Shown here: positions 1 to 64,000 of the stretch, piece after piece | Position numbering within the stretch: the stretch's first letter is position 1 | How the letters are laid out: each line of letters begins with the position of its first letter | Source: Nannocystaceae bacterium ST9 | GTDB lineage: Bacteria; Myxococcota_A; Polyangia; Nannocystales; Nannocystaceae | NCBI GenBank assembly: GCA_048320885.1 | Contig: JBLWFJ010000001.1 | Location: forward strand, 1,541,642 to 1,605,641 | DNA length: 64,000 nucleotides | Reading direction: 5' to 3' | Notes under the pieces: model-generated | What the model was told of the DNA's origin: nothing | The model's database searches: none | Seen by the model: only the letters and a program-made list of their open reading frames with translations | Translations under genes and position numbers: made by a program

Positions 1-1035
1 CATCGTGCCCTGCACGTCGCCGGCGCTCGACAGCTTCACCGAGCGCTCGACGCTGGCGAGGATCGTGTGCACGTGGGCGTTGGCGATCGGCAGCTTGCTC
101 GGCCCGCCGCCGTACATCGGGTGACCGAAGGCCAGCAGCTTCTCGCCGGCCTTGCCTCCGACCCAGGTGATCGTCCCGTTCGGCGCGGCCCCGTTGTCGC
201 CGGCGATCAGCACGACCGAGACCGAGTCGCCCGGCGTCCACTTGTGGCGCTGACTCGCCGCGGCCGCGACCCCCGACGACGCGCTCGCCCGATGCTTGCC
301 GCCACCGCGGACCGGCAGCAGCCCGGTCGACTCGGCCAGCAGCGCGGCGGCCTCGGCCCCGAGTCCGGCGATGGCCATCGGCGCCCCGATCGGCTCGAGC
401 CCGCCGCTCGGCGCTCCGCTCGGCCCCGGGATCTGCTCGGGCTTCATGCGTGGCGGCAGCGGATCGGTGTTGAGCCCGAGCATGCTGTCGGCCCACGCGA
501 AGCTGCCTTCGCGCCCGGCCGCCCGCGTCACGTGGCCGGGCTGGGCGAACACCTCGGGCCGGTAGGGCAGATCGGCGATCTCCAGCATGTTGGCGATCGG
601 CGTCATCCCGCCCAGCGGATCCTTGTTGAAGCGGTAGCCATAGGCGAGCGCGCCGGCCAGCTTGTCCTCGATGTAGATCGGGCTGCCCGACATGCCGCCG
701 ACGATCCCCGAGTGAACCAGGCGGGGATCCGGCGAGCTGAACAGCACCGCGTCTTGCCCGGTCACGTAGTCGCGGACGACGTCGACGACCTCGATCTCGA
801 ACTTGTCGGGCTTGTCGCCCTCGAACACGGTCAGCGCGTAGCCCCGCATGCCCGGCTTGATGTCGTCGACGGCGATCGTCTCGGGCGTGGCCTGGTGCTT
901 GGCGCCCGGTCGGGCCGCGACCGCGTCACCCATGAACCAAAACGCCGAGGCAAGCCCGACGCACAGGCCGAGCGACGCGCCCACGGTCATCCAGGTCCCG
1001 GAGCGACGAGAGTACGGATCAGGATTCGTTGCCAT
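1..1035 (-). CDS. SpoIVB-like S55 serine peptidase; N-terminus at 1035, C-terminus lies beyond the window start
   Basis: Manual minus-strand translation: ATG at 1035..1033 giving MATNPDPYSRRSGTWMTVGASLGLCVGLASAFWF (N-terminal TM or signal). Downstream is GIVGGMSGSPIYIEDK, which matches the SpoIVB GMSGSP catalytic-serine motif. GC3 codon bias is coherent. It is absent from the ORF track only because the stop is outside the window. Confidence 0.55.
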   Translation of the reverse strand, partial: MATNPDPYSRRSGTWMTVGASLGLCVGLASAFWFMGDAVAARPGAKHQATPETIAVDDIKPGMRGYALTVFEGDKPDKFEIEVVDVVRDYVTGQDAVLFSSPDPRLVHSGIVGGMSGSPIYIEDKLAGALAYGYRFNKDPLGGMTPIANMLEIADLPYRPEVFAQPGHVTRAAGREGSFAWADSMLGLNTDPLPPRMKPEQIPGPSGAPSGGLEPIGAPMAIAGLGAEAAALLAESTGLLPVRGGGKHRASASSGVAAAASQRHKWTPGDSVSVVLIAGDNGAAPNGTITWVGGKAGEKLLAFGHPMYGGGPSKLPIANAHVHTILASVERSVKLSSAGDVQGTM

Positions 1036-1570
1036 GCCGGTCGAGGGCCTCGCGCATGGTCGCGACGAGGTCTTCCTGCGGAGTATAGAAGTATCGAAAG
1101 CGCTTGCGATCCTTGTTGCGCAGCTCGGGATCGAGCTTGCCATTCGAATCGAGGAACATCACCCGCGGGATGTACTGACCGTCGGGCGCGTAGAGGGTCG
1201 CCTCGGGGGTCTGGTCTTGATCGACGTGGACCATCACGAAGCGCTCGGACAGCCGCTCGACCTGCGCGTCCTCGTTGAACACCTGCTTGAGCGCCCGACA
1301 CTTCGGGCACCACGCCGTGTGCACGACCATCATCACCGGCCGGTGATCTCGCTTGGCCTCGCGCAGGCCCTCTTCGAACCCGCGCCAGGCGATGTCGTCG
1401 TTCCAACCATCGGCCGGGACGCTCGCCTTGCGCTTGGGTCCGCTCGCCGCCCGATCGCGCTCGGACTCGCCGGACCCCGCGCTCGCTTCGCCCTCCGGCG
1501 GCGGGACGCAGGCCAGCACGCAAGCGGCGAAGACCAGGGCGAGCCGGGGCGAGTGGGCGGGGACGGCCAA
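1019..1570 (-). CDS. Thioredoxin-fold lipoprotein (WCPKC active site)
   Basis: The C-terminal 183 aa of ORF 1019..2257 contain HTAWCPKCRALKQVF and a lipobox-like ALVFAACVLAC. A TTG at 1570 is the probable start. The stop overlaps the S55 peptidase start by 17 nt. The upstream part of that ORF is R-rich garbage. Confidence 0.6.
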   Translation of the reverse strand: MAVPAHSPRLALVFAACVLACVPPPEGEASAGSGESERDRAASGPKRKASVPADGWNDDIAWRGFEEGLREAKRDHRPVMMVVHTAWCPKCRALKQVFNEDAQVERLSERFVMVHVDQDQTPEATLYAPDGQYIPRVMFLDSNGKLDPELRNKDRKRFRYFYTPQEDLVATMREALDRHGNES

Positions 1571-1614
1571 GCCACGCGAGCCTACCACGGGTTGCGTGAT
1601 CTCGACTGCCCGAC

Positions 1615-2241
1615 TCAGCGAGTCGCCGCGCGCACGCGGGCGACGATCGCCGGATCCGCCCCCCTCACGCTGCCGGCGTCGAAAGGCGGCTGCGGGTCGT
1701 ACTCCATGCCGAGCTGGACGCACTGGGCCAGCTCGGCGTCGTAGAGCTCGGCGATCAGCCGCAGCGCCAGATCGATCCCCGCCGACACCCCCGCGGCCGT
1801 CCACACCTCGCCGTCGACGACCACCCGCTCGTCGGCGACCGGCGTCGCGCCGAACTCCGCGAGCCGCTCGACGAACTTCCAGTGCGTGGTCGCCCGCCGC
1901 CCTCGCAGCAGCCCCGCCGCGCCGAGCAGGAGCGCGCCCGTGCAGACCGACGCGGTGACGCGAGCCGTCGCGGCCAAGCGGCGCAGCTCGGCCAGCAGCG
2001 GCTCGTCGCGCTCGAGCGCCCGCGTGCCCGGACCGCCCGGGACCAGCAGGATGTCGGTGCGCTCGAGCTCGGCGAGCGCTCGATCGGCGTGCAGGCGCAG
2101 CGGGCCGCGGCTGGTCGAGAGCGACCCGACCTGCATGCCGGCGAACTCGACCTCGAGCTCGGGCACCCGGATCAGCGCCTCGTAGGGGCCGATCGCGTCG
2201 AGCGGGGTCGACTCGGCGAAGAGGACCAAGGTGACGTGCAC
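1615..2241 (-). CDS. DJ-1/PfpI family protein (class I glutamine amidotransferase-like)
   Basis: 208 aa with nucleophile elbow SVCTGALLL and LLVPGGPG. Composition is typical of a real protein. Confidence 0.75.
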   Translation of the reverse strand: MHVTLVLFAESTPLDAIGPYEALIRVPELEVEFAGMQVGSLSTSRGPLRLHADRALAELERTDILLVPGGPGTRALERDEPLLAELRRLAATARVTASVCTGALLLGAAGLLRGRRATTHWKFVERLAEFGATPVADERVVVDGEVWTAAGVSAGIDLALRLIAELYDAELAQCVQLGMEYDPQPPFDAGSVRGADPAIVARVRAATR

Positions 2242-2354
2242 GGGCCGAGGCTAGCACTCCGGGCTCGTTCGCGCGCTCACGTCGATCGTCGCTTGCCCCG
2301 GTCGATCGCCCGCGCTAGAGAGCGCGGCGCTGGGAGCCGGCGCGTCGTCCGGAG

Positions 2355-3767
2355 TTGGCCATGTCGTACAAATACATCGTCGAGCAGCAGTCCGCGAATC
2401 ACTACGTGCTCCCGCGGACCGGGTCGATGCATGTCGACGTCCACGCCTTCCTCTCGCCGAGCCTGCTCGAGCAGACTGACGAGGCGCTCTGGCAGCAGGC
2501 CGTCCACTCGGCCAGCTACGAGGGAGTGATCGGCGTCTACCTGATGCCCGACACCCACCTCGGCTACGGCATCCCGGTCGGCGGCGTGGTCGTCACCGAT
2601 GGCACCATCATTCAGTCCGGGTCCGGCTACGACATCTCGTGCGGGGTCGTGTACATGCAGACCCCGCTGCACGCCCGCGACGTCCAAGACTGGGACCGCC
2701 GGGCTCGCTGGGTCGACGAGGTCGAGCGCCGGGTCGCGACCGGGCTCGGCGACCATCGGCCCGACCTCGCCCCCCGCGTCAAATACAAGCAGATCGAGGC
2801 GATCCTGCGCTACGGCGCCAAGCCGCTCGGCGTGTCCGCGGATCTGTGCGAGCGCCAGTACATCCCGATCCCCGACGAGATCGAGCTCGACAAGATCCCC
2901 AAGGCCCACGAGCGCTGCGCCCACCAGCTCGGCTCGGTCGGCGGCGGCAATCACTTCATCGAGATGCAGGTCGACGCGGCCGACGGCTCGGTCTGGGTGA
3001 TGATCCACTGCGGCTCGCGCGGCTATGGCTGGCACACCGCCGATTACTTCTTTCACGAGGGCGCCAAGCTGCGTGGATTGCCTCGCAATCGCCGCGAACA
3101 ATCGCACCTGTTCATCGACGAGCCGCTCGGCCAGGAGTATTGGGCCTATCACAACAGCGCGGCCAATTTCGCGATCGCCAATCGGCATTGCATCGTCGAG
3201 GGCGTGCAGGCGGCCCTGCGCGAGATCTATGCGGTCGAGGGCGAGGTCTATTACGAGATCAGCCACAACCTCGTGCAGGAAGAGACCCTGGTCCTGCCCG
3301 ACGGCAGCCACAAGCGCGGGTTCGTGCACCGCAAAGGCGCGACCCGGGCGTTCCCGGCCGGCCACCCCGATCTGGTCGACACCTGCTGGGAGCAGACCGG
3401 GCACCCCTGCCTGATCCCGGGCTCGATGCTCAGCGGGGCCGCGATCCTGTTTCCGCTGGCCGGCGCGCTGAACTCGGGCTGCTCGGTCAACCACGGCTCG
3501 GGCCGCACGCTCGGGCGCGGTGAGGCCAAGCGCGAATTGCTGGCCCTGCACGACGACATCGATCGCGAGATGAAGACGATCGTCCGCAGCTTCGACGGCG
3601 TCGAGATCACCGGGATCGTCGGCAACACCGAGCGCACCCCGCTCGACGAATGTGGCCACGTCTACAAGGACCTCGACGAGGTGCTCGCGGTGCTCGAGCA
3701 CGAGGGCATCGCCCGAGTCGAGCGGCGGCTCTATCCGGTCGCCAACATCAAGGGCACCGATTCTTAG
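2355..3767 (+). CDS. rtcB: RNA-splicing ligase RtcB
   Basis: 470 aa carrying RtcB motifs LMPDTHLGYGIPVGGV, GGGNHFIE, HCGSRGYG and SVNHGSGR. TTG start at 2355 (ATG at 2361). Confidence 0.9.
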   Translation: MAMSYKYIVEQQSANHYVLPRTGSMHVDVHAFLSPSLLEQTDEALWQQAVHSASYEGVIGVYLMPDTHLGYGIPVGGVVVTDGTIIQSGSGYDISCGVVYMQTPLHARDVQDWDRRARWVDEVERRVATGLGDHRPDLAPRVKYKQIEAILRYGAKPLGVSADLCERQYIPIPDEIELDKIPKAHERCAHQLGSVGGGNHFIEMQVDAADGSVWVMIHCGSRGYGWHTADYFFHEGAKLRGLPRNRREQSHLFIDEPLGQEYWAYHNSAANFAIANRHCIVEGVQAALREIYAVEGEVYYEISHNLVQEETLVLPDGSHKRGFVHRKGATRAFPAGHPDLVDTCWEQTGHPCLIPGSMLSGAAILFPLAGALNSGCSVNHGSGRTLGRGEAKRELLALHDDIDREMKTIVRSFDGVEITGIVGNTERTPLDECGHVYKDLDEVLAVLEHEGIARVERRLYPVANIKGTDS

Positions 3768-3802
3768 TCGCTCGAATGAAAGGATGAACGGGTCAACGTG
3801 TC

Positions 3803-4429
3803 ATGGGCGATCCTCCGAATCCCGCTCGCGTCAACGAGCAATGGAATCCCTACCGAATCGCGGTGATGCAGCGCGAGATCGCGGCGATCCGCGAATTCGG
3901 GGTCTTGAGCGGCGGTTGGGCTTGGCATTTCATGTCGCCGGCCCACGTCGAGTGCAAGCAATTGCACGATCACAAGGACATCGACATATTCGTCTATCCG
4001 CACGCCTTCGCGGCGCTGGTCGGATTGTTGGGTGATCGCGGATATTCGCGAGCCTGGACGCGCTTCGATGATCCGTCCAGCGAATTCATTCGCTTCGCGC
4101 GCTACGTCGAGCAGGCCTGCCCGGCCTGCCTCGAGGATGGTGTGCTGGCCGACGGCGACGAATTCGCCTGCGTCGCCTGTGGCTCGCGCTGGCCCGAGTC
4201 GCCCAGCCGCGTGGTCAAGGTGATCTTGGATCTCTTCGTCGAGGCCGTGCCCGAGCTGGTGCTCGCCGACGGCCACCGCGTGGTCGAGCCGGCCACCTTG
4301 CTGACCTTCTATGGCGACCGGCACAGCAGCGACCGCTGCGTCGCGGTCAAGGCCGCCCGCGAGCTGGTCGCCCGCGGCGAGCCGGTGGTCGGGCACGCCT
4401 CGCTGGTCGGGGTCTGGGGGCTCGACTGA
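3803..4429 (+). CDS. Hypothetical protein with a minimal nucleotidyltransferase-like motif and Cys pairs
   Basis: 208 aa. LSGGWAWHF...HDHKDIDIFV fits the pol-beta NTase pattern G[GS]x9-13 DhDh. Zn-ribbon-like CPAC...CVAC. It lies directly downstream of rtcB. Confidence 0.55.
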   Translation: MGDPPNPARVNEQWNPYRIAVMQREIAAIREFGVLSGGWAWHFMSPAHVECKQLHDHKDIDIFVYPHAFAALVGLLGDRGYSRAWTRFDDPSSEFIRFARYVEQACPACLEDGVLADGDEFACVACGSRWPESPSRVVKVILDLFVEAVPELVLADGHRVVEPATLLTFYGDRHSSDRCVAVKAARELVARGEPVVGHASLVGVWGLD

Positions 4430-4450
4430 GCCCCCGCGCTCGAGCTCGGC

Positions 4451-5767
4451 TCAGTCCCGGCCGATCTCGATCGCCTCGGGCAAGATGCAGCGAACCGTGG
4501 TGCCCTTGTCGGGCTCGCTCTCGATCACGAACTCGCCCCGACACTCGCGCTCGATGATCTTGCGGGCGAGCGGCAGCCCGACGCCGGTGTGCTGATCGTC
4601 CTTCTTGGTCGAGACCATCGGCAGCAGCGCGCGGCGGATCTCTTCGCGATCCATGCCGTAGCCGGTGTCGATCACCGCGATCTCGACCCAGCCACGCCGG
4701 GCGTTGTGGCTGGTTCGCAGCACCACCCTGCCCTTACCCTCGACCGCCTCGATCGCGTTCTTGGCCAGGCTCGACAGCGCCTGGATCAATCGGACGCGCG
4801 GGACGTGCAGGTGGGTGCCGGGTCGAGTGCCGAGGTCGATCTCGAAGCGGACCGCCGCCGGCACGTCGAGCGCGTCGCGGACTAGGCCGACGACCTTGTG
4901 CAGCATCTCGGCCAGGTCGGCGTCCTCGAGCTCGGGCTTGGGATCGTCGACGAGCTTCTTGGTGTCGTCGAGCATCCGCTTGAGGAACTTGGTCCGATCG
5001 AGCGCGATCGACAAGTTGCGCTCCCAGTGCTTCTTGGCCGTCCGGCTGGTCTCGAGGTTGCCCTGCAGCTTGCCGAGCGCGTCGAGCAGGCCGGCGACGA
5101 CCGTGCGCATCTCGTGGGTGGTCTCGTTGGTCAGCAGCTTGTACTTGTGCTCGGCCAGGCGCTCGGCCGCGGCCGCGACCCGCTCGCCGTGCTCGCGACG
5201 CAGACCCTCGAGCTCGCCGTGGACCACGTCGATCTCGTCGGTCTTGCGCTGGTACTCGCGGTCGAGCTCGCGGCGACGATCGGCGGCTTGGCGGGCGGCC
5301 TTGCTGACGTAGTTGTTGTGGTCCTGCTCGAGCGTGCCGGCGATCTGCTCGAAGAGCGGGTGGGTCAGGTGGACCAGGCCGCGACAGATCGCCAGCCTCA
5401 CCTCCCACTTGCCGTCGCCGGTCATCGCCAGCAGGCGCTCGGCGATCGTTCGCACCACGCCCGGATCGGGCTTGGTCTGCAGCTCCTCGATCATCAGCTC
5501 GATCGCGGCCTGCCGATCGCGCCACGACTTGGCCTGCAGACCGACGAGGTAGCTCTGCTCGGCGACCGCCGCGACCTCGGCCGCGGCCGCCCGCGCGCCC
5601 GAGTCCTCGTGCGAGCGCTCGTCGGGCCCCTGCTCGGTCTCGGCCTCGCCCTCGGTCTCGTCGAGCTGCTTGACGTTCTCGTCGAGCGGCCGGGCCTTCT
5701 CGCGGACCGCCCCGCGTGCGCTCTTGGTTCGTCCGCTCGCGCGCCGCTTGGCCACGCGCTCGGTCAA
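4451..5767 (-). CDS. Cytoplasmic sensor histidine kinase
   Basis: 438 aa. H-box NETTHEMRTVVAG, HATPase_c N/G boxes (AKNAIEAV, VIDTGYGMD, GVGLPLARKII). No TM segment. Its stop overlaps the upstream ATPase by 4 nt. Confidence 0.8.
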   Translation of the reverse strand: MTERVAKRRASGRTKSARGAVREKARPLDENVKQLDETEGEAETEQGPDERSHEDSGARAAAAEVAAVAEQSYLVGLQAKSWRDRQAAIELMIEELQTKPDPGVVRTIAERLLAMTGDGKWEVRLAICRGLVHLTHPLFEQIAGTLEQDHNNYVSKAARQAADRRRELDREYQRKTDEIDVVHGELEGLRREHGERVAAAAERLAEHKYKLLTNETTHEMRTVVAGLLDALGKLQGNLETSRTAKKHWERNLSIALDRTKFLKRMLDDTKKLVDDPKPELEDADLAEMLHKVVGLVRDALDVPAAVRFEIDLGTRPGTHLHVPRVRLIQALSSLAKNAIEAVEGKGRVVLRTSHNARRGWVEIAVIDTGYGMDREEIRRALLPMVSTKKDDQHTGVGLPLARKIIERECRGEFVIESEPDKGTTVRCILPEAIEIGRD

Positions 5768-7653
5768 TGTCCGTACCTCCGCTTGCGCTCGAGGAACGCC
5801 TCGGCCCCGCCTTCGAGGATCTGTTCGATCTCGAATTTGACCTTCTCGACGTCGCCCGAGGTCCGCAGCCGGCCGCGCTGGCCGTCGGACTCGGTCACGA
5901 ACACTCGCTCGGCGTCGCCGAGCACCGGGATGTTCGGGTTGTGGGTCACGAAGATCAGCTGGCGGCGATGCTTGACCTCGGCGATGTTGCGCACGACGGT
6001 CTCATAGATGAACGCGTTGTCGAGGTTGTCCTCGGGCTGATCGATCAGCAGCGGACGATCGCTGTCGAGCAGCAAGATCGGCAGGATCGTCGTGCACTTC
6101 TGCCCGGTGCTCAGCGTCGACGCATCCTTGTAGATCCCGCCGTCGCACAGCTCGATCTTCGGGCGATCTTCGAGCTGCAGGGTCTCGAGGTCGAGCAGCA
6201 GCTTGCCGTCCTCGACCGACTTGAGCGCGTCGAGCAGCCACCCGGCCTGCTCGTCGCGGACGTCGAGCGTCGACGCGAGCTCCGAGGCCGCGTTGCGCTC
6301 GACCAGCCGGACCAGCTCGCGCGGCGGCAGCTGCTGCTCGATCTTGCCGACCAGCGTGTTGTACTGGCGGCCCTTGCCCTTGAGCGCGACCCGCAGGCGC
6401 TCGGCGTACTCGGCCCGATCGCCGAACTGGGTGATCGACACGCGAATGTCGGGTTGCAGCCGGGCCGTGATCTCGCGGGCGGTCTGCTGGCGCAGCGCGA
6501 ACATCTTGTCGTGCAGCTCCGAGAGCTTGTCGAGCAGGTCGCCGCGCTTCTTGCCCAGCTCTTGCAGCTCCTTGCGGCGCTGCTCGATCAAGCGGCGCTG
6601 CTCGAGCAGCTCGTTGAGCCGGCCTTGCAGGCGGGCGGCCTCGCGGGCCTGGGCCTGCGCGTCCTGGTGCTTGCGCAGCAGCTCGCCGTAGCGCTGCTCC
6701 TGGCCCGAGTGGGCCTCGCCGAGCTCGCGATCGAGGTCCTCGACCGAGGTCCGAACCTCGTCGATCAGCTTGCGCGCGCTGGCCAGCTGGCCGACCACGT
6801 CGTTGCCGGCCGCCTCGAGCACCATGTGCAGACGTTCGAAGAGCGGCTTGTTCTCGCCCTCGTTGCGCTCGACCAGACGATCGAAGCCACGCACGTTGCG
6901 GATCAGCACCTCGAGCTGCTCGTGCACGCCGGCCATGGTCTCGTCGACCCGCCGCATCATCCGCTTCTCTTGATCGCGCGCGCCCTTGAACGCGACCTCG
7001 CGGTTGATGTCCTCGGCCCGCTCGCCGCCGATGTCGAGCGCGTCGATCCGCTTCTTGATCTCGGGCAGCTCGGTCAGCGCCTCTTCGCGGTCGGAGATGG
7101 CCTGGCGCAGCCGGTGGATGTCGTTGCTGTTCTTCTCGAGGTCGGCGATCAGCGAGCGCCGCTTGGGCTCGATCTCGGCCAGCTCGTCGGCGACGAACTG
7201 ATCGATGATCGCCAGCTGGGCCTTGGGGCTGATCGCGATGTCCTCGATCTGGTGCTGGCTGTAGAAGTCGGCCGCGAACACCTGGCCGCGGTGCAGCGAG
7301 ACCTCGACCGGCGTGCCGCGCTCGTCCGAGACCTCGGGATCGCCCGAGGTCCCGCGCAGCACCCGGTAGGTCATCCCGTCGCGGGTCTCGATCGTCACCT
7401 CGGCCGTCCCCCGATCGAGGTTGGCCTTGATCAGCTTCGAGAGCTGCTGCTCGCGGGCCGGATCGACGCCCGGCATCTGCCCGAGACAGTAGCGAGTCAG
7501 CTCGAGGATCGTGGTCTTGCCGGTCCCGCGCGCGCCGATGATGCAGTTGAGCCCCGCGGCGAAGTCGAGCTCGAGCCCGTCCCAGAACCCACCGTGCACG
7601 GTCAGCTTGCGGATCTTGTGCGAGGCGCGGGGCTCGATCGGCTCGTCGGTCAT
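5764..7653 (-). CDS. SMC/RecF-like ABC-type ATPase with coiled-coil middle
   Basis: Real start is probably the internal ATG at 7653 (MTDEPIEP...); the 92 aa upstream of it in the ORF are low quality. Walker A GARGTGKTT, coiled-coil EEL/RRL-rich middle, signature-like LSTGQKC and Walker B/D-loop LLIDQPEDNLD. Confidence 0.75.
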   Translation of the reverse strand: MTDEPIEPRASHKIRKLTVHGGFWDGLELDFAAGLNCIIGARGTGKTTILELTRYCLGQMPGVDPAREQQLSKLIKANLDRGTAEVTIETRDGMTYRVLRGTSGDPEVSDERGTPVEVSLHRGQVFAADFYSQHQIEDIAISPKAQLAIIDQFVADELAEIEPKRRSLIADLEKNSNDIHRLRQAISDREEALTELPEIKKRIDALDIGGERAEDINREVAFKGARDQEKRMMRRVDETMAGVHEQLEVLIRNVRGFDRLVERNEGENKPLFERLHMVLEAAGNDVVGQLASARKLIDEVRTSVEDLDRELGEAHSGQEQRYGELLRKHQDAQAQAREAARLQGRLNELLEQRRLIEQRRKELQELGKKRGDLLDKLSELHDKMFALRQQTAREITARLQPDIRVSITQFGDRAEYAERLRVALKGKGRQYNTLVGKIEQQLPPRELVRLVERNAASELASTLDVRDEQAGWLLDALKSVEDGKLLLDLETLQLEDRPKIELCDGGIYKDASTLSTGQKCTTILPILLLDSDRPLLIDQPEDNLDNAFIYETVVRNIAEVKHRRQLIFVTHNPNIPVLGDAERVFVTESDGQRGRLRTSGDVEKVKFEIEQILEGGAEAFLERKRRYGH

Positions 7654-7869
7654 CGGGCACGAGGGTACGCCAGATGGGGCCGCGAGGGCGATCTCGGCCG
7701 CTGCGCGGCGCTGGCGGGGGATCTGCTCGGGTTTGGCGGCGCGGCCCGGGCTCGCCGCGGGATCGAGCCCTCCGGTCCGGGGATGGACGAGGCGGGCCGG
7801 GACGACACCGGCAAATCCATACATTCGATTTCCATCGCAATGAAACCGTCGGATATCGACAATGGATCC

Positions 7870-7912
7870 GAATCGTGTGGGGTTGACAATCGAATCGGAT
7901 TCTCTACCGTCG
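7870..7912 (+). promoter_or_regulatory. Candidate sigma70-type promoter for the CHAT-McrB gene in a locally AT-richer divergent intergenic region
   Basis: gggTTGACAatcgaatcggattctcTACCGTcgag: consensus -35 and a weak -10 at about 17 bp spacing, roughly 20 nt upstream of the ATG at 7928. Short direct repeats (gacaatggatccgaatcg / gacaatcgaatcggattc). Confidence 0.25.
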
Positions 7913-7927
7913 AGGCTGGTGGCGAAC

Positions 7928-10900
7928 ATGCTTTCCGAATCCGAACTCGTCGCGCTCGTTCAAAAGCTCGAGGCCGATCCTCCGCAATGGGTGTCGGATT
8001 GGCGTCGGCGAGTCGCAAAATTCTTGGCCGAAGTCGCCAGCGCCGATCTCGAGACCCGGAGCAGCCGAGAATTCCAGCTTCGGCTCTGGAACGACAATCC
8101 GATCACCAGCGCCGGTCAGGGCGAGGTGGCGGTAGCGGTCGCGCTCGACGACGTCGAATTCCGCGAGTGGCTGGCCCGCGCCTCGTTCGACCCGCTCCCG
8201 CTGGACGCGGTCGAGAAGCGCAACGCGCTCGAACGGATCCTCGCCCGGATGTGGGAGCAATTCGAGGGCCAACGCAAGCCCTGGCTGAAGATGTTTCGGC
8301 TGCTCGCGGCGCTCTATCCCGATCATTTCACTTGCCTGAGTTCGACCACTCGACTGCACGAGTACGCCAGACTGCTGCTCGCCGGCCCACCCGCGCGGCC
8401 CATCGAGCAGCACCTCGCGCTCTGCGGGCAATTCGAGCGGCTGCTCGGACCGGCCAACGCCACGGCGCAGACCCGGGCGCAGCGAATGACGCTGCACTGG
8501 ATGGTCTACGAGCGGGTTCGTCAGGCGAACGCAGAATCGCCGATAGCGATCGTCGAGGACACCAACGAAGAACGGTTGATTCCGCTTCCAGCCGACCGCC
8601 GCCGCCGGGGGCTCATCGCGTTCAAGGGCTTGTCGTCGGCGCTTCGGCAGATCTTGGCCAAGGTCGGTGCCGGCATGACCGGCGCCGAGCTGCGCGAGGT
8701 CGTCCGTGCCGCGATCCCAGACTACAATGACTCGAGCCTGACCATCGTCATTCGATCATTGCAAACCGACCTCGGGGTCCTGCAAGTCGACGACGAACGT
8801 TTCGTATTGACGCCCTCGGGCCAATCTCTGTTCGAGAGCGAGGACTCCGACGCGCTGGCCGAGTGGCTGTTGACCCGCGTGCTCGGTGTCGACGTGGCGA
8901 TCGCGGCGCTCCGTCCACGGCCGCTGAGCAAACCCGAATGGCTGCGGGCGATCCAACGCGCTAACCCTCGCTGGACCAGCTCGTTCGCACCCAACGGGAT
9001 CACCAGCTGGCTGCTCGATCTCGGGGTCGTCGAGTCGATCGATGGCCAGTGCCAGCTGACGGAGCGCGGTCGGTCCTGGGCCGAGCTGATCCACTGGGTT
9101 CCGGTGACCCTCGACGTGGACGCACCGAACGAGACGCCCGAGTCCGAGCCGGAGCCCGAGGCCTTCTTCGACGAATCCGAGACCTTCGAACTGCACGTCG
9201 ACCTGCGCGCGGATGGCCGTGCGTGTCTGGTCCGGCTGCACGGAACCGAGAGCTGGTCGCAGGCGCCGTCGTTGCTGCCCTCGATCGCCGACGACAGCGA
9301 ATTCGTCGGTAAATCTCTGTTCGGCATTCTGTTCCACGAACAAAGCCTGCTCGGTCGCTATCGAGAGCTCCGCGCCGTCGCCCACGACCGGCACATGCCG
9401 CTGCGCGTGGTCTTGCACATGCACGCCGACGTTGTGAACCCCGATCGGCATTCGATCGCCGATCATTGCTGGGAGACACTACTCGATCCACAACATGGAC
9501 GCATCGCCAGCGATCTCGCGCTGCGCTTGGTGCGGGTCCGTGCGGGCCTTCATGCACTCGAAGTACCCCGAGCCCGGCCACGACTGCATGCATTGGTCGG
9601 ATTTGCTTGCCCTCGAGAATGTCAGGTCCTGGATTTCCACCACGAGCGCATCTCCTTCAAGAAGCTGACGCGCAGCTTGCAGGCCAGCACGTTGGTCGAT
9701 TTCAACTTTCATGAGCCGCTCGACATCGAGTCGCTACGGACGCACATCCGAGCCTCGGACTCCTTTCATTTCGGGGGCCACGGCGAAGTCGGTGGCCTGG
9801 TCCTCGAGGACTCCGGCAGTCACGCACAGGTGCTCGATAGCGAAGTGCTCCGAGCCATGCTGACACCACCGCTCCCCTGCTTTGTGGTTCTCAACGCGTG
9901 CCATGGCTCGGTCGCCGAAGATGCGCTCAGTGCAGCCCATGCGTTTCTCGAGCGTGGTGTGCATGCCGTCGTCGCCATGAACGGCGAGTTCGCGGACCGA
10001 GCTGCGGCTTCGTTCGTCGACGAACTCTACACGCGGCTGGTCGCGGGAAGCGATGTCGAGGCCGCCGTTCAGAGCGCGCGCTGGCGTCTGCTGTCTGAAC
10101 GAAGTGACTCATGGTTCATGCCGGTCCTGTGGACCCGAACCACCGCGAGCTTCGCGTTGGTCGATCGCAACCTCGCCGACGCCAACCCGGTCGTCCGCGA
10201 GCGCGTCGAGCAGCTCGATCGCTACGTCCGCGAGCATCGCCCACGCGTGGCGATCCGCGATCGCATCGACGCGAGCGGGATCGCGGCGGATCTCGACGCG
10301 AGTCGGCGAAGCGAGCTGGCCGAGTCGTTGCTGGAGCGCGTCGCGGTCGACGATCCCGATCGCTTCGAGGTCGAGCTCGACAAGCTGCTCGGCGACGCAT
10401 CGGTCACCCATCAGGTCGCGCAGCTGCGTCGCCGTGCGAGCAGCCCGTCCGGTGAGCTGCACGAGCTCGCCGAGGCGCTGCGCCGAGACGTGGTCCCTCC
10501 GCTCGGCGCGGCCGCGAGCTCGCTGCCCGCCTTGATCGCCGCGCTCGAGGCGATGACCCGCCCCGCCCCGACTCCCCCTGTCGAGCCCGCGCCGCCGCGC
10601 GAGTACGTCGACGTCGAGCGCCCGCTGACCCTCGAAGGCAGCCTCGACGCGATGATCCCGATCGCCAAGGCCGAGCTCGAGCTCGACGACGAGATCGTCC
10701 GCCGCTGCCTGATCCACCTGCTCGCCGGTCGCCACCTGGTGCTCGCCGGCCCGCCGGGCACCGGCAAGTCGACGCTCGCTCAGGGTCTCGCCAGGGCGTT
10801 CGGCTTCGCGGCGAAGATGACGACCGCGAACCCCGACTGGACCACCTACGACACGATCGGCGGGCTCGCGCCGATCCGCGTGCGCGACGAAGCCGGCCGC

Positions 10901-11797
10901 GGCCAAGTCGGCTACGAGTTTCAGCCCGGCCACGTGCTGCGGGCGATCGAGGCCAACTGGGTCGCCCGCGAGGGGGCCTGGCGGCGCGAGAAGGTGTGGT
11001 TGGTGATCGACGAGATGAACCGCGCGCCGCTCGATCAGGCGTTCGGCGCCCTGTTCACGGCGCTGGTCGAGCGAAGGCTCGAAGATCCGCGAATCGACGC
11101 CGCGATCCCCCTGCCCGCGGACTTTCGCCTGATCTGCACGGCCAACACCTCGGATCGTCGGCTGCTCTTCGAATTCTCCGAGGCGCTCAAGCGGCGCTTC
11201 GCCTTCGTCGAGATCCCGGCATTTCGTGGATCTCGCGGGCTCGGCGGGGGCGAGCGATTGTTGAGCCAGCTGCGCAAACGCGGGGTATGGGGCGACCACG
11301 ACATCGAGAACGATTTTAGCGAAACGCTCGCCAAACTCGATCCCATCGTCGATCGCCTGCGGATCCTGCATCCGCTCGGGCTCGCGCACGTGCTCGACGT
11401 CCTCATGTATGTCCTCGTCGCCCGCGCCCACGGTCGCGCCTTTAGCCGCCAATTGCTGACCGAGGCGTTGGTCGACAATCTGCTGCCGGTGCTCGAATCG
11501 CAACCCTCGGCGCGGCTCGACGCGCTCGCCAGCCTGCTCGCGGGTGGCATTCGCGGGTGGCTCGATCGCTGCGTTACCGAAATGCGAGCATATCGAGCCG
11601 ACCCCGTGGCCCTGCGCGTCGCGATCGAACTGGTGCGTGGTTCGAGCGAGTTCGACGAGCCGAAGGGCGAACTCGAGGCGTGGCTCGCCGCGCGAGTCGA
11701 GTCGCGCGGTCCGGAGCTCGACGAATGGCAGGCGCTCCCGTACGCCGCAGAGTTCACGCTCGCGCTGCAGCGCCTGGCCGCGGAGCGCAGTGCTTGA
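7928..11797 (+). CDS. Multidomain protein: N-terminal helical region + 2 winged-helix-like units + CHAT (caspase-like) protease domain + McrB-type AAA+ GTPase
   Basis: ORF 7862..11797. ATG at 7928 (MLSESELV) is preferred because a TTGACA promoter-like hexamer lies inside the 7862-7927 stretch. CHAT His/Cys dyad motifs FHFGGHGEV (about 9767) and VVLNACHGS (about 9890). McrB-like Walker A LVLAGPPGTGKST (about 10750), Walker B WLVIDEMNRAPLDQAFGALF (about 11000) and McrB-type FRLICTANTSDR. Confidence 0.8.
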   Translation: MLSESELVALVQKLEADPPQWVSDWRRRVAKFLAEVASADLETRSSREFQLRLWNDNPITSAGQGEVAVAVALDDVEFREWLARASFDPLPLDAVEKRNALERILARMWEQFEGQRKPWLKMFRLLAALYPDHFTCLSSTTRLHEYARLLLAGPPARPIEQHLALCGQFERLLGPANATAQTRAQRMTLHWMVYERVRQANAESPIAIVEDTNEERLIPLPADRRRRGLIAFKGLSSALRQILAKVGAGMTGAELREVVRAAIPDYNDSSLTIVIRSLQTDLGVLQVDDERFVLTPSGQSLFESEDSDALAEWLLTRVLGVDVAIAALRPRPLSKPEWLRAIQRANPRWTSSFAPNGITSWLLDLGVVESIDGQCQLTERGRSWAELIHWVPVTLDVDAPNETPESEPEPEAFFDESETFELHVDLRADGRACLVRLHGTESWSQAPSLLPSIADDSEFVGKSLFGILFHEQSLLGRYRELRAVAHDRHMPLRVVLHMHADVVNPDRHSIADHCWETLLDPQHGRIASDLALRLVRVRAGLHALEVPRARPRLHALVGFACPRECQVLDFHHERISFKKLTRSLQASTLVDFNFHEPLDIESLRTHIRASDSFHFGGHGEVGGLVLEDSGSHAQVLDSEVLRAMLTPPLPCFVVLNACHGSVAEDALSAAHAFLERGVHAVVAMNGEFADRAAASFVDELYTRLVAGSDVEAAVQSARWRLLSERSDSWFMPVLWTRTTASFALVDRNLADANPVVRERVEQLDRYVREHRPRVAIRDRIDASGIAADLDASRRSELAESLLERVAVDDPDRFEVELDKLLGDASVTHQVAQLRRRASSPSGELHELAEALRRDVVPPLGAAASSLPALIAALEAMTRPAPTPPVEPAPPREYVDVERPLTLEGSLDAMIPIAKAELELDDEIVRRCLIHLLAGRHLVLAGPPGTGKSTLAQGLARAFGFAAKMTTANPDWTTYDTIGGLAPIRVRDEAGRGQVGYEFQPGHVLRAIEANWVAREGAWRREKVWLVIDEMNRAPLDQAFGALFTALVERRLEDPRIDAAIPLPADFRLICTANTSDRRLLFEFSEALKRRFAFVEIPAFRGSRGLGGGERLLSQLRKRGVWGDHDIENDFSETLAKLDPIVDRLRILHPLGLAHVLDVLMYVLVARAHGRAFSRQLLTEALVDNLLPVLESQPSARLDALASLLAGGIRGWLDRCVTEMRAYRADPVALRVAIELVRGSSEFDEPKGELEAWLAARVESRGPELDEWQALPYAAEFTLALQRLAAERSA

Positions 11798-12953
11798 TCC
11801 GGCCGAGCGCGAGCTGCTCTTCGCCCGCATCGTCGTCCGGCTGACCGCGCTGCGGGCCGCGGGGGTGATGCGCGAGCCCTGCGACTTCTCGCGCGACGCC
11901 CCACCGGAGCACTCCGAGAGCGCAACCTTGCTGTGGAACTGGGCGCGGCTGCTCGGCGACGCCCAAGAGCTGATCCACGACGTGTTCGAGCCAGCCATGC
12001 GCGAGCCCGGCCGCGAGCATCTCCGACGAACGACGGAGCACCCCCATCGCCCACGCGGCGCCACGAACTGGCCGCAGACCAGCAAGCGCTCGCTTCGACG
12101 CGGACAGGCCGAGCCGCCGCGCTTCGTGTGCACCACGGCCTCGCGCAGCATCACGGCGCCCGAGAACATGCTCTTGGTCCAGACGCTCGACGAGGTGCTC
12201 GCGCGCGGGGCCCATGCGCTCGCCTGGCTCGAAGCTCGCCGCCTGCTCGGGCTCGAAGAGCGCGCGCTGATCCGCCACCATCGTCGCAGCGCCGCACGGA
12301 CGCTGGCGACCGCCTGGGTGGCGAGCTGTCGCGCGGCGCTGCACGAGCATCGGCGAACGCACGCGCTGGCCGAGATCGAGCGCGAGGTCGAAGGTCGCGT
12401 GCGCGGTCGGCCGAGCGCGGCGCCCGAGTGGGCCCGCCGCTTGCTCGAGCTGCGGCGAACCACGCCGAAGATCCCTCGCGACATGCGACTCGCGACGATC
12501 GACGACGATCGGCTCTGGCAAGACCTCGCGTGGCTGGAGGTGCTCGCGCTGCTGCATGGTCACGCGCGCCTCCACCAACACGACGACGGATTTCGTAGCC
12601 GGGAGGGCGATCTCGAATTTCGACCCTTGCCCGACACGCCCGCCTGGATCCTCGCGCACCGCGGCGCGCCTGCGATCGCCCTATTTCAATCATGCGCATC
12701 GACCTGGCAAGACGTGCGTCGCGATTCGCTCTATTGGAGTTGGACGGCGACCCATTGCGACGTCGACATCGATCGTTGGCTGATCCTCCATCGGGCGAGC
12801 GACGGCCCCTTCGTTCATGCCCGTCATCGCAGGGGCATCGAACTCGAGTATTGCCGCGTCGAGCCCGAGCGAGGCCTCGCCCCCGAAATCTCTGCGACGT
12901 TGGTTCGTTGGCTGGCTCCCTCGGCAGATTCTGCCGATCAGGGCGCCCGGTGA
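11790..12953 (+). CDS. Hypothetical protein translationally coupled to the CHAT-McrB gene; possible McrC-like partner
   Basis: The GTG at 11790 overlaps the upstream TGA (GTGCTTGA). About 387 aa, Arg/His-rich but the most protein-like frame here. No clear PD-(D/E)xK motif was recognised by eye. Confidence 0.45.
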   Translation: MLDPAERELLFARIVVRLTALRAAGVMREPCDFSRDAPPEHSESATLLWNWARLLGDAQELIHDVFEPAMREPGREHLRRTTEHPHRPRGATNWPQTSKRSLRRGQAEPPRFVCTTASRSITAPENMLLVQTLDEVLARGAHALAWLEARRLLGLEERALIRHHRRSAARTLATAWVASCRAALHEHRRTHALAEIEREVEGRVRGRPSAAPEWARRLLELRRTTPKIPRDMRLATIDDDRLWQDLAWLEVLALLHGHARLHQHDDGFRSREGDLEFRPLPDTPAWILAHRGAPAIALFQSCASTWQDVRRDSLYWSWTATHCDVDIDRWLILHRASDGPFVHARHRRGIELEYCRVEPERGLAPEISATLVRWLAPSADSADQGAR

Positions 12954-12971
12954 CGCCGCTATATTCGTTCC

Positions 12972-13622
12972 GTGAACTTCCATCCCTCGATGATCCTCAC
13001 CGTCTCGATGGCCCTCTTCGCGTGCACGCCCGATGGCGGGGGCGGTGACGAGGTCGGCAACACCGAGACTGCGGGCACCGACTCCACGTCCGGCGACTCC
13101 ACCTCCACCGACAGCACGTCCGGCGATTCGACCAGCGAGGGCACGTCCACCGACAGCAGCTCGGGCGACTCCACCGACTCCACCGACTCGACCTCGAGCG
13201 ATTCCACCGACTCCACCTCCGAGACCGGCGATCCCGATCCGATCGTGTCGACCTTCAGCTGCGAAGAGACCTCGGTGGTCGAGCCCTTCTTGCAGCTGAC
13301 CATCACCGGCGGCTTCACGGCCCAGAGCGAGCCTCGCAACCTGGTCGCCACCCACACGCTCGGCGGTGCGATCGAGTTCTCGGTGCCCATCCCGGCGCTC
13401 GTCGACCCGAACGACGCCAACTATGCCGACGTGGTCTACTGGGAGATGCAGCTCTCGATGGTCGGCTACGACGTGAACCTGCCCGACGACGGGACCGACG
13501 ACTCGCGCTACTTGTTCTTGCCGAGCGGGGCCGAGGGCGTGTCGACCTTCGACGCGTTCTATTATCGCGTCTACGGCGTGGGCGGCACCGGCCAGTTCGA
13601 CTTCACGTGCACGGCCGACTGA
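12972..13622 (+). CDS. Secreted lipoprotein with a Ser/Thr/Asp-rich linker
   Basis: Signal plus lipobox MALFAC, (STDS)n low-complexity linker, folded C-terminal domain. Confidence 0.7.
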   Translation: MNFHPSMILTVSMALFACTPDGGGGDEVGNTETAGTDSTSGDSTSTDSTSGDSTSEGTSTDSSSGDSTDSTDSTSSDSTDSTSETGDPDPIVSTFSCEETSVVEPFLQLTITGGFTAQSEPRNLVATHTLGGAIEFSVPIPALVDPNDANYADVVYWEMQLSMVGYDVNLPDDGTDDSRYLFLPSGAEGVSTFDAFYYRVYGVGGTGQFDFTCTAD

Positions 13623-13637
13623 GCGGATCGGGCCGAC

Positions 13638-14915
13638 TCAGATCGAGCTGGCCCGTCGCTGCGTGCGACAGGTCGGCTCGTCGTCGCCACACTTGATGCG
13701 CACGTGGATGTGTCCGTCGTGCCCGCGAGCGTGGCGGATCAGCTGCTTGCCCTTCCCGTCGCGCTGCGGCCAGGTGATGATCCGATCGAGCTCCTCGGGC
13801 GTGGCCCCGAGCGAGAGCGCGGCGTAGTAGAGCGGGCGCTGGAGCTCGTGGTCGAGGAAGATCATCTCGACCTCGCCGGTGGCCAAGAACGCGTCGATCA
13901 GCGCCCACACGGCGCGCCAGTCGATCTCCTCGGCGCGCGGATCGATCGTGGTCTCGAACCAGGGCAGCATCGGCAGGCGGATGTCGACGTCGCGGCCCGA
14001 TTGATGCGACTTGTGCGGTGGAAAGCGGCCGCCGTTCGGCCGGGCGATCGAGCCGACCAGGATCTCGCCCTCGTAGCCGCTCTCGTGCCGGAAGTTGGCG
14101 AACGCGGTGACGATCGTCTTGATCGCGTGGCTGCTGCCGTGGGCGATCCGATCGAAGCGGCGAGTGTAGAGCTCGGGGATCTCGGGCAGCTGGACCGGCT
14201 CGCCGCGGATCTTGCCGCGGTTGGGGTGGCCGTGGCTGAACGCGGTGGCGGGGATCGAGCTGATCCAGCTCGGATCGACGGCCGGACCGATCGCGTGAAA
14301 CACCGTCCAATCGATCGCCGGATCGACCCAGATCGTCAGCTCGCGACCCGGCTCGAGCGCGGCCATGCTCTCGGCCTCGCTGCTGTGGTTGTAGGCCTTG
14401 AGATCGCGGACGTCGACGCGATGATCGACCGCGATCGTCTCCCAGGTCTGGCCCTCGCCGACCACGTAGCTGACCGGATGCGGCGCCGGCGGGACTCGGT
14501 TGGCCTTGACCCGCAGCTCGGTACCCTCGCGCAGATGAGCGCGCGGCTTCTGCTTGGCCAGCTTCTCGTCGTTCCACTCGCGCAGCTCGTCGACCGACAC
14601 GCCGTAGCGGGCCGCGATGTCGCCCAGGGTCTCGCGCGGTCGGATCGCGTGCCGGACCCAGCGCGGCGACGCGAGCAGCTCGGTCTGATCGCCGCGCCAA
14701 TGTTTCTGCCACGCCGCCTGCGTGATCGACTTGGCGTGCTGACCCGCCGCCCACGTCGCCTGCACGAACTCGTTGGGGTCGGCGCCCTCGGGCAGCGCCG
14801 ACGTGGCCGCGTTGGGCTCGAGCGCCGTCAGAGGAAGGGTCAGGGAGAAGATCAGGGCAACGAGCGCTCCAGCCATGCTCACCTCGACGTGCGTGCTCGG
14901 CTCCATGCCGTGCAC
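13638..14915 (-). CDS. LysM-domain murein endopeptidase (M74/MepA-like)
   Basis: Signal peptide. Two LysM-like units (LGDIAARYGVSVDELREWN; QTWETIAVDHRVDVRDLKAYN). MepA-like metal-ligand motifs FSHGHPNRG, HQSGRDVDIRLP and HDGHIHVRIKC. The start may be the internal M (MAGAL) at about 14876. Confidence 0.7.
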   Translation of the reverse strand: MHGMEPSTHVEVSMAGALVALIFSLTLPLTALEPNAATSALPEGADPNEFVQATWAAGQHAKSITQAAWQKHWRGDQTELLASPRWVRHAIRPRETLGDIAARYGVSVDELREWNDEKLAKQKPRAHLREGTELRVKANRVPPAPHPVSYVVGEGQTWETIAVDHRVDVRDLKAYNHSSEAESMAALEPGRELTIWVDPAIDWTVFHAIGPAVDPSWISSIPATAFSHGHPNRGKIRGEPVQLPEIPELYTRRFDRIAHGSSHAIKTIVTAFANFRHESGYEGEILVGSIARPNGGRFPPHKSHQSGRDVDIRLPMLPWFETTIDPRAEEIDWRAVWALIDAFLATGEVEMIFLDHELQRPLYYAALSLGATPEELDRIITWPQRDGKGKQLIRHARGHDGHIHVRIKCGDDEPTCRTQRRASSI

Positions 14916-15159
14916 CAGGAGACGCTAGCAAGCGACGCGCGAGCGAAGCGACCCGAAAATCATTCGTCGCCGCGCAGATGGCGTTATGCCGTGATCGTCT
15001 GCGCATCGCGGATCTGCGGACGAGTCGAGCGACGCCGAGCATGCTCGACATCCTCGTGGGCGCGGGTCGTACCCCGAAGCGGGGTCGCAATGCCAAAACG
15101 GCGAGTCGATCACCGCGTCGGCTGGCCCACCAGACCGACAGTTGGCCTCGCGCTCGCGA

Positions 15160-16446
15160 TCACAGCAACCCGCGCGTCCAGGCTTCGCGCTCGAGCGACT
15201 CGCGAAAGCTCGGATGCGCGATCGAGATCAACGAGCGCGCGCGCTCGCGAGTGGTCTTGGCGTAGAGATCGGCGACCCCGAACTCGCTGACCACGAAGCG
15301 GACGTCGCCGCGGCTGGTGACCACGCCCGCGCCGGGCTCGAGCGTCGCGACGATCCGGCTGAACTTGCCCTGCTTGGCCGTGCTCGGCAGCGCGAGGATG
15401 GCTCGCCCGCCCTCGCTGCGCGCGGCCCCGCGGATGAAGTCGACCTGCCCGCCGATGCCCGAGTAGGGCCGGATGCCGACCGAGTCGGCGCAGACCTGCC
15501 CGGTCAGATCGATCGCCAGCGCCGAGTTGATCGCGACCATGTTGTCGTTGCGCGCGATCACGAAGGGATCGTTGACGAAGTCGTTGCCGTAGGACTCGAC
15601 GAAGGGGTTGTCGTCGACGAAGTCGTAGAGCCGCCGCGTGCCCATCACGAACGAGCAGATCGCCTTGTGCGGTCGATAGTTCTTGGCCGCGCAGTCGATG
15701 ACCCCGGCCTCGACCAGATCGACGATCCCGTCCGAGAGCATCTCGGTGTGCACGCCCAGCCGCCGGTGGCCCTGCAAGGCCGCGAGCACGGCGTTGGGAA
15801 TGCCGCCGATCCCGAGCTGCAGGCAGTCGCCGTCGTGGATCAGCTCGGCGACCTGCCGACCGATCTGCGCGCTGACTTCGTCGATCGGCTCGGGCGTCAG
15901 CTCGGGCAGCGGCGCGGCGACCTCGACCGCCGCGTGGATCTCCGAGACGTGGACCAGCGTGTCGCCCCAGGTCCGCGGCATCGCCGGGTTGATCTCGGCG
16001 ACCACGTGGCGAGCGCTGCGGATCGCCGCGACGACCACGTCGGCCGCGACCCCGACCGTGCAATAGCCGTGGCGATCGGGCGGGCTGAGCTGGACCAGCG
16101 CCCAGTCGATCGGCACGCGATTGCGAAACAACCCGGGGATCTCCGACAGGAAGATCGGCATGAACTCGGCCCGCCCGGCCTGCACGGCCTCGCGGACGTT
16201 GGGCCCGATGAAGAACGCGACATGCCGAAACACGTCGGCGTACTGCGGCGCGACGTAGGGCGCCGTGCCGAGCGTGAGGATCGAGTAGATGTCGACGCCG
16301 CGTAGATCGGCGTGGCGGGCCGTCATCGCCTCGACCAGCCGCTCGGGCTCGGCCGCGCCGCTGCCGATGAACACGTTCTCGTGCGAGGCGATCGCGGCGA
16401 CGGCCTCGGCCGCGCTGGTTCGGTGGAGCGAATGAGTGACGGGCAT
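15160..16446 (-). CDS. Acetyl-CoA hydrolase/transferase family protein (CoA-transferase)
   Basis: Matches across the length to 4-hydroxybutyrate/succinyl-CoA:acetate CoA-transferase family sequences (GIGGIPNAVL, SEFGVADL). Probable start MPVTH at 16446 (the ORF extends to 16503). Confidence 0.75.
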   Translation of the reverse strand: MPVTHSLHRTSAAEAVAAIASHENVFIGSGAAEPERLVEAMTARHADLRGVDIYSILTLGTAPYVAPQYADVFRHVAFFIGPNVREAVQAGRAEFMPIFLSEIPGLFRNRVPIDWALVQLSPPDRHGYCTVGVAADVVVAAIRSARHVVAEINPAMPRTWGDTLVHVSEIHAAVEVAAPLPELTPEPIDEVSAQIGRQVAELIHDGDCLQLGIGGIPNAVLAALQGHRRLGVHTEMLSDGIVDLVEAGVIDCAAKNYRPHKAICSFVMGTRRLYDFVDDNPFVESYGNDFVNDPFVIARNDNMVAINSALAIDLTGQVCADSVGIRPYSGIGGQVDFIRGAARSEGGRAILALPSTAKQGKFSRIVATLEPGAGVVTSRGDVRFVVSEFGVADLYAKTTRERARSLISIAHPSFRESLEREAWTRGLL

Positions 16447-16499
16447 GCGGGCGGAAGCTATCAGGCCGCGACGCGGGCCGTCATCTCGACGCCGCTCGC

Positions 16500-16925
16500 T
16501 CAACTCTCGGCCACGCGGGCCGGACCGCCACGCAGGTTCTTGACTAGGTGCTCGACCTTGCCGATCAGCCCCTCGGGCGTCGGATCGATCGCCAGAAATT
16601 CCGCGCCGTTCTTGCCGTCGCGGATGAACCCGAGCGGCAGCACGTGGACCTCGATCCCGCCCCCCGCACCGCCGCCTTGGCCACCCATCAGCGTCGGCAG
16701 CGGCTTGTCGCTCGCCGTCGCGGCGTCGCTCGTCGCGGTCGCGCTCGTCGCCTGCGGCCCGGTCCCCGAGCCCATCCCGCCGCCGCCGTTGATCTTGATC
16801 TCGACCCGCGCGACCGGGATGACCACGTGCTCGTCGAGCTTGCGCGGCTGACCGAAGATCGCGTCGACGTTGGCCTCTTTCTGAATGGTCTGAGCGAGCT
16901 GTGCGACGATGGCTTCGACGTTCAT
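16500..16925 (-). CDS. YtfJ/GerW family sporulation protein
   Basis: 141 aa with VIPVARVEIKINGGGGMGSG and a C-terminal Gly-rich region. 4-nt overlap with the CoA-transferase. Confidence 0.65.
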   Translation of the reverse strand: MNVEAIVAQLAQTIQKEANVDAIFGQPRKLDEHVVIPVARVEIKINGGGGMGSGTGPQATSATATSDAATASDKPLPTLMGGQGGGAGGGIEVHVLPLGFIRDGKNGAEFLAIDPTPEGLIGKVEHLVKNLRGGPARVAES

Positions 16926-17010
16926 GCTCGCACCTTGATGGATGCGCGCGCGTGGGACCAGCGCAGGTGCTTCGAGGTCTGTCGCCCGGGCCGGCAGGAG
17001 TTGCCGGGGC

Positions 17011-18699
17011 TCAACGCAGGCCCGCGAACTCGCTCGCGTCCTTGTACTTCGGCACGACCCCGCTCTTCGCGATCACCCGCACGATCGCTACCACCAACTG
17101 CGAGTCCTGCAGCGCCCCCTCGAACCCCCACGCCTCGTCGAATTGATCCGCGGGCGTATGGTAGCGCTCCTTCACGCCGGCCTCGATCAGCTCGCCGGCC
17201 TCGTGCCCGCCCTCGCGCATGTCCATCCCGCCGTGAAAGTAGAGCGCCGGGATCCCGACCAGCGCGAAGGGGAAGTGATCCGAGCGATAGAAGCTGCCGG
17301 CCTCGGGCTTCGAGTCGCCGACGACCTCGCGGCCCTGCGCCTCGGCCTGCTCGATCAGCACGTCCTCGAGCGTGCTCTGGCCCCAACCGACGACCTCGAC
17401 CTGCTTGGTCTCGCCGTACACGTTCATGCTGTCGAGGTTGATCACGCCAACGACGTTCTTGTACGGGATGGTCGGGTCGGCGACCCACGAGCGCGAGCCG
17501 AGCAGGCCCTGCTCTTCGGCGGTGGTCGCCAAGAACACGACCGAGCGATCGAGCGGCTGACCGGCGTCGGCTTGCCGGGCGAGCTCGGCCGCGATCCCGA
17601 GCATGCTGGCGATCCCGCTGGCGTTGTCGATCGCGCCGTTGTGGATCCCGTCCTTGCCCTCGGCGATCAGCTTGGGATCGGTGCCGAGGTGGTCCCAGTG
17701 CGCGGTCAAGATCACGGTCTGCTCGGGCTCACTCGCGCCCGGCAGTCGGCCGAGCACGTTGACGTCGTCGACGCGGCGCTCGGTCGTGACGATCTTGCCC
17801 TGCATGCGCAGCCGGGTCTTGATCGGCTTGAAGTTGGGCTTCAGCGCGAGCTCGTGCCACTCTTTCAGGCTCTTGCCGCCGCGCGAGGCGATCGTCTCGG
17901 CCGTGTCGGCGGTGATCCAACCTTGGATCGGCAACGCGGGCGCGGGCTCGCCCTCGGGGCCGAGCACGGTGAAGCGCTCGTTCGAGAAGCTGGTCTGCGG
18001 CACGTTCCAGCCGTACGAGGCCGGGGCCTCTTCGTGGATGACCAGGCAGCCGGCGGCCCCGGCCGCGAGCGCGGCCTCGTACTTGTAGCTCCAGCGGCCG
18101 TAGTAGGTCATCGCCTTGCCGGCGAAGCGACCGTCGTCGACCGGCGGATCACCGACGAACACCACGGCGATCTTGCCCTTCATGTCGAGCTTGCCGTAGT
18201 CGTTCCACTTCTGCTCGGGCGCGGTCACGCCGTAGCCGAGGAACACCAGCTCGGCGTCGATGGTCTGCTCGGTCCCGGCGGCGAAGCTGCTGCCGACCCA
18301 AGTCTTGCCGAAGGGCATGCTCATCGCCTGGCCCTGGCCGCTGCCGATCTCGACGTGGGTCGCGGCCTGGTCGACGGTCACGCCGCGCATGCGGACGGTC
18401 TGCGTCCAGCCGCCGTCGTCACCGGCGGGCTCGAGACCGATCGCCTGCATGGTCGCGACGATGTGCTCGACGGTCTTGCGCGCGCCCTCGCTGCCGGGCA
18501 GGCGTCCGCCGAATTCGTCGGTCGAGAGCAGGCGGGTGTGGTCGCGCAAGAACTCGATCGTCAGCGCGGGCGTGCCCGGCTCGGCCGGCGGCAAGTCGGG
18601 GGTGGTGTGCTTCGGCTCGGGCGGCGGCGTGGTGGTCGGCTGCGAGGGGCAGGCGGCGAGCAGCAGCGCGAGCGCGAGGGGCATGAAGCGAGGCGGCAT
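17011..18699 (-). CDS. M28 family aminopeptidase lipoprotein (PA domain containing)
   Basis: Only the C-terminal roughly 563 aa of ORF 17011..21015 are real. Start MPPRFMPLALALLLAACPSQ (lipobox) at 18699. M28 motifs HWDHLG and TAEEQGLLGS. Confidence 0.8.
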   Translation of the reverse strand: MPPRFMPLALALLLAACPSQPTTTPPPEPKHTTPDLPPAEPGTPALTIEFLRDHTRLLSTDEFGGRLPGSEGARKTVEHIVATMQAIGLEPAGDDGGWTQTVRMRGVTVDQAATHVEIGSGQGQAMSMPFGKTWVGSSFAAGTEQTIDAELVFLGYGVTAPEQKWNDYGKLDMKGKIAVVFVGDPPVDDGRFAGKAMTYYGRWSYKYEAALAAGAAGCLVIHEEAPASYGWNVPQTSFSNERFTVLGPEGEPAPALPIQGWITADTAETIASRGGKSLKEWHELALKPNFKPIKTRLRMQGKIVTTERRVDDVNVLGRLPGASEPEQTVILTAHWDHLGTDPKLIAEGKDGIHNGAIDNASGIASMLGIAAELARQADAGQPLDRSVVFLATTAEEQGLLGSRSWVADPTIPYKNVVGVINLDSMNVYGETKQVEVVGWGQSTLEDVLIEQAEAQGREVVGDSKPEAGSFYRSDHFPFALVGIPALYFHGGMDMREGGHEAGELIEAGVKERYHTPADQFDEAWGFEGALQDSQLVVAIVRVIAKSGVVPKYKDASEFAGLR

Positions 18700-18764
18700 C
18701 GGCTGCGACGACACCCCGGATCGCGGGCGCGAGCAAGCCCCATCGCTCGTCGGGATCCAGCCGC

Positions 18765-20618
18765 TCAGCTCATGCCCGTGAGCAGGCCGTCGGCGGTCCA
18801 GCGTCGCAGCCATCGCGCGACCGCGGCGGGCGTCGCCGCGTGGCCGGCCAGGCCCTCGGGATCGCTGGCCCCACAGGCCGCCATGCACAGCCCGAGGAAG
18901 TCGGCCCCGTCCTGCAAGGCCAGCAGCGTGCGGGCTTCGTTGGCCGGCAGGTCGCGGTGGAACACGGTCAGGCCCGAGCGCCAGATCAACACGTGGCTGG
19001 GCTCGACCGAACCAGGCCCGGATGGGCCGTGGGCCGGGTGCATGCGGCGGGCCTCGTCGATCGATCGACCCTCGCGACACAGCGACCACATCGGCGAGAA
19101 GGGCCGCGAGCAGGCGCGCACGCGCATCGCCGCGCTCGCGCGCAGGCGCAGCTCGGGCCAGCGATCGAGCGGCACGGCCTCGAACGCCGAGAGCGAGAGC
19201 ATCGGCGCGTCGGGCAGGTCGAGCAGCTCGACGCGATCGAGCTCGATCCGGGCGACCTCGATCAGCTCGGGATCGTCGATGCCCTCGGGGTGATCGGCGA
19301 GGTAGTCGGGGAAGGGCCGCGAGTAGTGGCGCAGGTCGGCGTCGTGCGAGGGGTTGTGCAGCACGTAGTCGGTCAGCAGGTTGTGGAAGCGGACATGGCC
19401 GAGCATCCACGCGACGGTCGGGAAGTGCTCCTCGAGCACGCCGGCCAGCCGCCAGTAGTAGTCGTTGGCGTAGATGTCCATGCGATCGAGGGCCGAGAAG
19501 CCCTCGCTGCAATCGAACGCCTCTTCGAAGGTCTGGCGCAGCTCGGGCGTCGCGGTGGCCAGGAAGTCGGCGACGCCGGTCGGGAAGCGGATCGCCTGCC
19601 AGAACAGATCCAAGTCGGTCGCCAACGCGTATGCGCCGGTTCGGCGAGTGGCGGCGCTCGCCGAGGCCAGCGCGTCGAGGTCGACCCGCGGCCGCTCGGG
19701 TGTCGGGGCCGGGCTGCGCGGGCGAGCGCCGAGCACCTCGTCGGCGATCGCGGCGGCCTTGCGCTGCTCGTCGCGCAGCTCCTCCCAGGCCGGGACGTCC
19801 TCGTCCCACTCGATCAGCGACGAGACCGGACCCCAGCGACGCAGCGCGTTGCGATAGAGCTCCCAGACCTCGTCGGGCACCGGGCCGAGGTGCGAGTCGA
19901 ATTTGTAGAGCCCGCGATCGGTGTGGTTGGCGAGGTGGAATTGCCAGACGCGCTCGCCCGGGATCGCGTCGAGGTAGTCGTCGGGATCCCAGCCATGGTT
20001 GCGCGCGCTGACGATCACGTTGTTGAGATCGAGCAGCAGCAGGCAGTCGGCCCGCTCGGCCAGCTGGGCCAGAAACTCCCACTCGCTCAGCTCGCTCGAT
20101 CGAAAGCCGACGTAGCTCGACACGTTCTCGATCAGGATCCGTCGACCGAGGATGTCCTGCACGCGAGCGACCCGCTCGATCACCGAGTCGAGCGCCTCTT
20201 CGGTGTAGGGCAGCGGCAGCAGGGCGTGGCTGTGCTCGCCTCGCCGAGTCGCCCAGCACAGGTGATCGGACACCCAGGCCGGCTCGATCCGATCGATCAG
20301 CGCCTGCAGGCGATCGAGGTAGCGACGATCGGGGGCGTCGAGCGAGCCGACCCCGAGCCCGACCCCGTGCAGCACGACCGGGAGGTCGCGGCGGATCGCG
20401 TCGAGCGTGGCGAGCGGGCGGCCGCCCTCGCCGAAGAAGTTCTCGCTGATCGCCTCGACCCAGTCGACGTCGAGGCCCTGCACGAGCGCGCGGGCGAAGT
20501 GGCGCGTACGCAGGCCGACCCCGTGACCGAGGAAGGGTCGCGCCCCCACGGCCGAGCCCGCAGGGCGCCCACGGCCGAAGGAAGCACCGCCGCGGTCGAG
20601 CTCGCGGTCTTCGGGCAT
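18765..20618 (-). CDS. Fused MNIO (DUF692, MbnB/BufB-like) - DUF2063 (BufC/HvfC-like) RiPP maturase
   Basis: N-terminal TIM-barrel DUF692 motifs ([31 protein letters not shown]). C-terminal half resembles DUF2063. Probable start MPEDRELD at 20618 (ORF to 20702). Confidence 0.75.
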
Positions 20619-20707
20619 CGGCCGGACGATACGCGATTCTCGAGGGCGACTGCACCGTCCCGCGTAACCTCGCGCTCGGGTCCGGCAATCTGCCCCGGAC
20701 AACCGCC

Positions 20708-21064
20708 ATGTCCAAGACCAGCACGCAGTTCATGTCCGCATTCGCCCTCTCGGCCGCCGCCCTCTTCCTCGGTGGGTGCAAGGAAAAGCCCGCCACGGTC
20801 GACCCCGAGTCCAATATCGACCCCGAAGGCGGGTCGACCGCGACCGGCGGCTCGACGGCGACGACCGACCCCGAGCTCGACCCGACCGAGCAGGTCAAGT
20901 GCTTCGGCATCAACGCGTGCTCGGGCCAGAGCGCCTGCAACGTCAACAAGCCCGAGCTGGGCATCGAGCACGCCTGCGCAGGCGAGAACGCGTGCGCAGG
21001 CAAGGGGTGGATCAAGGTGACCCGGCAGGAGTGCAGCGAGAAGAAGGGCGAGGAGCTGGGTTAG
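20708..21064 (+). CDS. DUF2282/bufferin-like Cys-rich precursor lipoprotein
   Basis: Signal plus lipobox AALFLGGC. Acidic Thr/Gly linker. Core [17 protein letters not shown]...[27 protein letters not shown] has 6 Cys in the DUF2282/BufA pattern. Transcribed divergently, 90 bp from the MNIO gene. Confidence 0.7.
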
Positions 21065-21228
21065 GCAGGTCCATCCGAACGCGACCAAACAAGGCTTGCT
21101 GGAGGCAGATCTCGTGCGGTCGATCACGAAGTAGAAAGTCTTCCTGAAGGACGAAGCCCCTCGCTCGGCTGAAGGGCGGCCCAAAACGGTCGAGTCGAGC
21201 CGGCCCGCCCGGCGGTACACTCGCTAAG

Positions 21229-22905
21229 ATGTCGGAGGCGAACGGTGAACAGGTGACGGACATCGTCTTCCTGGCCACAGCTTGGGGTCCCCGCAGTGGG
21301 GGTATCAACGCGTTCAACATCGATCTGTGCACTGCCCTCGCTGGTCTCGCGCGAAGTGAGCAGGGCCGCGCTTTGCGTGTCGCCTGCATCGTCCCCTCGG
21401 CACCTTGGGGCAACGACGAGCGCCTCTTGGATGGTGCCCTTGTGATTCCGCTTGGGCATTCCCCCGAGCTCACCGAGCTTCCAGTCGCCCACACGGCCGA
21501 GGTCATCGCGCAGTTGGACCGGCATGGCCTCGCCGGGTCAGTAATCGTCGGCCACGACCTTCATACTGGTCCTGTGGCGTTGGCAGTGCGCGATGCCCTG
21601 CGTGCTCGTTCGATCATGGGCAGCCGCGCAGCGATCGTGGTGCACACCGACCCAGCGGCCTACAAGGGCTTCGAGGGTGGGTCTGACGAACGAACACAGG
21701 TCAAGGTCAACGAACAGCGCGAGATCGTCCGCGGTGCCGATCTCGTGTTTGCGGTTGGACCTCGGTTGGCTAACGTCGCGCGCGATCTGCTGCGAGGTTT
21801 GAGCACACACCCGGTCGAGTTAATCCCCGGACTTGCACCGATCGAACCGATCCAGGAGCCTTCCATGCGGTTCCATGCGATCACATTTGGGCGCCTCGAG
21901 CCGCGCGCAGACCGGGTCAAGCAAGGTCGACTTGCGCTTGCTGGCTTCGCCAATTTGGTCGGCCCTCGGGCCACTGACCTCGGCCACGACCCGGTCTTTC
22001 GCCTCGTAGGGGTAGAGGAGAGGGAGGCCAGCCAGTTCGCTACGCTCGCTTCCGAACAAGCTGGGCGACCAATCATGGTCTATGCGTTGCCTTTCAACGA
22101 TGATCGAACCCATTTGTGGAAGCAGCTCTCCGAGCACTCCGCTTCGCTGATGCTGTCTCTACACGAGGGCTTTGGCTTGACTGGTTGGGAGGCGGTCGCA
22201 GCTGGGGTCCCGCTGGTGCTCTCTACAAACACCGGACTCTACGATCACCTCGAGAGTCACGATGCCTTGGGGCGGAAGGCAACGGGATGCGTCTACCCTG
22301 TGACAATCCAGGGCTCACTGAACGGTGATTTCGACCAGCGAGATATCGAGTTGATCGGGGCGGCGTTGGCCGATGTGGCGCGGAACCCCACCAAGGCCAA
22401 GAAAGGGGCGCTCGATCTCCGGCGTATGTGCCTTGATGCTGGCTTCACATGGGCATCGACAGCATACGAGTTTGCGGAGGGATGTGGGTTGAGGCTTGGG
22501 AATCCACGTGGCGTGCCAACTCACGAGACGGATCGAGCACCGTATCAGCACCGCGACTCCACGAGCGAGGGGAACGACGCACTCGAGGAGCCTCAGACTG
22601 CGATCGAGGCTACGTCGCTGTACTCTCGTTCGACCGCCACAACGTCCCAGTTGCCCATGCCCCTCATCCATTGCCTGGCCGAGAACTACCCCGACGTTAC
22701 CACTGCGCGGGAGCTCTGGCGCCGTGCCGGCGGATCGGCGCGCGAGGTGGAGAATCTCAGTCGACCAGTCGATCTCTGGCAGCGATTGTGGCAACTAAGC
22801 GTGGCGGGCGCCCCCGTGCGACCCGTTGCTTTACTCCGTGCTGCGCTGGAAGATTTGCCGAACAATGAAATCCTCTTGACAGCTCTCCAGGAAGTGATTA
22901 GTTAA
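21229..22905 (+). CDS. GT4-like glycosyltransferase-fold protein with a C-terminal helical effector-associated-like module
   Basis: GT-B motifs (LHEGFGLTGWEAVAAGVPLVLS). The C-terminal roughly 70 aa (ARELWRRAGGSAREVENLSRPVDLWQRLW...LEDLPNNEILLTALQEV) is shared with the C-terminus of 25999..28405. Confidence 0.7.
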   Translation: MSEANGEQVTDIVFLATAWGPRSGGINAFNIDLCTALAGLARSEQGRALRVACIVPSAPWGNDERLLDGALVIPLGHSPELTELPVAHTAEVIAQLDRHGLAGSVIVGHDLHTGPVALAVRDALRARSIMGSRAAIVVHTDPAAYKGFEGGSDERTQVKVNEQREIVRGADLVFAVGPRLANVARDLLRGLSTHPVELIPGLAPIEPIQEPSMRFHAITFGRLEPRADRVKQGRLALAGFANLVGPRATDLGHDPVFRLVGVEEREASQFATLASEQAGRPIMVYALPFNDDRTHLWKQLSEHSASLMLSLHEGFGLTGWEAVAAGVPLVLSTNTGLYDHLESHDALGRKATGCVYPVTIQGSLNGDFDQRDIELIGAALADVARNPTKAKKGALDLRRMCLDAGFTWASTAYEFAEGCGLRLGNPRGVPTHETDRAPYQHRDSTSEGNDALEEPQTAIEATSLYSRSTATTSQLPMPLIHCLAENYPDVTTARELWRRAGGSAREVENLSRPVDLWQRLWQLSVAGAPVRPVALLRAALEDLPNNEILLTALQEVIS

Positions 22906-22917
22906 GCAGATGCGAAT

Positions 22918-24204
22918 ATGACCGACTTTCTACTGAAGCTCGTCAATCGAGGTTTTGTTCCAAAGCTGGAAGGCGACGATCTCAAGCTTGCGAAAATCCA
23001 GAAAGCGAGCAACGCACTCGCAGCGGAGTTCGCCCGGTCTCCACGCCGTCTGATCCGCGCGATACTGGCGGGCATCGAACCAGATGTATCAGATAAGGAT
23101 CCCGAGATCGTCGCGGCCGAGCAGGCTGTGCTTCAACAGTGGGGCACGATGCGGACGGTTCACACCGATTCACCGACCAATCTGCTGCGCGCGGTGCTAC
23201 TCGACGCGTGCTTTCAGGCTGCACAGGGTCCCCGGGCCGCCGTGGTGTGGCTCACAATCGTCGATCAGTTGCCCTTTGTGAGGCTGGGCGCGGAGGAGAC
23301 GACGGTGCGCAACCAACTGGATACGTTGGCCATTTCGGTTGAGAATCAGGCGCTCGCCGGGCTTGGCGGAGAGAAGCCAAAACAGGTTGGCTCGATCAAT
23401 ATCGGCCGGCCTAATCTAGCGGGAGCGCAAAATCTCACCGGCGGGGACATGGCTGCGCTGAGCGAGCGGGCCAAATCTGCCTTCCCGTTCACCCAACAAA
23501 GTGGGAATTGGCAACTTCTGGCCGACGCCGTCAACGTTTGGATGAACGCGTTCCCTGACCAACTGAGCGGCATGCTCGCCGCGCTACACAGGGGAATCGT
23601 TGAGAGCGTACAACTTGATCGTTCTCAACTCATCACGGCATTCGCCGACGCAACCGCTATCATCGAGAAAACCGTCAACGACCAGAGGGAATGGCTGTTT
23701 GCGGCACAGGCCGATTTTGAGGCTTCCTCCCGTATTCGACTGGAGGCGCTGTGGTGGGCGGAGGCTCTCTATTCTCCCTCGCTACAGATCAGCTACCGAC
23801 AAATCCCGTCGACATTAGCGACTTTCGTCATGGCGTTTGATCTCGCCGCGGTGGTAGGGGTCACGGCGCCCGCATCGGTCGGCTTCCTGCTCGCAGAGAC
23901 GATAGCGAAGCTGCCTTCCGCCGGGTTCGATGAAGCCCGACCGTTGGGGACCATCCTTGACGGATTGCGCGAGCATCGAGGCCGGCTTCCCGCCGCGTGG
24001 CTCGACCAACTCGAGTCTCCGACCGAGGGCAGCTTGAGCATTCGAGATCTGGCGGTATTGTCCCTCCGCGGTGACAGCATCCGTTACGAAAACGCCAAGA
24101 ATGAGTTCAGCTCGCGCTTCGAGAAAACCATGAACTTACCGGATTTCGGACATGCGATTCATCGCCAGGAACGGGCATGTCGGATCGTTCAGGAGTTGAA
24201 ATGA
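22918..24204 (+). CDS. All-helical hypothetical protein (GTPase-associated, GASH-like?)
   Basis: 428 aa, predicted helical, no known catalytic motif. 12-nt gap from the upstream gene and overlaps the downstream GTPase. Confidence 0.6.
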   Translation: MTDFLLKLVNRGFVPKLEGDDLKLAKIQKASNALAAEFARSPRRLIRAILAGIEPDVSDKDPEIVAAEQAVLQQWGTMRTVHTDSPTNLLRAVLLDACFQAAQGPRAAVVWLTIVDQLPFVRLGAEETTVRNQLDTLAISVENQALAGLGGEKPKQVGSINIGRPNLAGAQNLTGGDMAALSERAKSAFPFTQQSGNWQLLADAVNVWMNAFPDQLSGMLAALHRGIVESVQLDRSQLITAFADATAIIEKTVNDQREWLFAAQADFEASSRIRLEALWWAEALYSPSLQISYRQIPSTLATFVMAFDLAAVVGVTAPASVGFLLAETIAKLPSAGFDEARPLGTILDGLREHRGRLPAAWLDQLESPTEGSLSIRDLAVLSLRGDSIRYENAKNEFSSRFEKTMNLPDFGHAIHRQERACRIVQELK

Positions 24205-25160
24205 GCACCTTGAAGTGCAGTGAGGCCCGTTGTTACGTTCACGAGGGCCAGGGTTGCAGCCTGGGTAATCCAATTGACCAGTGCCCAAATCGGGCTGTGC
24301 CCGAGCACCGCGACGGTTCGTCTCCGCCGACCACGTCTGAAGACAGTGGGCGGGTGTGTTGGTCCGGGGCAGCCCTGGGCACGGACGACATCGCGTTGCT
24401 CACGATGCGTGCACGCTCGATCATCATTGGCGTTGTTGGGGCACACAACGCCGGCAAAACAACGCTCCTAACCGGCACCTACGTGATGGCCCAGCGCGGC
24501 GAACAAATCGCCAACGCACGTTTTGCTGGCTCGCGGAGCCTCGAGGCCTGGGAGTCTCTCGCCGCGTGGACGCGATTCGACGACGCCGCCCGCTTGCCAT
24601 CCTTTCCGCCCCACACCCCGCGGGGCTTTGGTCGAACGCCGGGCCTCTTGCATGTAGCACTCCGGGGCGCCAACGACGAACTGCGCGACGTCCTGCTCAC
24701 CGACGCCCCAGGTGAGTGGTTCATGCGCTGGGCGATGCAGCGAGACAGCCCCGAGTGTGAAGGAGCGCGTTGGACAGCCGAGAACGCGGATGGATTCCTG
24801 ATCGTCGCGGATTGCATGAATCTGTCAGGTGAGGAGCGAGGCATTGCTCGTGAGTCTACGCGCTCGCTCATCGACCGGATGGGCGATGTCGTCGACGGGC
24901 GACCGGTGACATTTGTGTGGGCCAAGGCTGAGCAGCATCCACCCACGGGTATTCGAAAGGCGATTGAGAATACTCTCGCACAACGGATCCCACATGCCAC
25001 CCAGGTCGAGAGCCGTCTTGATCAACCCGCCACACTGTGCTCGGCCGTTGGCGGAATCGTCAAGGCATGCTGGTGGCCTCCCTGCGGTAAGGTGAGCCGG
25101 GTGCCAGTCCTGTCATCGACACCTTTCGAAGCATTCCGGGGGCATCGTGACCAAGCCTGA
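24177..25160 (+). CDS. P-loop GTPase with N-terminal Cys-cluster (zinc-ribbon-like)
   Basis: Walker A IIGVVGAHNAGKTTLL, DxxG LLTDAPGEW, N-terminal CSEARC...CSLGNPIDQC. Confidence 0.7.
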   Translation: MSDRSGVEMSTLKCSEARCYVHEGQGCSLGNPIDQCPNRAVPEHRDGSSPPTTSEDSGRVCWSGAALGTDDIALLTMRARSIIIGVVGAHNAGKTTLLTGTYVMAQRGEQIANARFAGSRSLEAWESLAAWTRFDDAARLPSFPPHTPRGFGRTPGLLHVALRGANDELRDVLLTDAPGEWFMRWAMQRDSPECEGARWTAENADGFLIVADCMNLSGEERGIARESTRSLIDRMGDVVDGRPVTFVWAKAEQHPPTGIRKAIENTLAQRIPHATQVESRLDQPATLCSAVGGIVKACWWPPCGKVSRVPVLSSTPFEAFRGHRDQA

Positions 25161-26003
25161 ACTTGTGTTGTTGGGCGGCCACGACAGTGGGAAAACCCAC
25201 TACGCGGCACAGCTCTACGGACGATTGCGTCGCCGCCCAGGCGAGCTTCGTCTGCGGGAGTTGGCGGCACGCCTGCGGATCTCAGTGCCCTTGAGGAAGT
25301 CCTCATGTGTTTGGGAAGGGGTCGTGCGGCAGGGCATACCGCGACCAGTACATGGGCGGAGTTGAAACTGCCACTGGTCGACCGAATCGGGCGCGAACTC
25401 GACGTGACCTGGCCAGACTACGGTGGTGAACAGGTCCGGCAAATGTCACGGCTTCGCATGATTCCGCGCGAGTGGGTGGAGCGACTGACGCGGGCGGATG
25501 GCTGGGCTGTGCTAATCCGCCTGCAGAGCGAGAAACAATACTCGGACTCGCTCGAACACCTGACGGAGCGGCCCCATGCAAACGAACATTCGGATGAAGG
25601 GTCCGCCGACACCTTCGAATGGGACGCCAACGCGAAATGGGTTGAACTTCTGCAGATGCTACTGCACGTAGCGGGGCACGGGACCGTGCGGAGGCTGCTT
25701 CGCCCACGTTTGATCGTGTTGCTGTCGTGCTACGACGAAGTCGCTGTCGCCACCGACGAGACCCCCGCGGCAGTGCTGGAGCGCTGGCTCCCCTTATTGT
25801 CCGCCTTCATCAACTCGAACTGGTCTGCTGGCGCGGCAACTGTGTGGGGTATTTCCCCACTTGGAAAACCGCTTACGCCGGATTCCCGCGACACGGACTT
25901 CATCGATGACGGCCCCGAACTTCAGGGGTGGATCGTTCAACCCGACGGGAGTAAGTGCGACGATCTGAGTCTCCCGCTCGCGTGGTTGCTGGAGGCGACG
26001 TGA
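25147..26003 (+). pseudogene. Second, paralogous P-loop GTPase interrupted by a frameshift (ORFs 25147..25365 and 25305..26003)
   Basis: Walker A LLGGHDSGKTHY is in the first ORF; DxxG (TWPDYGGEQ) and the rest of the paralog are in a second frame overlapping 25305-25365. The alignment is parallel to GTPase 1 (DAPGEWFMRW vs DYGGEQVRQM). Confidence 0.55.
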
Positions 26004-28405
26004 TTGAACCATTGCGCGCACGTTACGGCGACGTCAACCGAGGACACAACATCCTCGAGTGGACCGGCCAGGGCAATCTACCATCAGTTTTGTTGGGACT
26101 CACTGACAAACCCACTGGAACCCGGGGCCCTGATGACCGGTGGTGGCCTTCCGTTGGGTGCGGCGCGTTCGAGGGCTGGTGGGCGCTTTGGTGGACCATT
26201 CCCGACCGCGGTGCGCAGCGGGCTGGTATGGTGGAGAGTGAGGTTGCGCTGTGGCCCGTGGCGAGCATTGGAGAGGTGGCAGATCTCTTGCCAGTACTGG
26301 CGACGATGGCTGGCCGAGACTCCATCACCATGCCGAGCGACGATTACCTCGGTGCGATTGTCGAGGCTCTGGTTCGCGGCGGTGAACCCCCGGTGCTCGC
26401 GGATCTCGATGTGTGGCCCGGGGTGCTAGCCGCGCTCTGGCTCAGGTTGTCTCCGACTGACCGGCAAACGTTCTCCGCCCGCGTCGCCATGTTACCACCG
26501 CAGGGGGGCGACTCAGTCATGCCGCCAAGTCTGTTCGTGACAAGGAGTGACCGGACCCTTCAATGGCCTTGCGAGCGGGTCATCACCCAACACACCACGC
26601 CTGCCGAACTATCCCGCGCCGCCCGATGGTTTCTCGATCGCGAGGACCCAACCATCGCTGACCTACTCGACGGGTGTCCAGATCTCGAATGGCAGATGAA
26701 TCGCCTGCCAACTTTGGCACGCGCCGCTGATGAAATCGATCAGATGAATGCGACTTCTGATCCTGTGTACGCCCTGTACGCCCTACGCACGCTCATAGCT
26801 ATCGCACCGAATCCCCTTCACGCGGTTGAACCGAAACGCGCGGCTCTCCGGTTCCTCGGCGCAGGGCTCCCAACTGCAAACCTCCAATTCATTCTCGCAT
26901 TGCGAAATATCAAGGAGTCCGCCGTGCAGACGCTCGGAGATCTGAATGATGGTGTCCGCGCCTGGGTCGATCGGGGGACACCGTCGTTGAACGCAGCAGA
27001 CGCTGCGCGCCTTCTGAGTGAACTCGATCCCGATCGGGCCGAACCCTGGTGGACGGAAACGGTGTCGAATGGCCTTGGCGCTGCATTGCGACTACCGAAG
27101 GGGACTTGGGCAAAGGCCGTGCTGTGCTGGCTCGCGCTGCCGGCCTGCGCCACCGCCCTCCGCGAACTACTACCGACGACAGCGGACGTCGAGGACGCAC
27201 TATTCATGGCGGTAAGCGGCCTTGATTGGACGTCGGAAGCTTCCCCTTTGCTGTTGTCCGAGGTCCGTCGCCGCGGGTGGTCGCGCCTTCATGCCCGGGT
27301 CGCTATCGCGACACAGCCTGCCCGTGAAGCGATTAGGATTCAGCGAGCCTCGCAACTCGACGAGGATCCCGGCCTCGAGGTGATTGTTGAACTCGTGGCG
27401 GGTCAGGATTTGGTGCAAGAGGCCGTTGACAATCCCGATACGCGCTTTGTGGGGCTCGTCGCTCGACGTACCGTTCGTCAACCGGAACTGCTCGCCCCCC
27501 TCGATCCCCAGAACCCTGCCTGGCGCGGGCTGTGGGAGGCACACATCAAGGCCGGCGGTGAGCCCTGGCCTCCACGCGCAGATAGGTCGTTCGTATCGAC
27601 CTGCCTGCTCGACGCAACACTCGATGGTGAAGCGCCAGAATCTCTGTTGCGAAGTTTGGCGAAGGATATGGGACCCTTCGTATTCGGCTATAAGCGGCGC
27701 GCAGCACTTTGGGATGTCCTGCCCGGAAAAGTGAAAGACTCGCTGCTGGCCGCGGCCGCGGCCGTCTTACTCGAACAGGTTGACGCTGGAATCACGATCT
27801 CGCCCGAACCTCCCTTAGCAGCAGCCGCCTTCTTGCGAGCAGCGAATATGCAGCCCCGCCCAACTATTGTGGCCGCACTTCTGAAATGGGACGTGGACGT
27901 GACCGAACAACAGATGATCCACTGGTTGCACGAAGTGACGCCCGAACGTTGGAAGTCTGTCGCGCTACAGATCGGTGAAGAGATCTCGCGTCGGAGGTGG
28001 AGTGAGGCGGCGGCAGTGCTCGCGGATCAGTGGGCCTCCCGCAGCTTCACCAGGCCGGGTGCAATCGCCTGTGCTGAGCTCCTGCCCCGCTGGCGACGAT
28101 GGCGGCTGGGGCTGGACGCCGAGGAGGCTTCACGTTCGACTCTGATCGAGCGGGTGGTAGAGCTGGGAGCGGAGCATGCACCCGATGAGCTTGATATGCT
28201 CTGGGAGCGGGCAGGCGGGAAGCGAAAAGTCCTTCCTAGTGGTACACCGGAAATTCGCTGGCGCGAGGCCGCACGCGCTGCTGAGGGCGGCGCCCTCAAG
28301 AACGGCCTCGTGGAGTTGGTGGAGCAACTGCTCAGTAAGTTACCCTACAACCGCAATCTTCAGGAGCTTGCAGAAGTCCTGAGGAATAACGGACGTCGGC
28401 GATAA
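25999..28405 (+). CDS. Large hypothetical protein (about 802 aa) with W-rich N-terminal domain and C-terminal effector-associated-like module
   Basis: The GTG at 25999 overlaps the upstream TGA. The C-terminus DELDMLWERAGGKRKV...LLSKLPYNRNLQELAEVL is alignable to the C-terminus of 21229..22905. Confidence 0.7.
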
Positions 28406-28549
28406 CGAGTTTAGTGAACAGGAGAAAGGGTTGGCACTCCTCGGCTCGATCAGCGGCTTGGTGATCCCCACCCGATCTTGGCTTCGGGTGGGAGTCTCGT
28501 GCCGGCTTCGCCGGCACGAGCCCCACCAACCGAACGACCGCCCTCCAGC

Positions 28550-30484
28550 TCAGGTCCGAAGAACCCAAGCCTTCAAGCGCGCCGAGTAGGTCACCGCGTT
28601 GGCCCCACTCGCGCCGATCACCTGCCACACCGGCGGCGTGCCGGCGGTGAAGGGGATCGTGTACTCGGTCATGCTCGGCCGGTTGCTGACGAACGCGTGC
28701 AGGTCGCGGGACGGCGAGCTCCCCGAGAGATCATTGACACGCAAGATGGTCTGATTCGCGGTCGCGCCGGTGCCGGAGATCATCAGCTCGAGCACCGCCC
28801 CGATCGCGTTCGAGGGGACCCGCGAGGGGCCGATCGCGATCGGAGCCATCGGGGCGTTGGCCGTGCCGGACAAGAAGATCTCGCGCTCGTCCCCGAGCAG
28901 CAATTCGACGCCCTCGGCATAGCTGCGATAGCTGGCCGCGTACTCGCCCTCGACCACCCACACCGAGTCGACGAGCACGCGCTGCCCGTCGAGCTCGGCG
29001 ACGTCGCCCGCGTAGGGGTACACGCGAACCCGCAGGCGGCGAGGCCCGACCACGCCGCCGGCCAGGCCGTCGAAGCGACCGGTGAGCGAGCGGACTCGCC
29101 ACGAGGTCGGCCCGACGCCGGTGTCCGAGAAGAACCCGAGCCGGGTGCCGCTCGCGACGTCGATCAGATCGATCCGAAACGCGAAGATGTCGGAGTCCGA
29201 GTCGAGGATCTGGTAGCGAACGCCGACGGTGACGCTGCGGACGCCCGAGTCGACGACGAAGTCCTGGTAGACGTGCTCGCCGGTCGAGGCGTTGACGGTC
29301 AGCATGGTCGACGCGCCGCCGGTCACGAAGGGCGTCTGGTGGACCGCGACGAAGGGCGGCGGGACCGAGTTCGACCAGAACAGCGCGCCGCGGCTCATGT
29401 CCGAGTTCTTGAGCCGATTGACGTGCGCGGCCGTGGCCCCGCAGATCGCCCCGCCGTAGGCGTTGACGGCGTAGGCGTTGCCCGACTGCGGAGCCTGAGG
29501 CACGTCGACGACCCCGCGGGTCTCGGGCGGCAGCTCGAGGTAGGTCGGCGTCCAGTTCCACTCGCCGAAGGGCACGCCGGGCTCCGAGAAGAGCGCGCCT
29601 TCGAAGGTCAGGTTCATCGTCGACTCGTCGACGTAGACCGAGCGCCGGCGGGTGCTGCCCTCCTCGAAGTTGCCGGGCTCGAAGTAGCAGCCCTGCACGG
29701 TCACGCCCATCGAGCCGGTGATGCTCAGGCAGAGCGGCGAGGCCTCGACGTTGACGCCGGAGATCACCAGGCCCTGGGCGCCCTGCGGGACGCCGACGTT
29801 GCTGGGCGTGCCGACGATGTGAATGCCGACCCCCTCCTCGCGCGCGCCCTTGGGATCCTTCTCGGTGTAGAGCACCAGGCTGTAGAACACCCGGCCGTTC
29901 TGCAGCACGCAGGCGTTGGTGTGATCGCCGACGTAGATGCCGGTCTGGCAGCTGAACACGTCGAAGCGCTCGACGTAGTTGTAGCCGCTGTAGGGGGTGG
30001 TGCCCGCGCTGAGCTGGATGCCGATCCCGAAGTTGCCGATCACCACGTCGCGCACGCGGTTGAACAGCGACTGGTCGAAGCTGATCCCGATCCCTTGCGG
30101 CGGGGTGTTGAAGTCGTTGCCGACCGGGCCCTCGAGCCGAAAGTGATGCAGCGTGCTGCGGGCGAGCAGGCCGAAGGGCACGGTGTTGGGCGCGAACAAA
30201 AACGCGGGCACCGACAGATCGGTCGGCTTGTAGACCAGGTTGGTCTGGCCCTCCTGGCCCTGGCCGAAGATCTCGGTGCCGACCGGCAGCCAGGGGTTGC
30301 CCTGGTACATGATCTGCTCGAAGTACCAGTCGCCGGCCGGGATCGAGATCCGCCGCGCGCCCGAGTCGAACGCGGCGCGGAACGCCTGGGCGTTCTGCAC
30401 GGTCGCCAGCGGGTTGTTGGGGATGGCCCCGAAGTCCGAGAGATTCGCGATGCGTTCGGTACGAAGGATTCGAGTCGCCATCAT
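28550..30484 (-). CDS. Right-handed beta-helix (pectate-lyase-fold) protein, tailspike-like, no signal peptide
   Basis: Start MMATRIL at 30484 (the ORF to 30724 is an R-rich extension). N-terminus ANLSDFGAIPNNPLATVQNAQAFRAAFDSGARRISIPAGDWYF is typical of the Pectate_lyase_3/tailspike family. Gly/Val/Thr-rich beta-helix body. Confidence 0.7.
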   Translation of the reverse strand: MMATRILRTERIANLSDFGAIPNNPLATVQNAQAFRAAFDSGARRISIPAGDWYFEQIMYQGNPWLPVGTEIFGQGQEGQTNLVYKPTDLSVPAFLFAPNTVPFGLLARSTLHHFRLEGPVGNDFNTPPQGIGISFDQSLFNRVRDVVIGNFGIGIQLSAGTTPYSGYNYVERFDVFSCQTGIYVGDHTNACVLQNGRVFYSLVLYTEKDPKGAREEGVGIHIVGTPSNVGVPQGAQGLVISGVNVEASPLCLSITGSMGVTVQGCYFEPGNFEEGSTRRRSVYVDESTMNLTFEGALFSEPGVPFGEWNWTPTYLELPPETRGVVDVPQAPQSGNAYAVNAYGGAICGATAAHVNRLKNSDMSRGALFWSNSVPPPFVAVHQTPFVTGGASTMLTVNASTGEHVYQDFVVDSGVRSVTVGVRYQILDSDSDIFAFRIDLIDVASGTRLGFFSDTGVGPTSWRVRSLTGRFDGLAGGVVGPRRLRVRVYPYAGDVAELDGQRVLVDSVWVVEGEYAASYRSYAEGVELLLGDEREIFLSGTANAPMAPIAIGPSRVPSNAIGAVLELMISGTGATANQTILRVNDLSGSSPSRDLHAFVSNRPSMTEYTIPFTAGTPPVWQVIGASGANAVTYSARLKAWVLRT

Positions 30485-30858
30485 CCACCTGCCTTTCGCG
30501 CGTTGATTCGCGCGCCCGAGAATGTCCAGGGGATCACCGCCACGTCGGCGACGATCGCCTCCCTGGCGAACCATTCGACCAGGCTGGGCGCGGCCTGTCC
30601 GGCGGCGACCAGCGCCGCGTGCAGGGCATTGACGGCGCGCCGATGCTCCGCGCCGTCGCTGGATTCGCGGGGATCGGTCCCGACCACCCGATTGAGGAAT
30701 TCCCGCGAGCCACATTGGTGACAATGCGGCAATTCGATGATGTTGGGATCGCGCGGGGATTCGACGCCGACGCGCAGCCCGGCCCGCGGGAGCTCGCGCG
30801 TGGCGCCGCAGGCGTCGCAGCGCTGATGGATCGATTCGACGGAGATGTTCGTGAGCAT
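30481..30858 (-). CDS. Small zinc-ribbon protein
   Basis: MLTNISVESIHQRCDACG...PHCHQCG (two CxxC pairs). 4-nt overlap with the beta-helix gene. Confidence 0.5.
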   Translation of the reverse strand: MLTNISVESIHQRCDACGATRELPRAGLRVGVESPRDPNIIELPHCHQCGSREFLNRVVGTDPRESSDGAEHRRAVNALHAALVAAGQAAPSLVEWFAREAIVADVAVIPWTFSGARINARKAGG

Positions 30859-30872
30859 GATGTCTGGTCCTC

Positions 30873-31322
30873 TCAATAGGTGATCGTGTAGGTTCCGCGG
30901 ATCCAGGCGTCGGCGTTGGCGGCCACCGACGCCGAGGTGCCCGAGAGCACGAAGCCGACGTCGGTGACCGAGCTGACCGTCGGGAGGGTCGGCCAATCGA
31001 GCTGCGAGCTCGCGGTGATCGTGACCGAGCTCGGCGCCGTGTCGAGCACGGCCCGAAAGCCGATTGCGGTCAGCACGAAGACGGCCCGATTGGCCGTGTC
31101 GGCGGTGTTCTTGGCGCCCAGGCCAAAGGGCCCGATCGTCGGCAATCCTGCGATCGGTCGCCAGGTCGAGGCCGCGGCCAGCACTGCGGTCGCGGTATAG
31201 AGATTCACCCCATCGAGCAGACAGAAATCGCCCAATGCGACCCCGTCCTCGCTGCCGAGCGCGTCGCGTTCGAGCGTCGTGCTCGCCATCCACAGATTCA
31301 GCGTCTTGGTCGTCGTCATACG
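30873..31322 (-). CDS. Hypothetical protein (Ser/Thr/Ala-rich beta-type)
   Basis: Probable start MTTTKTLNLW. About 149 aa with protein-like composition, upstream in the same operon. Confidence 0.45.
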   Translation of the reverse strand, partial: RMTTTKTLNLWMASTTLERDALGSEDGVALGDFCLLDGVNLYTATAVLAAASTWRPIAGLPTIGPFGLGAKNTADTANRAVFVLTAIGFRAVLDTAPSSVTITASSQLDWPTLPTVSSVTDVGFVLSGTSASVAANADAWIRGTYTITY

Positions 31323-31467
31323 GTTCCCTTCGCGACCTCGAATCGTCGCAAATGCGCCGACTCTCGGTTCGAACCAGGGATTCCCGCGTTCGCTCGAATC
31401 GATCGATCTTCGCGAAGAAAGACGCAAAGCGATCAGGTCGCGATCCCGCCGCGAGGCGAGCGGCCGT

Positions 31468-32337
31468 TCAGCCGCCGCCGCAATCGATCGCCGTGAGCGC
31501 CCAACCCAGCCCGATCACCACCACCCACTTGAGCACCCAGACCAGCAAGAAGGTCTTGAGCACCGCGGGCCCGTAGTAGCGCAGCGCCTGGCCGACCGTC
31601 AGCCGGCGGACCATCGCGTCCCAGCTCGGCCGCTCGCGCAGCCGGGCGTACCAGTCGGCGATGTGCGGGCGACGGTGGGCGGCCATGGTCCGGGCGAAGC
31701 CGATGTGCTCGAGCCGGGCGATCACGGCCGTCCAGACCAGATCGGCGAGCGTGTAGCGATCGCCGGCCAACCAGCGGTGCTCGCCGAGGTGGTGTTCGAG
31801 CCCGTCGAGCACCACCTCGATCTCGTCGACCAGCTCGCGGGTCGCGGCGTGACCGGCGACGGCGCGCTCGAGCTGGTCGAGATCGTCGAGCTTGGCCTGG
31901 TAGACCGCGGCGAGCTCGGGCTGCTTGCGGATCAGCTTGCGCAGCTGCTTGCGCTTCTGCTTGAGACCCCAGCGCCGCAGCCAGCGAACCAGGCCCTTGG
32001 TCTGGGCGAGCTCGAGCTCGCGCATCGGCAGGCGATCTTGCAGGTCGACCCAGCGCATGACCTCGTCGGCGAGCTCGGCGGGGATCAGCGTCGGCCCGGG
32101 GAAGCGCCGATCGATCGACTCGACGATCTGTCGCGAATCGGTGACGACCTCGTCGTCGAGGACCAGCGTGGGCACGACCAAGCGCGGGTTGATCTGCGCG
32201 TACCAGGGCTGGAGCTGCTCGTGCGCCGGCCCGATGTTGACGATCGTGCTCTGCCAGGCGACGCCCTTCTCGGCCAGCGCGAGCCGGACCTTCTGCGAGC
32301 AGAGCGATGTCGGGAAGTGGTAGAGCCGAACGTGCAT
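31468..32337 (-). CDS. Glutathione S-transferase-like protein with C-terminal hydrophobic segment
   Basis: MHVRLYHFPTSLCSQKVRLALAEKG (GST N-terminal thioredoxin-like fold), then a helical C-domain and a terminal TM-like stretch. Confidence 0.7.
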   Translation of the reverse strand: MHVRLYHFPTSLCSQKVRLALAEKGVAWQSTIVNIGPAHEQLQPWYAQINPRLVVPTLVLDDEVVTDSRQIVESIDRRFPGPTLIPAELADEVMRWVDLQDRLPMRELELAQTKGLVRWLRRWGLKQKRKQLRKLIRKQPELAAVYQAKLDDLDQLERAVAGHAATRELVDEIEVVLDGLEHHLGEHRWLAGDRYTLADLVWTAVIARLEHIGFARTMAAHRRPHIADWYARLRERPSWDAMVRRLTVGQALRYYGPAVLKTFLLVWVLKWVVVIGLGWALTAIDCGGG

Positions 32338-32595
32338 CGCGCCGCGGGGCTGGGCCGAAGGGCCAGTCGACTCGTCGTCGGTCGCCAGCCGCAGGATCCT
32401 CCCCGCCCCTTCGGCGAGTGCGGGCGCCGGGTCGGCGGAGGGGGAGAGCGGCATGCTGGCAGAGTGTACGCCGCGATCGTGACCAGCTGACCGGCCATCG
32501 GGATTTTGGTCATCCGACCGGCAAAGGTTTCGGTATTGCGTGCGCAGGCCGGGAAATTCGCGCTGGACTCGGCTCTCTATGCTGCCCGCCAGCCC

Positions 32596-33699
32596 ATGTC
32601 CGAAGTCATCGACAGCATCGAAATTGCCCCGGATACCTACTGGGTCGGCAAGCGCGACCCGCAGAGCATCTTCTTCGCCAACCCCTACCTGCGCTGCTTC
32701 CGAGCCGGCGAGGGCGGCAAGCAGATCAACCTGCTGATCGACCCCGGCTCCAACTCCGACTTCGCGGTCGTCAGCGCCAAGGTCACGACGCTGCTCGGCA
32801 ACCTCAAGCGGCTCTCGGCGGTGTTCATCAACCATCAAGATCCCGACGTCGGGACCTCGACGCCGGCGCTGATCAACCGGTTCGCGCCCAAGGCCTCGAT
32901 CTTGTGCTCGGAGGACACCTGGCGGCTGATCGTCCACCTCAGCCTGCCGCGCGAGAACTTCGTCGCGCTCGATCGCTACAAGAAGGGCATGCGGCTGGGC
33001 ACCGGCCACGAGCTGATCCCGGTGCCGAGCCCGTTTTGCCACTTCCGCGGCGCGGTGATGCTCTACGACCCGCAGACGCGGGTGCTGTTCACCGGCGATC
33101 TGTTCGGCGGGCTCACGGCCGCCGACGCGCAGGGCATCTGGGCCGACGAGAGCGACTGGCGAGGCATGCGGGTGTTCCATCAGCTCTACATGCCGAGCAA
33201 CAAGGCGCTGCGCTCGACGATCGCGGCCATCCGCGCGCTCGACCCGGCGCCCGAGCTGCTCGCACCTCAACACGGCCGGCTGATCCGCGGCCGACTGATC
33301 GCCGAGTACATGGAGCGGATCGAGCACCTGCCGGTCGGGCTCGACATCCTCGACGAGGGCCAGGACGAAGCCTCGCTGGTCGGCTGGAACCACGTGCTGA
33401 CCCGCGTGCTCGAGACCGCGAGCATGCTGATGGGACCGCACGCCGAGATCCGCCTGGCCGACGCGCGCGAGCTCGAAGACAGCCTCTCGTTCGACACCGG
33501 CACGCCGCGGATCACCTCGATCGGGCGCTGGACGATCGGCAAGGTCGTCGACCTGCTGATCCGCGGCGAGCCCAGCTCGGTCGCCAACCCGATCAAGTTC
33601 GAGGCGATCGGCGCGGCCGAGGAGCTCGGCCTGCCGGCCCCGACCATCTCGATCGAGGAGCAGGGCGAGTTCGACGACAACGCGTTCTCGATGAGCTGA
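32596..33699 (+). CDS. MBL-fold (flavodiiron/ODP-like beta-lactamase domain) protein
   Basis: LLIDPGS...VFINHQDPDVG metal-binding motif region. Start MSEVIDSI at 32596 (ORF from 32506). Confidence 0.6.
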   Translation: MSEVIDSIEIAPDTYWVGKRDPQSIFFANPYLRCFRAGEGGKQINLLIDPGSNSDFAVVSAKVTTLLGNLKRLSAVFINHQDPDVGTSTPALINRFAPKASILCSEDTWRLIVHLSLPRENFVALDRYKKGMRLGTGHELIPVPSPFCHFRGAVMLYDPQTRVLFTGDLFGGLTAADAQGIWADESDWRGMRVFHQLYMPSNKALRSTIAAIRALDPAPELLAPQHGRLIRGRLIAEYMERIEHLPVGLDILDEGQDEASLVGWNHVLTRVLETASMLMGPHAEIRLADARELEDSLSFDTGTPRITSIGRWTIGKVVDLLIRGEPSSVANPIKFEAIGAAEELGLPAPTISIEEQGEFDDNAFSMS

Positions 33700-33772
33700 G
33701 CGGCAGGTAGGTCAGGGCATCGGCCAGGCGAGGATCGTGAAACCTCGCCGGCCGTGCCAGCATCTCGTCACC

Positions 33773-34621
33773 ATGCTCGAGCTGCGCCCGCTCGCCGAAC
33801 GCGACTTCGACCTCGTTCACGCCGCGATGCTCGACGCGTTCGCGGACTACCCGATCCCGATGCAGCCGCCGCCCGCGGCCTTCGAGCTGATGCTGCGTCG
33901 GCGCGGGGTGGTCTGGCCGCTCTCGCTCGGCGCGTTCGAGCGCGGCGAGCTGGTCGGCTACACGCTGAGCGCTCGAACCGGCACGCTGGCCTACGATCTG
34001 ATGACCGGGGTCCGCCGCGCGGCGCAGGGCCGCGGCGTGGTCGGCCGACTCTTCGCCGCGCTCTGGCCCCGCCTGCACGCCGAGGGGGTCGAGCGCATGC
34101 AGCTCGAGGTGATCACCGGCAACGCGCGGGCGGTCCGGGCCTACGAGCGGCTGGGCTTCGTGCGAGCGCGTCGATTGATCTCGATGAAGTGGGGAACGAC
34201 GATCGATCGGGTCGCGCCGGCGGGCGTGGAGCTGCGCGAGACGACCACGCTCGACTGGTCGACCTGGTCGCGCTGGTGGGACTGCGAGCCGGCGTGGCCG
34301 AGCGGGATCGCGACGGTCGAGCGCTGCGAGCCGCTGCGGGTGATCGAGGCCCGCAGCGAGGGTCGAGCGTGCGGGGTGGCGATCGCGTGCGGCGGCGATC
34401 TGCTGCAGATCGCGATCGCCCGCGAGGCTCGCCGGCACGGGCTCGCGAGCGCGCTGCTCAGCGCCATCATCCAGCCGAGCGCCGGCCCGCTGCGCGTGCT
34501 CAACGTCGATCACCGGGCCGCGCCGCTGCTCGCTTGGCTCGAGCGAACCGGCGCCCAGCCCTTCATCGAGCAGTGGGAGATGACGCGGGCGATCACGACG
34601 CAGGACGCCGGCCGGCCATGA
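33773..34621 (+). CDS. GNAT family N-acetyltransferase
   Basis: Acetyl-CoA-binding Q/RxxGxG/A-like GRGVVGRLF and ...NARAVRAYERLGF. Confidence 0.65.
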   Translation: MLELRPLAERDFDLVHAAMLDAFADYPIPMQPPPAAFELMLRRRGVVWPLSLGAFERGELVGYTLSARTGTLAYDLMTGVRRAAQGRGVVGRLFAALWPRLHAEGVERMQLEVITGNARAVRAYERLGFVRARRLISMKWGTTIDRVAPAGVELRETTTLDWSTWSRWWDCEPAWPSGIATVERCEPLRVIEARSEGRACGVAIACGGDLLQIAIAREARRHGLASALLSAIIQPSAGPLRVLNVDHRAAPLLAWLERTGAQPFIEQWEMTRAITTQDAGRP

Positions 34622-36236
34622 ACCCGCGCGGCGGCACCGACCAGACCTGATCCTCGCGCAGCCCTTCGTTCGAGCAAAACCCGTTGCTGGCCAGCAAGCC
34701 GGCCGTGTAGGCGGCCTCCATCAGCATCGCGGGCAGCGGCAGGGCGACCCAGTCGCCGGCCAGGCGCAGCTCGGGCAGATCGGTGTCGCCGCTCGGTCGC
34801 GTGGCTCGGGTGCCGACGTGAAACGCGGGGAAGTCCTCGCGCACGTACATGGTCTCGTGGACGATCGTCGCGTCGGCCAGCTCGGGGAAGTAACGGTGGA
34901 ACTCGGCGAGGAAGCGCTCGCGCAGCTCGGCCTGGCCCGGGTGCCGCGTGTCGCTGCCGGCGATCGTGGTCTCGCCGGGCAGCTGCTCGGGCACGGCGTA
35001 GCAGTGCAGTTCGAACACGCCGCCTTGCAGGCCGGCGGCGAGTCGCCCGGCGACCCACTCGGCCGACTCGCGCTCGGCTCGGTGCTCGAGGCAGACCGCG
35101 TCGAGCACCTGCTCGCGCTCGGTGATCACGAACACCGGCAGCTCGCGCGGCGTGTCGCGGTCGAGCCACAGACGCAGCACCGCGTAGCGCTGGCCGACCT
35201 TCAGGGCCGCGACCTCGGCCGCGGTCGCGGGCGCGGCCGCGGCCAGCGTGGGCGAGCGCTCGAACATCGCCCGCGTGCCGACCACGTCGCTGGCGATCAC
35301 CAGGTAGTCGAAGCTCTCGTCGGCGATCGTGAAGCGCGTGCGCTCGCCAGCCCGAGCGGGCGTGCAGGCGATCGACTCGACCGGAGTCGAGAGCCGCAGC
35401 GCGACCCCGAGCTGGTCGAGCCGGGCCTGGATCGGCGCCGCGAAGGCCCGAGCGAAGTCGTCGCCGAGGTAGTCGTAGTCGAGCCCGGCGTCGTTGCTCA
35501 GGTAATAGAAGTGGAAGCTCTCGATCAACGCGGCCATCGACATCTTCTCGGCGTCGGCGAAGAACGCCCGCGCGAAGGTGTTGAAGACCAGGCGGAGATC
35601 GTTTGGCAGCCGGGCCTGCTCGGCGAACTGGGCGTAGGAGACCGTGTCCCATTCGGCCCACGTCGCGACCGGATCGTAACGCAGCAGCGCCCGCATCTTC
35701 GGCCCGGTGTGCCGACCCGCGACCTTCCAGAAGTCGTACACGCCCTTGCGGGCCAGCGAGATCAGGTTGATCAGCGGGGTGGTCGCGACCCCCTTGAACG
35801 ACACGCTGCGCCCGTCGAGGGTCAGGATCCGGTAATCGTCGAGCTCGCGGTAGTGGCCGGCGACGCCGACCTCGGCCAAGAACGAGTTCAGGTTGTAGTA
35901 GTGACGAAAGAACGCATGGAACCCGTGGGCCATGCCGATCGTCGTTCCGTCGGGCAGCGTGGTCGGCCACGCGCCGAGCTTGCCGCCCAGCGAGGCGTTG
36001 CGCTCGAACACCACGACCTCGAACCCGCGCGCGGCCAGCTTGGCGGCCGCGCCCAGGCCCGCGAGCCCGCTGCCGATCACCGCGACCTTGCGGGGCTCGG
36101 CGAGCGCGAGCGGCAGGGCCTCGTCGACGACGTTGAAGCGATGGCGATAGCCGCCGAAGCGCCGCTCGATCCAACGGGCGATCAGGCCCTTGCGTGGTGA
36201 CGGTTCGGTCATGACGGGGTCGCGCTTCTCTATCAC
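34593..36236 (-). CDS. FAD-dependent oxidoreductase (amine oxidase / phytoene desaturase-like)
   Basis: Rossmann dinucleotide motif VAVIGSGLAGLGAAAKLAARGFEVVVFERNASLGGK. 547 aa. Confidence 0.75.
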   Translation of the reverse strand: MIEKRDPVMTEPSPRKGLIARWIERRFGGYRHRFNVVDEALPLALAEPRKVAVIGSGLAGLGAAAKLAARGFEVVVFERNASLGGKLGAWPTTLPDGTTIGMAHGFHAFFRHYYNLNSFLAEVGVAGHYRELDDYRILTLDGRSVSFKGVATTPLINLISLARKGVYDFWKVAGRHTGPKMRALLRYDPVATWAEWDTVSYAQFAEQARLPNDLRLVFNTFARAFFADAEKMSMAALIESFHFYYLSNDAGLDYDYLGDDFARAFAAPIQARLDQLGVALRLSTPVESIACTPARAGERTRFTIADESFDYLVIASDVVGTRAMFERSPTLAAAAPATAAEVAALKVGQRYAVLRLWLDRDTPRELPVFVITEREQVLDAVCLEHRAERESAEWVAGRLAAGLQGGVFELHCYAVPEQLPGETTIAGSDTRHPGQAELRERFLAEFHRYFPELADATIVHETMYVREDFPAFHVGTRATRPSGDTDLPELRLAGDWVALPLPAMLMEAAYTAGLLASNGFCSNEGLREDQVWSVPPRGFMAGRRPAS

Positions 36237-36353
36237 GACCCCGCCGACGTGGCGACGAGGTGACGAACCTGGGGTTCAGCGCTGGTTGCGTTGTCGCATT
36301 CTGTTCGCGAAGCCGTGATCGGCCAGTGAAACAATCGGTTCAGATTCGCCGCC

Positions 36354-36905
36354 GTGACCACCTACTCAGTCGCGAACCTCGAACCCCACGACTTCGGCGA
36401 GCTCATGGCCCTCGAGGACGAGGTGTTCGGCGCCGAAGGCGAGGCCGTGCTCGGCCCCTATTACGTGCGCCTGTGCTGCGAATTCTTCGGTCGGCACTGC
36501 TTCTTGGCCCGGGCCGAGGGCAAGCCGGTCGGCTACCTGCTGAGCTTCGTGCGCGAGCGCGAAGCCTACTGCACCACGCTCGCGGTCGTGCCCGAGTTCC
36601 AGGGCTCTCGCGTCGCGCACTTGTTGCTGCGGGCCTTCGTCGGGGCGATCGCCGACGAGGTCGACTCGTGCTGGTTCACGGTCAAGCAGGACAACAAGGC
36701 CGCCCGCGCGCTGCATGCCTCGCTCGGCGCGACCGAGATGGGCGTCCGCAACGACTTCTACGGGCCCGGCGACGAGCGGATCGTCTCGAAGATCGACTCG
36801 GTCGCGTTCGCTCGCCTGCGCGCTCGCTACGAGCGGCTCGGGCTGGTCGCTCGTCGTCCGCAGCTCGTCGCGGCCGGAGGGCTCGAGCAGGCGGCGATGT
36901 CGTGA
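36354..36905 (+). CDS. GNAT family N-acyltransferase
   Basis: 183 aa with GNAT motif A region VGYLLSF...[17 protein letters not shown]. Confidence 0.7.
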
Positions 36906-37660
36906 CCCCGGCGGGCCTCGGTCGTTCGAGCCGACGCCTGACCCGGGCGAGCATGTTCGTGTTCGACGCGGCGGCCCACGTGAAGGCCCGCCTGCGTCCG
37001 CTCGCCGACTCGGCTCCGAGCTCGCTGCGTCGGCAGGGCTACCTCGCGTTCATGGCCGAGAACATGTGCGCGATGCATGGCATCGAGGTTCAGCTCGGCG
37101 GTCGAGTCCCGCGAACGCCGGCGATCCTGGTCGCCAACCACATCAGTTATCTCGATCCCCTGGTGATCATGAGCGCCGTGCCGACCTTGGCGATCGCCAA
37201 GCACGAGGTCGCGCGTTGGCCCGTGCTCGGCGAGCTGTGTCGCGGGCTCGACATGCTGCTGGTCGATCGCAGCAGCCCGCACAGCGGCGCGCGAGTGCTG
37301 CTGCGCGCCCGCACGCTGCTCGAGCGCGGCGCGTCGATCCTGGTGTTCCCCGAGGGCACGACCACCCGCGGCGACGACGTGCTGCCCTTCAAGCGCGGCG
37401 TGTTCGGGCTGGCGCGTCGGCTCGGCCTGCCGGTCGTCCCGATCGCGCTCGACTACCTCGACGAGGACGTCGCCTGGGTCGACGACATGCTCTTGCTCCC
37501 CCACTACTTCAAGACCTCCGGGCAGCCGCGGGTCGGTGCCCGGCTCGAGTTCGGCGCGCCGATGTTCGCCGAGCCGAGCGAGCGCGCCGAGCAATTCGCC
37601 GCGCGCGTCCGCGATCGCCTGTGCTCCCAGCTTCGACGAGATCACGCTCATGCAGCCTAG
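36902..37660 (+). CDS. Lysophospholipid acyltransferase (PlsC/LPLAT family)
   Basis: HX4D motif [10 protein letters not shown] and FPEGTTTRG. The GTG start overlaps the upstream stop (GTGA). Confidence 0.75.
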
Positions 37661-38663
37661 CTCCGCGATCGACTACCTCCGCCATGGCCAGACCCCCTTC
37701 TTTCGCCTGCCGCTCGCGCAGCCCGGACCGGTCGGCGACTCGACTCGCTTCGTGCACGCCGGCCAACGGGCGCGCGCGGTCATGCTCGGCGTGCCCTGGG
37801 ACAGCGGGACCAGCTACCTGCCCGGCGCTCGGGTGGCGCCCTATCACGTGCGTCGGGTCAGCGCGCTGGTGTCCAGCTATCACCCGCGCCACCGGCTCGA
37901 CGTGTTCGCCTCGCTGCCGACGCTCGACGGCGGCAACGTGCCGGTCTCGCCCTTCGACGCCGCGATGATGCGCGAGGCCGTGTTCGCCGAGATCATAGCC
38001 GTGCAGGGCGCGGGCGCGGTGCCCTTCGTGGTCGGTGGCGATCACTCCATCACGATCCCGATCTTGAAGGCGATCCACGCCGTGCACGGGCCGGTCTGCG
38101 TCGTGCATGTCGACGCCCACTTCGACACGACCGAGGCCGGCGTGTGGGGTGACGACTTTCACCACGGCACCCCGATCCGCCACGGGCTCGCCGAGGGCTG
38201 GATCGCCCGTGGCGGGCTCTTCCAGGTCGGTCTGCGCGGGGGCTGGAAGGACGCCCGCGAGGCCGAGCGCTCGCTGGCCCACGACGCCCGGCTGTTCCCG
38301 GCCTCGGTGTTCGAGCAGCGACCCGCCCATGCGATCGCCGACGAGATCCGGCTCGCGGTCGGGGACCGACCCCTCTATTTGAGCATCGACGTCGACGCCG
38401 TGGATCCAGCGTTCGCCCCAGGCACGGGAACCGCCGTTCCCGGTGGATTGACCAGTCGCGAATTAATCAGCTTGCTCGGCAACCTCGCCGGGTCAAAGAT
38501 CGTGGGGATGGATCTCGTCGAGGTCTCGCCGCCGCACGACCACGCAGACCTGACCAGCATGCTCGCCGCTCACCTCTTGTTCGAGGGTTCGAGCCTGCTC
38601 GCCGTCCACGAAAATTCGCGCTTGGCCGACTCACCTGGAGGGGATCCGCTGCGTGCATCGTGA
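37650..38663 (+). CDS. Arginase/agmatinase/formiminoglutamase family ureohydrolase
   Basis: Mn-ligand motifs GGDHSIT, VDAHFDT and SIDVDAVDPAFAPGTGT. Overlaps the PlsC stop by 11 nt. Confidence 0.8.
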   Translation: MQPSSAIDYLRHGQTPFFRLPLAQPGPVGDSTRFVHAGQRARAVMLGVPWDSGTSYLPGARVAPYHVRRVSALVSSYHPRHRLDVFASLPTLDGGNVPVSPFDAAMMREAVFAEIIAVQGAGAVPFVVGGDHSITIPILKAIHAVHGPVCVVHVDAHFDTTEAGVWGDDFHHGTPIRHGLAEGWIARGGLFQVGLRGGWKDAREAERSLAHDARLFPASVFEQRPAHAIADEIRLAVGDRPLYLSIDVDAVDPAFAPGTGTAVPGGLTSRELISLLGNLAGSKIVGMDLVEVSPPHDHADLTSMLAAHLLFEGSSLLAVHENSRLADSPGGDPLRAS

Positions 38664-38686
38664 TGCTCTGATCCACCATCCATCCC

Positions 38687-39724
38687 ATGGTTCGTTTTGC
38701 CGAAGCCGAACGGGTGCTGCCCGAGCTCGGCGATCTCCACGAAGTCTTGGACCTGTTCGGGGCCCAAGCGGACACGCACGTACTCGCTCGCGTCTCGCAC
38801 GGCGGCATCGAGTTCCCGATACACGGGGTCGTCGTTGGAGCACGTCGAGCTGATGCGCCCACGCTCGCGCTGATCGGCGGCGTGCATGGCCTGGAGCGGA
38901 TCGGGACCCGCGTGGTCCTGGCCGGAATGCACACCTTCGCGCAATACCTGGCCTGGGATCGGATGTTGGCGGCCGCGCTCGACGAGATCCGGCTGGTGTT
39001 CGTGCCGCTGGTCAATCCAGTCGGGATGTGGATGTTGCGGCGCTCCAACCCGCGCGGCGTCGACCTGATGCGCAACGCTCCGCCGCACCCCGACGCCTCG
39101 GGCACGCCGCTGGTCGGTGGCCACCGCTACAGCTCGCGCTTGCCTTGGTACCAGGGCCCGAGCGAAGCGCCGATGGAGCTCGAGGCCGCGGCGCTCTGCG
39201 ACTTCATGCGCGCGTGGGTGCTGCCTTCGCGGGCCGCGATCACGCTCGACGTGCACTCGGGGTTCGGCTCGATCGATCGACTCTGGTTTCCCTACGCGTA
39301 CACCCGCCGGCCCTTCCCGAGCCTGGCCGAGGCCTACGCGCTCAAGTGTCTGCTCGACGATACGATGCCGCACCACATCTACGAATACGAGCCGGTCTCG
39401 CGCAACTATCGAGTCCAGGGCGACCTGTGGGACTTTCTCTACGACGAGCGGCGCAAGGCCGAGATCGAGGGGCCCTTCTTGCCGCTCACGCTCGAGCTCG
39501 GCTCGTGGGCGTGGGTCCGCAAGAACCCGGCGCAATTGCTCGACGTGCTCGGCAGCTTCAACCCGATCCGTCCGCATCGCCTGCGCCGCACGCTGCGTCG
39601 GCACCTGCCCTTGATCGAATTTCTGCTGCGCGCGGTCGCGGGCAGCCGGGCTTGGTCGGCGTTCGAGCCCCACGAGCGCCAGCGGCTCGAGTCGGAGGGG
39701 TTTCGGCTGTGGTTCGCGCGCTGA
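38687..39724 (+). CDS. M14-like zinc carboxypeptidase-fold protein (DUF2817-like)
   Basis: HxxE zinc motif GGVHGLERIG. 345 aa. Confidence 0.6.
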   Translation: MVRFAEAERVLPELGDLHEVLDLFGAQADTHVLARVSHGGIEFPIHGVVVGARRADAPTLALIGGVHGLERIGTRVVLAGMHTFAQYLAWDRMLAAALDEIRLVFVPLVNPVGMWMLRRSNPRGVDLMRNAPPHPDASGTPLVGGHRYSSRLPWYQGPSEAPMELEAAALCDFMRAWVLPSRAAITLDVHSGFGSIDRLWFPYAYTRRPFPSLAEAYALKCLLDDTMPHHIYEYEPVSRNYRVQGDLWDFLYDERRKAEIEGPFLPLTLELGSWAWVRKNPAQLLDVLGSFNPIRPHRLRRTLRRHLPLIEFLLRAVAGSRAWSAFEPHERQRLESEGFRLWFAR

Positions 39725-40482
39725 GCGAGCGCTTCGTGCTGGTCCGCGGGCTCGCGCGCGCGGCCGGGCATTGGCACGACTTCGATACCGGGCTGCGCGA
39801 GCGCTTCGTGAACGCGACGATCGAGCGGCACGACCTGGCCGGCAACGGCGATCAATGCCGGCGGGCGAGCCCGATTCGGATCGCCGAATTGGCCGAGGAT
39901 CTGCGCGAGCGCGTGCTCGCTCGTGATCCGCGGCCGCCGGTGGTGATCGCGATCTCGCTGGGGGCGATGGTCGGGCTCACCTGGCTCTCGCGCCGGCCGA
40001 GCGAGCTGCGCGGGCTGGTCACGATCAACACCAGCGCCGGCAAGCTGAGCTCGCCGCTGCGGCGGATGCAGCCGCACGCGATCGGGCACACGCTGCGGGC
40101 GATGGTCGAGCGCGACGCGGTCGCTCGTGAGGAGCGGATTCTCGCGCTGACGACTCGGCGATTCGGGCGGGATGTCGAGCTCGCGCGCAGGCAGGCCGCG
40201 ATGCTGCGCGAGCAGCCGATCGCGCGGATCAACGTGCTTCGCCAGATCGTCGCGGCTGCGGGGTTTCGGGTCGATCCGAGCGCGGTGCCGCGCGAGCACG
40301 CGCCGATCTTGATGTTGGCGTCGCGCGGCGATCGAATGGTCGACCCGGCGTGCACGGTCGCGCTCGCGCGGGCGTTCGGGGCCACGCGGATCGAGCATCC
40401 CGATGCCGGGCATGATTTGACGTTGGATGATCCGCGCTGGATCGTCGAGCGGGTGTTCGAGTGGATGTCCGCTCGTGCTTGA
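39709..40482 (+). CDS. Alpha/beta hydrolase
   Basis: The GTG at 39709 overlaps the upstream stop. N-terminus FVLVRGLARAAGHW, nucleophile-elbow-like ISLGAMVG. Confidence 0.65.
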   Translation: MVRALSERFVLVRGLARAAGHWHDFDTGLRERFVNATIERHDLAGNGDQCRRASPIRIAELAEDLRERVLARDPRPPVVIAISLGAMVGLTWLSRRPSELRGLVTINTSAGKLSSPLRRMQPHAIGHTLRAMVERDAVAREERILALTTRRFGRDVELARRQAAMLREQPIARINVLRQIVAAAGFRVDPSAVPREHAPILMLASRGDRMVDPACTVALARAFGATRIEHPDAGHDLTLDDPRWIVERVFEWMSARA

Positions 40483-40490
40483 TTGAGCGT

Positions 40491-40535
40491 TCGGATCCTT
40501 CGCACGGATCCTTCGCGCGGATCCTTCGCGGATGA
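40491..40535. repeat. Three tandem copies of a GGATCCTTCGC(a/g)c(g) unit
   Basis: cggatccttcgcacggatccttcgcgcggatccttcgcgg, immediately after the alpha/beta hydrolase stop. Confidence 0.7.
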
Positions 40536-40560
40536 TCACTTGCCCGACCAAGGGGCCATA

Positions 40561-40646
40561 CGGACGGAATCATGACCCCGCTGCCGGGCTCGTCTCGATC
40601 CTTCGGGGGCCTCTGCTCGCCCTCCCGGTGTCATGATTCCGTCCGC
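40561..40646. repeat. 16-bp perfect inverted repeat pair separated by about 52 nt
   Basis: cggacggaatcatgac ... gtcatgattccgtccg. Confidence 0.65.
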
Positions 40647-40739
40647 GCGCCTTCGAGTTTTCCATGGTCCACTCCGCCACCTCCAGGGACCGCGGGACCG
40701 GATCTCGAGCAATCTGGTCTCGGAGATGATGCCTCCGAT

Positions 40740-41141
40740 TCAATCGCTCATTCGAGTCGGGCAGCGCTTCGTGGCCATCTCTGAAATCTCGACGGTCATG
40801 CCAAATCCATGATTTCGGTCTTCGGGCAAGTAGACGTAGAGCCGCAACTCGTGTAGGTCCGCACCCACCGCGATCTCGACGCCGATTCGGTCATGGAGCA
40901 GTGTGCGAGCCACGGGTCCCCCGACATCGACCGGACTCGCTCGAACCTTGGCGTCGAGGGTTCGAGCCACGCGCCGAGCCGTTTCGACGTCACCGGGGAC
41001 GCAGCGTTCGATCATCGAGATCAGCTCGATCTCGTTGGCGTAGACCTCGGCCTCGCGGCGGAGGAATTCGTCCGGGCCCGTACATTTGCAGGCGACCCCG
41101 TAACACAGGACGTTGATCCACGTCAGGAGCCTCGTCTGCAT
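40740..41141 (-). CDS. Hypothetical protein
   Basis: 133 aa with protein-like composition (MQTRLLTWINVLCYGVACKC...) and no recognisable motif. Confidence 0.4.
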   Translation of the reverse strand: MQTRLLTWINVLCYGVACKCTGPDEFLRREAEVYANEIELISMIERCVPGDVETARRVARTLDAKVRASPVDVGGPVARTLLHDRIGVEIAVGADLHELRLYVYLPEDRNHGFGMTVEISEMATKRCPTRMSD

Positions 41142-41374
41142 CGAACGATGGATAGTCGAGGTTCTCGGCGCGGCAACTCGGATTCCGGCGTTGCCGATTC
41201 GTCGACGCGACGACCGTGTTCATGCCACGCGATCGCAACGATCGACCCCGACGTCGCAATCGCGTGACAATGCGACATTCGAGTGTCGCCGCCGGCGTCG
41301 GCGTGCGCACGGATCCACGATCGTCACCGGGAAGTTGAACGCGCGCCGACGCGCATCGGCGAGATTCCGCCGCG

Positions 41375-42982
41375 ATGGCAATCGGACGACGCAACTTCAT
41401 CATCACCGGTGGCGCGGCCACCCTCGGGCTCTCGCTGGCCACGCTGGCCACGCACAAGCAGGCGCGGGCGCGCGGGTTCGGTGAGCTCATCCCCGATCCC
41501 GAGGGGATCCTCGATCTGCCGGAGGGGTTCAGCTATCAGGTCCTCGAGACCGTGGGCGACGGCATGGACGACGGGTATCGGGTGCCGGGCAAACCCGATG
41601 GAATGGCCTGTTTTCCGGGCCCCGACAATACGCTGATCTTGATGCGCAACCACGAGGTCGGCGTCGGCGACATCCTCAATGGGCCCTACGCGCTGGGTCA
41701 ACTGCCGCCGGCCGAAGCCTATGAGCCTGCGGCGATGGGCGGAGTGAGTCGGCTGGTGGTCGACGCGACGACCTACGCGCGGGTGTCGAGCAACCTCGTG
41801 CTGGTCGGGACCATTCGCAATTGTGCGGGCGGGCCGAGCCCCTGGGGCTGGTTGAGCTGCGAGGAGAACACCGACGTCAACGGCGAGTATCGGCACGGCT
41901 ACACCTTCGTGTGCCCGACCGACGCCGAGTCGGTCCTGGCTCCGCAGCGGATCACCGGCTACGGGCGCTACAACCACGAGGCGGTCGCGATCGATCCGAG
42001 CAACTACTACGCGTACCTGACCGAGGATCGCGGCGACTCGTGCCTCTATCGCTTCGTGCCGACCGACATGGCCGAGCCCTTCGTCGGCCAGCTGCAGGCG
42101 CTGCGGGTGGTCGGCGTCGACGAGTACGAGACCGACGGCATGGCGGCCGGCGAGGTCGTCGACGTCGAATGGGTCGACATCGATCAACCCGATCCCAACG
42201 GCGACACGGTCCGGACCGAGGCCCAGGACAAGGGCGCGGCGATCTTCGTGCGCGGCGAGGGCATCTGGTTCTTCGAGGGTCAGATCTACGTCTGCTCGAC
42301 CAGCGGTGGCGAGGTCGGAGCCGGGCAGATCTTCCGGCTGATCGACGGCGACGCGCCGACGCTCGAGCTGGTCGTGCAGTCGACCGACACGGCCGAGCTG
42401 CAGAGCCCCGACAACATCACGGTCGCGCCCTGGGGCGAGGTGTTCGTCGCCGAGGACGGCGACGGCGACAACTTCATCCGCTGGGTCACCGCCGAGGGCC
42501 AGATCTGCACCTTCGCCCGCAACGCGGCCAGCGACAGCGAGTTCGCCGGTGTGTGCTTCTCGCCCGACGGCAAGGCGATGTTCGTCAACATCCAGGCCGA
42601 CGGGCTCACGCTGGTGGTGACCGGGCCCTTCCCGATGGTGATGATCCCCGGCGACGACACGACCGACACCGACTCGACCGACGACAGCGAGGGCACGGAC
42701 TCGAGCGACGGCAGCGAGGGCACGGACTCGAGCGACTCGGGCGAGGAGAGCACGACGTCGGGCGAGGGCGAGTCGGGCACGACGTCCGAGAGCGATGGCG
42801 AGGGCAGCGGCGACGAGATCGCCGACGACGAGAGTGGCGGCACCGACGAGACCGGCGCGGCGGTCGGGGACGAGGCCGAGGGCTGCAGTTGCTCGACCTC
42901 GGGCGAGTCCTCGGGTCTCGGCGCGCTGGTCACGGGGCTGGCGACGGTCGCCTTCGGTGCCATGATTCGCGATCGTGAATGA
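41375..42982 (+). CDS. PhoX-family (DUF839) alkaline phosphatase-like, TAT-secreted, MYXO-CTERM tail (paralog 1)
   Basis: TAT motif GRRNFII, beta-propeller-like body, acidic S/T/D/E linker, then GCSCSTSGE + hydrophobic helix + RDRE. Confidence 0.8.
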   Translation: MAIGRRNFIITGGAATLGLSLATLATHKQARARGFGELIPDPEGILDLPEGFSYQVLETVGDGMDDGYRVPGKPDGMACFPGPDNTLILMRNHEVGVGDILNGPYALGQLPPAEAYEPAAMGGVSRLVVDATTYARVSSNLVLVGTIRNCAGGPSPWGWLSCEENTDVNGEYRHGYTFVCPTDAESVLAPQRITGYGRYNHEAVAIDPSNYYAYLTEDRGDSCLYRFVPTDMAEPFVGQLQALRVVGVDEYETDGMAAGEVVDVEWVDIDQPDPNGDTVRTEAQDKGAAIFVRGEGIWFFEGQIYVCSTSGGEVGAGQIFRLIDGDAPTLELVVQSTDTAELQSPDNITVAPWGEVFVAEDGDGDNFIRWVTAEGQICTFARNAASDSEFAGVCFSPDGKAMFVNIQADGLTLVVTGPFPMVMIPGDDTTDTDSTDDSEGTDSSDGSEGTDSSDSGEESTTSGEGESGTTSESDGEGSGDEIADDESGGTDETGAAVGDEAEGCSCSTSGESSGLGALVTGLATVAFGAMIRDRE

Positions 42983-42990
42983 TGGTGGCC

Positions 42991-43018
42991 AAGATCGAGT
43001 GACGCGTCACTCGATCTT
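42991..43018. repeat. Perfect 28-bp palindrome just after the phoX-1 stop and before phoX-2
   Basis: aagatcgagtgacg|cgtcactcgatctt. Confidence 0.7.
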
Positions 43019-43068
43019 CACTCGACTATCCGAAGGGTTGTCACGCGAGCGAGAGAGATTTCCCCGCG

Positions 43069-44634
43069 ATGGCATCCTTCGGACTCGGTCGACGCAAGTT
43101 CTTCCTCGCGAGCGGCGCGGCCACCCTCGGCCTCACGCTCGCCTCGCTCGCCACTCGCAAGCGTGCGAACGCTCGCAACCTGGGTGACTTGGTCCCCGAC
43201 CCCGCGGGCGTGCTCGACCTGCCGCCCGGGTTCAGCTACCAGATCCTCGATCAGTTCGAAGACGACATGGACGACGGCTATCGGGTGCCGGCCCGACCCG
43301 ACGGCATGGCCTGCTTCGCGGGTCCCGACAACACGCTGATCCTCATGCGCAATCATGAGAACAGCTTCGGTGACCAAAACGGGCCCTACACGGGCGACCA
43401 GACCCCGCCACCCGAGGCCTACGTGGCCCAGGCCAACGGCGGCGTCACCCGCATGGTCGTCGACGCCACGACCTTCGAGCGGATCTCCAGCAACCTCGTG
43501 CTGATCGGGACTCGCCGCAATTGCTCCGGCGGACCGAGCCCTTGGGGCTGGTTGAGCTGCGAAGAGGACGTGACCAACAGCTCCAACGGTCGGCACGGCT
43601 ACGTGTTCCTGTGTTCGATCGACGCCACGTCGGTTCAGGCGCCCAATCGCATCGATGGCTATGGTCGCTACAATCATGAGGCGGCCGCGATCGACCCGAG
43701 CAACTACCACGCCTATCTGACCGAGGACCAACTCGATTCGTGCCTGTATCGCTTCGTGCCCGACGACATGGCCGACCCCTTCGTCGGCAAGCTGCAGGCG
43801 CTCAAGGTGGTCGGGATCGACAACTTCGCGACCGGCGGCATGGCTGACGGCGAGGTCGTCGACATCGAGTGGGTCGACATCGACGAGCCCGATCCCGAGA
43901 CCGACACCGTCCGCGACGAGGCCCAAGCCAAGGGCGGCGCGCTCTTCATTCGCGCCGAGGGCATCTGCTTCTTCGAGGGACAGATCTACATCTGCACGAC
44001 GGCCGGCGGCCCGGTCTACGCCGGCCAGATCTTTCGGTTGATCGATGGCGCCACGCCGACCCTCGAGTTGGTCGTGCAGTCGCACGCGTTGCCCGAGCTC
44101 GAGGCCCCCGACAACATCGTCGTGGCGCCCTGGGGTGAGGTGTTCCTGTGCGAGGACGGCAACGGCGACAACTACATCCGCTGGGTCACCGCCGAGGGCC
44201 AGATCTGCACCTTCGCCCACAACGCGGCCAGCGACAGCGAGTTCGCCGGCGTGTGCTTCTCGCCCGACGGCAAGGCGATGTTCGTCAACCTCCAGGCCGA
44301 CGGCATCACCTTGGTGATCACCGGACCTTTCCCCAGCGACGCGCCTGGGGATGGCGACGGCGACACCACCGACACGACCGAGAGCACCGACACCGACGCC
44401 GGCGAGAGCGAGGGTGACTCGGCGGGTGGCTCGAGCGAGGGCGACGCGACGGGCACCGGCGACGAGATCGCCGACGAGAGCGGCACCGGCGACGAGACCG
44501 GCGCGGCGATCGGGGACGAGGCCGAGGGTTGCAGCTGCTCGACGAGCGGCGAGCAGACCAGCGTCGGCGCGTTGGTCACGGGGCTGGCCGCGATGGCGCT
44601 GGGCAGCCTGGTCCGCGAGCGCGATCACGAGTAG
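43069..44634 (+). CDS. PhoX-family protein with TAT signal and MYXO-CTERM tail (paralog 2)
   Basis: GRRKFFL TAT motif. Roughly 65-70% identical to paralog 1 across the length. Ends ...EGCSCSTSGEQTSVGALVTGLAAMALGSLVRERDHE. Confidence 0.8.
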   Translation: MASFGLGRRKFFLASGAATLGLTLASLATRKRANARNLGDLVPDPAGVLDLPPGFSYQILDQFEDDMDDGYRVPARPDGMACFAGPDNTLILMRNHENSFGDQNGPYTGDQTPPPEAYVAQANGGVTRMVVDATTFERISSNLVLIGTRRNCSGGPSPWGWLSCEEDVTNSSNGRHGYVFLCSIDATSVQAPNRIDGYGRYNHEAAAIDPSNYHAYLTEDQLDSCLYRFVPDDMADPFVGKLQALKVVGIDNFATGGMADGEVVDIEWVDIDEPDPETDTVRDEAQAKGGALFIRAEGICFFEGQIYICTTAGGPVYAGQIFRLIDGATPTLELVVQSHALPELEAPDNIVVAPWGEVFLCEDGNGDNYIRWVTAEGQICTFAHNAASDSEFAGVCFSPDGKAMFVNLQADGITLVITGPFPSDAPGDGDGDTTDTTESTDTDAGESEGDSAGGSSEGDATGTGDEIADESGTGDETGAAIGDEAEGCSCSTSGEQTSVGALVTGLAAMALGSLVRERDHE

Positions 44635-44677
44635 TTCCACCGTCGCAGTCGAGTTCGCATGCGTGTTAGCCTCGCGC

Positions 44678-46360
44678 ATGCGAACTTCGACTTGGCGGGC
44701 GATCGGCGGCTCGGTGGCCGCGATCGTGATATCGACCGGCTGCGGCACCCCGAGCAGCGACGAGGGCACCAGCAGCGACTCGCTGTCCAGCAGCGACGAC
44801 GAGATCGGGACCAGCGAGTCGACCAGCGAGTCGGCGAGCGAGGACTCGAGCTCGTCGATGGACGACGCGAGCACGAGCGAGAGCGAGGCCGACTCGGGCA
44901 TCAAGTTCGACATGGCGCCGATCCCCGACGGCGAGGACACCGGTCCGCCCGGCGATCTGTGCAAGGTCGTCGACGACATGAACGCGGTCGGCGACTGCCG
45001 CGAGACCGCGCCGCCCGACGCGTTCGAGCCCGACGTGCAGTGGGACTGGTGGGGACCGAACGGCGAGGTCGAGTCGCTGGTTCCGCCGCTGGTCGCCAAC
45101 CTGACCGACGACAACGACGACGGGGCGATCGACCTGTGCGACATCCCCGACGTGATCGTGGTCGCGACCGCGTTCCCCAACAACGCGCACATCTACGTGC
45201 TCGACGGCGAGACCGGCACGCTGCACTTCCAGGTCCCGATGAACGTGGCCTGGTCGATCACGCCGGCGATCGGCGACATCGACTTCGACGGGATCCCCGA
45301 GATCGTCGCGGCGGTCGGGCCCGGGTTCGGCGGCGGCGGACAGATCGCGGCGTTCGAACACGACGGGACCCACATCTGGACGAGCAACGAGCAGTGGGAG
45401 CACAGCCAGGGCGGTTCGATCGCGCTGGCCGACCTCGACAACGACGGCGACGTCGAGATCCTCGGCGACCGGATCGTGCTCGATCACCTCGGCAACACCG
45501 TGTTCGTCGCGCCGGCCCAGCAGGGCGCGCCGCAGAACACGGCCGTGACCGCGGCCGACCTCGACGGCGACGGCGACCTCGAGGTCGTGCTCGGTCAGAG
45601 CGCCTATCACCACGACGGCGCGCAGGTCTACTTCAACGGCGGGGTGACGGCCGGGTTCCCGCAGATCGGCAACCTCGACGCCGACCCGCAGCCCGAGATC
45701 CTGGTCAGCAGCGACGCCGGCGTGACCGTGCTCGAGCACGACGGCACGACCAAGTATTTGAACGCGCATCCCGGCGGGACCTTCCCGGCGTTCCGACCGG
45801 CGGCGATCCACGACTTCGACGGCGACGACGTGGCCGAGTTCGCGGTCAGCTCGAGCTCGGTCTACTCGGTCTACGAGACCGCGCCCTCGGTGCTGTGGAG
45901 CGCGGCGATCACCGACAGCAGCGGCTGGTCGGGCGGGACCGCGTTCGACTTCGACGGCGACGGCGTGGCCGAGGCGATGTACGCCGACGAGACCCAGCTC
46001 TTCATCTTCGACGGCCAGGGCATCCCGCTGCTGACCGTGCCCCGCAGCGCGCGGACGCTGACCGAGTATCCGGTCGTGGCCGACGTCGACAACGACGGCT
46101 CGGCCGAGATCATCGTGGTCTCCGACGCCGGGTTCGACAACAACCAGACCTCGCCGACCGTGCAGGTGATCCGCGACGTCGAGGATCGCTGGATCCAGGC
46201 CCGGCGGATCTGGAATCAGCACACCTACCACGTGACCAACGTGCGCGAGGACGGGACCATCCCGCAGTTCGAGCAGCCCAACTGGGAGACGCTCAACACG
46301 TTCCGGACCAACGTGCAGATCGAGGGCGGCTCGATCTGCGATCCCGAGCCGCAGGGCTGA
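44678..46360 (+). CDS. FG-GAP/VCBS-repeat beta-propeller lipoprotein
   Basis: Start MRTSTWRAIGG...ISTGC (lipobox). Ser/Asp/Glu linker. Repeated FDGDG / DLDNDGDVE / DFDGDGVAE calcium-binding-like motifs. Confidence 0.75.
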   Translation: MRTSTWRAIGGSVAAIVISTGCGTPSSDEGTSSDSLSSSDDEIGTSESTSESASEDSSSSMDDASTSESEADSGIKFDMAPIPDGEDTGPPGDLCKVVDDMNAVGDCRETAPPDAFEPDVQWDWWGPNGEVESLVPPLVANLTDDNDDGAIDLCDIPDVIVVATAFPNNAHIYVLDGETGTLHFQVPMNVAWSITPAIGDIDFDGIPEIVAAVGPGFGGGGQIAAFEHDGTHIWTSNEQWEHSQGGSIALADLDNDGDVEILGDRIVLDHLGNTVFVAPAQQGAPQNTAVTAADLDGDGDLEVVLGQSAYHHDGAQVYFNGGVTAGFPQIGNLDADPQPEILVSSDAGVTVLEHDGTTKYLNAHPGGTFPAFRPAAIHDFDGDDVAEFAVSSSSVYSVYETAPSVLWSAAITDSSGWSGGTAFDFDGDGVAEAMYADETQLFIFDGQGIPLLTVPRSARTLTEYPVVADVDNDGSAEIIVVSDAGFDNNQTSPTVQVIRDVEDRWIQARRIWNQHTYHVTNVREDGTIPQFEQPNWETLNTFRTNVQIEGGSICDPEPQG

Positions 46361-46361
46361 G

Positions 46362-46829
46362 TCAGATCCCGACGCAGACCGGCAGCGGGTCACAGGGGTA
46401 GCAGATCATCTCGCCCGAGTAGGGATCGATCTCGCAGGGCGGCGGCGGATCGCAGCCGATCAACTCGATCTCGCACTGCTGCGGATGCTCGAGGCACTTC
46501 TCGTACGAGAGGCTCTCGCAGTCGACCTCGGGCACGCACATCGGGATCGGATCGCAGGGGTAGCAGAAGAGCAGCTCCTGGGTGACCGGATCGAATTCGC
46601 ACTGCGGGAAGTCGCAGCCGAACGCGATCACGGTGCAGCCATCGACTTGCTCGCACTTCTCGATCGAGACCTTTGCGCAGTTCGGTGAGAGCGAGGGCTT
46701 GGCTTCGCTCTCGAGCTCCGCCGATCGCTCGAACGACTCGTCGTCCTCGAGGCAGCCCGGGAGCGCGAACAGGGCGAGCAGGAACAGGGATGGGGTGGAC
46801 ACGCGATTCATGGGCGCAGGATCGCGCAA
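46362..46829 (-). CDS. Cys-rich lipoprotein with duplicated C...CYPCDP.P.CV module
   Basis: Lipobox LFALPGC. Two repeats, each ending ...LFCYPCDPIPMCV / ...MICYPCDPLPVCV. Confidence 0.6.
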   Translation of the reverse strand: MRDPAPMNRVSTPSLFLLALFALPGCLEDDESFERSAELESEAKPSLSPNCAKVSIEKCEQVDGCTVIAFGCDFPQCEFDPVTQELLFCYPCDPIPMCVPEVDCESLSYEKCLEHPQQCEIELIGCDPPPPCEIDPYSGEMICYPCDPLPVCVGI

Positions 46830-46934
46830 CGCCGCGCGTCGTGCTGTGCACGAGTTTCGCCTCGCCTCGCGGTGGGTGTCCGAGGCCGGCCGGCTTGCTC
46901 GCTCACTCGCTCACAGTGATACCTTGCGCGCCGC

Positions 46935-47813
46935 ATGATCGACTACGACCCCAAGGCCTGGCTGCGCATCGTCGTGACCCTGCGAGGCGCCGTCGCGCCG
47001 CGCTTGATCGTCCGGGTCTCGATCGCGATCGCGTTGGGCCTGGTCGCCTGGTGGGCGCACGTGACCGCCGAGGTCGCGATCCCGCCGCTCGCCCACACGC
47101 TGATCGGCGCCGCGCTCGGCCTGCTCTTGGTGTTTCGGACCAACGCCTCGTACGGCCGCTACGTCGAGGCCCGCGAGCTGCTCGGGCGGATCGTCAACGC
47201 CAGCCGCGACCTCGCCCGTCAGGTGGTGATCTACGTCGACGATCACCCCGAGCGCGCGGCGCTGCGGGCCGACGTGCTGCGCTGGATCGGCGCGTTCTAT
47301 CGCCTGCTCGTGCAGAACGTCCGCGACGAGCGAGAGCTCGGCGAGCTCGGCGAGCGGCTGAGCGCGAGCGAGCGGGCGCTGCTCGAGCCGCTGCGCCATC
47401 GGCCTTCGGTGGTCGCGACGTGGATCGGCGTGCGCCTGCACGCCGCGCACCGGGCCGGCCACCTCGAGATCGAGCCGCTGCGGGCGATGGACGCGAACCT
47501 GACCGTGCTGGTCGCCTCGCTCGGCGGCTGCGAGCGAATTCGTCGGACGCCGGTCCCCTTCGCCTACGCCCAGCACATCAAGCTGTTCATGGTCTTGTTC
47601 TGCTACACGGTGCCCTTCGCGATCGTCGAGGCGCTGGGGGTCTACACGCCGATCGCGTCGGGCGTGCTCTCGTTCGCGCTGTTCGGGATCGACGAGATCG
47701 GCGTGGAGATCGAAGACCCCTTCGGCAGCGATCCCAACGATCTGCCGATGGAGCGGATCGGCGACACCGTCGATCTCAGCACGCGCGAGATCGTCGAGGC
47801 CGGCGAGCGCTGA
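46935..47813 (+). CDS. Bestrophin/UPF0187 family anion channel homolog
   Basis: Four predicted TM segments and overall similarity to bestrophin-like YneE proteins. Confidence 0.7.
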   Translation: MIDYDPKAWLRIVVTLRGAVAPRLIVRVSIAIALGLVAWWAHVTAEVAIPPLAHTLIGAALGLLLVFRTNASYGRYVEARELLGRIVNASRDLARQVVIYVDDHPERAALRADVLRWIGAFYRLLVQNVRDERELGELGERLSASERALLEPLRHRPSVVATWIGVRLHAAHRAGHLEIEPLRAMDANLTVLVASLGGCERIRRTPVPFAYAQHIKLFMVLFCYTVPFAIVEALGVYTPIASGVLSFALFGIDEIGVEIEDPFGSDPNDLPMERIGDTVDLSTREIVEAGER

Positions 47814-47853
47814 GGCTGGACAAGCTCGCGGGCGTGCTCGAAACTCGCGAGCG

Positions 47854-49374
47854 GTGCTGACTCGCCGCAAGCTGCTGACCGGCGCGGGCTTGGCCTTGAG
47901 CTTCGCGGCGCTCGGGCGGAGCCGCAGCGCGCGGGCCAGCGGGCGCTGGGGTGAGCCGATCCCCGATCCTCGCGGCGTGCTCGATCTGCCGGCGGGGTTC
48001 TCCTACGTGATCCTCGAGGAGTCCGGGCAGACGATGAGCGACGGCTATCGGATGCCCGGGCGGCCCGACGGGATGGCCTGCTTCGCGGGTCCGAGCGGCA
48101 CGCTGATCCTCATGCGCAACCATGAGAACAGCGTCGGGGCGATCGCCGAGGGGCCCTACCGCGAGGGCCAGAGCGCGCCGCCCGAGGCCTACGATCCCAA
48201 CGGGATGGGCGGCGTGTCGCGAGTGGTCGTCGACGCGCAGTGCTTCTCACGGATCTCGAGCAACATGGTGTTGATCGGATCGTCGCGCAATTGTGCGGGC
48301 GGCCCGAGCCCCTGGGGCTGGCTGAGCTGCGAGGAGACCATCCTGATCAGCGGCGAACATCGCCACGGCTACGTGTTCGTGTGCCCGATCGACGCCGACT
48401 CGGTCCGGCCGCCCGATCGCAAGCTCGGCTACGGTCGCTTCTTCCACGAGGCCGCCGCGGTCGACCCGAGCACCAACGTCGCGTACCTGAGCGAAGATCG
48501 CCCCGACGGCTGCCTCTATCGCTTCGTACCCGACGCGATCGCCGAGCCCTTCGTCGGCAAGCTGCAGGCGCTCGCGGTCGTCGGTCAGCCCGGCTACTCG
48601 ACCGGGCTGCTCGAGGTCGGCAGCGTGCTCGACATCGAGTGGATCGACATCGACGAGCCCGATCCCGATCAAGACACGCTCCGGGCCGAGGCGCATGGCA
48701 AGGGCGCGGCGGTGATCCTGCGCGGCGAAGGCATGTGGTTTCACCAACCCGACGGGTCGGACGCGGGCCAGGTGTTCTTCTCGGCGACGATCGGCGGGCC
48801 GATCGGCAAGGGCCAGATCTTCCGCCTGATCGACGGCCCCGCGCCGACGCTCGAGGTGGTGTACGGCTCGAGCGATCCCGAGGTGCTCGACATGCCCGAC
48901 AACATCACGGTCGCGCCCTGGGGCGACCTCTTCGTGGTCGAGGACGGCACGGGGACCAACTCGATCCGCTGGCTCGACGGCGCGGGCGAGCTCCACCACT
49001 TCGGCCGGACCGGCCTGAGCGAGCTGACCGGGATCTGCTTCTCGCCGGACGGCCGGGCGATGTTCGTCAACATCCAGGCGGCCGGGCTGACGCTGGTGGT
49101 GACCGGGCCCTTCGTCGACGAAGGCGGCGGCGACACGGGCGAGGGCACGAGCAGCGAGACCGGGGCGAGCACGAGCGGCTCGGGCACGGGTGGCGACTCG
49201 AGCTCGAGCGACGAGGCCGGCGCGGCGACGTCGAGCGAGGCCTCGTGCGGCTCGGCCAGCGAGGCCGACGCGAGCTGTGCGTGCTCGAGCGACGCGGGCG
49301 TGGGATCGAGTGCGCTGGCGCTGGCGGCCGCCGGCGTGGTCGCGGCCGGCCTGCGCCGCGAATCCGGCGAGTGA
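47854..49374 (+). CDS. PhoX-family protein with TAT signal and MYXO-CTERM-like tail (paralog 3)
   Basis: TRRKLLTGAGLA TAT motif. Body is homologous to paralogs 1 and 2. C-terminus SCGSASEADASCACSSDAG...AAAGVVAAGLRRESGE. Confidence 0.8.
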   Translation: MLTRRKLLTGAGLALSFAALGRSRSARASGRWGEPIPDPRGVLDLPAGFSYVILEESGQTMSDGYRMPGRPDGMACFAGPSGTLILMRNHENSVGAIAEGPYREGQSAPPEAYDPNGMGGVSRVVVDAQCFSRISSNMVLIGSSRNCAGGPSPWGWLSCEETILISGEHRHGYVFVCPIDADSVRPPDRKLGYGRFFHEAAAVDPSTNVAYLSEDRPDGCLYRFVPDAIAEPFVGKLQALAVVGQPGYSTGLLEVGSVLDIEWIDIDEPDPDQDTLRAEAHGKGAAVILRGEGMWFHQPDGSDAGQVFFSATIGGPIGKGQIFRLIDGPAPTLEVVYGSSDPEVLDMPDNITVAPWGDLFVVEDGTGTNSIRWLDGAGELHHFGRTGLSELTGICFSPDGRAMFVNIQAAGLTLVVTGPFVDEGGGDTGEGTSSETGASTSGSGTGGDSSSSDEAGAATSSEASCGSASEADASCACSSDAGVGSSALALAAAGVVAAGLRRESGE

Positions 49375-49391
49375 TTGCGTAGACTCCGTCC

Positions 49392-50825
49392 GTGCGCGAG
49401 CCAATCCGCCTCCTCGCGGTGTTCTTGATCAGCCTGCTCGCGCTGGGCGTGCTGGCCGGACGCGAGCGGCTGAGCAAGCCGAGCCACGACAACCACTACA
49501 GCCACCTCGCGGCGGCCTGGCTCGACGGCCGCCTGCATCACGAGGGCAAGCCGCCCGGATGGTGTACGCCCGAGCGCTCGCGCAAGAAGGAGTGTCGACG
49601 GCACGACTTCGACGACTGGGCGGTGGTCTGGACGCTCGGGCTCGCCGATGGCTCGACGCTGCGCGGCTACCCCTGCAAGACCACCGCATGCCTCGAGAGC
49701 CGCAAGCAGGGCCGCGAGTCGTGGTGGGTGATCGGCGAGGGTCTGCGCGTGCTCGAGCGCGGCGAGATCCGTTCGCGCAAGGACACCTGGTACGTCAGCT
49801 TTCCGCCCGGGCCGGCGCTGGCGATGCTGCCGGCGGTCGCGATCTGGGGCGTGGGGGCGTGGGACGTGCTGATCACCTGCTTGTTCGCCGCGCTGATCCC
49901 CGTGGTGTTGCTGCGCTGGTTCGACCGCGAGCGAGGGCTCGCCGATCGCCGCGCTCGCGATCATCTGTGGGCGGTCGCGGCCTGGACCTTCGCTAGCCCG
50001 GCCCTGCTGATCGGCGCGCACGGGCGGGTGTGGTTCACCGCGCAGATCCTCGGGGCGCTCTGCACCTGCCTGTATCTGTCGGCTGGTTGGAAGTGTCGCA
50101 GGCCGGCGATGGCCGGGCTCTGGCTCGGCCTGGCGGTCTCGTGTCGGCCCCACATGGCGCTCGCCCTGCCCTTCTTCGTGATCGAGTGGTGGCGCGAGAG
50201 CCCACCCGGACGCGCGCGTTGGATCGCCGCGCTGCGCTTCGCGGCCCCGCTCGCGGTGATCGGCGTCGCGCTGATGTGGATGAACTACGCTCGCTTCGGC
50301 GACGTGTTCGAGTTCGGCCACCGCTACCTCGAGATCCGCTGGCAGCAGCGCATTCAGGAGGTCGGGATGTTCTCGGTCGAGTACCTCGGCCGCAACCTCC
50401 AGTGTGCGTTCAGCCTGCTGCCGGTCTGGCGCGAGGGGCCTTGGGACGGTCGACTGCCGCGGGTGTCGATGCACGGCTCGAGCGTGCTGCTCGGCGCGCC
50501 CTGGTTGCTCGCGCTGCTCTGGTCGCGCGACGCCCTGCCGCAGCGGCTCGGGTTGATCGCCAGTGCGGTGTTGGTCGCGATCCCTTCGCTGCTCTACCAG
50601 AACAGCGGGCAGCTGCAGTTCAGCTATCGCTTCGCGCTCGACTGGCTGCCGATGCTGCTCGCCGCGATCGTGTTCGGTGGCGGCGCGAAGGGCTGGGCGT
50701 TTCGCGGCTTGGTCGTGCTCGGCGGGCTCTGGCAGGTCTATGGCGCGTGGTTGTTCGGTCGCAAGCCCGGGCTCTTGTTCGTGACCGATCCGCTCGGCTG
50801 GCCCTTCGAGTCTGAGCTCGAGTGA
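49392..50825 (+). CDS. Polytopic membrane protein, GT-C-fold glycosyltransferase-like (DUF2029/PMT-like)
   Basis: More than 10 hydrophobic segments, W/R-rich loops, no soluble catalytic motif seen. Confidence 0.6.
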   Translation: MREPIRLLAVFLISLLALGVLAGRERLSKPSHDNHYSHLAAAWLDGRLHHEGKPPGWCTPERSRKKECRRHDFDDWAVVWTLGLADGSTLRGYPCKTTACLESRKQGRESWWVIGEGLRVLERGEIRSRKDTWYVSFPPGPALAMLPAVAIWGVGAWDVLITCLFAALIPVVLLRWFDRERGLADRRARDHLWAVAAWTFASPALLIGAHGRVWFTAQILGALCTCLYLSAGWKCRRPAMAGLWLGLAVSCRPHMALALPFFVIEWWRESPPGRARWIAALRFAAPLAVIGVALMWMNYARFGDVFEFGHRYLEIRWQQRIQEVGMFSVEYLGRNLQCAFSLLPVWREGPWDGRLPRVSMHGSSVLLGAPWLLALLWSRDALPQRLGLIASAVLVAIPSLLYQNSGQLQFSYRFALDWLPMLLAAIVFGGGAKGWAFRGLVVLGGLWQVYGAWLFGRKPGLLFVTDPLGWPFESELE

Positions 50826-50856
50826 GCGCCACGAACCCTGGCGACTCGGACAAATT

Positions 50857-50895
50857 GAAAAGAGGCCGCTCCCTCGGGAGCGACCTCTTTTCACC
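50857..50895. terminator. Bidirectional intrinsic terminator hairpin between the converging GT-C gene and hcp
   Basis: aaaagaggccgctccc-tc-gggagcgacctcttttca. 13-bp GC-rich stem with one mismatch, flanked by A-run and T-run. Confidence 0.5.
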
Positions 50896-50918
50896 GACGC
50901 CGGAGCGCCGAGTTCGGC

Positions 50919-51410
50919 TCACTGGTTCTCGCGCCAGTTGTCGTGGTGCTCGACGCCGCCGTCCTCGTAGGTCCAGGTGATCGAGTGGAACACGAAGCTG
51001 ATCTCCTCGGTCGGGGGCTCGACCGCGGAGGCCGGGTCGATGGTGTCGGGCGAGACCCGCTTGATGCCGGCGACGCGGCCTTCGGTGAACTTGATGGTGA
51101 AGAACTGCTGGGTGGTGCCGTCGCCGGTCGGGCTCGGACGGAAGAACTTGAAGGTGCCCTCGACGATCTCGTTGTTGCACAGCGCCTTGGCCAGCAGCGG
51201 CGAGGACTTGTCGATGCGCTTGCGCAGGACGATCGGCTCGTAGGTGCGGCGGCCGGTGGCCATGCCGCTGCCCTTCTCGCGGGCCGTACGAACGGAGTCT
51301 TCGAAGTAGAGGCACTCGATCGAGTCTTCGCGACCGAGGCTGGTCTGGGTGCTCTCACCCTTGATGTCGGAGCCGTTCGCCTTGAGGTAGAGGTGTACTG
51401 TCTCGGCCAT
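50919..51410 (-). CDS. hcp: Type VI secretion tube protein Hcp
   Basis: 163 aa. MAETVHLYLKANGSDIKGES... is typical of Hcp1. Confidence 0.9.
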   Translation of the reverse strand: MAETVHLYLKANGSDIKGESTQTSLGREDSIECLYFEDSVRTAREKGSGMATGRRTYEPIVLRKRIDKSSPLLAKALCNNEIVEGTFKFFRPSPTGDGTTQQFFTIKFTEGRVAGIKRVSPDTIDPASAVEPPTEEISFVFHSITWTYEDGGVEHHDNWRENQ

Positions 51411-51551
51411 GGTGTTTCGTTGCTTTCTCGGACGGTCGGGTTGACCGACTCTCGTGGTTCGCGTTGATCTCCGCGAAGATCGGGTGCTGTCTCGGGTGCG
51501 ATGAGACGTTAGGACTCGGGTACGTTGAATGTCAAGGACGCCTGGACGCGT

Positions 51552-53270
51552 TCAAGCGCCCAGAGCCACCCTCAGCGGCAGGTCGAAACCGACCTCGAAG
51601 GGGATCGAGGCGAGCCGCGGACTGACCGTCGCGACCAGACGGATCGCGGGGCCATCGGACCCATCGACGACGCCGGCATCGAGCCGAGCACCTTCGCTGA
51701 GTCCTGGAAACAAGAACACCGTGGACGCATCGGTGAACAACTTCGCGACTTGATCGCGAGGCGTTCCGACCGGCACCTGCTCGGCGACCCACATGCCGAA
51801 GCGCACCAAACGCCCGGTCAAGATTTGGGCCGGAAGCGGCACGGCATCCTTGGATCCACGCAAGGTCGGTACGCCCGACAACGCGATCATGTCGGTGTTG
51901 CGACCGCTGCCGAGGCCCACGATACCCAACTCGGCGAGCTCGGACTGGGCCTTGATCGACAGGAACGCGGCGGTCGGAATCGTCGAACCAGCTTCGCGGC
52001 CCTTCGTGACTTCGTGCAGGCCCGGAGCCTTGAGCGATCCGTCCTTGCCCATGACCCGAGCGAATCCGCCGGTGTGCCTGAAGCTGGCCGCGAGCATGGC
52101 CGCGAGCACGAACACCGGATTGCCGAACACGCTGCGGCGAGCCGTGCCGGCCCCTTCGACGGCGACGACCGGATCGTTGAAGACCACGCTCATCCAGCGT
52201 GAGACCTCGTCCGATCGCAGATCGGCCCAACCTTCGGGCAGCGCCGCGCTGGGGTCTGGCTTGGCGTCGCGCAGGACCTGGCCGACGTCCTCGGCGTCCT
52301 CGACGTCGAACAACGCCGGACCGACGCCGACGACGACCGGCGCGTGGAGGTCTTCGGCCAGGGACGCGAGCGCCTGAAATTGTCCGGCGACCTGCGAGCG
52401 ATGATCGAAGCGATCGAACACGAAGAACGCGTCGGGCCGGTTCATCGCTTCGTCGTCGAGGCAGGCCTTCATCGCGGCCTCGATCTGATCGCTACCGGCG
52501 TCGACGACCTCGACCAGCATGCCGGAGCGCTTGGGGCACTGCTCGACGACCAGCTTGAGCCCGCGCCAGAGCGCCTCGGGCTCGGTCACCGCGGGGTGAT
52601 TGAGGATCGCGTTGACGGCCCCGAACACGGCCGTCTCGACCAGCTCGCGAGCGCGGCGAGGCACCGGCGTGCCCTTGTCGGCGACCTTGCTGGTGCTGCC
52701 GCGGATCGCCGTGATGAACGAGTCGACCGCACGCTTGCTCTCGGTCTGCCGCGCGACGCCACGCTCGAGCAGCTCGTCGACCAGCTCGCCCGACGCGGGC
52801 TTGGACTCGGTGTCTCGGTCGCGGGCGGCCGACTCGACGGCGGGCGCCGGCGTGGGCTCGCTCGCGGACTCGGGCGGCTCGCTCAGCAACTTGCCGAGCT
52901 CGCTGGCCAGCGGACCCTCGCCGATCAACGCGACCACGCGGGCGACCGCGGCCTCGGCCGAGGGCCGACGCGAGCTCGGACCCGCGACCTCGTCGGCCAG
53001 CTTGCGCAGCTCGCCGAGCACCGGGACGGTCGCGAGCACATGCTTGATCGCGTAGTGCTTGAGCTCGGCGAAGTTCAGCTCGACCTCGTGCTTGCCGGCG
53101 GCTCCGAGCGCGGGCCCGATGTCGAGCTTGGCCCCGAGCTTGGCGGCAGTGAACGCGGCCGCGAAGCCCTCGCCATCGAGCACGAAGCGACGGCCGGTGG
53201 GCGCGTCGGACAGCGCCCCGAGCAGCAGCCAATGAACGTGGGCAGAGTCGCGTGCGGAAGCTTCGGTCAT
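51552..53270 (-). CDS. T6SS sheath-like protein; apparent TssB-like N-terminus fused to a divergent TssC-like C-terminus
   Basis: The N-terminus matches the TssB pattern (VELNFAELKHYAIKHVLATVPVLGELRKL vs tssB VSLRFKSMKDFTPEGVVSQVPELQKLLDL). After a Pro/Glu linker the body aligns by eye with the TssC core (LHAPVVVGVGPALFDVEDAEDV vs AHAPFLGNAGPQMFGIESYEEL). Confidence 0.5.
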   Translation of the reverse strand: MTEASARDSAHVHWLLLGALSDAPTGRRFVLDGEGFAAAFTAAKLGAKLDIGPALGAAGKHEVELNFAELKHYAIKHVLATVPVLGELRKLADEVAGPSSRRPSAEAAVARVVALIGEGPLASELGKLLSEPPESASEPTPAPAVESAARDRDTESKPASGELVDELLERGVARQTESKRAVDSFITAIRGSTSKVADKGTPVPRRARELVETAVFGAVNAILNHPAVTEPEALWRGLKLVVEQCPKRSGMLVEVVDAGSDQIEAAMKACLDDEAMNRPDAFFVFDRFDHRSQVAGQFQALASLAEDLHAPVVVGVGPALFDVEDAEDVGQVLRDAKPDPSAALPEGWADLRSDEVSRWMSVVFNDPVVAVEGAGTARRSVFGNPVFVLAAMLAASFRHTGGFARVMGKDGSLKAPGLHEVTKGREAGSTIPTAAFLSIKAQSELAELGIVGLGSGRNTDMIALSGVPTLRGSKDAVPLPAQILTGRLVRFGMWVAEQVPVGTPRDQVAKLFTDASTVFLFPGLSEGARLDAGVVDGSDGPAIRLVATVSPRLASIPFEVGFDLPLRVALGA

Positions 53271-53522
53271 GATCTCGTCGCTCGTTGGTGTCCGATCGTC
53301 GGCGAAGCTGTCGATCCACTCGCGAATCGATCCAGCGCCTCGGTTCGCGCGGCCAGGGTATCCGCAACCAACCGGCAGTCCAAGCCCGATTCCACGTGAA
53401 AAACCGAGTCAGCCGCCCGCGATCGAGAAATCTCTGCGATCGTCGACACGCGTCGACGAGGTGACGGGGCGCTCGCAGCCCCGTGGGCGGGTGGTTTCGA
53501 GCGCCCCCGATCGTCGCGCACC

Positions 53523-56500
53523 TCAAGTCAGCTTGCTGGCGGCCTCCGGGTCGATTCGGCACAGTCGCTCGAACGCCGAGTCGCTGGTCAGCGGGGGCTT
53601 GGCCTTCTCGGCGTCGGCCCGAGCGCGGACCAGCCCTTGCAGGCAGCGCGTCGCGAGCTCGGGCTCCCAGCGATCGAGCCCGCGCTCGTCGAGCTCGCGG
53701 GCGAGGCCGCCGAACAGGCCGAGCGCGACACGGGGCGCTCCGGCCCCAGCCATCTCCGCCAGTGCCAATCGGATCAGCATACGGTTGCGATCATTGCTGG
53801 CGGAATCGATCAGCGCTTGAACCTGCTTGGCCGCGTCGCCGAACTTGCCGCCGCCGGCCGCCTTCTTGGCTTCGTCGAGCGCCGCGACAACGTCTTCGGG
53901 CAGACCCCCCGGACCGCCGCCGCCTCCCGAGCCGCCCGCGTCGACGAACACGTCGTTGTCGATCCAGGCCTTGGCGTCGGGGCTGCACATGGTCGTCCCG
54001 TTGCCGAAGTTGAGCGTCATGACCATCGGCATCCGACCGATCAGCGAGTGCACGCCGTCAATCACCGCGTCGCGTGCGTCACCGTGGCCGAGCTGCCCGA
54101 GCGCGAGCGCGCTGAGCCAGTGCAGGTCCATCCAGAACCGAAAGCGCATCAGCGACGACTCGGTCTCTTCGAGGACGTCGGCCCACTTGCCGTTGGCCTT
54201 CATCAGCTCGAGCCGCTTGAGCAGGTCGGGCGGCGGCGCGGGGATCTGGGTGTTGCCGTTGGGCTGCGCGGGCGGTGGGTTGACGATGTGCAGGTAGAGA
54301 CCCTGACGCATCAATCGATAGGCCAGCGGATCGCGGAGGTTGGCCCGGCGCATCAGGTTGGCCGTGCTGATCAGATCGCCGCCGACCTTGGCGAGGTACT
54401 GGACCGCCTCCTCGGCGGACTTGGGCGCGGCTTGAGCCGCGGGCATCGGTGCACCGCCGCCGGCAGGCGCCGCTGCTGGGGCCGGCGCGGCGCTGGGTTG
54501 AGGTGGTGGCGGCGGGGCAGCGGGGGGCGGTGGCGGTGGCGGTGCGGCCGGCTTGGGCGGCTCGGGCACCGACATCTCGAGCCGGCTGATCGCGTCGCGC
54601 AACCCTCGGGTCGCGGGCGGGCTCTCGAACTTCTGATTGATGACGCCGAACAGGTGCTTGGCCGCGAGGCCGAGCTTGACGATCGACTCGCGCTCGGCGG
54701 CCGTCGGCTTGTGCTCGCCGACCTCGCGCTCGAGCTGATCGAGCAGCCAGCTCATCGCGTTCGACCGCCGGCGCTCCTTGTCCTTGGGCGGCTGCATGTC
54801 GTCCCAGAACCGATCGCAGAGCTCGGCGAGCATCGCGAGGCCCTGGACCAACCCCTCGAACCCGCGCTGCCTGTGCAGCGCGCGAGCGAGGTAGGCCGCG
54901 ATCAAGAGGTCCTTGCTCCTCGTCTGCAGCAGCTTGGTCGAGATCCGCTGGACGCTCGGCCAGTCCGGCTCGCCGCCGCTGACCGACTCGAGCTTGCCGA
55001 TCTCGTTGCGGACGGCCTCGTGATCGGGGTCGTACTTCGCGTCTTCGCCGGCCGGCTTGGCCTCGGAGATCGGCTTGATCCACGCCTCGGCGAGCGCGGC
55101 CGGATCGAAGGCGGGCTTGGCCGGCTCGGCCGCGGGCGCCGACGCGGGTGCAGACGCGGCGGGCTGAGGCGCGGGTGCGGACGCGCTCGGTGCAGGTGCG
55201 GGCTGGGGCGCCGCGGCGGGCTGGGGCGGCGGAGCGGGAGGTGGCGCGGCGACCTGAGGCGCCGACATCTTGGCCCGGTTGATCGCGTCGCGCAGCCCTC
55301 GGGTGGCCGGGCCCGACTCGACGAAGCGAGCGTTGAACACCCCGAACATGTGCTTGGCGACCTCTTCGAGATCGGCGAGCGGCTTGCTGTCCTTGGCCGT
55401 CGGGGTCAGATCGGTCAGCACCCGCTCGACCGGCTCGAAGAGCCAGGTGATCGCGTTGGAGCGCCGGCGCTCCTTGTTGGGATGCACGTCGTCCCAGAAG
55501 CGATCGCAGAGCTCGGCGATCAACGCGAAGCCGGTGACCAGCCCGTCGAGCCCCTCGAGTTCGAAGAGCGCGCGGGCGAGGTAGGTCGCGAGCACGAGAT
55601 CCTTGCTCTTCGTCTCGAGCAGCTTGCCGGTGATCCGCTTGACCGCGATCCAGTCGGGCTGGACGCCCGAGACCGACTGCAGCTTGTCGATCTCGTTGCG
55701 CGCCTCGGTGTGCTCGGCGTCGTAGCGCGTGTCTTCACCGACCTTGCTCGGCCCGGGGATCGGCTCGAGCCACTTGGCCACGCGCGGCGTCCAGGGCTGA
55801 GCCGGCGCTGCGGAGGTGGCTGCGGGCGGTGGTGGAGGAGGTGGCGGGGGTGGAGGTGGTGGTGGAGGGGGCGGAGGTGGTGGAGGTGGTGGCGGTGCAG
55901 CGACCGGCGCAGGCTCGGGTGCCGGAGGCGTCTCGATGACGGGCGGCGCCTCGATGGGTGCGGAAGTCGATGCCTCGACGGGCGCCGGTTCAGGCTCGGG
56001 TTGCGGAGGCGGAGCAGCCACGGGCTCGGGCGCAGGCGCGGGCTCGGGCGCTGGTGTGCCGGCGGGCGCAGAACCGCCAGCGAGCGCCGCCGCGAGGGCG
56101 GCCTGCTCGTCGGCGGACGCGGGCGGCAAGTTCAACTCGAGCCGCTTGATGCCATCGGTCAGCGAACGCATGCTGGGCGCTTCGTCGCCGAAGCGATCGC
56201 GGACGATCCTCGCCAGCTCGGGTCCATACTCGCCGAGCAACGCGATCGCGATTCGATCCTTCGCACCGACCTGCATGCTGCCGCTCGCCGCCTCGAAGCG
56301 ACCGATGAACCAAGACAGCGCGTTGGCTCGCCCGCGCAGCCGCTTGACCGGCGGGAACCCGTCGTCCCAGTACTTCTCCATCAGCCCGTTGAGCAGGCGC
56401 AACCCGGCCGCGAGCCCGCCGAGCCCCTCGAGCTCGTACCAGGCCCACGCGACGTAGCAGGCCAGCAACACGTCCTTGCTGACGGCGCGCAGCAAGTCGC

Positions 56501-56681
56501 TGCCGCCCTGAGCCACGCGCGGCCACTCGGGCAGCCCACCCATCGGCGACTCGATCTTGGTGACCTCGCGGCGGAGGTCTTCGTGACGAGGATCGTAGTT
56601 GGCGTTCTCGCCCGCCGGGCTCGCGCCGGGGATCGGTGCGAGCAAGGGAGCGACGCGAGCTTCGAGGGTCTTGCGGTCCAT
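53523..56681 (-). CDS. tssA: TssA-family protein with three tandem ImpA_N domains and Pro-rich linkers
   Basis: Three copies of the ImpA_N pattern (PIpG...GEdarYDpdheavRnEI.kLeS..G..pDW..V.r....LL.T.SKDL..A.YLArAL....G..GL..G...L.eLcdRFWDD). A 24-residue polyproline run (seen as a poly-G codon run on the + strand around 55816-55900). TssA/VasJ-like C-terminus. Confidence 0.8.
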   Translation of the reverse strand: MDRKTLEARVAPLLAPIPGASPAGENANYDPRHEDLRREVTKIESPMGGLPEWPRVAQGGSDLLRAVSKDVLLACYVAWAWYELEGLGGLAAGLRLLNGLMEKYWDDGFPPVKRLRGRANALSWFIGRFEAASGSMQVGAKDRIAIALLGEYGPELARIVRDRFGDEAPSMRSLTDGIKRLELNLPPASADEQAALAAALAGGSAPAGTPAPEPAPAPEPVAAPPPQPEPEPAPVEASTSAPIEAPPVIETPPAPEPAPVAAPPPPPPPPPPPPPPPPPPPPPPPPAATSAAPAQPWTPRVAKWLEPIPGPSKVGEDTRYDAEHTEARNEIDKLQSVSGVQPDWIAVKRITGKLLETKSKDLVLATYLARALFELEGLDGLVTGFALIAELCDRFWDDVHPNKERRRSNAITWLFEPVERVLTDLTPTAKDSKPLADLEEVAKHMFGVFNARFVESGPATRGLRDAINRAKMSAPQVAAPPPAPPPQPAAAPQPAPAPSASAPAPQPAASAPASAPAAEPAKPAFDPAALAEAWIKPISEAKPAGEDAKYDPDHEAVRNEIGKLESVSGGEPDWPSVQRISTKLLQTRSKDLLIAAYLARALHRQRGFEGLVQGLAMLAELCDRFWDDMQPPKDKERRRSNAMSWLLDQLEREVGEHKPTAAERESIVKLGLAAKHLFGVINQKFESPPATRGLRDAISRLEMSVPEPPKPAAPPPPPPPAAPPPPPQPSAAPAPAAAPAGGGAPMPAAQAAPKSAEEAVQYLAKVGGDLISTANLMRRANLRDPLAYRLMRQGLYLHIVNPPPAQPNGNTQIPAPPPDLLKRLELMKANGKWADVLEETESSLMRFRFWMDLHWLSALALGQLGHGDARDAVIDGVHSLIGRMPMVMTLNFGNGTTMCSPDAKAWIDNDVFVDAGGSGGGGGPGGLPEDVVAALDEAKKAAGGGKFGDAAKQVQALIDSASNDRNRMLIRLALAEMAGAGAPRVALGLFGGLARELDERGLDRWEPELATRCLQGLVRARADAEKAKPPLTSDSAFERLCRIDPEAASKLT

Positions 56682-56930
56682 GATCGAGGTCCGAGGAAGC
56701 GGAGCAGAGACGAGAAAGGCCCCCTACGCGAATAGGGAGCCCTGAAGCTGCTCACCGAAGAGCAATGACCCGAAGGGTCGAGCGAAGGCGAAGCCAGAGG
56801 CTTGCGAGGAGGTGATGAGCGAGCGAAGGCGAAGCGAACAGGCGCGAAGCACTTGCGAGGAGGGGGTCCCGTCCCGGCTTCGCCGGGACGGGGGAGGGCG
56901 GCGGAACGCCCTCCCTCAAACGTAGTCCAA

Positions 56931-56965
56931 GGAGTGATGAAAGGCCGAAGGCCTTCCATCACTCC
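56931..56965 (-). terminator. Perfect 16-bp-stem hairpin overlapping the tssC stop
   Basis: ggagtgatgaaaggcc-gaa-ggccttccatcactcc. It is followed on the operon strand by two further GC hairpins (gagggcggcggaacgccctc; cccgtcccggcttcgccgggacggg). Confidence 0.4.
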
Positions 56966-58434
56966 TTGTCGAGCTTGCCGACGAGCGAGAGCGTGAACGA
57001 GGCGCCCATGTACTTGAAGTGCGGGCGGACGAGGATCGAGCAGCGGTACCAGCCGGGCTGGCCCTCGACGTCCTCGACGTTGATGCGAGCGGTCCGCAGC
57101 GGACGGCGCGAGCGGACGGCCGGCGCCGGGTTGTCCATGTCGGCCACGTACTGACCGATCCACAGGTTGAGCTCGCGCTCGAGATCGCCGCGCTCCTTCC
57201 ACGAACCGATCTGCTCGCGCTGCAGCACCTTGAGGTAGTGCGAGAGCCGAGTGATCACGAACATGTAGGGCAGCTGAGTGCCGAGCCGGTAGTTGGTCTC
57301 GGCCGCCTTGCCCTCGGGGGTGTTCGGGTAGACCTTGGGCTTCTGGACCGAGTTGGCCGAGAAGAAGGCCGCGTTGTCGCTGCCCTTGCGCATGGTCAAG
57401 CCGATGAAGCCCTCTTCGGACATCTCGAACTCGCGCCGCTCGGTCAGCTGGCACTCGACCGGGAGCTTGGTCTGGATCTCGCCCTGCGCCTTGTACTGGT
57501 GCAGGGGCAGGCTCTCGACCGCGCCGCCCGAGGTCGGCCCGATGATGTTCGGGCACCAGCGGAACTTCGCGAAGCTGTCGGCGATGCGGGTGGTCAGCGC
57601 GACCGAGCTGTAGCCCCACAGGTACGCGTCGTGCTTGGCGATCACGTCCTCTTCGAAGTCGAACGACTTCACCGGGACGGTCTCCTTGCCGTAGGGCATG
57701 CGCAGCATGATCCGCGGCGCACACAGGCCGACGTAGCGGGAGTCCTCGCTCTCGCGGAAGCCGTGCCAGCGGGCGTACTGCGGACCCTCGAACAGGCTCT
57801 GGAGATCCTTGAGGCGCGGCAGCTCCTCGTAGCTCTCGATCCCGAACATCTGCGGGCCGGCATTGCCGAGGAAGGGCGCATGGGCCATGGTCGCGACCGC
57901 GGCGCAGTTCTGCAGCAGCTGAATGTCCTGCGGCCCCGAGCCGAACTCGTAGAGCGAGCACATCACGCCGTAGGGCCGGCCGCCGAAGGTGCCGTACTCG
58001 GCCGAGTAGACCGTGCGGTAGAGGCCCGACTTGACGATCTCGGGCGCGTCTTCGAAGTCCTCGAGCAGCTCGTCCTTCTGGACCGAGAGCACGTTGACGC
58101 GGACGTTCTCGCGGAAGTCGACGTTGTCGATCACGTACTTGAGGCTCCGCCAGGCCGACTCCATCTTCTGGAAGGTCGCGTTGTGGAGGATCTCGTTGAC
58201 CTGCGAGCTGATCCGGGCGTCGAGTTCGGCGATCATCGCCTCGACTGCGGCCTTGTCGATCTTCTTGGCGTCGCGGCCCTTGAGCATCTCGGCGATGAAG
58301 GCCTGGACGCCCTGGCGGGTGACGTCGTAGGCCTCGTCCCCGCGCTTCATCTTGGTCTCGGACAGGATGGAGTCGAGCAGCGAGCCTTCTTCGAGGCCAG
58401 CTCCCGCGCCTTGCTTTTCGGTTTCGGTACTCAT
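56959..58434 (-). CDS. tssC: T6SS contractile sheath large subunit TssC
   Basis: 491 aa, VipB/EvpB family (GLYRTVYSAEYGTFGGRPYG, DSRYVGLCAPRIMLRMPYG). Confidence 0.9.
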   Translation of the reverse strand: MSTETEKQGAGAGLEEGSLLDSILSETKMKRGDEAYDVTRQGVQAFIAEMLKGRDAKKIDKAAVEAMIAELDARISSQVNEILHNATFQKMESAWRSLKYVIDNVDFRENVRVNVLSVQKDELLEDFEDAPEIVKSGLYRTVYSAEYGTFGGRPYGVMCSLYEFGSGPQDIQLLQNCAAVATMAHAPFLGNAGPQMFGIESYEELPRLKDLQSLFEGPQYARWHGFRESEDSRYVGLCAPRIMLRMPYGKETVPVKSFDFEEDVIAKHDAYLWGYSSVALTTRIADSFAKFRWCPNIIGPTSGGAVESLPLHQYKAQGEIQTKLPVECQLTERREFEMSEEGFIGLTMRKGSDNAAFFSANSVQKPKVYPNTPEGKAAETNYRLGTQLPYMFVITRLSHYLKVLQREQIGSWKERGDLERELNLWIGQYVADMDNPAPAVRSRRPLRTARINVEDVEGQPGWYRCSILVRPHFKYMGASFTLSLVGKLDKE

Positions 58435-58489
58435 CGGGAATCTTCTCGTGCGGCGAGTGAGTGGTTGGTGATCCGATTCGACGAAGGGT

Positions 58490-58975
58490 TCAGCCTTCGC
58501 TGGCGCCGAGCTCGGCCAGCAGCTTGTCGCGGGCTTCCGAGTCCTCGAGGATCGACTGGATCTTCTTGCGGAAGGCCGGGATGTTGCCGAGCGGGCCCTT
58601 CAGCGCGTTGAGGGCGTTGCGGAGATCGAGCAGCTTCTGCAGCTCGGGCACCTGCGAGACCACGCCCTCGGGCGTGAAGTCCTTCATGCTCTTGAACCTG
58701 AGGCTGACCGGCATCTCCGCGCCGGCCTCTCCCGACAGCTTGTCCGGTACGTTGATGTCGACGCCGACCTTGTACTCGGCCAGCACGTCGTTGAAATTGT
58801 CCTTGTCGACGTTGATCGCCTTGCGATCCTCGACGGGAGTGTCGTCCTTCTTGCCGGTGAAGTCGCCCAGCATGAGGATCTTGAGCGGGAGCTCGACATC
58901 CTCCGTGGCGTTGCCGGCCGGCTTGTAGACGATGTTGACGCGTTCCTTCGGGGCGACGGATCCTTCTTTGGCCAT
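58490..58975 (-). CDS. tssB: T6SS contractile sheath small subunit TssB
   Basis: Start MAKEGSVAPKERVNIVYKP at 58975 (the ORF extends to 59125). VipA pattern ...LPLKILMLGDFTG...MKDFTPEGVVSQVPELQKLLDLRNAL. Confidence 0.85.
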   Translation of the reverse strand: MAKEGSVAPKERVNIVYKPAGNATEDVELPLKILMLGDFTGKKDDTPVEDRKAINVDKDNFNDVLAEYKVGVDINVPDKLSGEAGAEMPVSLRFKSMKDFTPEGVVSQVPELQKLLDLRNALNALKGPLGNIPAFRKKIQSILEDSEARDKLLAELGASEG

Positions 58976-59149
58976 CTCGGCGCGCAGCGTATCACTTCTA
59001 CTCCGCGCTTCGCGAGCGTTGATCGAGGATCTCGACAGGTTGTCGGGGTCACGGGCGAACCACCACGATCGCTCGGCCTCGCGGTCGGGCCGAGTGCGAA
59101 AAAGAGCGCGATCTGCATTGCACACGTCGCGAACACGTAATCTCCGACA

Positions 59150-59870
59150 CGGGAGGGGCTGAGATAGGCGCTGGCTCTGGCTGAGATAGGGAGGCTGAGA
59201 TAGGGAGGCCGTCCGCCGGCCTCCCCCTCGAGCTTCGCTCGAGGAACCCCCTCCACGCGGCTCTGCCTACGTGCAGTGTTGCGTGGTTCCCCTGCTCGGG
59301 CCGTCTCGCCCTCGCGGGGAATGGACAGCGGGTTCGGCTTCGCCTGCCCTTGGTTGCGACTTCGTTGGGGCGATCTTTGGCGGGCTGGTCTGCTTCGGCG
59401 AGGCTGGTCTGCTTCGGCGAGGGCTGGTCTGCTTCGGCGAAGATTGGTCTGCTTCGGCAAAGGTCGGTCTGCTTCGGCGAAGGGTTGGTCTGCTTCGGCA
59501 AAGGTCGGTCTGCTTCGGCAAAGGTCGGTCTGCTTCGGCGAAGAATGCGAGGGGAGGCGAAGCCGAACCCGTTGTCCATTCCCCGCGAGGGCGAGACGGC
59601 CCGAGCAGGGGAACCACGCAACACTGCACGTAGGCAGGGCCGCGTGGTGGGGGTTCCTCGGCTCGCGGAGCGAGCTGAGGGGGAGGCCGGCGGACGGCCT
59701 CCCTATCTCTGTCCATTCCCCGCGAGGGCGAGACGGCCCGAGCAGGGGAACCACGCAACACTGCACGTAGGCAGAGCCGCGTGGTGGGGGTTCCTCGGCT
59801 CGCGGAGCGAGCTGAGGGGGAGGCCGGCGGACGGCCTCCCTGAGATGGGCCGCCCACCCCCCACGCTCGC
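59150..59870. repeat. Composite repeat region in the clpV-tssB intergenic space: about 140-bp element in three copies (one inverted, two direct) flanking an 8x tandem array of a 19-21-bp unit
   Basis: Copy A at about 59150-59350 is the reverse complement (about 90% identity) of copy B at about 59555-59700. Copy C at about 59706-59855 is a direct repeat of B. The tandem array at 59391-59545 has units like GGTCTGCTTCGGCGAAG(g/a)(n)(t). CTGAGATAGGGAGG short repeats sit at the A end. Confidence 0.85.
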
Positions 59871-59875
59871 GAACC

Positions 59876-62584
59876 TCACCCAAAATCGAAGCGCCAATCC
59901 CCCTCCGGCGAGAGCCCGATATCCAACTTGGGCGGCACTTCGCCGTCGGCCATGTACTCGAGCAGCACGCGGGCGAGCGCGGGCATCAGCGAGGCTCGCA
60001 GGGTGTGGTCGACGTTGCGGGCGCCGGTGTCGGCGTCGGTGCAGCGGCGGACGAGCTCGTCGATCAGCTCGGTGCTGTAGGTGACCTCGAGCTCGTGGGT
60101 GTCCTGCAGGCGCTTGGCCAGCTTGCCGAGCTTGAGCAGGGCGATGTCTCGCATGATCTCGGCGCTGATCGGGCGGAAGGGCACGATCGTCATGCGGGCG
60201 AGCAGGGCCGGCTTGAAGTGGCTGCTGAGCGCGGGCCGGATCGCCTCGACGACGGCCTCCTTGGTCGGCGTCTCTTCGGCCTCGTAGGCGCGCATGATCG
60301 TGTCCGAGGCGAGGTTCGAGGTCAGGATGATGACGGTGTTCTTGAAGTCGATGGTCCGACCTTCGCCGTCGTTGAGCATGCCCTTGTCGAACACCTGGTA
60401 GAACAGGTTCATGACGTCGAGGTCGGCCTTCTCGCACTCGTCGAGCAGCACGACCGAGTAGGGTCGCTGGCGGACGGCCTCGGTCAGCAGGCCGCCCTCG
60501 CCGTAGCCGACGTAGCCGGGCGGCGATCCGATCAGCCGGCTGACCGTGTGCTTCTCTTGGAACTCGCTCATGTTGATGGTGGTCATGAAGCGCTCTCCAC
60601 CATAGAGTTGATCGGCGAGCGTCGTGGCCATCTCGGTCTTGCCGACGCCGCTGGGGCCGACGAAGAGCAGCACGCCGATCGGCGCTCGTGGGTCGCGGAC
60701 GCCGGCGTAGGCCATCCGCACGGTCTCGGCGACGACCTTGCTGGCCGGCTCTTGACCCTTGACCCGCTTGGCCAGCACGTCCTCGAGCTCGAGCACGGCG
60801 CCGATCGTGTCGGACTTCATCTTGCCGACCGGGATGCCCGTCCAGGCCGCGACGACCTTGGCGACCACGTCGGCGTCGCACTCGTGGTGGACGAGCGGAT
60901 CGTTGTCGCCGCGGACCTCGGCGATCTTGGCGAGCGCGGCCTCGACGTTGCCGCGCAGGGCCTCGACGTCGACGGGCGGCGCGGCGTCGAGAGCGGGCGG
61001 GGGCACCGGCTCGCCCTCGGGCGGCGCGGCGGCCTGCTCGGCCCCGCGCAGGACCACGCAGGCCTCGTTGAACGCCTTGACGGCGTCGCGCTCGGCCTCC
61101 CAGCGGATGGTCAGATCGACGACCTGCTGACGGACGGCCGCGATCTCGCCGAGCAGCTCGGCGTACTCGGTCTTGTCGACGTCGATGTGCTCGGCGATGT
61201 CGCGCTCGAGCGCGACGCGCTGGCGGTCGAGCGACTCGAGCTCGAGCTCGAGCTCCTGGACCTGCTGGGGCTTGGCGCCCTGCTCGATCTTCACCCGCGC
61301 GGCGGCGGTGTCGAGCAGATCGACGGCCTTGTCGGGCAGCTGCCGGCCCGAGATGTAGCGACCCGAGAGCTGCGCCGCCGCGACCACGGCCTCGTCGCGG
61401 ATCGTCACGCCGTGGGCCTTCTCGTAGGTCGAGGCGATCCCGCGGAGCATGACGATCGCATCGTCGACGCTCGGCTCGTCGACCTTGACCGGCTGGAAGC
61501 GACGCTCGAGCGCGGGGTCTTTTTCGAAGTACTTCTTGAACTCGGTCCAGGTCGTGGCGGCGATCGTCCGCAGCTCGCCACGAGCCAGCGCCGGCTTGAG
61601 CAGGTTGGAGGCATCGTTGCCGCCTGCGCCACCGCCCGCGCCGATCATCGTGTGGGCCTCGTCGATGAAGCAGATGATCGGCGTCGGCGAGGCCTTGACC
61701 TCGGAGATGACCGCCTTGACCCGCTTTTCGAACTCGCCCTTGACGCTGGCGCCGGCCTGCAAGAGACCCATGTCGAGGCTGATCAGCTCGACGTTCTTGA
61801 GCAGATCGGGGACCTCGCCCTTGACGATCGCGAGCGCCAGACCCTCGACCAGCGCGGTCTTGCCGACACCCGGCTCGCCGACGATGATCGGGTTGTTCTT
61901 GCGCCGGCGGGCGAGGATGTCGATGCACTGGCGAATCTCGCGATGCCGGCCGAAGATCGGATCGATCTCGCCGCGCCGGGCCGCGGCGGTGAACGAGATC
62001 GTGAACCGACCGATCGCGCTGTCGCCCCCGGGCGCGCTCGGGCCCGGGCCGCCCGGACCACCACCGCCCGCGCTGGTCTCCCCGCCGGTGCCGACCGCGG
62101 TCGGCCGCTCGTCGAGCTCGTTGGAGTTGCGGACGATGCTGTCGAAGTCGCGGCGCAGGACCTCGGTGTCGACCGCCTCGATCTCCGGGAACTCCTCGGC
62201 GGTGTAGCGAGACGAGCGCTCGCAGAACTGCATGAGCAGATGCCCGCTGCGCAGCGCCGTGACCCCGTAGAGCAGCGAGGCGATCGTCCAGGCGTCCTCG
62301 ATCCACTGGAAGAGCGCCTCGGCGAACACCGGCCGGCCGGCGTTGCCCTTCTTCATGGCTTGCAGCGTGCGATCGATCCGGCCGAGCAGGCGCTGGCGGT
62401 CCTGGCCGAAGTGCTGGAGGATCTGCGTGGCGTCGCCGTCGTCCTGCTCGATGATCTTGAGCAGCAGCAGCTCGGGGACGATCTCGTAGAACTGACCGGA
62501 GGCGGCACGACCGACCGCGGCTTCGAGCATGCCAGTGCAGACCGGGCTGAGCCGACGGACGAGGATCTTGGGTTCGACGCGCAT
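59876..62584 (-). CDS. clpV: T6SS AAA+ ATPase ClpV (TssH)
   Basis: 902 aa. ClpB-like N-domain, two AAA modules (GEPGVGKTALVEGLA; LFVGPSGVGKTEMA) and the middle coiled coil. Confidence 0.9.
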   Translation of the reverse strand: MRVEPKILVRRLSPVCTGMLEAAVGRAASGQFYEIVPELLLLKIIEQDDGDATQILQHFGQDRQRLLGRIDRTLQAMKKGNAGRPVFAEALFQWIEDAWTIASLLYGVTALRSGHLLMQFCERSSRYTAEEFPEIEAVDTEVLRRDFDSIVRNSNELDERPTAVGTGGETSAGGGGPGGPGPSAPGGDSAIGRFTISFTAAARRGEIDPIFGRHREIRQCIDILARRRKNNPIIVGEPGVGKTALVEGLALAIVKGEVPDLLKNVELISLDMGLLQAGASVKGEFEKRVKAVISEVKASPTPIICFIDEAHTMIGAGGGAGGNDASNLLKPALARGELRTIAATTWTEFKKYFEKDPALERRFQPVKVDEPSVDDAIVMLRGIASTYEKAHGVTIRDEAVVAAAQLSGRYISGRQLPDKAVDLLDTAAARVKIEQGAKPQQVQELELELESLDRQRVALERDIAEHIDVDKTEYAELLGEIAAVRQQVVDLTIRWEAERDAVKAFNEACVVLRGAEQAAAPPEGEPVPPPALDAAPPVDVEALRGNVEAALAKIAEVRGDNDPLVHHECDADVVAKVVAAWTGIPVGKMKSDTIGAVLELEDVLAKRVKGQEPASKVVAETVRMAYAGVRDPRAPIGVLLFVGPSGVGKTEMATTLADQLYGGERFMTTINMSEFQEKHTVSRLIGSPPGYVGYGEGGLLTEAVRQRPYSVVLLDECEKADLDVMNLFYQVFDKGMLNDGEGRTIDFKNTVIILTSNLASDTIMRAYEAEETPTKEAVVEAIRPALSSHFKPALLARMTIVPFRPISAEIMRDIALLKLGKLAKRLQDTHELEVTYSTELIDELVRRCTDADTGARNVDHTLRASLMPALARVLLEYMADGEVPPKLDIGLSPEGDWRFDFG

Positions 62585-62806
62585 GAAGTCTCCTGAGCGG
62601 GTGCGGGGCGAGAGAGCGAGAGGTGGAGAGTGTGCCCGAGGCGTCGACGGGCACTCAACCGCAAACGTGCCGAGGGCGAACGATCGTCACCGAACTCGCG
62701 AGCGGGGCCGCGGGCGGGGTGGCGCTCGTGCGAGCGTCGTCGTTGCTTGGTGTCCGGGCCCGGCGAAGTTCGTGGCCGCGGCGCTCGAACGCGCCGGGTC
62801 GCCGAC

Positions 62807-64000
62807 TCAGCGGGCCAGCACCGGCAGGCGTCGCGGCGAGTGGCGAGTCGAGGCCTCGCCGACGATCGCCGCCTCGAGCCCGCGGACCTCGGAGAGCCAG
62901 GCCGGGCGGACCTTCTCGACCCACGATCGGAAGTCGCGGACGTGCCCGAGCACGCGCGCGACCTGGTCGGGGTCGGCGTAGAAGTCGAGCTCGGCCACGC
63001 CACCGAGGGTCAGCGGGAGCAGGCGGATCGGCAGGTCGCGCTCGTGGGCGAGCAGCCCGAACGCCTGGAGCGTCTCGATGTTGTGGGGCATCGCGACGAA
63101 GCTGAGCGTGAGCCGAAACTCGTCGCCGAGCCCTCGCCGGTGCTCGCGAAGCGCGTCGATGTTCGCGAGCACGACCTCGAGCGCGAGCCCGCGTTGAACC
63201 TGCTCGTAGACCTCGGGGGTACCGGCGTTGAGCGAGACCGTGATCGAACCGAAGCGACAGCGTCCGAGGTGCTTGAGCGCCCGCTCGCCGAGCAGGGCGC
63301 CGTTGGTCACGAGGTCGACCCTCGCGTCGGGGTACTCGTCGCGATTCCAGCGCCTCAGAAAGTCCATCGCGCTGGCGTTGGCCAGCGGCTCGCCGCCGAG
63401 CAGGCCGAGCGTCCGCAGCGTCGGCAGCAGCTCGCCGACCTGCGCCCAGATCTCGTCCGGCATGTCGCGTCGCGGCGTCCGGCCGTAGGTGCACATGATG
63501 CAGTCGTAGTTGCAGTAGGTGCTCGGGCACAGCGCGAGCTGGATCGGGCGGGCCTGCACCTCTTCGCGGGCCAGGGCGATGTCCTCGGCCAAGCGGAGCT
63601 GATTGTGGACGAAGCGCGGAGCGCCGGGCGAGACGCGAAAGCTGGCCTCGGCGAACTTGCGATCTTCGAGGCGCGGACAGATCGAGCGGCACAGCGAGTC
63701 GACGTCCTCGACCATCGCACGGCGAGCGGCCTGGTACTCGGCGCCGTTCCACAGCTCCAAGAGCGAGCGGCGTGGAAACCCGCCGCGATGCCCCTTGGTC
63801 CACTCGGAGCAGCACTGGTACACGAGCCCGCTGGGATCGACGATCTCCATCTGCACCCATGGTTGAATGCAGACGAGCGGCGGTCGAAGTCGGCGAGCCA
63901 CGCTCGGCGCCGCGAGCTGGCTGCCGAACAGCCGCTCGGGCAGCGAGCTCGCCTCGCCGCGCTCGGCCTCGCGCAGCCCGGCGATCAGCGGGTCGAGGAC
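62807..64000 (-). CDS. Radical SAM protein; the ORF remains open to the window edge (N-terminus possibly outside the window)
   Basis: CxxxCxxC (LCPSTYCNYDCIMC). The track start at 63901 is a GTG. The same frame translates without a stop through 64000 (VLDPLIAGLREAERGEASSLPERLF...). Upstream of the rSAM core is a SPASM/twitch-like Cys pattern (GLVYQCCSEW...ELWNG...CRSIC). Confidence 0.6.
   Translation of the reverse strand, partial: VLDPLIAGLREAERGEASSLPERLFGSQLAAPSVARRLRPPLVCIQPWVQMEIVDPSGLVYQCCSEWTKGHRGGFPRRSLLELWNGAEYQAARRAMVEDVDSLCRSICPRLEDRKFAEASFRVSPGAPRFVHNQLRLAEDIALAREEVQARPIQLALCPSTYCNYDCIMCTYGRTPRRDMPDEIWAQVGELLPTLRTLGLLGGEPLANASAMDFLRRWNRDEYPDARVDLVTNGALLGERALKHLGRCRFGSITVSLNAGTPEVYEQVQRGLALEVVLANIDALREHRRGLGDEFRLTLSFVAMPHNIETLQAFGLLAHERDLPIRLLPLTLGGVAELDFYADPDQVARVLGHVRDFRSWVEKVRPAWLSEVRGLEAAIVGEASTRHSPRRLPVLAR

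Follow-up and report, generated by a model that had tools for sequence, protein, structure and literature searches.

A natural TssB-TssC fusion unites a complete T6SS sheath protomer in a single polypeptide and belongs to a large, old family that accompanies tssB and tssC in T6SS loci

Descriptions of the T6SS sheath present it as a homogeneous polymer built from TssB/TssC heterodimers. The sheaths of contractile phages, R-pyocins and eCIS (T4 gp18, the pyocin sheath, Afp2-4 and Pvc2-4) have one polypeptide per protomer, and eCIS carry several sheath paralogues, the minor ones of which build baseplate-proximal layers. In the T6SS, each sheath subunit gives two arms to the ring nearer the baseplate, and TssE accepts the linkers of the first ring (Nazarov et al. 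2018, PMC5813253), while the composition of the sheath distal end was called unclear by the same authors. It has been reported that Hcp secretion in Agrobacterium depends on a second TssC-like protein, TssC40 (Atu4340), which is non-redundant with TssC41 and whose role is unexplained (PMC3702570, PMC5813230). In this study, we describe a T6SS-linked protein in which TssB and TssC are joined in a single ORF. No account of a natural TssB-TssC fusion turned up in a full-text literature search, in line with an earlier note on this DNA, made from the sequence alone, which was aware of no description of such a protein.

The window analysed here is a stretch of 64,000 nucleotides from Nannocystaceae bacterium ST9, and the features discussed below are collected in Table 1. 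The fusion gene is flanked by tssA and hcp, a reading of the neighbourhood that the Pfam and NCBIfam assignments of both neighbours bear out. Separate tssB and tssC genes lie upstream on the same strand, 3.7-5.7 kb off, somewhat farther than the 3 kb at which the earlier note had placed them, and the fusion occurs in addition to canonical TssB/TssC and not instead of them. The TssA of the window carries ImpA_N three times in tandem, with VasJ as its C-terminal domain, and internal repeats are seen in it. A promoter and terminator scan around the fusion gene gave nothing above background. The ATG of the fusion gene is the first start codon after a stop, so the ORF has no upstream extension, the same Met opens 45 aligned homologues in the family alignment, and homologues of 25-87% identity align with the 572-aa protein from end to end. 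A misplaced start codon masking an N-terminal arm is ruled out by the ORF boundary together with the family alignment.

Table 1. Features of the fusion gene and of neighbouring T6SS genes (positions in the window; residues are those of the fusion protein unless a gene is named)
Feature	Position	Strand	Basis
Fusion gene, 572 aa, complete	51552..53270	minus	ORF with ATG start; stop codon 51552-51554
N-terminal lead, residues 1-10	53241..53270	minus	hhalign begins at residue 11 = TssB residue 30
TssB-like module, residues 11-133	52872..53240	minus	aligned to TssB 30-160 of 161
Disordered Pro/Ala/Glu/Ser-rich linker, residues 134-159	52794..52871	minus	composition; pLDDT 40-61
Motif G-E-L-V-D-E-L-L, residues 161-168, within 160-170	52761..52793	minus	aligned to TssC 'GSLLDSIL' helix
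TssC-like main body, residues 160-474, PF05943 region	51849..52793	minus	Pfam VipB; TIGR03355 residues 174-469; hhalign
Divergent C-terminal domain, residues 475-572	51555..51848	minus	probable equivalent of gp25-like domain of TssC; hhalign, Foldseek
Last beta-strand, residues 556-566, IPFEVGFDLPL	51573..51605	minus	at place of TssC C-terminal linker strand
hcp, tube protein, next gene downstream	50919..51410	minus	PF05638 E 1e-24; TIGR03344 112 bits
tssA, 1052 aa, next gene upstream	53523..56681	minus	PF06812 (three stretches), PF16989, TIGR03362 567 bits
Canonical tssC, 491 aa	56959..58434	minus	TIGR03355 680 bits; PF05943 and PF18945
Canonical tssB, 161 aa, from MAKEGS...	58490..58975	minus	TIGR03358 181 bits; PF05591
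clpV/tssH, 902 aa	59876..62584	minus	Clp_N, two AAA modules, ClpB_D2-small

That the C-terminal part matches the TssC core, as first noticed from the letters, is confirmed by several searches. PF05943 (VipB) was found in the fusion with 72.8 bits (E 3.2e-20; gathering cut-off 27) and in all 45 family members, profile-profile alignment placed TssC residues 16-474 on fusion residues 160-554 (hhalign 99.6%, E 1.4e-23), and PDB TssC was matched by the fusion family profile at E 4.6e-29. The AlphaFold model of the fusion is confident and compact (pLDDT 90), and its best structural matches are T6SS sheath large subunits (Foldseek E 3e-13), with 420-468 aligned columns against TssC chains of 414-473 modelled residues. 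The C-terminal domain is not matched by PF18945 in Pfam, hhalign nevertheless reaches TssC residue 474 of 491, and a PAQILTGRxVRF helix is conserved within this domain. Near its end a strand is predicted at residues 558-565, in which F562, L564 and P565 are almost invariant in the family; its equivalence to the TssC C-terminal linker strand was judged by eye against TssC '...ASFTLSLVGKL'. Both the gp25-like handshake domain and the C-terminal strand appear to be kept in the myxobacterial fusion clade.

For the N-terminal part the similarity is weaker when the single sequence is used, but at the level of the family it is solidly TssB-like, as had been claimed. While PF05591 and TIGR03358 gave no match to the single fusion sequence at E <= 1 in Pfam and NCBIfam searches, PF05591 was matched individually by 24 of the 45 family members, the family profile found PDB VipA/TssB at E 1.3e-11 with an alignment beginning at VipA residue 28, and hhalign aligned TssB residues 30-160 with fusion residues 11-133 (probability 97.9%, E 3.8e-13), a module modelled with pLDDT 92-97. 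The TssB motif quoted in the earlier note was partly correct, since VPxLxxL is present (as VPVLGELRKL), whereas the supposed DFxP reads HYAI. Where canonical TssB has about 29 residues including the N-terminal linker strand, the fusion has a lead of 10 residues, and in 42 of the 44 members of the myxobacterial clade the first strand is preceded by 6-13 residues. These alignments indicate that the N-terminal linker strand of TssB has been lost in this clade, and compared with canonical TssB/TssC the fusion also lacks about 80 residues of TssC loops.

The two parts are joined, as proposed, by a Pro/Glu/Ser-rich linker: residues 131-160 contain P6 A6 E5 S5 among 30 residues, the segment is predicted to be disordered in the AlphaFold model (pLDDT 40-55), and members of the fusion family have linkers of 8 to 34 residues. 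Directly after it comes a short motif aligned with an N-terminal helix of TssC ('GSLLDSIL'), the ClpV-binding helix in Vibrio VipB, and the motif columns in the family alignment are well kept (V in 30/45, D in 38/45, L/I in 43/45, L/F in 44/45), so that a ClpV-helix-like motif, as judged from sequence, appears to be retained in the myxobacterial fusion clade.

Taken together, Pfam, the PDB profile search, profile-profile alignment, structure prediction and fold search agree that the extra sheath gene is a TssB-TssC fusion. Similarity to TssB and to TssC was found in profile searches, and the protein does not resemble a known baseplate component (TssK, TssF or TssG), the other identity that the earlier note had considered: models of TssA, TssK, TssF and TssG gave no match at E <= 1 in Pfam and NCBIfam, VipB/TssC being the only T6SS family matched at that level. 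The fusion thus combines all of a T6SS sheath protomer in a single polypeptide, comprising TssB from about residue 30 to 160, a disordered linker, and TssC from about residue 16 to the end. Canonical TssB/TssC (VipA/VipB; PDB 3J9G, 5MXN, 5URW) have the same fold in both halves and are encoded in the same operon as the fusion, but as two chains of a 1:1 heterodimer rather than one ORF. The divergence between them is large, since canonical TssC proteins are 37-86% identical across phyla, whereas BLASTP identity of the fusion is about 22% to the window TssC (E 1e-12) and about 24% to the window TssB (E 2e-4). Likewise, the fusion scores 60.7 bits against TIGR03355, below the equivalog cut-off of 271.5 and far from the 680 bits of the window TssC, and misses the TIGR03358 equivalog cut-off. 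The fusion is an old, strongly diverged paralogue, maintained beside canonical tssB and tssC.

Members of this family were found well beyond the window. Among clusters formed at 50% identity, 407 reach E <= 1e-30 with the family profile, and most of the 150 clusters listed of these 407 span the whole profile; the presence in other myxobacteria that the earlier note had suggested checking is evident from 80 loci in species genomes across Myxococcota, Myxococcus xanthus included. The fusion thus belongs to a large, old family and is not a one-off, and its strong conservation argues for function. Azospirillum and relatives have a second clade, with proteins of about 600 aa, its spread being based on a profile search of protein clusters, a few cluster names and one locus. 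This proteobacterial clade keeps the N-terminal strand region, with the profile aligned from ImpB residue 12, so loss of the arm is not family-wide and any argument for a primer role drawn from it may not generalise. The Azospirillum fusion protein gave no match to plasmids by tblastn, and the T6SS cluster on the Rhizobium jaguaris chromid has no extra sheath gene.

Gene order differs among the lineages. Nannocystaceae loci have the order tssB-tssC-tssA-fusion-hcp, with the fusion directly after tssA in every resolved locus, Sandaracinaceae and Polyangiales loci have hcp-tssE-F-G-clpV-fha-X-fusion, and the Azospirillum locus has tssA-tssB-tssC-fusion-tssE; in one locus the fusion immediately follows clpV, and in many it is part of a clpV-fha operon. 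Canonical tssB and tssC accompany it in every T6SS-linked locus whose flanks reach the sheath genes. The 427-aa protein X that precedes the fusion in Sandaracinaceae-type loci was considered as a TssA, but it has no Pfam match and no similarity to the window TssA, thus 'TssA then fusion' is not a general rule. Since the fusion lies by tssA and hcp here, by tssE in Azospirillum and by fha or clpV elsewhere, the neighbouring genes do not point to one end of the sheath over the other. In Cystobacterineae (Myxococcus, Archangium and relatives) the fusion is an orphan gene with no T6SS gene within 10 kb, and no conserved partner gene was found beside this orphan form of about 550 aa, while a shorter paralogue of about 475 aa is linked to IcmF-like and coiled-coil proteins. 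The orphan copies and this linkage leave room for roles outside the classical tail.

Several described proteins resemble the fusion in part. Its handshake domain and core fold are common to the sheaths of contractile phages, R-pyocins and eCIS (Foldseek E 1e-6 to 1e-3), which are one-chain protomers like the fusion, and the fold matches include sheath-like chains in eCIS baseplate complexes (AFP 6rao_C/D, PlPVC1 9qgl, Streptomyces 9gtp and Anabaena 7b5h); its identity to phage and eCIS sheath proteins is, however, 8-15%, and the fusion derives from T6SS TssB and TssC. The small handshake fold of TssE/gp25 recurs in the C-terminal domain of TssC and, judging by alignment, in that of the fusion, but TssE is a baseplate-wedge protein of about 130 aa, whereas the fusion is a full protomer, and tssE genes are also present in related fusion-bearing clusters. 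The nearest studied parallel is TssC40/ImpD of the Agrobacterium-Rhizobium group 5 T6SS, where an extra TssC-like gene likewise stands beside canonical tssB-tssC, and the ImpD slot, after tssC and before tagJ/tssE, is that of the fusion in Azospirillum. In ImpD of Rhizobium leguminosarum (462 aa) a TssB part is absent, as are the first 60 or so residues of TssC, and the protein scores 275 bits against the canonical TssC profile as compared with 79 and 212 bits against the two fusion family profiles. Being unfused and nearer to canonical TssC, TssC40/ImpD was rejected as a member of the fusion family and is regarded as an analogue.

As to function, we tentatively favour, at somewhat under even confidence, the reading that these alignments suggest, namely that the fusion may be a minor, low-copy, position-specific sheath protomer, for example a primer or adaptor ring, and not bulk sheath. 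In the most likely form, one hexameric fusion ring would start the sheath on the baseplate, attached to TssE via its single remaining arm, the C-terminal strand, and would present the canonical TssB/TssC ring that comes first with a complete set of acceptor sites. The fusion would not polymerise by itself because the second arm is missing, much as TssE is a non-polymerising receiver of sheath linkers at the sheath start, and being one chain it would need no TssB partner for stability; after firing, ClpV might remove it via the retained ClpV-type helix in the flexible segment. The loss of one arm and the co-occurrence with canonical sheath genes speak indirectly for this reading, the sheath-like chains in solved eCIS baseplate complexes would fit it, and the indispensable and non-redundant TssC40 of Agrobacterium provides a precedent for such an extra TssC-like protein (PMC3702570). 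In the wild-type sheath, first-ring subunits are believed to donate both of their arms to TssE (PMC5813253), hence a one-armed first ring would be tolerated, not required.

A kept C-terminal donor strand is also what a cap-side element would need to dock on the last ring, given the direction of the arms (PMC5813253), and it is conceivable, though unlikely, that the fusion acts with TssA at the growing sheath end, either coupling the TssA cap to the last ring via this strand or stopping or stabilising the finished sheath. The tssA adjacency in Nannocystaceae and the unusual TssA there, with its three ImpA_N domains, would fit such a role; that adjacency is nevertheless not general, given the place of the fusion between tssC and tssE in Azospirillum and after fha and an unrelated protein in Sandaracinaceae and Polyangiales. 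Moreover, the acceptor domain appears to be kept, so the fusion alone would not block further growth, and because the sheath gains its new subunits distally, a ring fixed at that end would need continual displacement. A soluble regulator or ClpV partner, that is, a sheath-subunit mimic outside the lattice that tunes recycling or assembly by binding ClpV via an exposed TssC-type N-terminal helix, or by binding free TssB/TssC, TssA or Hcp, seems to us rather doubtful. The conserved L-V-D-E-L-L motif matching the TssC helix, its place in a low-confidence and probably flexible stretch, the proximity to clpV in the loci noted above, and the loss of one linker arm, which fits a protein that should not polymerise, all favour such a regulator, but conservation of the entire protomer fold, handshake domain and last strand included, is more than a ClpV-binding decoy needs, and the ClpV-binding role of the motif is putative, by analogy with Vibrio VipB.

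There is also a slim chance that the fusion is an alternative bulk sheath, polymerising alone or with Hcp into a second sheath or filament, perhaps one that does not contract or is under different control and that in some lineages is not tied to the T6SS cluster. As a complete one-chain protomer it is like the phage and pyocin sheath proteins among its fold matches, and the Cystobacterineae orphans and the IcmF-linked paralogue would agree with this; against it, of the two linkers between subunits the myxobacterial clade has just one, canonical tssB and tssC are at hand in every T6SS-linked locus whose flanks reach them, and no dedicated second tube gene adjoins the fusion. Finally, a decaying duplicate without a role of its own might be suspected from the very low identity to canonical TssB/TssC and the TIGR03355 score far under the cut-off, yet this is very unlikely, as full length is conserved over hundreds of clusters and several Myxococcota families, family-specific motifs are nearly invariant, and the model is confident and compact.

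Extending the reading of a specialised ring, and with slightly less confidence than in that reading itself, we suggest that the fusion might be an unrecognised one-chain, one-armed subunit that forms a single ring priming the sheath on the baseplate or coupling it to TssA in myxobacterial and some proteobacterial T6SSs, that the second TssC of Agrobacterium might be the same solution reached with a different paralogue, and that Cystobacterineae might have recruited the protein with IcmF-like and coiled-coil partners outside the classical cluster.

In databases, the fusion proteins are labelled TssC/ImpC or 'sheath domain-containing protein', which inflates tssC counts and hides the family. [quoted passage not shown] Myxococcus xanthus, where in situ images of the T6SS have been obtained and genetics is easy, has the fusion, and the idea of an end-specific element is thus directly testable. 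If true, it would also provide a frame for a question that has stood since 2013, namely why the Agrobacterium/Rhizobium system needs a second TssC.

The 572-aa protein that the earlier note placed between tssA and hcp was confirmed as an intact ORF. It begins at the earliest start codon that follows a stop, which rules out an N-terminal extension, and the same methionine is the alignment start in 45 homologues. On the minus strand the gene order is clpV, tssB, tssC, tssA, fusion, hcp, the canonical tssB and tssC being separate genes as the note had claimed. Searches by tblastn with T6SS proteins found no baseplate, membrane-complex or VgrG gene in the whole 64 kb, thus the locus in the window is a tail module of sheath, TssA, tube and recycling ATPase.

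T6SS genes and other features of the window
Feature	Position	Strand	Remark
clpV	59876-62584	-	same strand as fusion
tssB	58490-58975	-	canonical, same strand as fusion
tssC	56959-58434	-	canonical, same strand as fusion
tssA	53523-56681	-	1052 aa, three ImpA_N domains and a VasJ domain
inverted repeat	53466-53507	-	directly after tssA stop codon
fusion	51552-53270	-	572-aa ORF, ATG start
hcp	50919-51410	-	same strand as fusion
secreted paralogue 1	41375-42982	+	
secreted paralogue 2	43069-44634	+	
secreted paralogue 3	47854-49374	+	

The inverted repeat (10 bp, G+C-rich, GGGGCGCTCG...CGAGCGCCCC) lies within the 252-bp gap preceding the fusion gene, inside an 86-nt strongly folding stretch (-47.6 kcal/mol, z -3.45) without a T-run, and could lessen expression of the genes downstream or uncouple it. 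The ImpA_N domains of the window TssA stand in tandem with long Pro/Ala-rich spacers, followed by the single C-terminal VasJ domain; a close relative likewise has three (L003 6534-9797) and a more distant myxobacterial TssA two (L002 16842-19076), and TssA is not otherwise known to have more than one. Elsewhere in the window, three paralogous secreted proteins of ~505-535 aa share near-identical N-terminal halves and carry acidic, Ser/Thr/Asp/Glu-rich tails ending in a Cys motif (..EGCSCSTSGE.. or ..CACSS..) and then a hydrophobic stretch; these tails resemble, by eye, the myxobacterial C-terminal sorting signal, and the three proteins had no NCBIfam match.

The fusion protein consists of a TssB part, a linker and a TssC part in one chain. 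Pfam VipB matched the protein alone well over the gathering score (E 3.2e-20), residues 161-474 aligned with the window TssC (E 1e-12, 22% identity), and solved TssC/VipB chains were matched directly by the single sequence. Since the N-terminal part as a single sequence gave a weak BLASTP match to the window TssB (E 2e-4) and no match in Pfam, relatives were collected and an alignment of 45 family members (A1) was built, whose profile recovered TssC chains (E 4.6e-29) and, separately, VipA/TssB chains (E 1.3e-11) in the PDB; individually, 45/45 members matched PF05943 and 24/45 matched PF05591. The profile comparison with sheath proteins suggested in the earlier note, run against small alignments of canonical TssB and TssC proteins, aligned target residues 160-554 with 16-474 of the 491 TssC positions (99.6% probability, E 1.4e-23) and residues 11-133 with 30-160 of the 161 TssB positions (97.9%, E 3.8e-13), leaving at residues 134-159 the predicted Pro/Glu/Ser-rich linker, which is also rich in Ala and is 8-34 residues long across the family. 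Structure prediction, also suggested there, gave with AlphaFold2 and A1 a confident single-protomer model (mean pLDDT 90.1, pTM 0.86), low confidence being confined to residues about 131-200. Foldseek top matches of this model were all T6SS large sheath subunits from Vibrio, Pseudomonas, Myxococcus, Azotobacter and Francisella (E 3e-13 to 9e-9, 367-468 aligned columns), with phage, pyocin and eCIS sheath proteins in a second tier. VipB/TssC was the sole T6SS component family found in Pfam and NCBIfam, TssA, TssK, TssF and TssG giving nothing at E <= 1. As TssB and TssC similarity was found and no TssA, TssK, TssF or TssG match, the interpretation of an extra sheath gene encoding a TssB-TssC fusion stands, supported by Pfam, profiles, model and Foldseek.

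Missing from the fusion are the first ~29 TssB residues: its first core strand (VHWLLLG) begins at residue 12, whereas that of the window TssB (LKILMLG) begins at residue 31, and in 42 of 44 myxobacterial-clade members the strand is preceded by a lead of 6-13 residues. Both sheath linkers are donated to subunits of the ring nearer the baseplate, and those of the first ring are thought to be accepted by TssE (Nazarov et al., PMC5813253), thus the lost segment is one of two donor arms. The first ~15 TssC residues and about 80 residues of TssC loops are also missing. Retained are the TssB C-terminal helices in the profile-profile alignment, the TssC N-terminal helix motif (GELVDELL versus GSLLDSIL in the window TssC; family columns V 30/45, D 38/45, L/I 43/45, L/F 44/45), the C-terminal domain, which hhalign and Foldseek align and in which Pfam did not detect PF18945, and the last strand with nearly invariant F562, L564 and P565. 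In Vibrio VipB this helix is the ClpV-binding site; a ClpV-binding role in the fusion is putative. These results show a complete, conserved one-chain sheath protomer, kept beside the two-chain one and missing one donor arm in the myxobacterial clade.

The fusion family is widespread and conserved. An exhaustive profile search covering 1.84 billion representatives returned 407 clusters (50% identity) at E <= 1e-30; the majority of the 150 clusters listed cover the greater part or the whole of the profile, the others being shorter entries (158-460 aa, partial match) that are probably fragments. The proteins are named 'hypothetical', 'ImpC', 'contractile sheath large subunit' or 'sheath domain-containing protein' in databases. 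Scanning one genome per species gave 80 loci, nearly all under Myxococcota or older delta-/Proteobacteria labels, including Nannocystaceae (Enhygromyxa, Plesiocystis), Sandaracinaceae, Polyangiales, Myxococcus (including M. xanthus AM003), Pyxidicoccus, Archangium, Cystobacter, Hyalangium, Vitiosangium and Citreicoccus. A second fusion clade (about 560-650 aa), which has diverged less from TssB and TssC, includes Azospirillum, Stellaceae and many metagenomic proteins; since it retains the N-terminal strand region, its profile aligning with Rhizobium ImpB from residue 12, fusion is family-wide and arm loss specific to the myxobacterial clade.

As the earlier note had supposed might be checked, the gene recurs in other myxobacterial T6SS clusters: the order is (clpV)-tssB-tssC-tssA-fusion-hcp in Nannocystaceae, the window included, and hcp-tssE-tssF-tssG-clpV-fha-(427-aa unknown)-fusion in Sandaracinaceae, Polyangiales and others, while Azospirillum has tssA-tssB-tssC-fusion-tssE-tssF-tssG-clpV. 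Canonical tssB and tssC are present at every visible T6SS cluster whose flanks reach the sheath genes, and the fusion is an addition to them, not a replacement. The conserved ~427-aa protein between fha and fusion (L004 8668-9951; equivalents in L026, L039, L046 and L056 type loci) has no Pfam match and no similarity to TssA. In Cystobacterineae, M. xanthus included, the gene is an orphan: its neighbours are housekeeping genes (aldehyde dehydrogenase, GTP cyclohydrolase, GNAT), and within 10 kb there is no T6SS gene; the ~555-aa orthologue of M. xanthus AM003 (L073 9968-11650) lies between aldehyde dehydrogenase and GNAT acetyltransferase, as in Myxococcus L048, L051, L059, L074 and L087, and Myxococcus is the genus of a solved T6SS sheath (PDB 5URW, 5URX). 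Several Cystobacterineae genomes have, besides the orphan, a shorter ~475-aa paralogue. This paralogue heads a conserved gene group, seen in Cystobacter fuscus (L077 9986-19930), with the layout repeated in L071, L076, L083 and L084 and in part in L070 and L079. Next come a ~650-aa protein, which has no Pfam match, and a coiled-coil protein of 655-985 aa, and the paralogue faces the gene of a ~1260-aa protein that has IcmF_helical and IcmF-related_N domains. Within 10 kb there is no further T6SS gene, and the group may be a separate module around sheath-like and TssM-like proteins.

The claim that such a protein had not been described held: a full-text literature search turned up no account of a naturally occurring TssB-TssC fusion, and we found no published study of a fused one-armed T6SS sheath paralogue. 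Among studied systems the closest parallel is the second TssC (TssC40 or ImpD) of the Agrobacterium/Rhizobium group 5 T6SS, which is needed for Hcp secretion, is not redundant with TssC41 and does not stabilise TssB (Lin et al. 2013, PMC3702570), and whose significance has been called unclear (Bernal et al. 2018, PMC5813230). Membership was tested on the imp cluster of Rhizobium leguminosarum, where ImpD (WSM1689 plasmid, L007 8559-9947, annotated tssC; 462 aa) lacks the TssB part of the fusion and the first ~60 TssC residues, including the N-terminal helix, and scores 275 bits against the canonical TssC model versus 79 and 212 bits against two fusion profiles. ImpD was therefore rejected as a family member and is a separate paralogue, an analogue whose gene stands where Azospirillum has the fusion. 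Sheath proteins of phages, pyocins and eCIS consist of one chain carrying both arms. eCIS have several sheath paralogues, the minor ones building baseplate-proximal layers, and sheath-like chains inside solved eCIS baseplate complexes are among the Foldseek matches.

Our leading, still tentative proposal is that the fusion acts in low copy number at a specific position of the sheath. It would be best suited to start the sheath, because it keeps the acceptor domain and C-terminal arm and has lost the N-terminal arm, and donor arms are directed to the baseplate and acceptor sites away from it (Nazarov et al., PMC5813253). Its C-terminal strand would hook onto TssE, its acceptor sites would be offered to the first TssB/TssC ring, and polymerisation by itself would not be expected. 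Weak points of this proposal are the proteobacterial clade, which retains the arm, and the orphan and IcmF-linked copies, which point to possible roles outside the classical tail. A TssA-linked role at the distal end, for a gene that follows tssA in Nannocystaceae, seems unlikely, and a soluble regulator of ClpV or of assembly, keeping the TssC N-terminal helix, somewhat more so; we consider an independent bulk sheath improbable for a protein lacking one of the two linkers, and a decaying copy, in a family so conserved, scarcely credible. Some probability is assigned to none of these readings. The fused one-armed paralogue bears on the construction of T6SS sheath ends and on the old question of the second TssC, and its role is directly testable in M. 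xanthus.

Follow-up and report, generated by a model that had tools for sequence, protein, structure and literature searches.

What does a type VI secretion TssA gain from carrying three sheath-docking heads instead of one? The question is raised by a minus-strand ORF, 53523..56681, of the 64,000-nucleotide stretch of DNA analysed here (the window), which encodes such a protein in an Enhygromyxa relative of the Nannocystaceae (Myxococcota). The ORF is intact, begins with ATG and codes for 1052 residues, and a sequence comparison showed the start to be kept in relatives (MDRKTLEARVA / MNRKTLEARVA / MDKQTVDQRAA). Two plus-strand ORFs, 53637..56735 and 55816..56457 (poly-Gly), were rejected as genes, being antisense shadows of this GC-rich gene, and a promoter and terminator scan gave nothing over background. 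The gene is made up as follows:

53523..56681, minus strand: tssA, three Nt1 (ImpA_N) units followed by Nt2 and CTD, 1052 aa (ORF, Pfam, TIGR03362)
56067..56681, minus strand: unit 1, Nt1/ImpA_N head, aa 1-205 (ImpA_N 89.3 bits, full profile)
55806..56066, minus strand: linker 1, Pro/Ala-rich, predicted disordered, holding the P24 run, aa 206-292 (AF2 pLDDT)
55824..55895, minus strand: P24 run, aa 263-286 (sequence)
55251..55805, minus strand: unit 2, Nt1/ImpA_N head, aa 293-477 (ImpA_N 100.9 bits)
55116..55250, minus strand: linker 2, Ala/Pro-rich, predicted disordered, aa 478-522 (pLDDT <50 throughout)
54549..55115, minus strand: unit 3, Nt1/ImpA_N head, that of the ancestral complete TssA, aa 523-711 (ImpA_N 115 bits, TIGR03362)
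54417..54548, minus strand: linker 3, Pro/Ala-rich with P7 and P5 runs, predicted disordered, aa 712-755 (sequence, AF2)
53523..54416, minus strand: Nt2 (aa ~756-911), Gly-rich loop (914-924), CTD (929-1052) and stop codon (T6SS_VasJ, 165 bits)

Pfam finds three ImpA_N (PF06812) stretches in the protein (E 1e-88), and each unit singly matches the whole profile with the scores given above, the cut-off being 26.9 bits. They are followed by a T6SS_VasJ match (PF16989, aa 773-1015), which bears out an earlier note on this DNA that had read three ImpA_N domains and a TssA C-terminal region from the letters. The NCBIfam TssA profile TIGR03362 scores 567 bits, with aa 531-1016 covering profile positions 2-474 of 476; the best stretch of TIGR03363 covers only positions 5-135 of 353, i.e. 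the TssA head. Judged by these profiles, unit 3 and the C-terminus alone form a complete “long” TssA, to which two further units have been added in front. The internal repeats proposed in the note are supported by blastp of protein segments for all three unit pairs (~175 aa each): units 2 and 3 share 54% amino acid identity (E 6e-71), units 1 and 3 40% (E 4e-45) and units 1 and 2 37.5% (E 2e-38), and the DNA identity of units 2 and 3 is just 72.6%. The whole protein searched against itself gave the identity match alone.

The AF2 model has three confident helical heads (unit 1 pLDDT ~90) and disordered linkers; the arrangement of the heads in it is not informative (pTM 0.31). The Nt1 head is matched by 6hs5 in both sequence and Foldseek searches. 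For the Nt2-CTD region, sequence searches of the PDB matched 6g7c, 6g7b and 4yo3, and Foldseek placed 6g7c and 4yo3 on Nt2-CTD and 6g7b on Nt2 (TM 0.88).

Among known systems, the closest in domain make-up are the long TssAs (TsaC) of EAEC (TssA), Aeromonas hydrophila (TssA2), Vibrio cholerae (VasJ) and P. aeruginosa (TssA2), which have the same Nt1, flexible linker, Nt2 and VasJ-type CTD and share with the ST9 protein a gene adjoining tssBC, the full-length TIGR03362 match and the folds 6g7c, 6g7b and 4yo3. The described long TssAs, however, have 470-540 residues and one Nt1 (PMC11106082), whereas the ST9 protein has 1052 residues, three Nt1 units and much longer Pro-rich linkers. Short TssAs (TsaB), such as P. 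aeruginosa TssA1 and B. cenocepacia TssA, share the Nt1/ImpA_N head (6hs5) but have a C-terminal domain of their own, which is unmatched in ST9 TssA, and a role in baseplate priming. TagA/TsmA likewise reuse an ImpA_N head at the sheath end (PMC7545191, PMC13584744), yet TagA stands as a protein by itself and has a distinct C-terminal part, while the extra heads of ST9 TssA lie within the TssA chain and come from TssA's own head. By its domains, the ST9 protein is thus a TssA of the long (TsaC) type, and its C-terminus sets it apart from short TssAs and from TagA/TsmA.

A row of similar units with a low-complexity tract between them could also result from mis-assembly of a repetitive region, a reading to which we assign negligible probability. 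The units differ at 46-62% of protein and at least 27% of DNA positions, too much for collapse or expansion by an assembler; with 38-54% amino acid identity they are old paralogues and hence no assembly duplicates. Three units are also present in seven further sequences, which are independent of one another and come from different genome or metagenome assemblies (L001, L011, L002/P0001, L009, L010, L014 and the partial P0002), of which L009 is from cultured Enhygromyxa salina. For the architecture, unit divergence and these seven sequences effectively refute an artefact; in its favour stands the length of the proline tract, since the count of exactly 24 comes from one assembly. The tract, on the other hand, spans only 72 nt and is an imperfect repeat, and runs of 13 and 14 prolines occur at the same position in independent assemblies of relatives (L001, L011), so that the presence of a long proline tract there is genuine.

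The three-unit form is therefore real, and a small group of marine-type myxobacteria has conserved it. A scan of genome contigs gave one locus and a scan of metagenomes five. Homologue searches returned 14 proteins for the full-length query, its Pro-rich words having probably swamped the candidates, and two fragments for unit 2 alone, which makes the latter search unsuitable for counting three-unit proteins. An exact-sequence look-up gave no match for the 1052-residue protein, and no three-unit protein is listed among the 50%-identity representatives, a weak negative, as the known ones evidently stand under shorter cluster members. Two-unit TssAs are common and three-unit ones rare: ~80 of the best 150 clusters at 50% identity are two-unit proteins, and all members that carry a taxon name are Myxococcota. 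Comparing repeat number among relatives, as the earlier note had recommended, thus showed three units to recur and two to be widespread. Its premise of one ImpA_N per typical TssA is true of the characterised proteins and agrees with reviews (PMC11106082, PMC13584744) but does not fit this large two-unit family, and the “one Nt1” picture of these reviews does not cover Myxococcota.

The two-unit proteins (720-820 aa; for example P0003, P0008, P0015 and P0017) belong to the same family and have the same Nt2-CTD as ST9 TssA; P0008 is encoded within a complete canonical T6SS cluster. Their unit 1 is orthologous to ST9 unit 1 and their unit 2 to ST9 units 2 and 3. They have one head fewer, shorter linkers (median ~16 aa between HMM envelopes) and no long proline runs. 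In a tree of the units (bootstraps 100/100/92/84), unit 1 pairs with unit 1 of P0003 (bootstrap 100), and the unit 2 sequences form a clade of their own (100) nested in the clade of second units (84). This topology shows unit 2 to be the extra copy defining the three-unit clade: a two-unit ancestor gained its third unit when the C-proximal one was duplicated. Given the two-unit family and the unit tree, the step seen here is from two to three heads, not from one to three. Deeper in the family, this stepwise history is complicated by concerted evolution or repeated duplication, as the units of several two-unit relatives are sisters.

Since the tree points to internal duplication of the TssA head, we discarded fusion with a TagA-like gene as the source of the extra heads. 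A related proposal is that the extra heads stand in for an ImpA_N accessory protein encoded separately, such as a TagA/TsmA-like terminator or anchor, or that they are intramolecular decoys timing sheath engagement. Long-TssA systems often encode TagA as a second ImpA_N protein (PMC7545191, PMC13584744), and the window contains no ImpA_N ORF other than tssA. However, this absence concerns the 64-kb window only, the extra units derive from TssA's own head and not from a TagA-like fusion, and the protein has no membrane-anchoring C-terminal part, VasJ covering the whole C-terminus. We therefore consider this proposal very unlikely.

The units are separated by Ala/Pro-rich linkers, and the proline run in the first of them is uninterrupted and exactly 24 residues long, as the earlier note had stated. 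Its location of the tract, 55816-55900, was about right but slightly wide compared with the true span given above. P24 is the only homopolymer run of at least eight residues in any frame of the window, besides its own antisense shadow. In the AF2 model, confidence is low (pLDDT <50) at aa 207-263 and 282-292 in linker 1 and at aa 478-522 in linker 2, and the linkers are accordingly predicted to be disordered. Linker 1 is 61.5% identical to that of L001, with indels, and at the position of linker 2 L001 has a tandem array of 5.8 copies of an 18-nt unit (AAAPTP). The run at the P24 site is 24, 14, 13, 10 or <5 residues long among relatives. The linkers thus appear to evolve through tandem duplication and slippage, so that their sequence and the length of the proline run drift while the extended Pro-rich character stays. 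The tract had been described as prone to slippage; its length does vary in this way, but it is no perfect microsatellite, with matches of 76% at period 3 and 81% at period 21 in the tandem repeat.

Most of the codons in P24 are ones that the ST9 genome seldom uses (CCA 11, CCT 6, CCG 4 and CCC 3 times in the run): CCA and CCT make up 71% of it, compared with 8% of the proline codons in 15 other genes of the window, and the proline runs of relatives show the same bias. Together with the stalling of ribosomes at three or more consecutive prolines, which is relieved by EF-P (PMC4176338, PMC5811046), this bias might suggest that the run is chiefly a translational throttle, an EF-P-dependent stall that sets TssA dosage or separates the co-translational folding of head 1. 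Yet the bias fits equally well with slippage of CCA/CCT-rich units or with avoidance of frameshift-prone C/G homopolymers. Moreover, the relatives L009 (E. salina) and L014 have the same architecture without a run of at least five prolines at this site, so that a long run is dispensable, and a throttle is in our view distinctly unlikely.

Comparison with an 83%-identical relative indicates purifying selection on each of the three heads, with dN/dS values of 0.16, 0.16 and 0.135 for units 1, 2 and 3; none of the heads contains an indel, whereas the linkers are rich in them. Values of about 0.15 rule out degenerate, non-functional repeats. In an alignment of unit sequences, each unit class has 87-102 invariant columns out of 193, and 13 fixed differences are particular to unit 1, including YVAWAW versus YLARAL. 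These differences suggest that the heads are not mere redundant copies.

The way in which TssA engages the six-fold sheath remains a matter of debate, since TssA rings are 5-, 6- or 16-fold symmetric. The distal sheath end is capped by long TssA (PMC6745524, PMC13584744). Nt1 binds specifically to cognate TssBC sheaths, and current models put the Nt1 heads around the outside of the ring, held by flexible linkers (PMC11106082). By analogy, ST9 TssA is probably a functional long-class distal sheath cap with multivalent, long-reach docking, whose heads were gained stepwise. Its CTD would oligomerise, as in the solved homologues, into a ring that caps the TssBC sheath where it grows distally. Heads increased from one to two in an older ancestor and then to three through copying of the C-proximal head, and they are strung on Pro/Ala-rich linkers of ~45-87 residues, predicted to be disordered, in which P24 would form a stiff polyproline-II rod about 7 nm long. 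Three times as many docking heads per subunit and a longer reach would allow multivalent, possibly multi-ring attachment to the sheath end. As Nt1 is the published docking module for cognate TssBC, we infer a multivalent cap as the most likely consequence; oligomerisation, location at the cap, docking by every head and the rod-like role of the spacer are carried over from these models. That extra heads would provide more sheath and baseplate contacts, as the earlier note proposed, is a reasonable extension of the published Nt1 work.

We found no description of a three-headed TssA in the literature searched. The natural two- and three-headed forms offer a ready test of whether cap processivity and sheath length depend on head number, valency and linker reach. 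Since a genome assembly exists for one of the carriers, the named species Enhygromyxa salina, such tests may be feasible by genetics.

The finding also points to an undescribed sheath-like paralogue next to tssA. The genes lie on one strand in the order clpV-tssB-tssC-tssA-(sheath-like)-hcp, and no baseplate or membrane-complex genes were found in the 64-kb window:

59876..62584, minus strand: clpV, sheath-recycling AAA+ ATPase (AAA_2, AAA_lid_9, ClpB_D2-small)
58490..58975, minus strand: tssB, sheath small subunit, start inferred at MAKEGS... (T6SS_VipA, E 9e-55)
56959..58434, minus strand: tssC, sheath large subunit, directly upstream of tssA (VipB and VipB_2, E 1e-122)
51552..53270, minus strand: single-chain TssB-TssC-like paralogue, 572 aa, directly downstream of tssA (weak Pfam VipB)
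50919..51410, minus strand: hcp, tube subunit, 163 aa (T6SS_HCP, E 2e-24)

The paralogue has a confident predicted sheath fold (AF2 pLDDT 89; Foldseek matches to the TssC chains 5n8n, 5urw and 3j9g, E 1e-13), and its relatives also score with VipA; an exact-sequence look-up gave no match for the Pseudenhygromyxa member, P0203. In other contractile injection systems, extra sheath paralogues form specialised rings. The heads might thus divide the labour and dock different partners, one extra head serving the paralogue as a specialised first or last sheath ring and the others TssBC, the baseplate or the membrane complex, which we regard as unlikely. The 13 unit-1-specific differences favour this reading, as do the long separation of unit 1 from units 2 and 3 (38-40% identity) and the separate conservation of each unit class. 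Docking of Nt1 to the sheath is partner-specific in Pseudomonas (PMC11106082). Further, all five three-unit loci with a readable downstream gene have the sheath-like gene placed between tssA and hcp, while in L004, the closest two-unit relative, hcp directly follows tssA. In an extended and still less likely version for the Enhygromyxa-type T6SS, the paralogue would be a starter or terminal ring with one dedicated TssA head, the other heads would bind TssBC and the proline rods would space the rings; the number of heads and the diversity of sheath subunits would, in that case, have evolved together. Against divided labour, the co-occurrence amounts to a single phylogenetic event in one clade, with no independent replicates, and the sheath-like family is found with two-unit TssAs too, on the same contig in P0256 and P0008. 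The sheath-like gene of Polyangiales and Sandaracinaceae is part of an Fha/kinase module located apart from tssA.

The tssA gene (53523..56681, minus strand) is an intact ORF of 1052 aa with an ATG start. In a window of 68% G+C, its frame has a GC3 of 0.86, matching the signature of real genes; the long plus-strand ORFs at 53637..56735 and 55816..56457 (poly-Gly) are antisense shadows of it. Pfam assigned three stretches of the product to PF06812 (ImpA_N, E 1e-88) and aa 773-1015 to PF16989 (T6SS_VasJ). Scanned singly, units 1, 2 and 3, counted from the N-terminus, had whole-profile ImpA_N scores of 89.3, 100.9 and 115 bits (cut-off 26.9 bits), and the C-terminal 297 aa a VasJ score of 165 bits. 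The NCBIfam profile TIGR03362 (TssA, VasJ type) covers aa 531-1016 with its positions 2-474 of 476, so that unit 3 and the C-terminus already make up a complete canonical TssA, to which units 1 and 2 have been added. The three full-profile PF06812 matches and the VasJ/TIGR03362 C-terminus thus bear out the triplicated ImpA_N ahead of a TssA C-terminal region proposed in an earlier note, and the polyproline spacer it described also has the claimed length, with exactly 24 uninterrupted residues (P24; aa 263-286, 55824..55895).

An AlphaFold2 model, built from a 13-sequence alignment (mean pLDDT 80, pTM 0.31), divides the protein as follows:

Domains of the window TssA in the AlphaFold2 model
aa 1-205: head 1, helical, pLDDT ~90
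aa 207-292: linker 1, predicted disordered
aa 293-477: head 2, helical, pLDDT ~90
aa 478-522: linker 2, predicted disordered
aa 523-711: head 3, helical, pLDDT ~90
aa 712-753: linker 3, predicted disordered
aa 756-911: Nt2-like domain, predicted folded
aa 914-924: Gly-rich loop, predicted disordered
aa 929-1052: C-terminal helical domain, predicted folded

Because the pTM is low, the model makes no prediction of how the domains sit relative to each other. Foldseek searches against the PDB matched Nt2-CTD (6g7c) and Nt2 (6g7b, TM 0.88) of Aeromonas hydrophila TssA, the EAEC TssA fragment 4yo3 and the Burkholderia cenocepacia Nt1 (6hs5); sequence-level PDB matches were consistent with these.

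Self-alignment upheld the internal repeats. In segment-wise BLASTP over ~175 aa, units 2 and 3 are 54% identical (E 6e-71), units 1 and 3 40%, and units 1 and 2 37.5%; the DNA of units 2 and 3 shows 72.6% identity. This divergence excludes an assembly duplication as the origin of the units. Compared with an 83%-identical relative from a Myxococcales MAG (L001), dN/dS is 0.16 for units 1 and 2, 0.135 for unit 3 and 0.13 for the C-terminal part, and none of the three units has an indel, whereas the three linkers are 61-74% identical and do contain indels. An alignment of the units from five or six three-unit proteins has 193 columns; each unit class on its own keeps 87-102 of them unchanged, 30 are the same in all classes, and 13 carry fixed differences separating unit 1 from units 2 and 3.

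A comparison of repeat number among relatives, as the earlier note had suggested, yielded seven further three-unit sequences, one of them partial.

Three-unit TssA proteins: identity to the window protein, length and linker 1
Window: P24
L001: 83%, 1050 aa; P13
L011: 85%, ends at contig edge; P6 and P14
P0001 (locus L002): 63%, 1084 aa; (PAEAKPEPP)n, longest run P4
L009 (Enhygromyxa salina, GCA_002994615.1): 61%, 1029 aa; (AEPPPV)n, without a run of five or more prolines
L010: 67%, 1087 aa; P9, P10, P9
L014: 64%, 1071 aa; (PEPVA)n
P0002 (Enhygromyxa sp.): partial, N-terminally cut, at least two units; P6, P8, P10, P9

The unit profile, run on 1.84 billion representatives at 50% identity, matched 6235 proteins. 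Among the best 150, about 80 are two-unit proteins (720-820 aa) and three-unit proteins are absent, a weak negative, since the known three-unit proteins must hide behind shorter cluster representatives. Our own domain count over the fetched set gave 91 two-unit, 71 one-unit and 3 three-unit proteins; members with taxon names belong to Myxococcota, Nannocystaceae or Myxococcales.

In a neighbour-joining tree of units (100 bootstraps), P0003, the nearest protein with two units, has its unit 1 next to unit 1 of the three-unit proteins (support 100), and its unit 2 falls in one group with their units 2 and 3 and with P0059 (support 84). Unit 2 and unit 3 are each monophyletic (support 100 and 92). 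These groupings indicate that the third head is a copy of the C-proximal head, made in a two-headed ancestor; for the branching of P0003 relative to this duplication, the two possible orders have similarly low support (24 against 32). In deeper branches of the family, the two units of one and the same protein pair with each other in several cases (P0037, P0019, P0031), a pattern that implies either duplication more than once or concerted evolution.

Linker 1 is proline-rich in all three-unit proteins, with unconserved sequence, and the length variability that had been expected of the tract is seen between relatives (e.g. P24, P14, P13). In TRF, the P24 tract is an imperfect repeat of period 3 (76% matches) or 21 (81%), and the L001 linkers contain near-perfect arrays of 18 nt x5.8 and 27 nt x5.5, so that the linkers change by tandem duplication and slippage. 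CCA and CCT make up 17 of the 24 codons of the tract (71%), against 8% of proline codons in 15 other window genes and 17% in the rest of tssA. L001, L010 and L011 show this preference in their proline runs too (CCA 10/14 in L011). It may stem from slippage of CCA/CCT-rich units, from avoidance of frameshift-prone C/G homopolymers or from translational tuning. A polyproline-II helix rises ~3.1 A per residue, so that P24 in this conformation would span roughly 7 nm. Three or more consecutive prolines stall ribosomes and require EF-P (PMC4176338, PMC5811046).

Long TssA proteins have 470-540 aa and are built from a single Nt1, an Nt2 and a ring-forming CTD; their Nt1 heads are flexible, lie at the ring periphery and bind specifically to the cognate TssBC sheath (PMC11106082). 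[quoted passage not shown] The window protein departs from them in size and number of heads. By homology, it would be expected to act likewise at the distal end, with each subunit presenting three docking heads on tethers that are long and extended, which would provide multivalent, longer-reach sheath attachment. Given the 13 positions at which unit 1 consistently differs, the heads may bind different partners. In structural papers and in a 2026 review, TssA has a single Nt1, and a full-text search for more than one ImpA_N gave only papers on two separate ImpA_N proteins; the sequences themselves are public, with plain TssA or VasJ annotations.

The T6SS genes of the window (50919..62584) are limited to six:

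59876..62584, minus: clpV
58490..58975, minus: tssB
56959..58434, minus: tssC
53523..56681, minus: tssA, between tssC and the sheath-like gene
51552..53270, minus: divergent sheath-like gene
50919..51410, minus: hcp

The 64-kb window contains no second ImpA_N ORF and no baseplate or membrane-complex genes, tssEFGJKLM or vgrG, and the genes flanking the clusters in L002, L009 and L010 are likewise not T6SS-related, so that the T6SS genes of the three-unit clade would be scattered over the genome. The two-unit TssA P0008, in contrast, is encoded within a full T6SS cluster.

In the single-chain sheath-like product (572 aa, weak Pfam VipB match), a disordered stretch (aa ~135-200) separates a TssB-like N-terminus from a TssC-like body. 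Its family comprises >100 proteins, mostly from Myxococcota; more distant members also match T6SS_VipA at the N-terminus, and the members scanned had no match to Pfam VipB_2. The AF2 model of the window product is confident (pLDDT 89, pTM 0.85) and aligns over ~450 columns to TssC chains in the sheath structures 5n8n, 5urw (M. xanthus) and 3j9g (E ~1e-13). In all five three-unit loci readable there, the gene lies between tssA and hcp (13708-15393 in L001, 13846-15537 in L002, 10001-11674 in both L009 and L010), whereas hcp directly follows tssA in the two-unit locus L004. It is also present in L007 and L008, shares one contig with a two-unit TssA, and in Polyangiales and Sandaracinaceae MAGs belongs to an Fha - unknown - sheath-like module adjoined by a protein kinase gene. 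A functional tie between this paralogue and the extra head is possible, the association being seen in one clade. Full-text literature on TssB-TssC fusions and TssC paralogues yielded no description of it.

A repeat-rich insertion of ~700 nt between clpV and tssB (59102..59813) has no counterpart in the syntenic L001 (gap ~80 nt). It comprises two direct 137-nt copies (99% identical, 59573-59841), an apparent inverted copy, seen by eye, near 59210-59330 and, between these, eight tandem 20-nt units TGGTCTGCTTCGGCGAAGGT (59386-59545); the palindrome CTTCGGCGAAG, exact or with one base changed, recurs in most of these units. The insertion may represent a MITE-like element, or else a regulator-binding array that lies upstream of tssB. 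L001 has ~1.37 kb of extra DNA (12279..13650) between tssA and the sheath-like gene, where the window has a gap of ~190-250 nt. Directly downstream of hcp, L010 encodes two ~1550-aa Ser/Thr-kinase and FG-GAP proteins (12334..21674), and L002 has a kinase gene near its T6SS cluster.

Elsewhere in the window, a four-gene GTPase-associated conflict system (21229..28405, plus strand) encodes GT4-conflict+EAD1, GASH, DO-GTPase2 and GAP1-N1+EAD1. Its ORFs do not pass a combined filter of GC3 >= 0.80, GC2 < 0.62 and >= 100 codons, and may accordingly lie on a foreign island. Three PhoX alkaline-phosphatase paralogues are clustered on the plus strand (41375..42982, 43069..44634, 47854..49374), and among them lie genes for an FG-GAP repeat protein (44351..46360) and a bestrophin (46935..47813).
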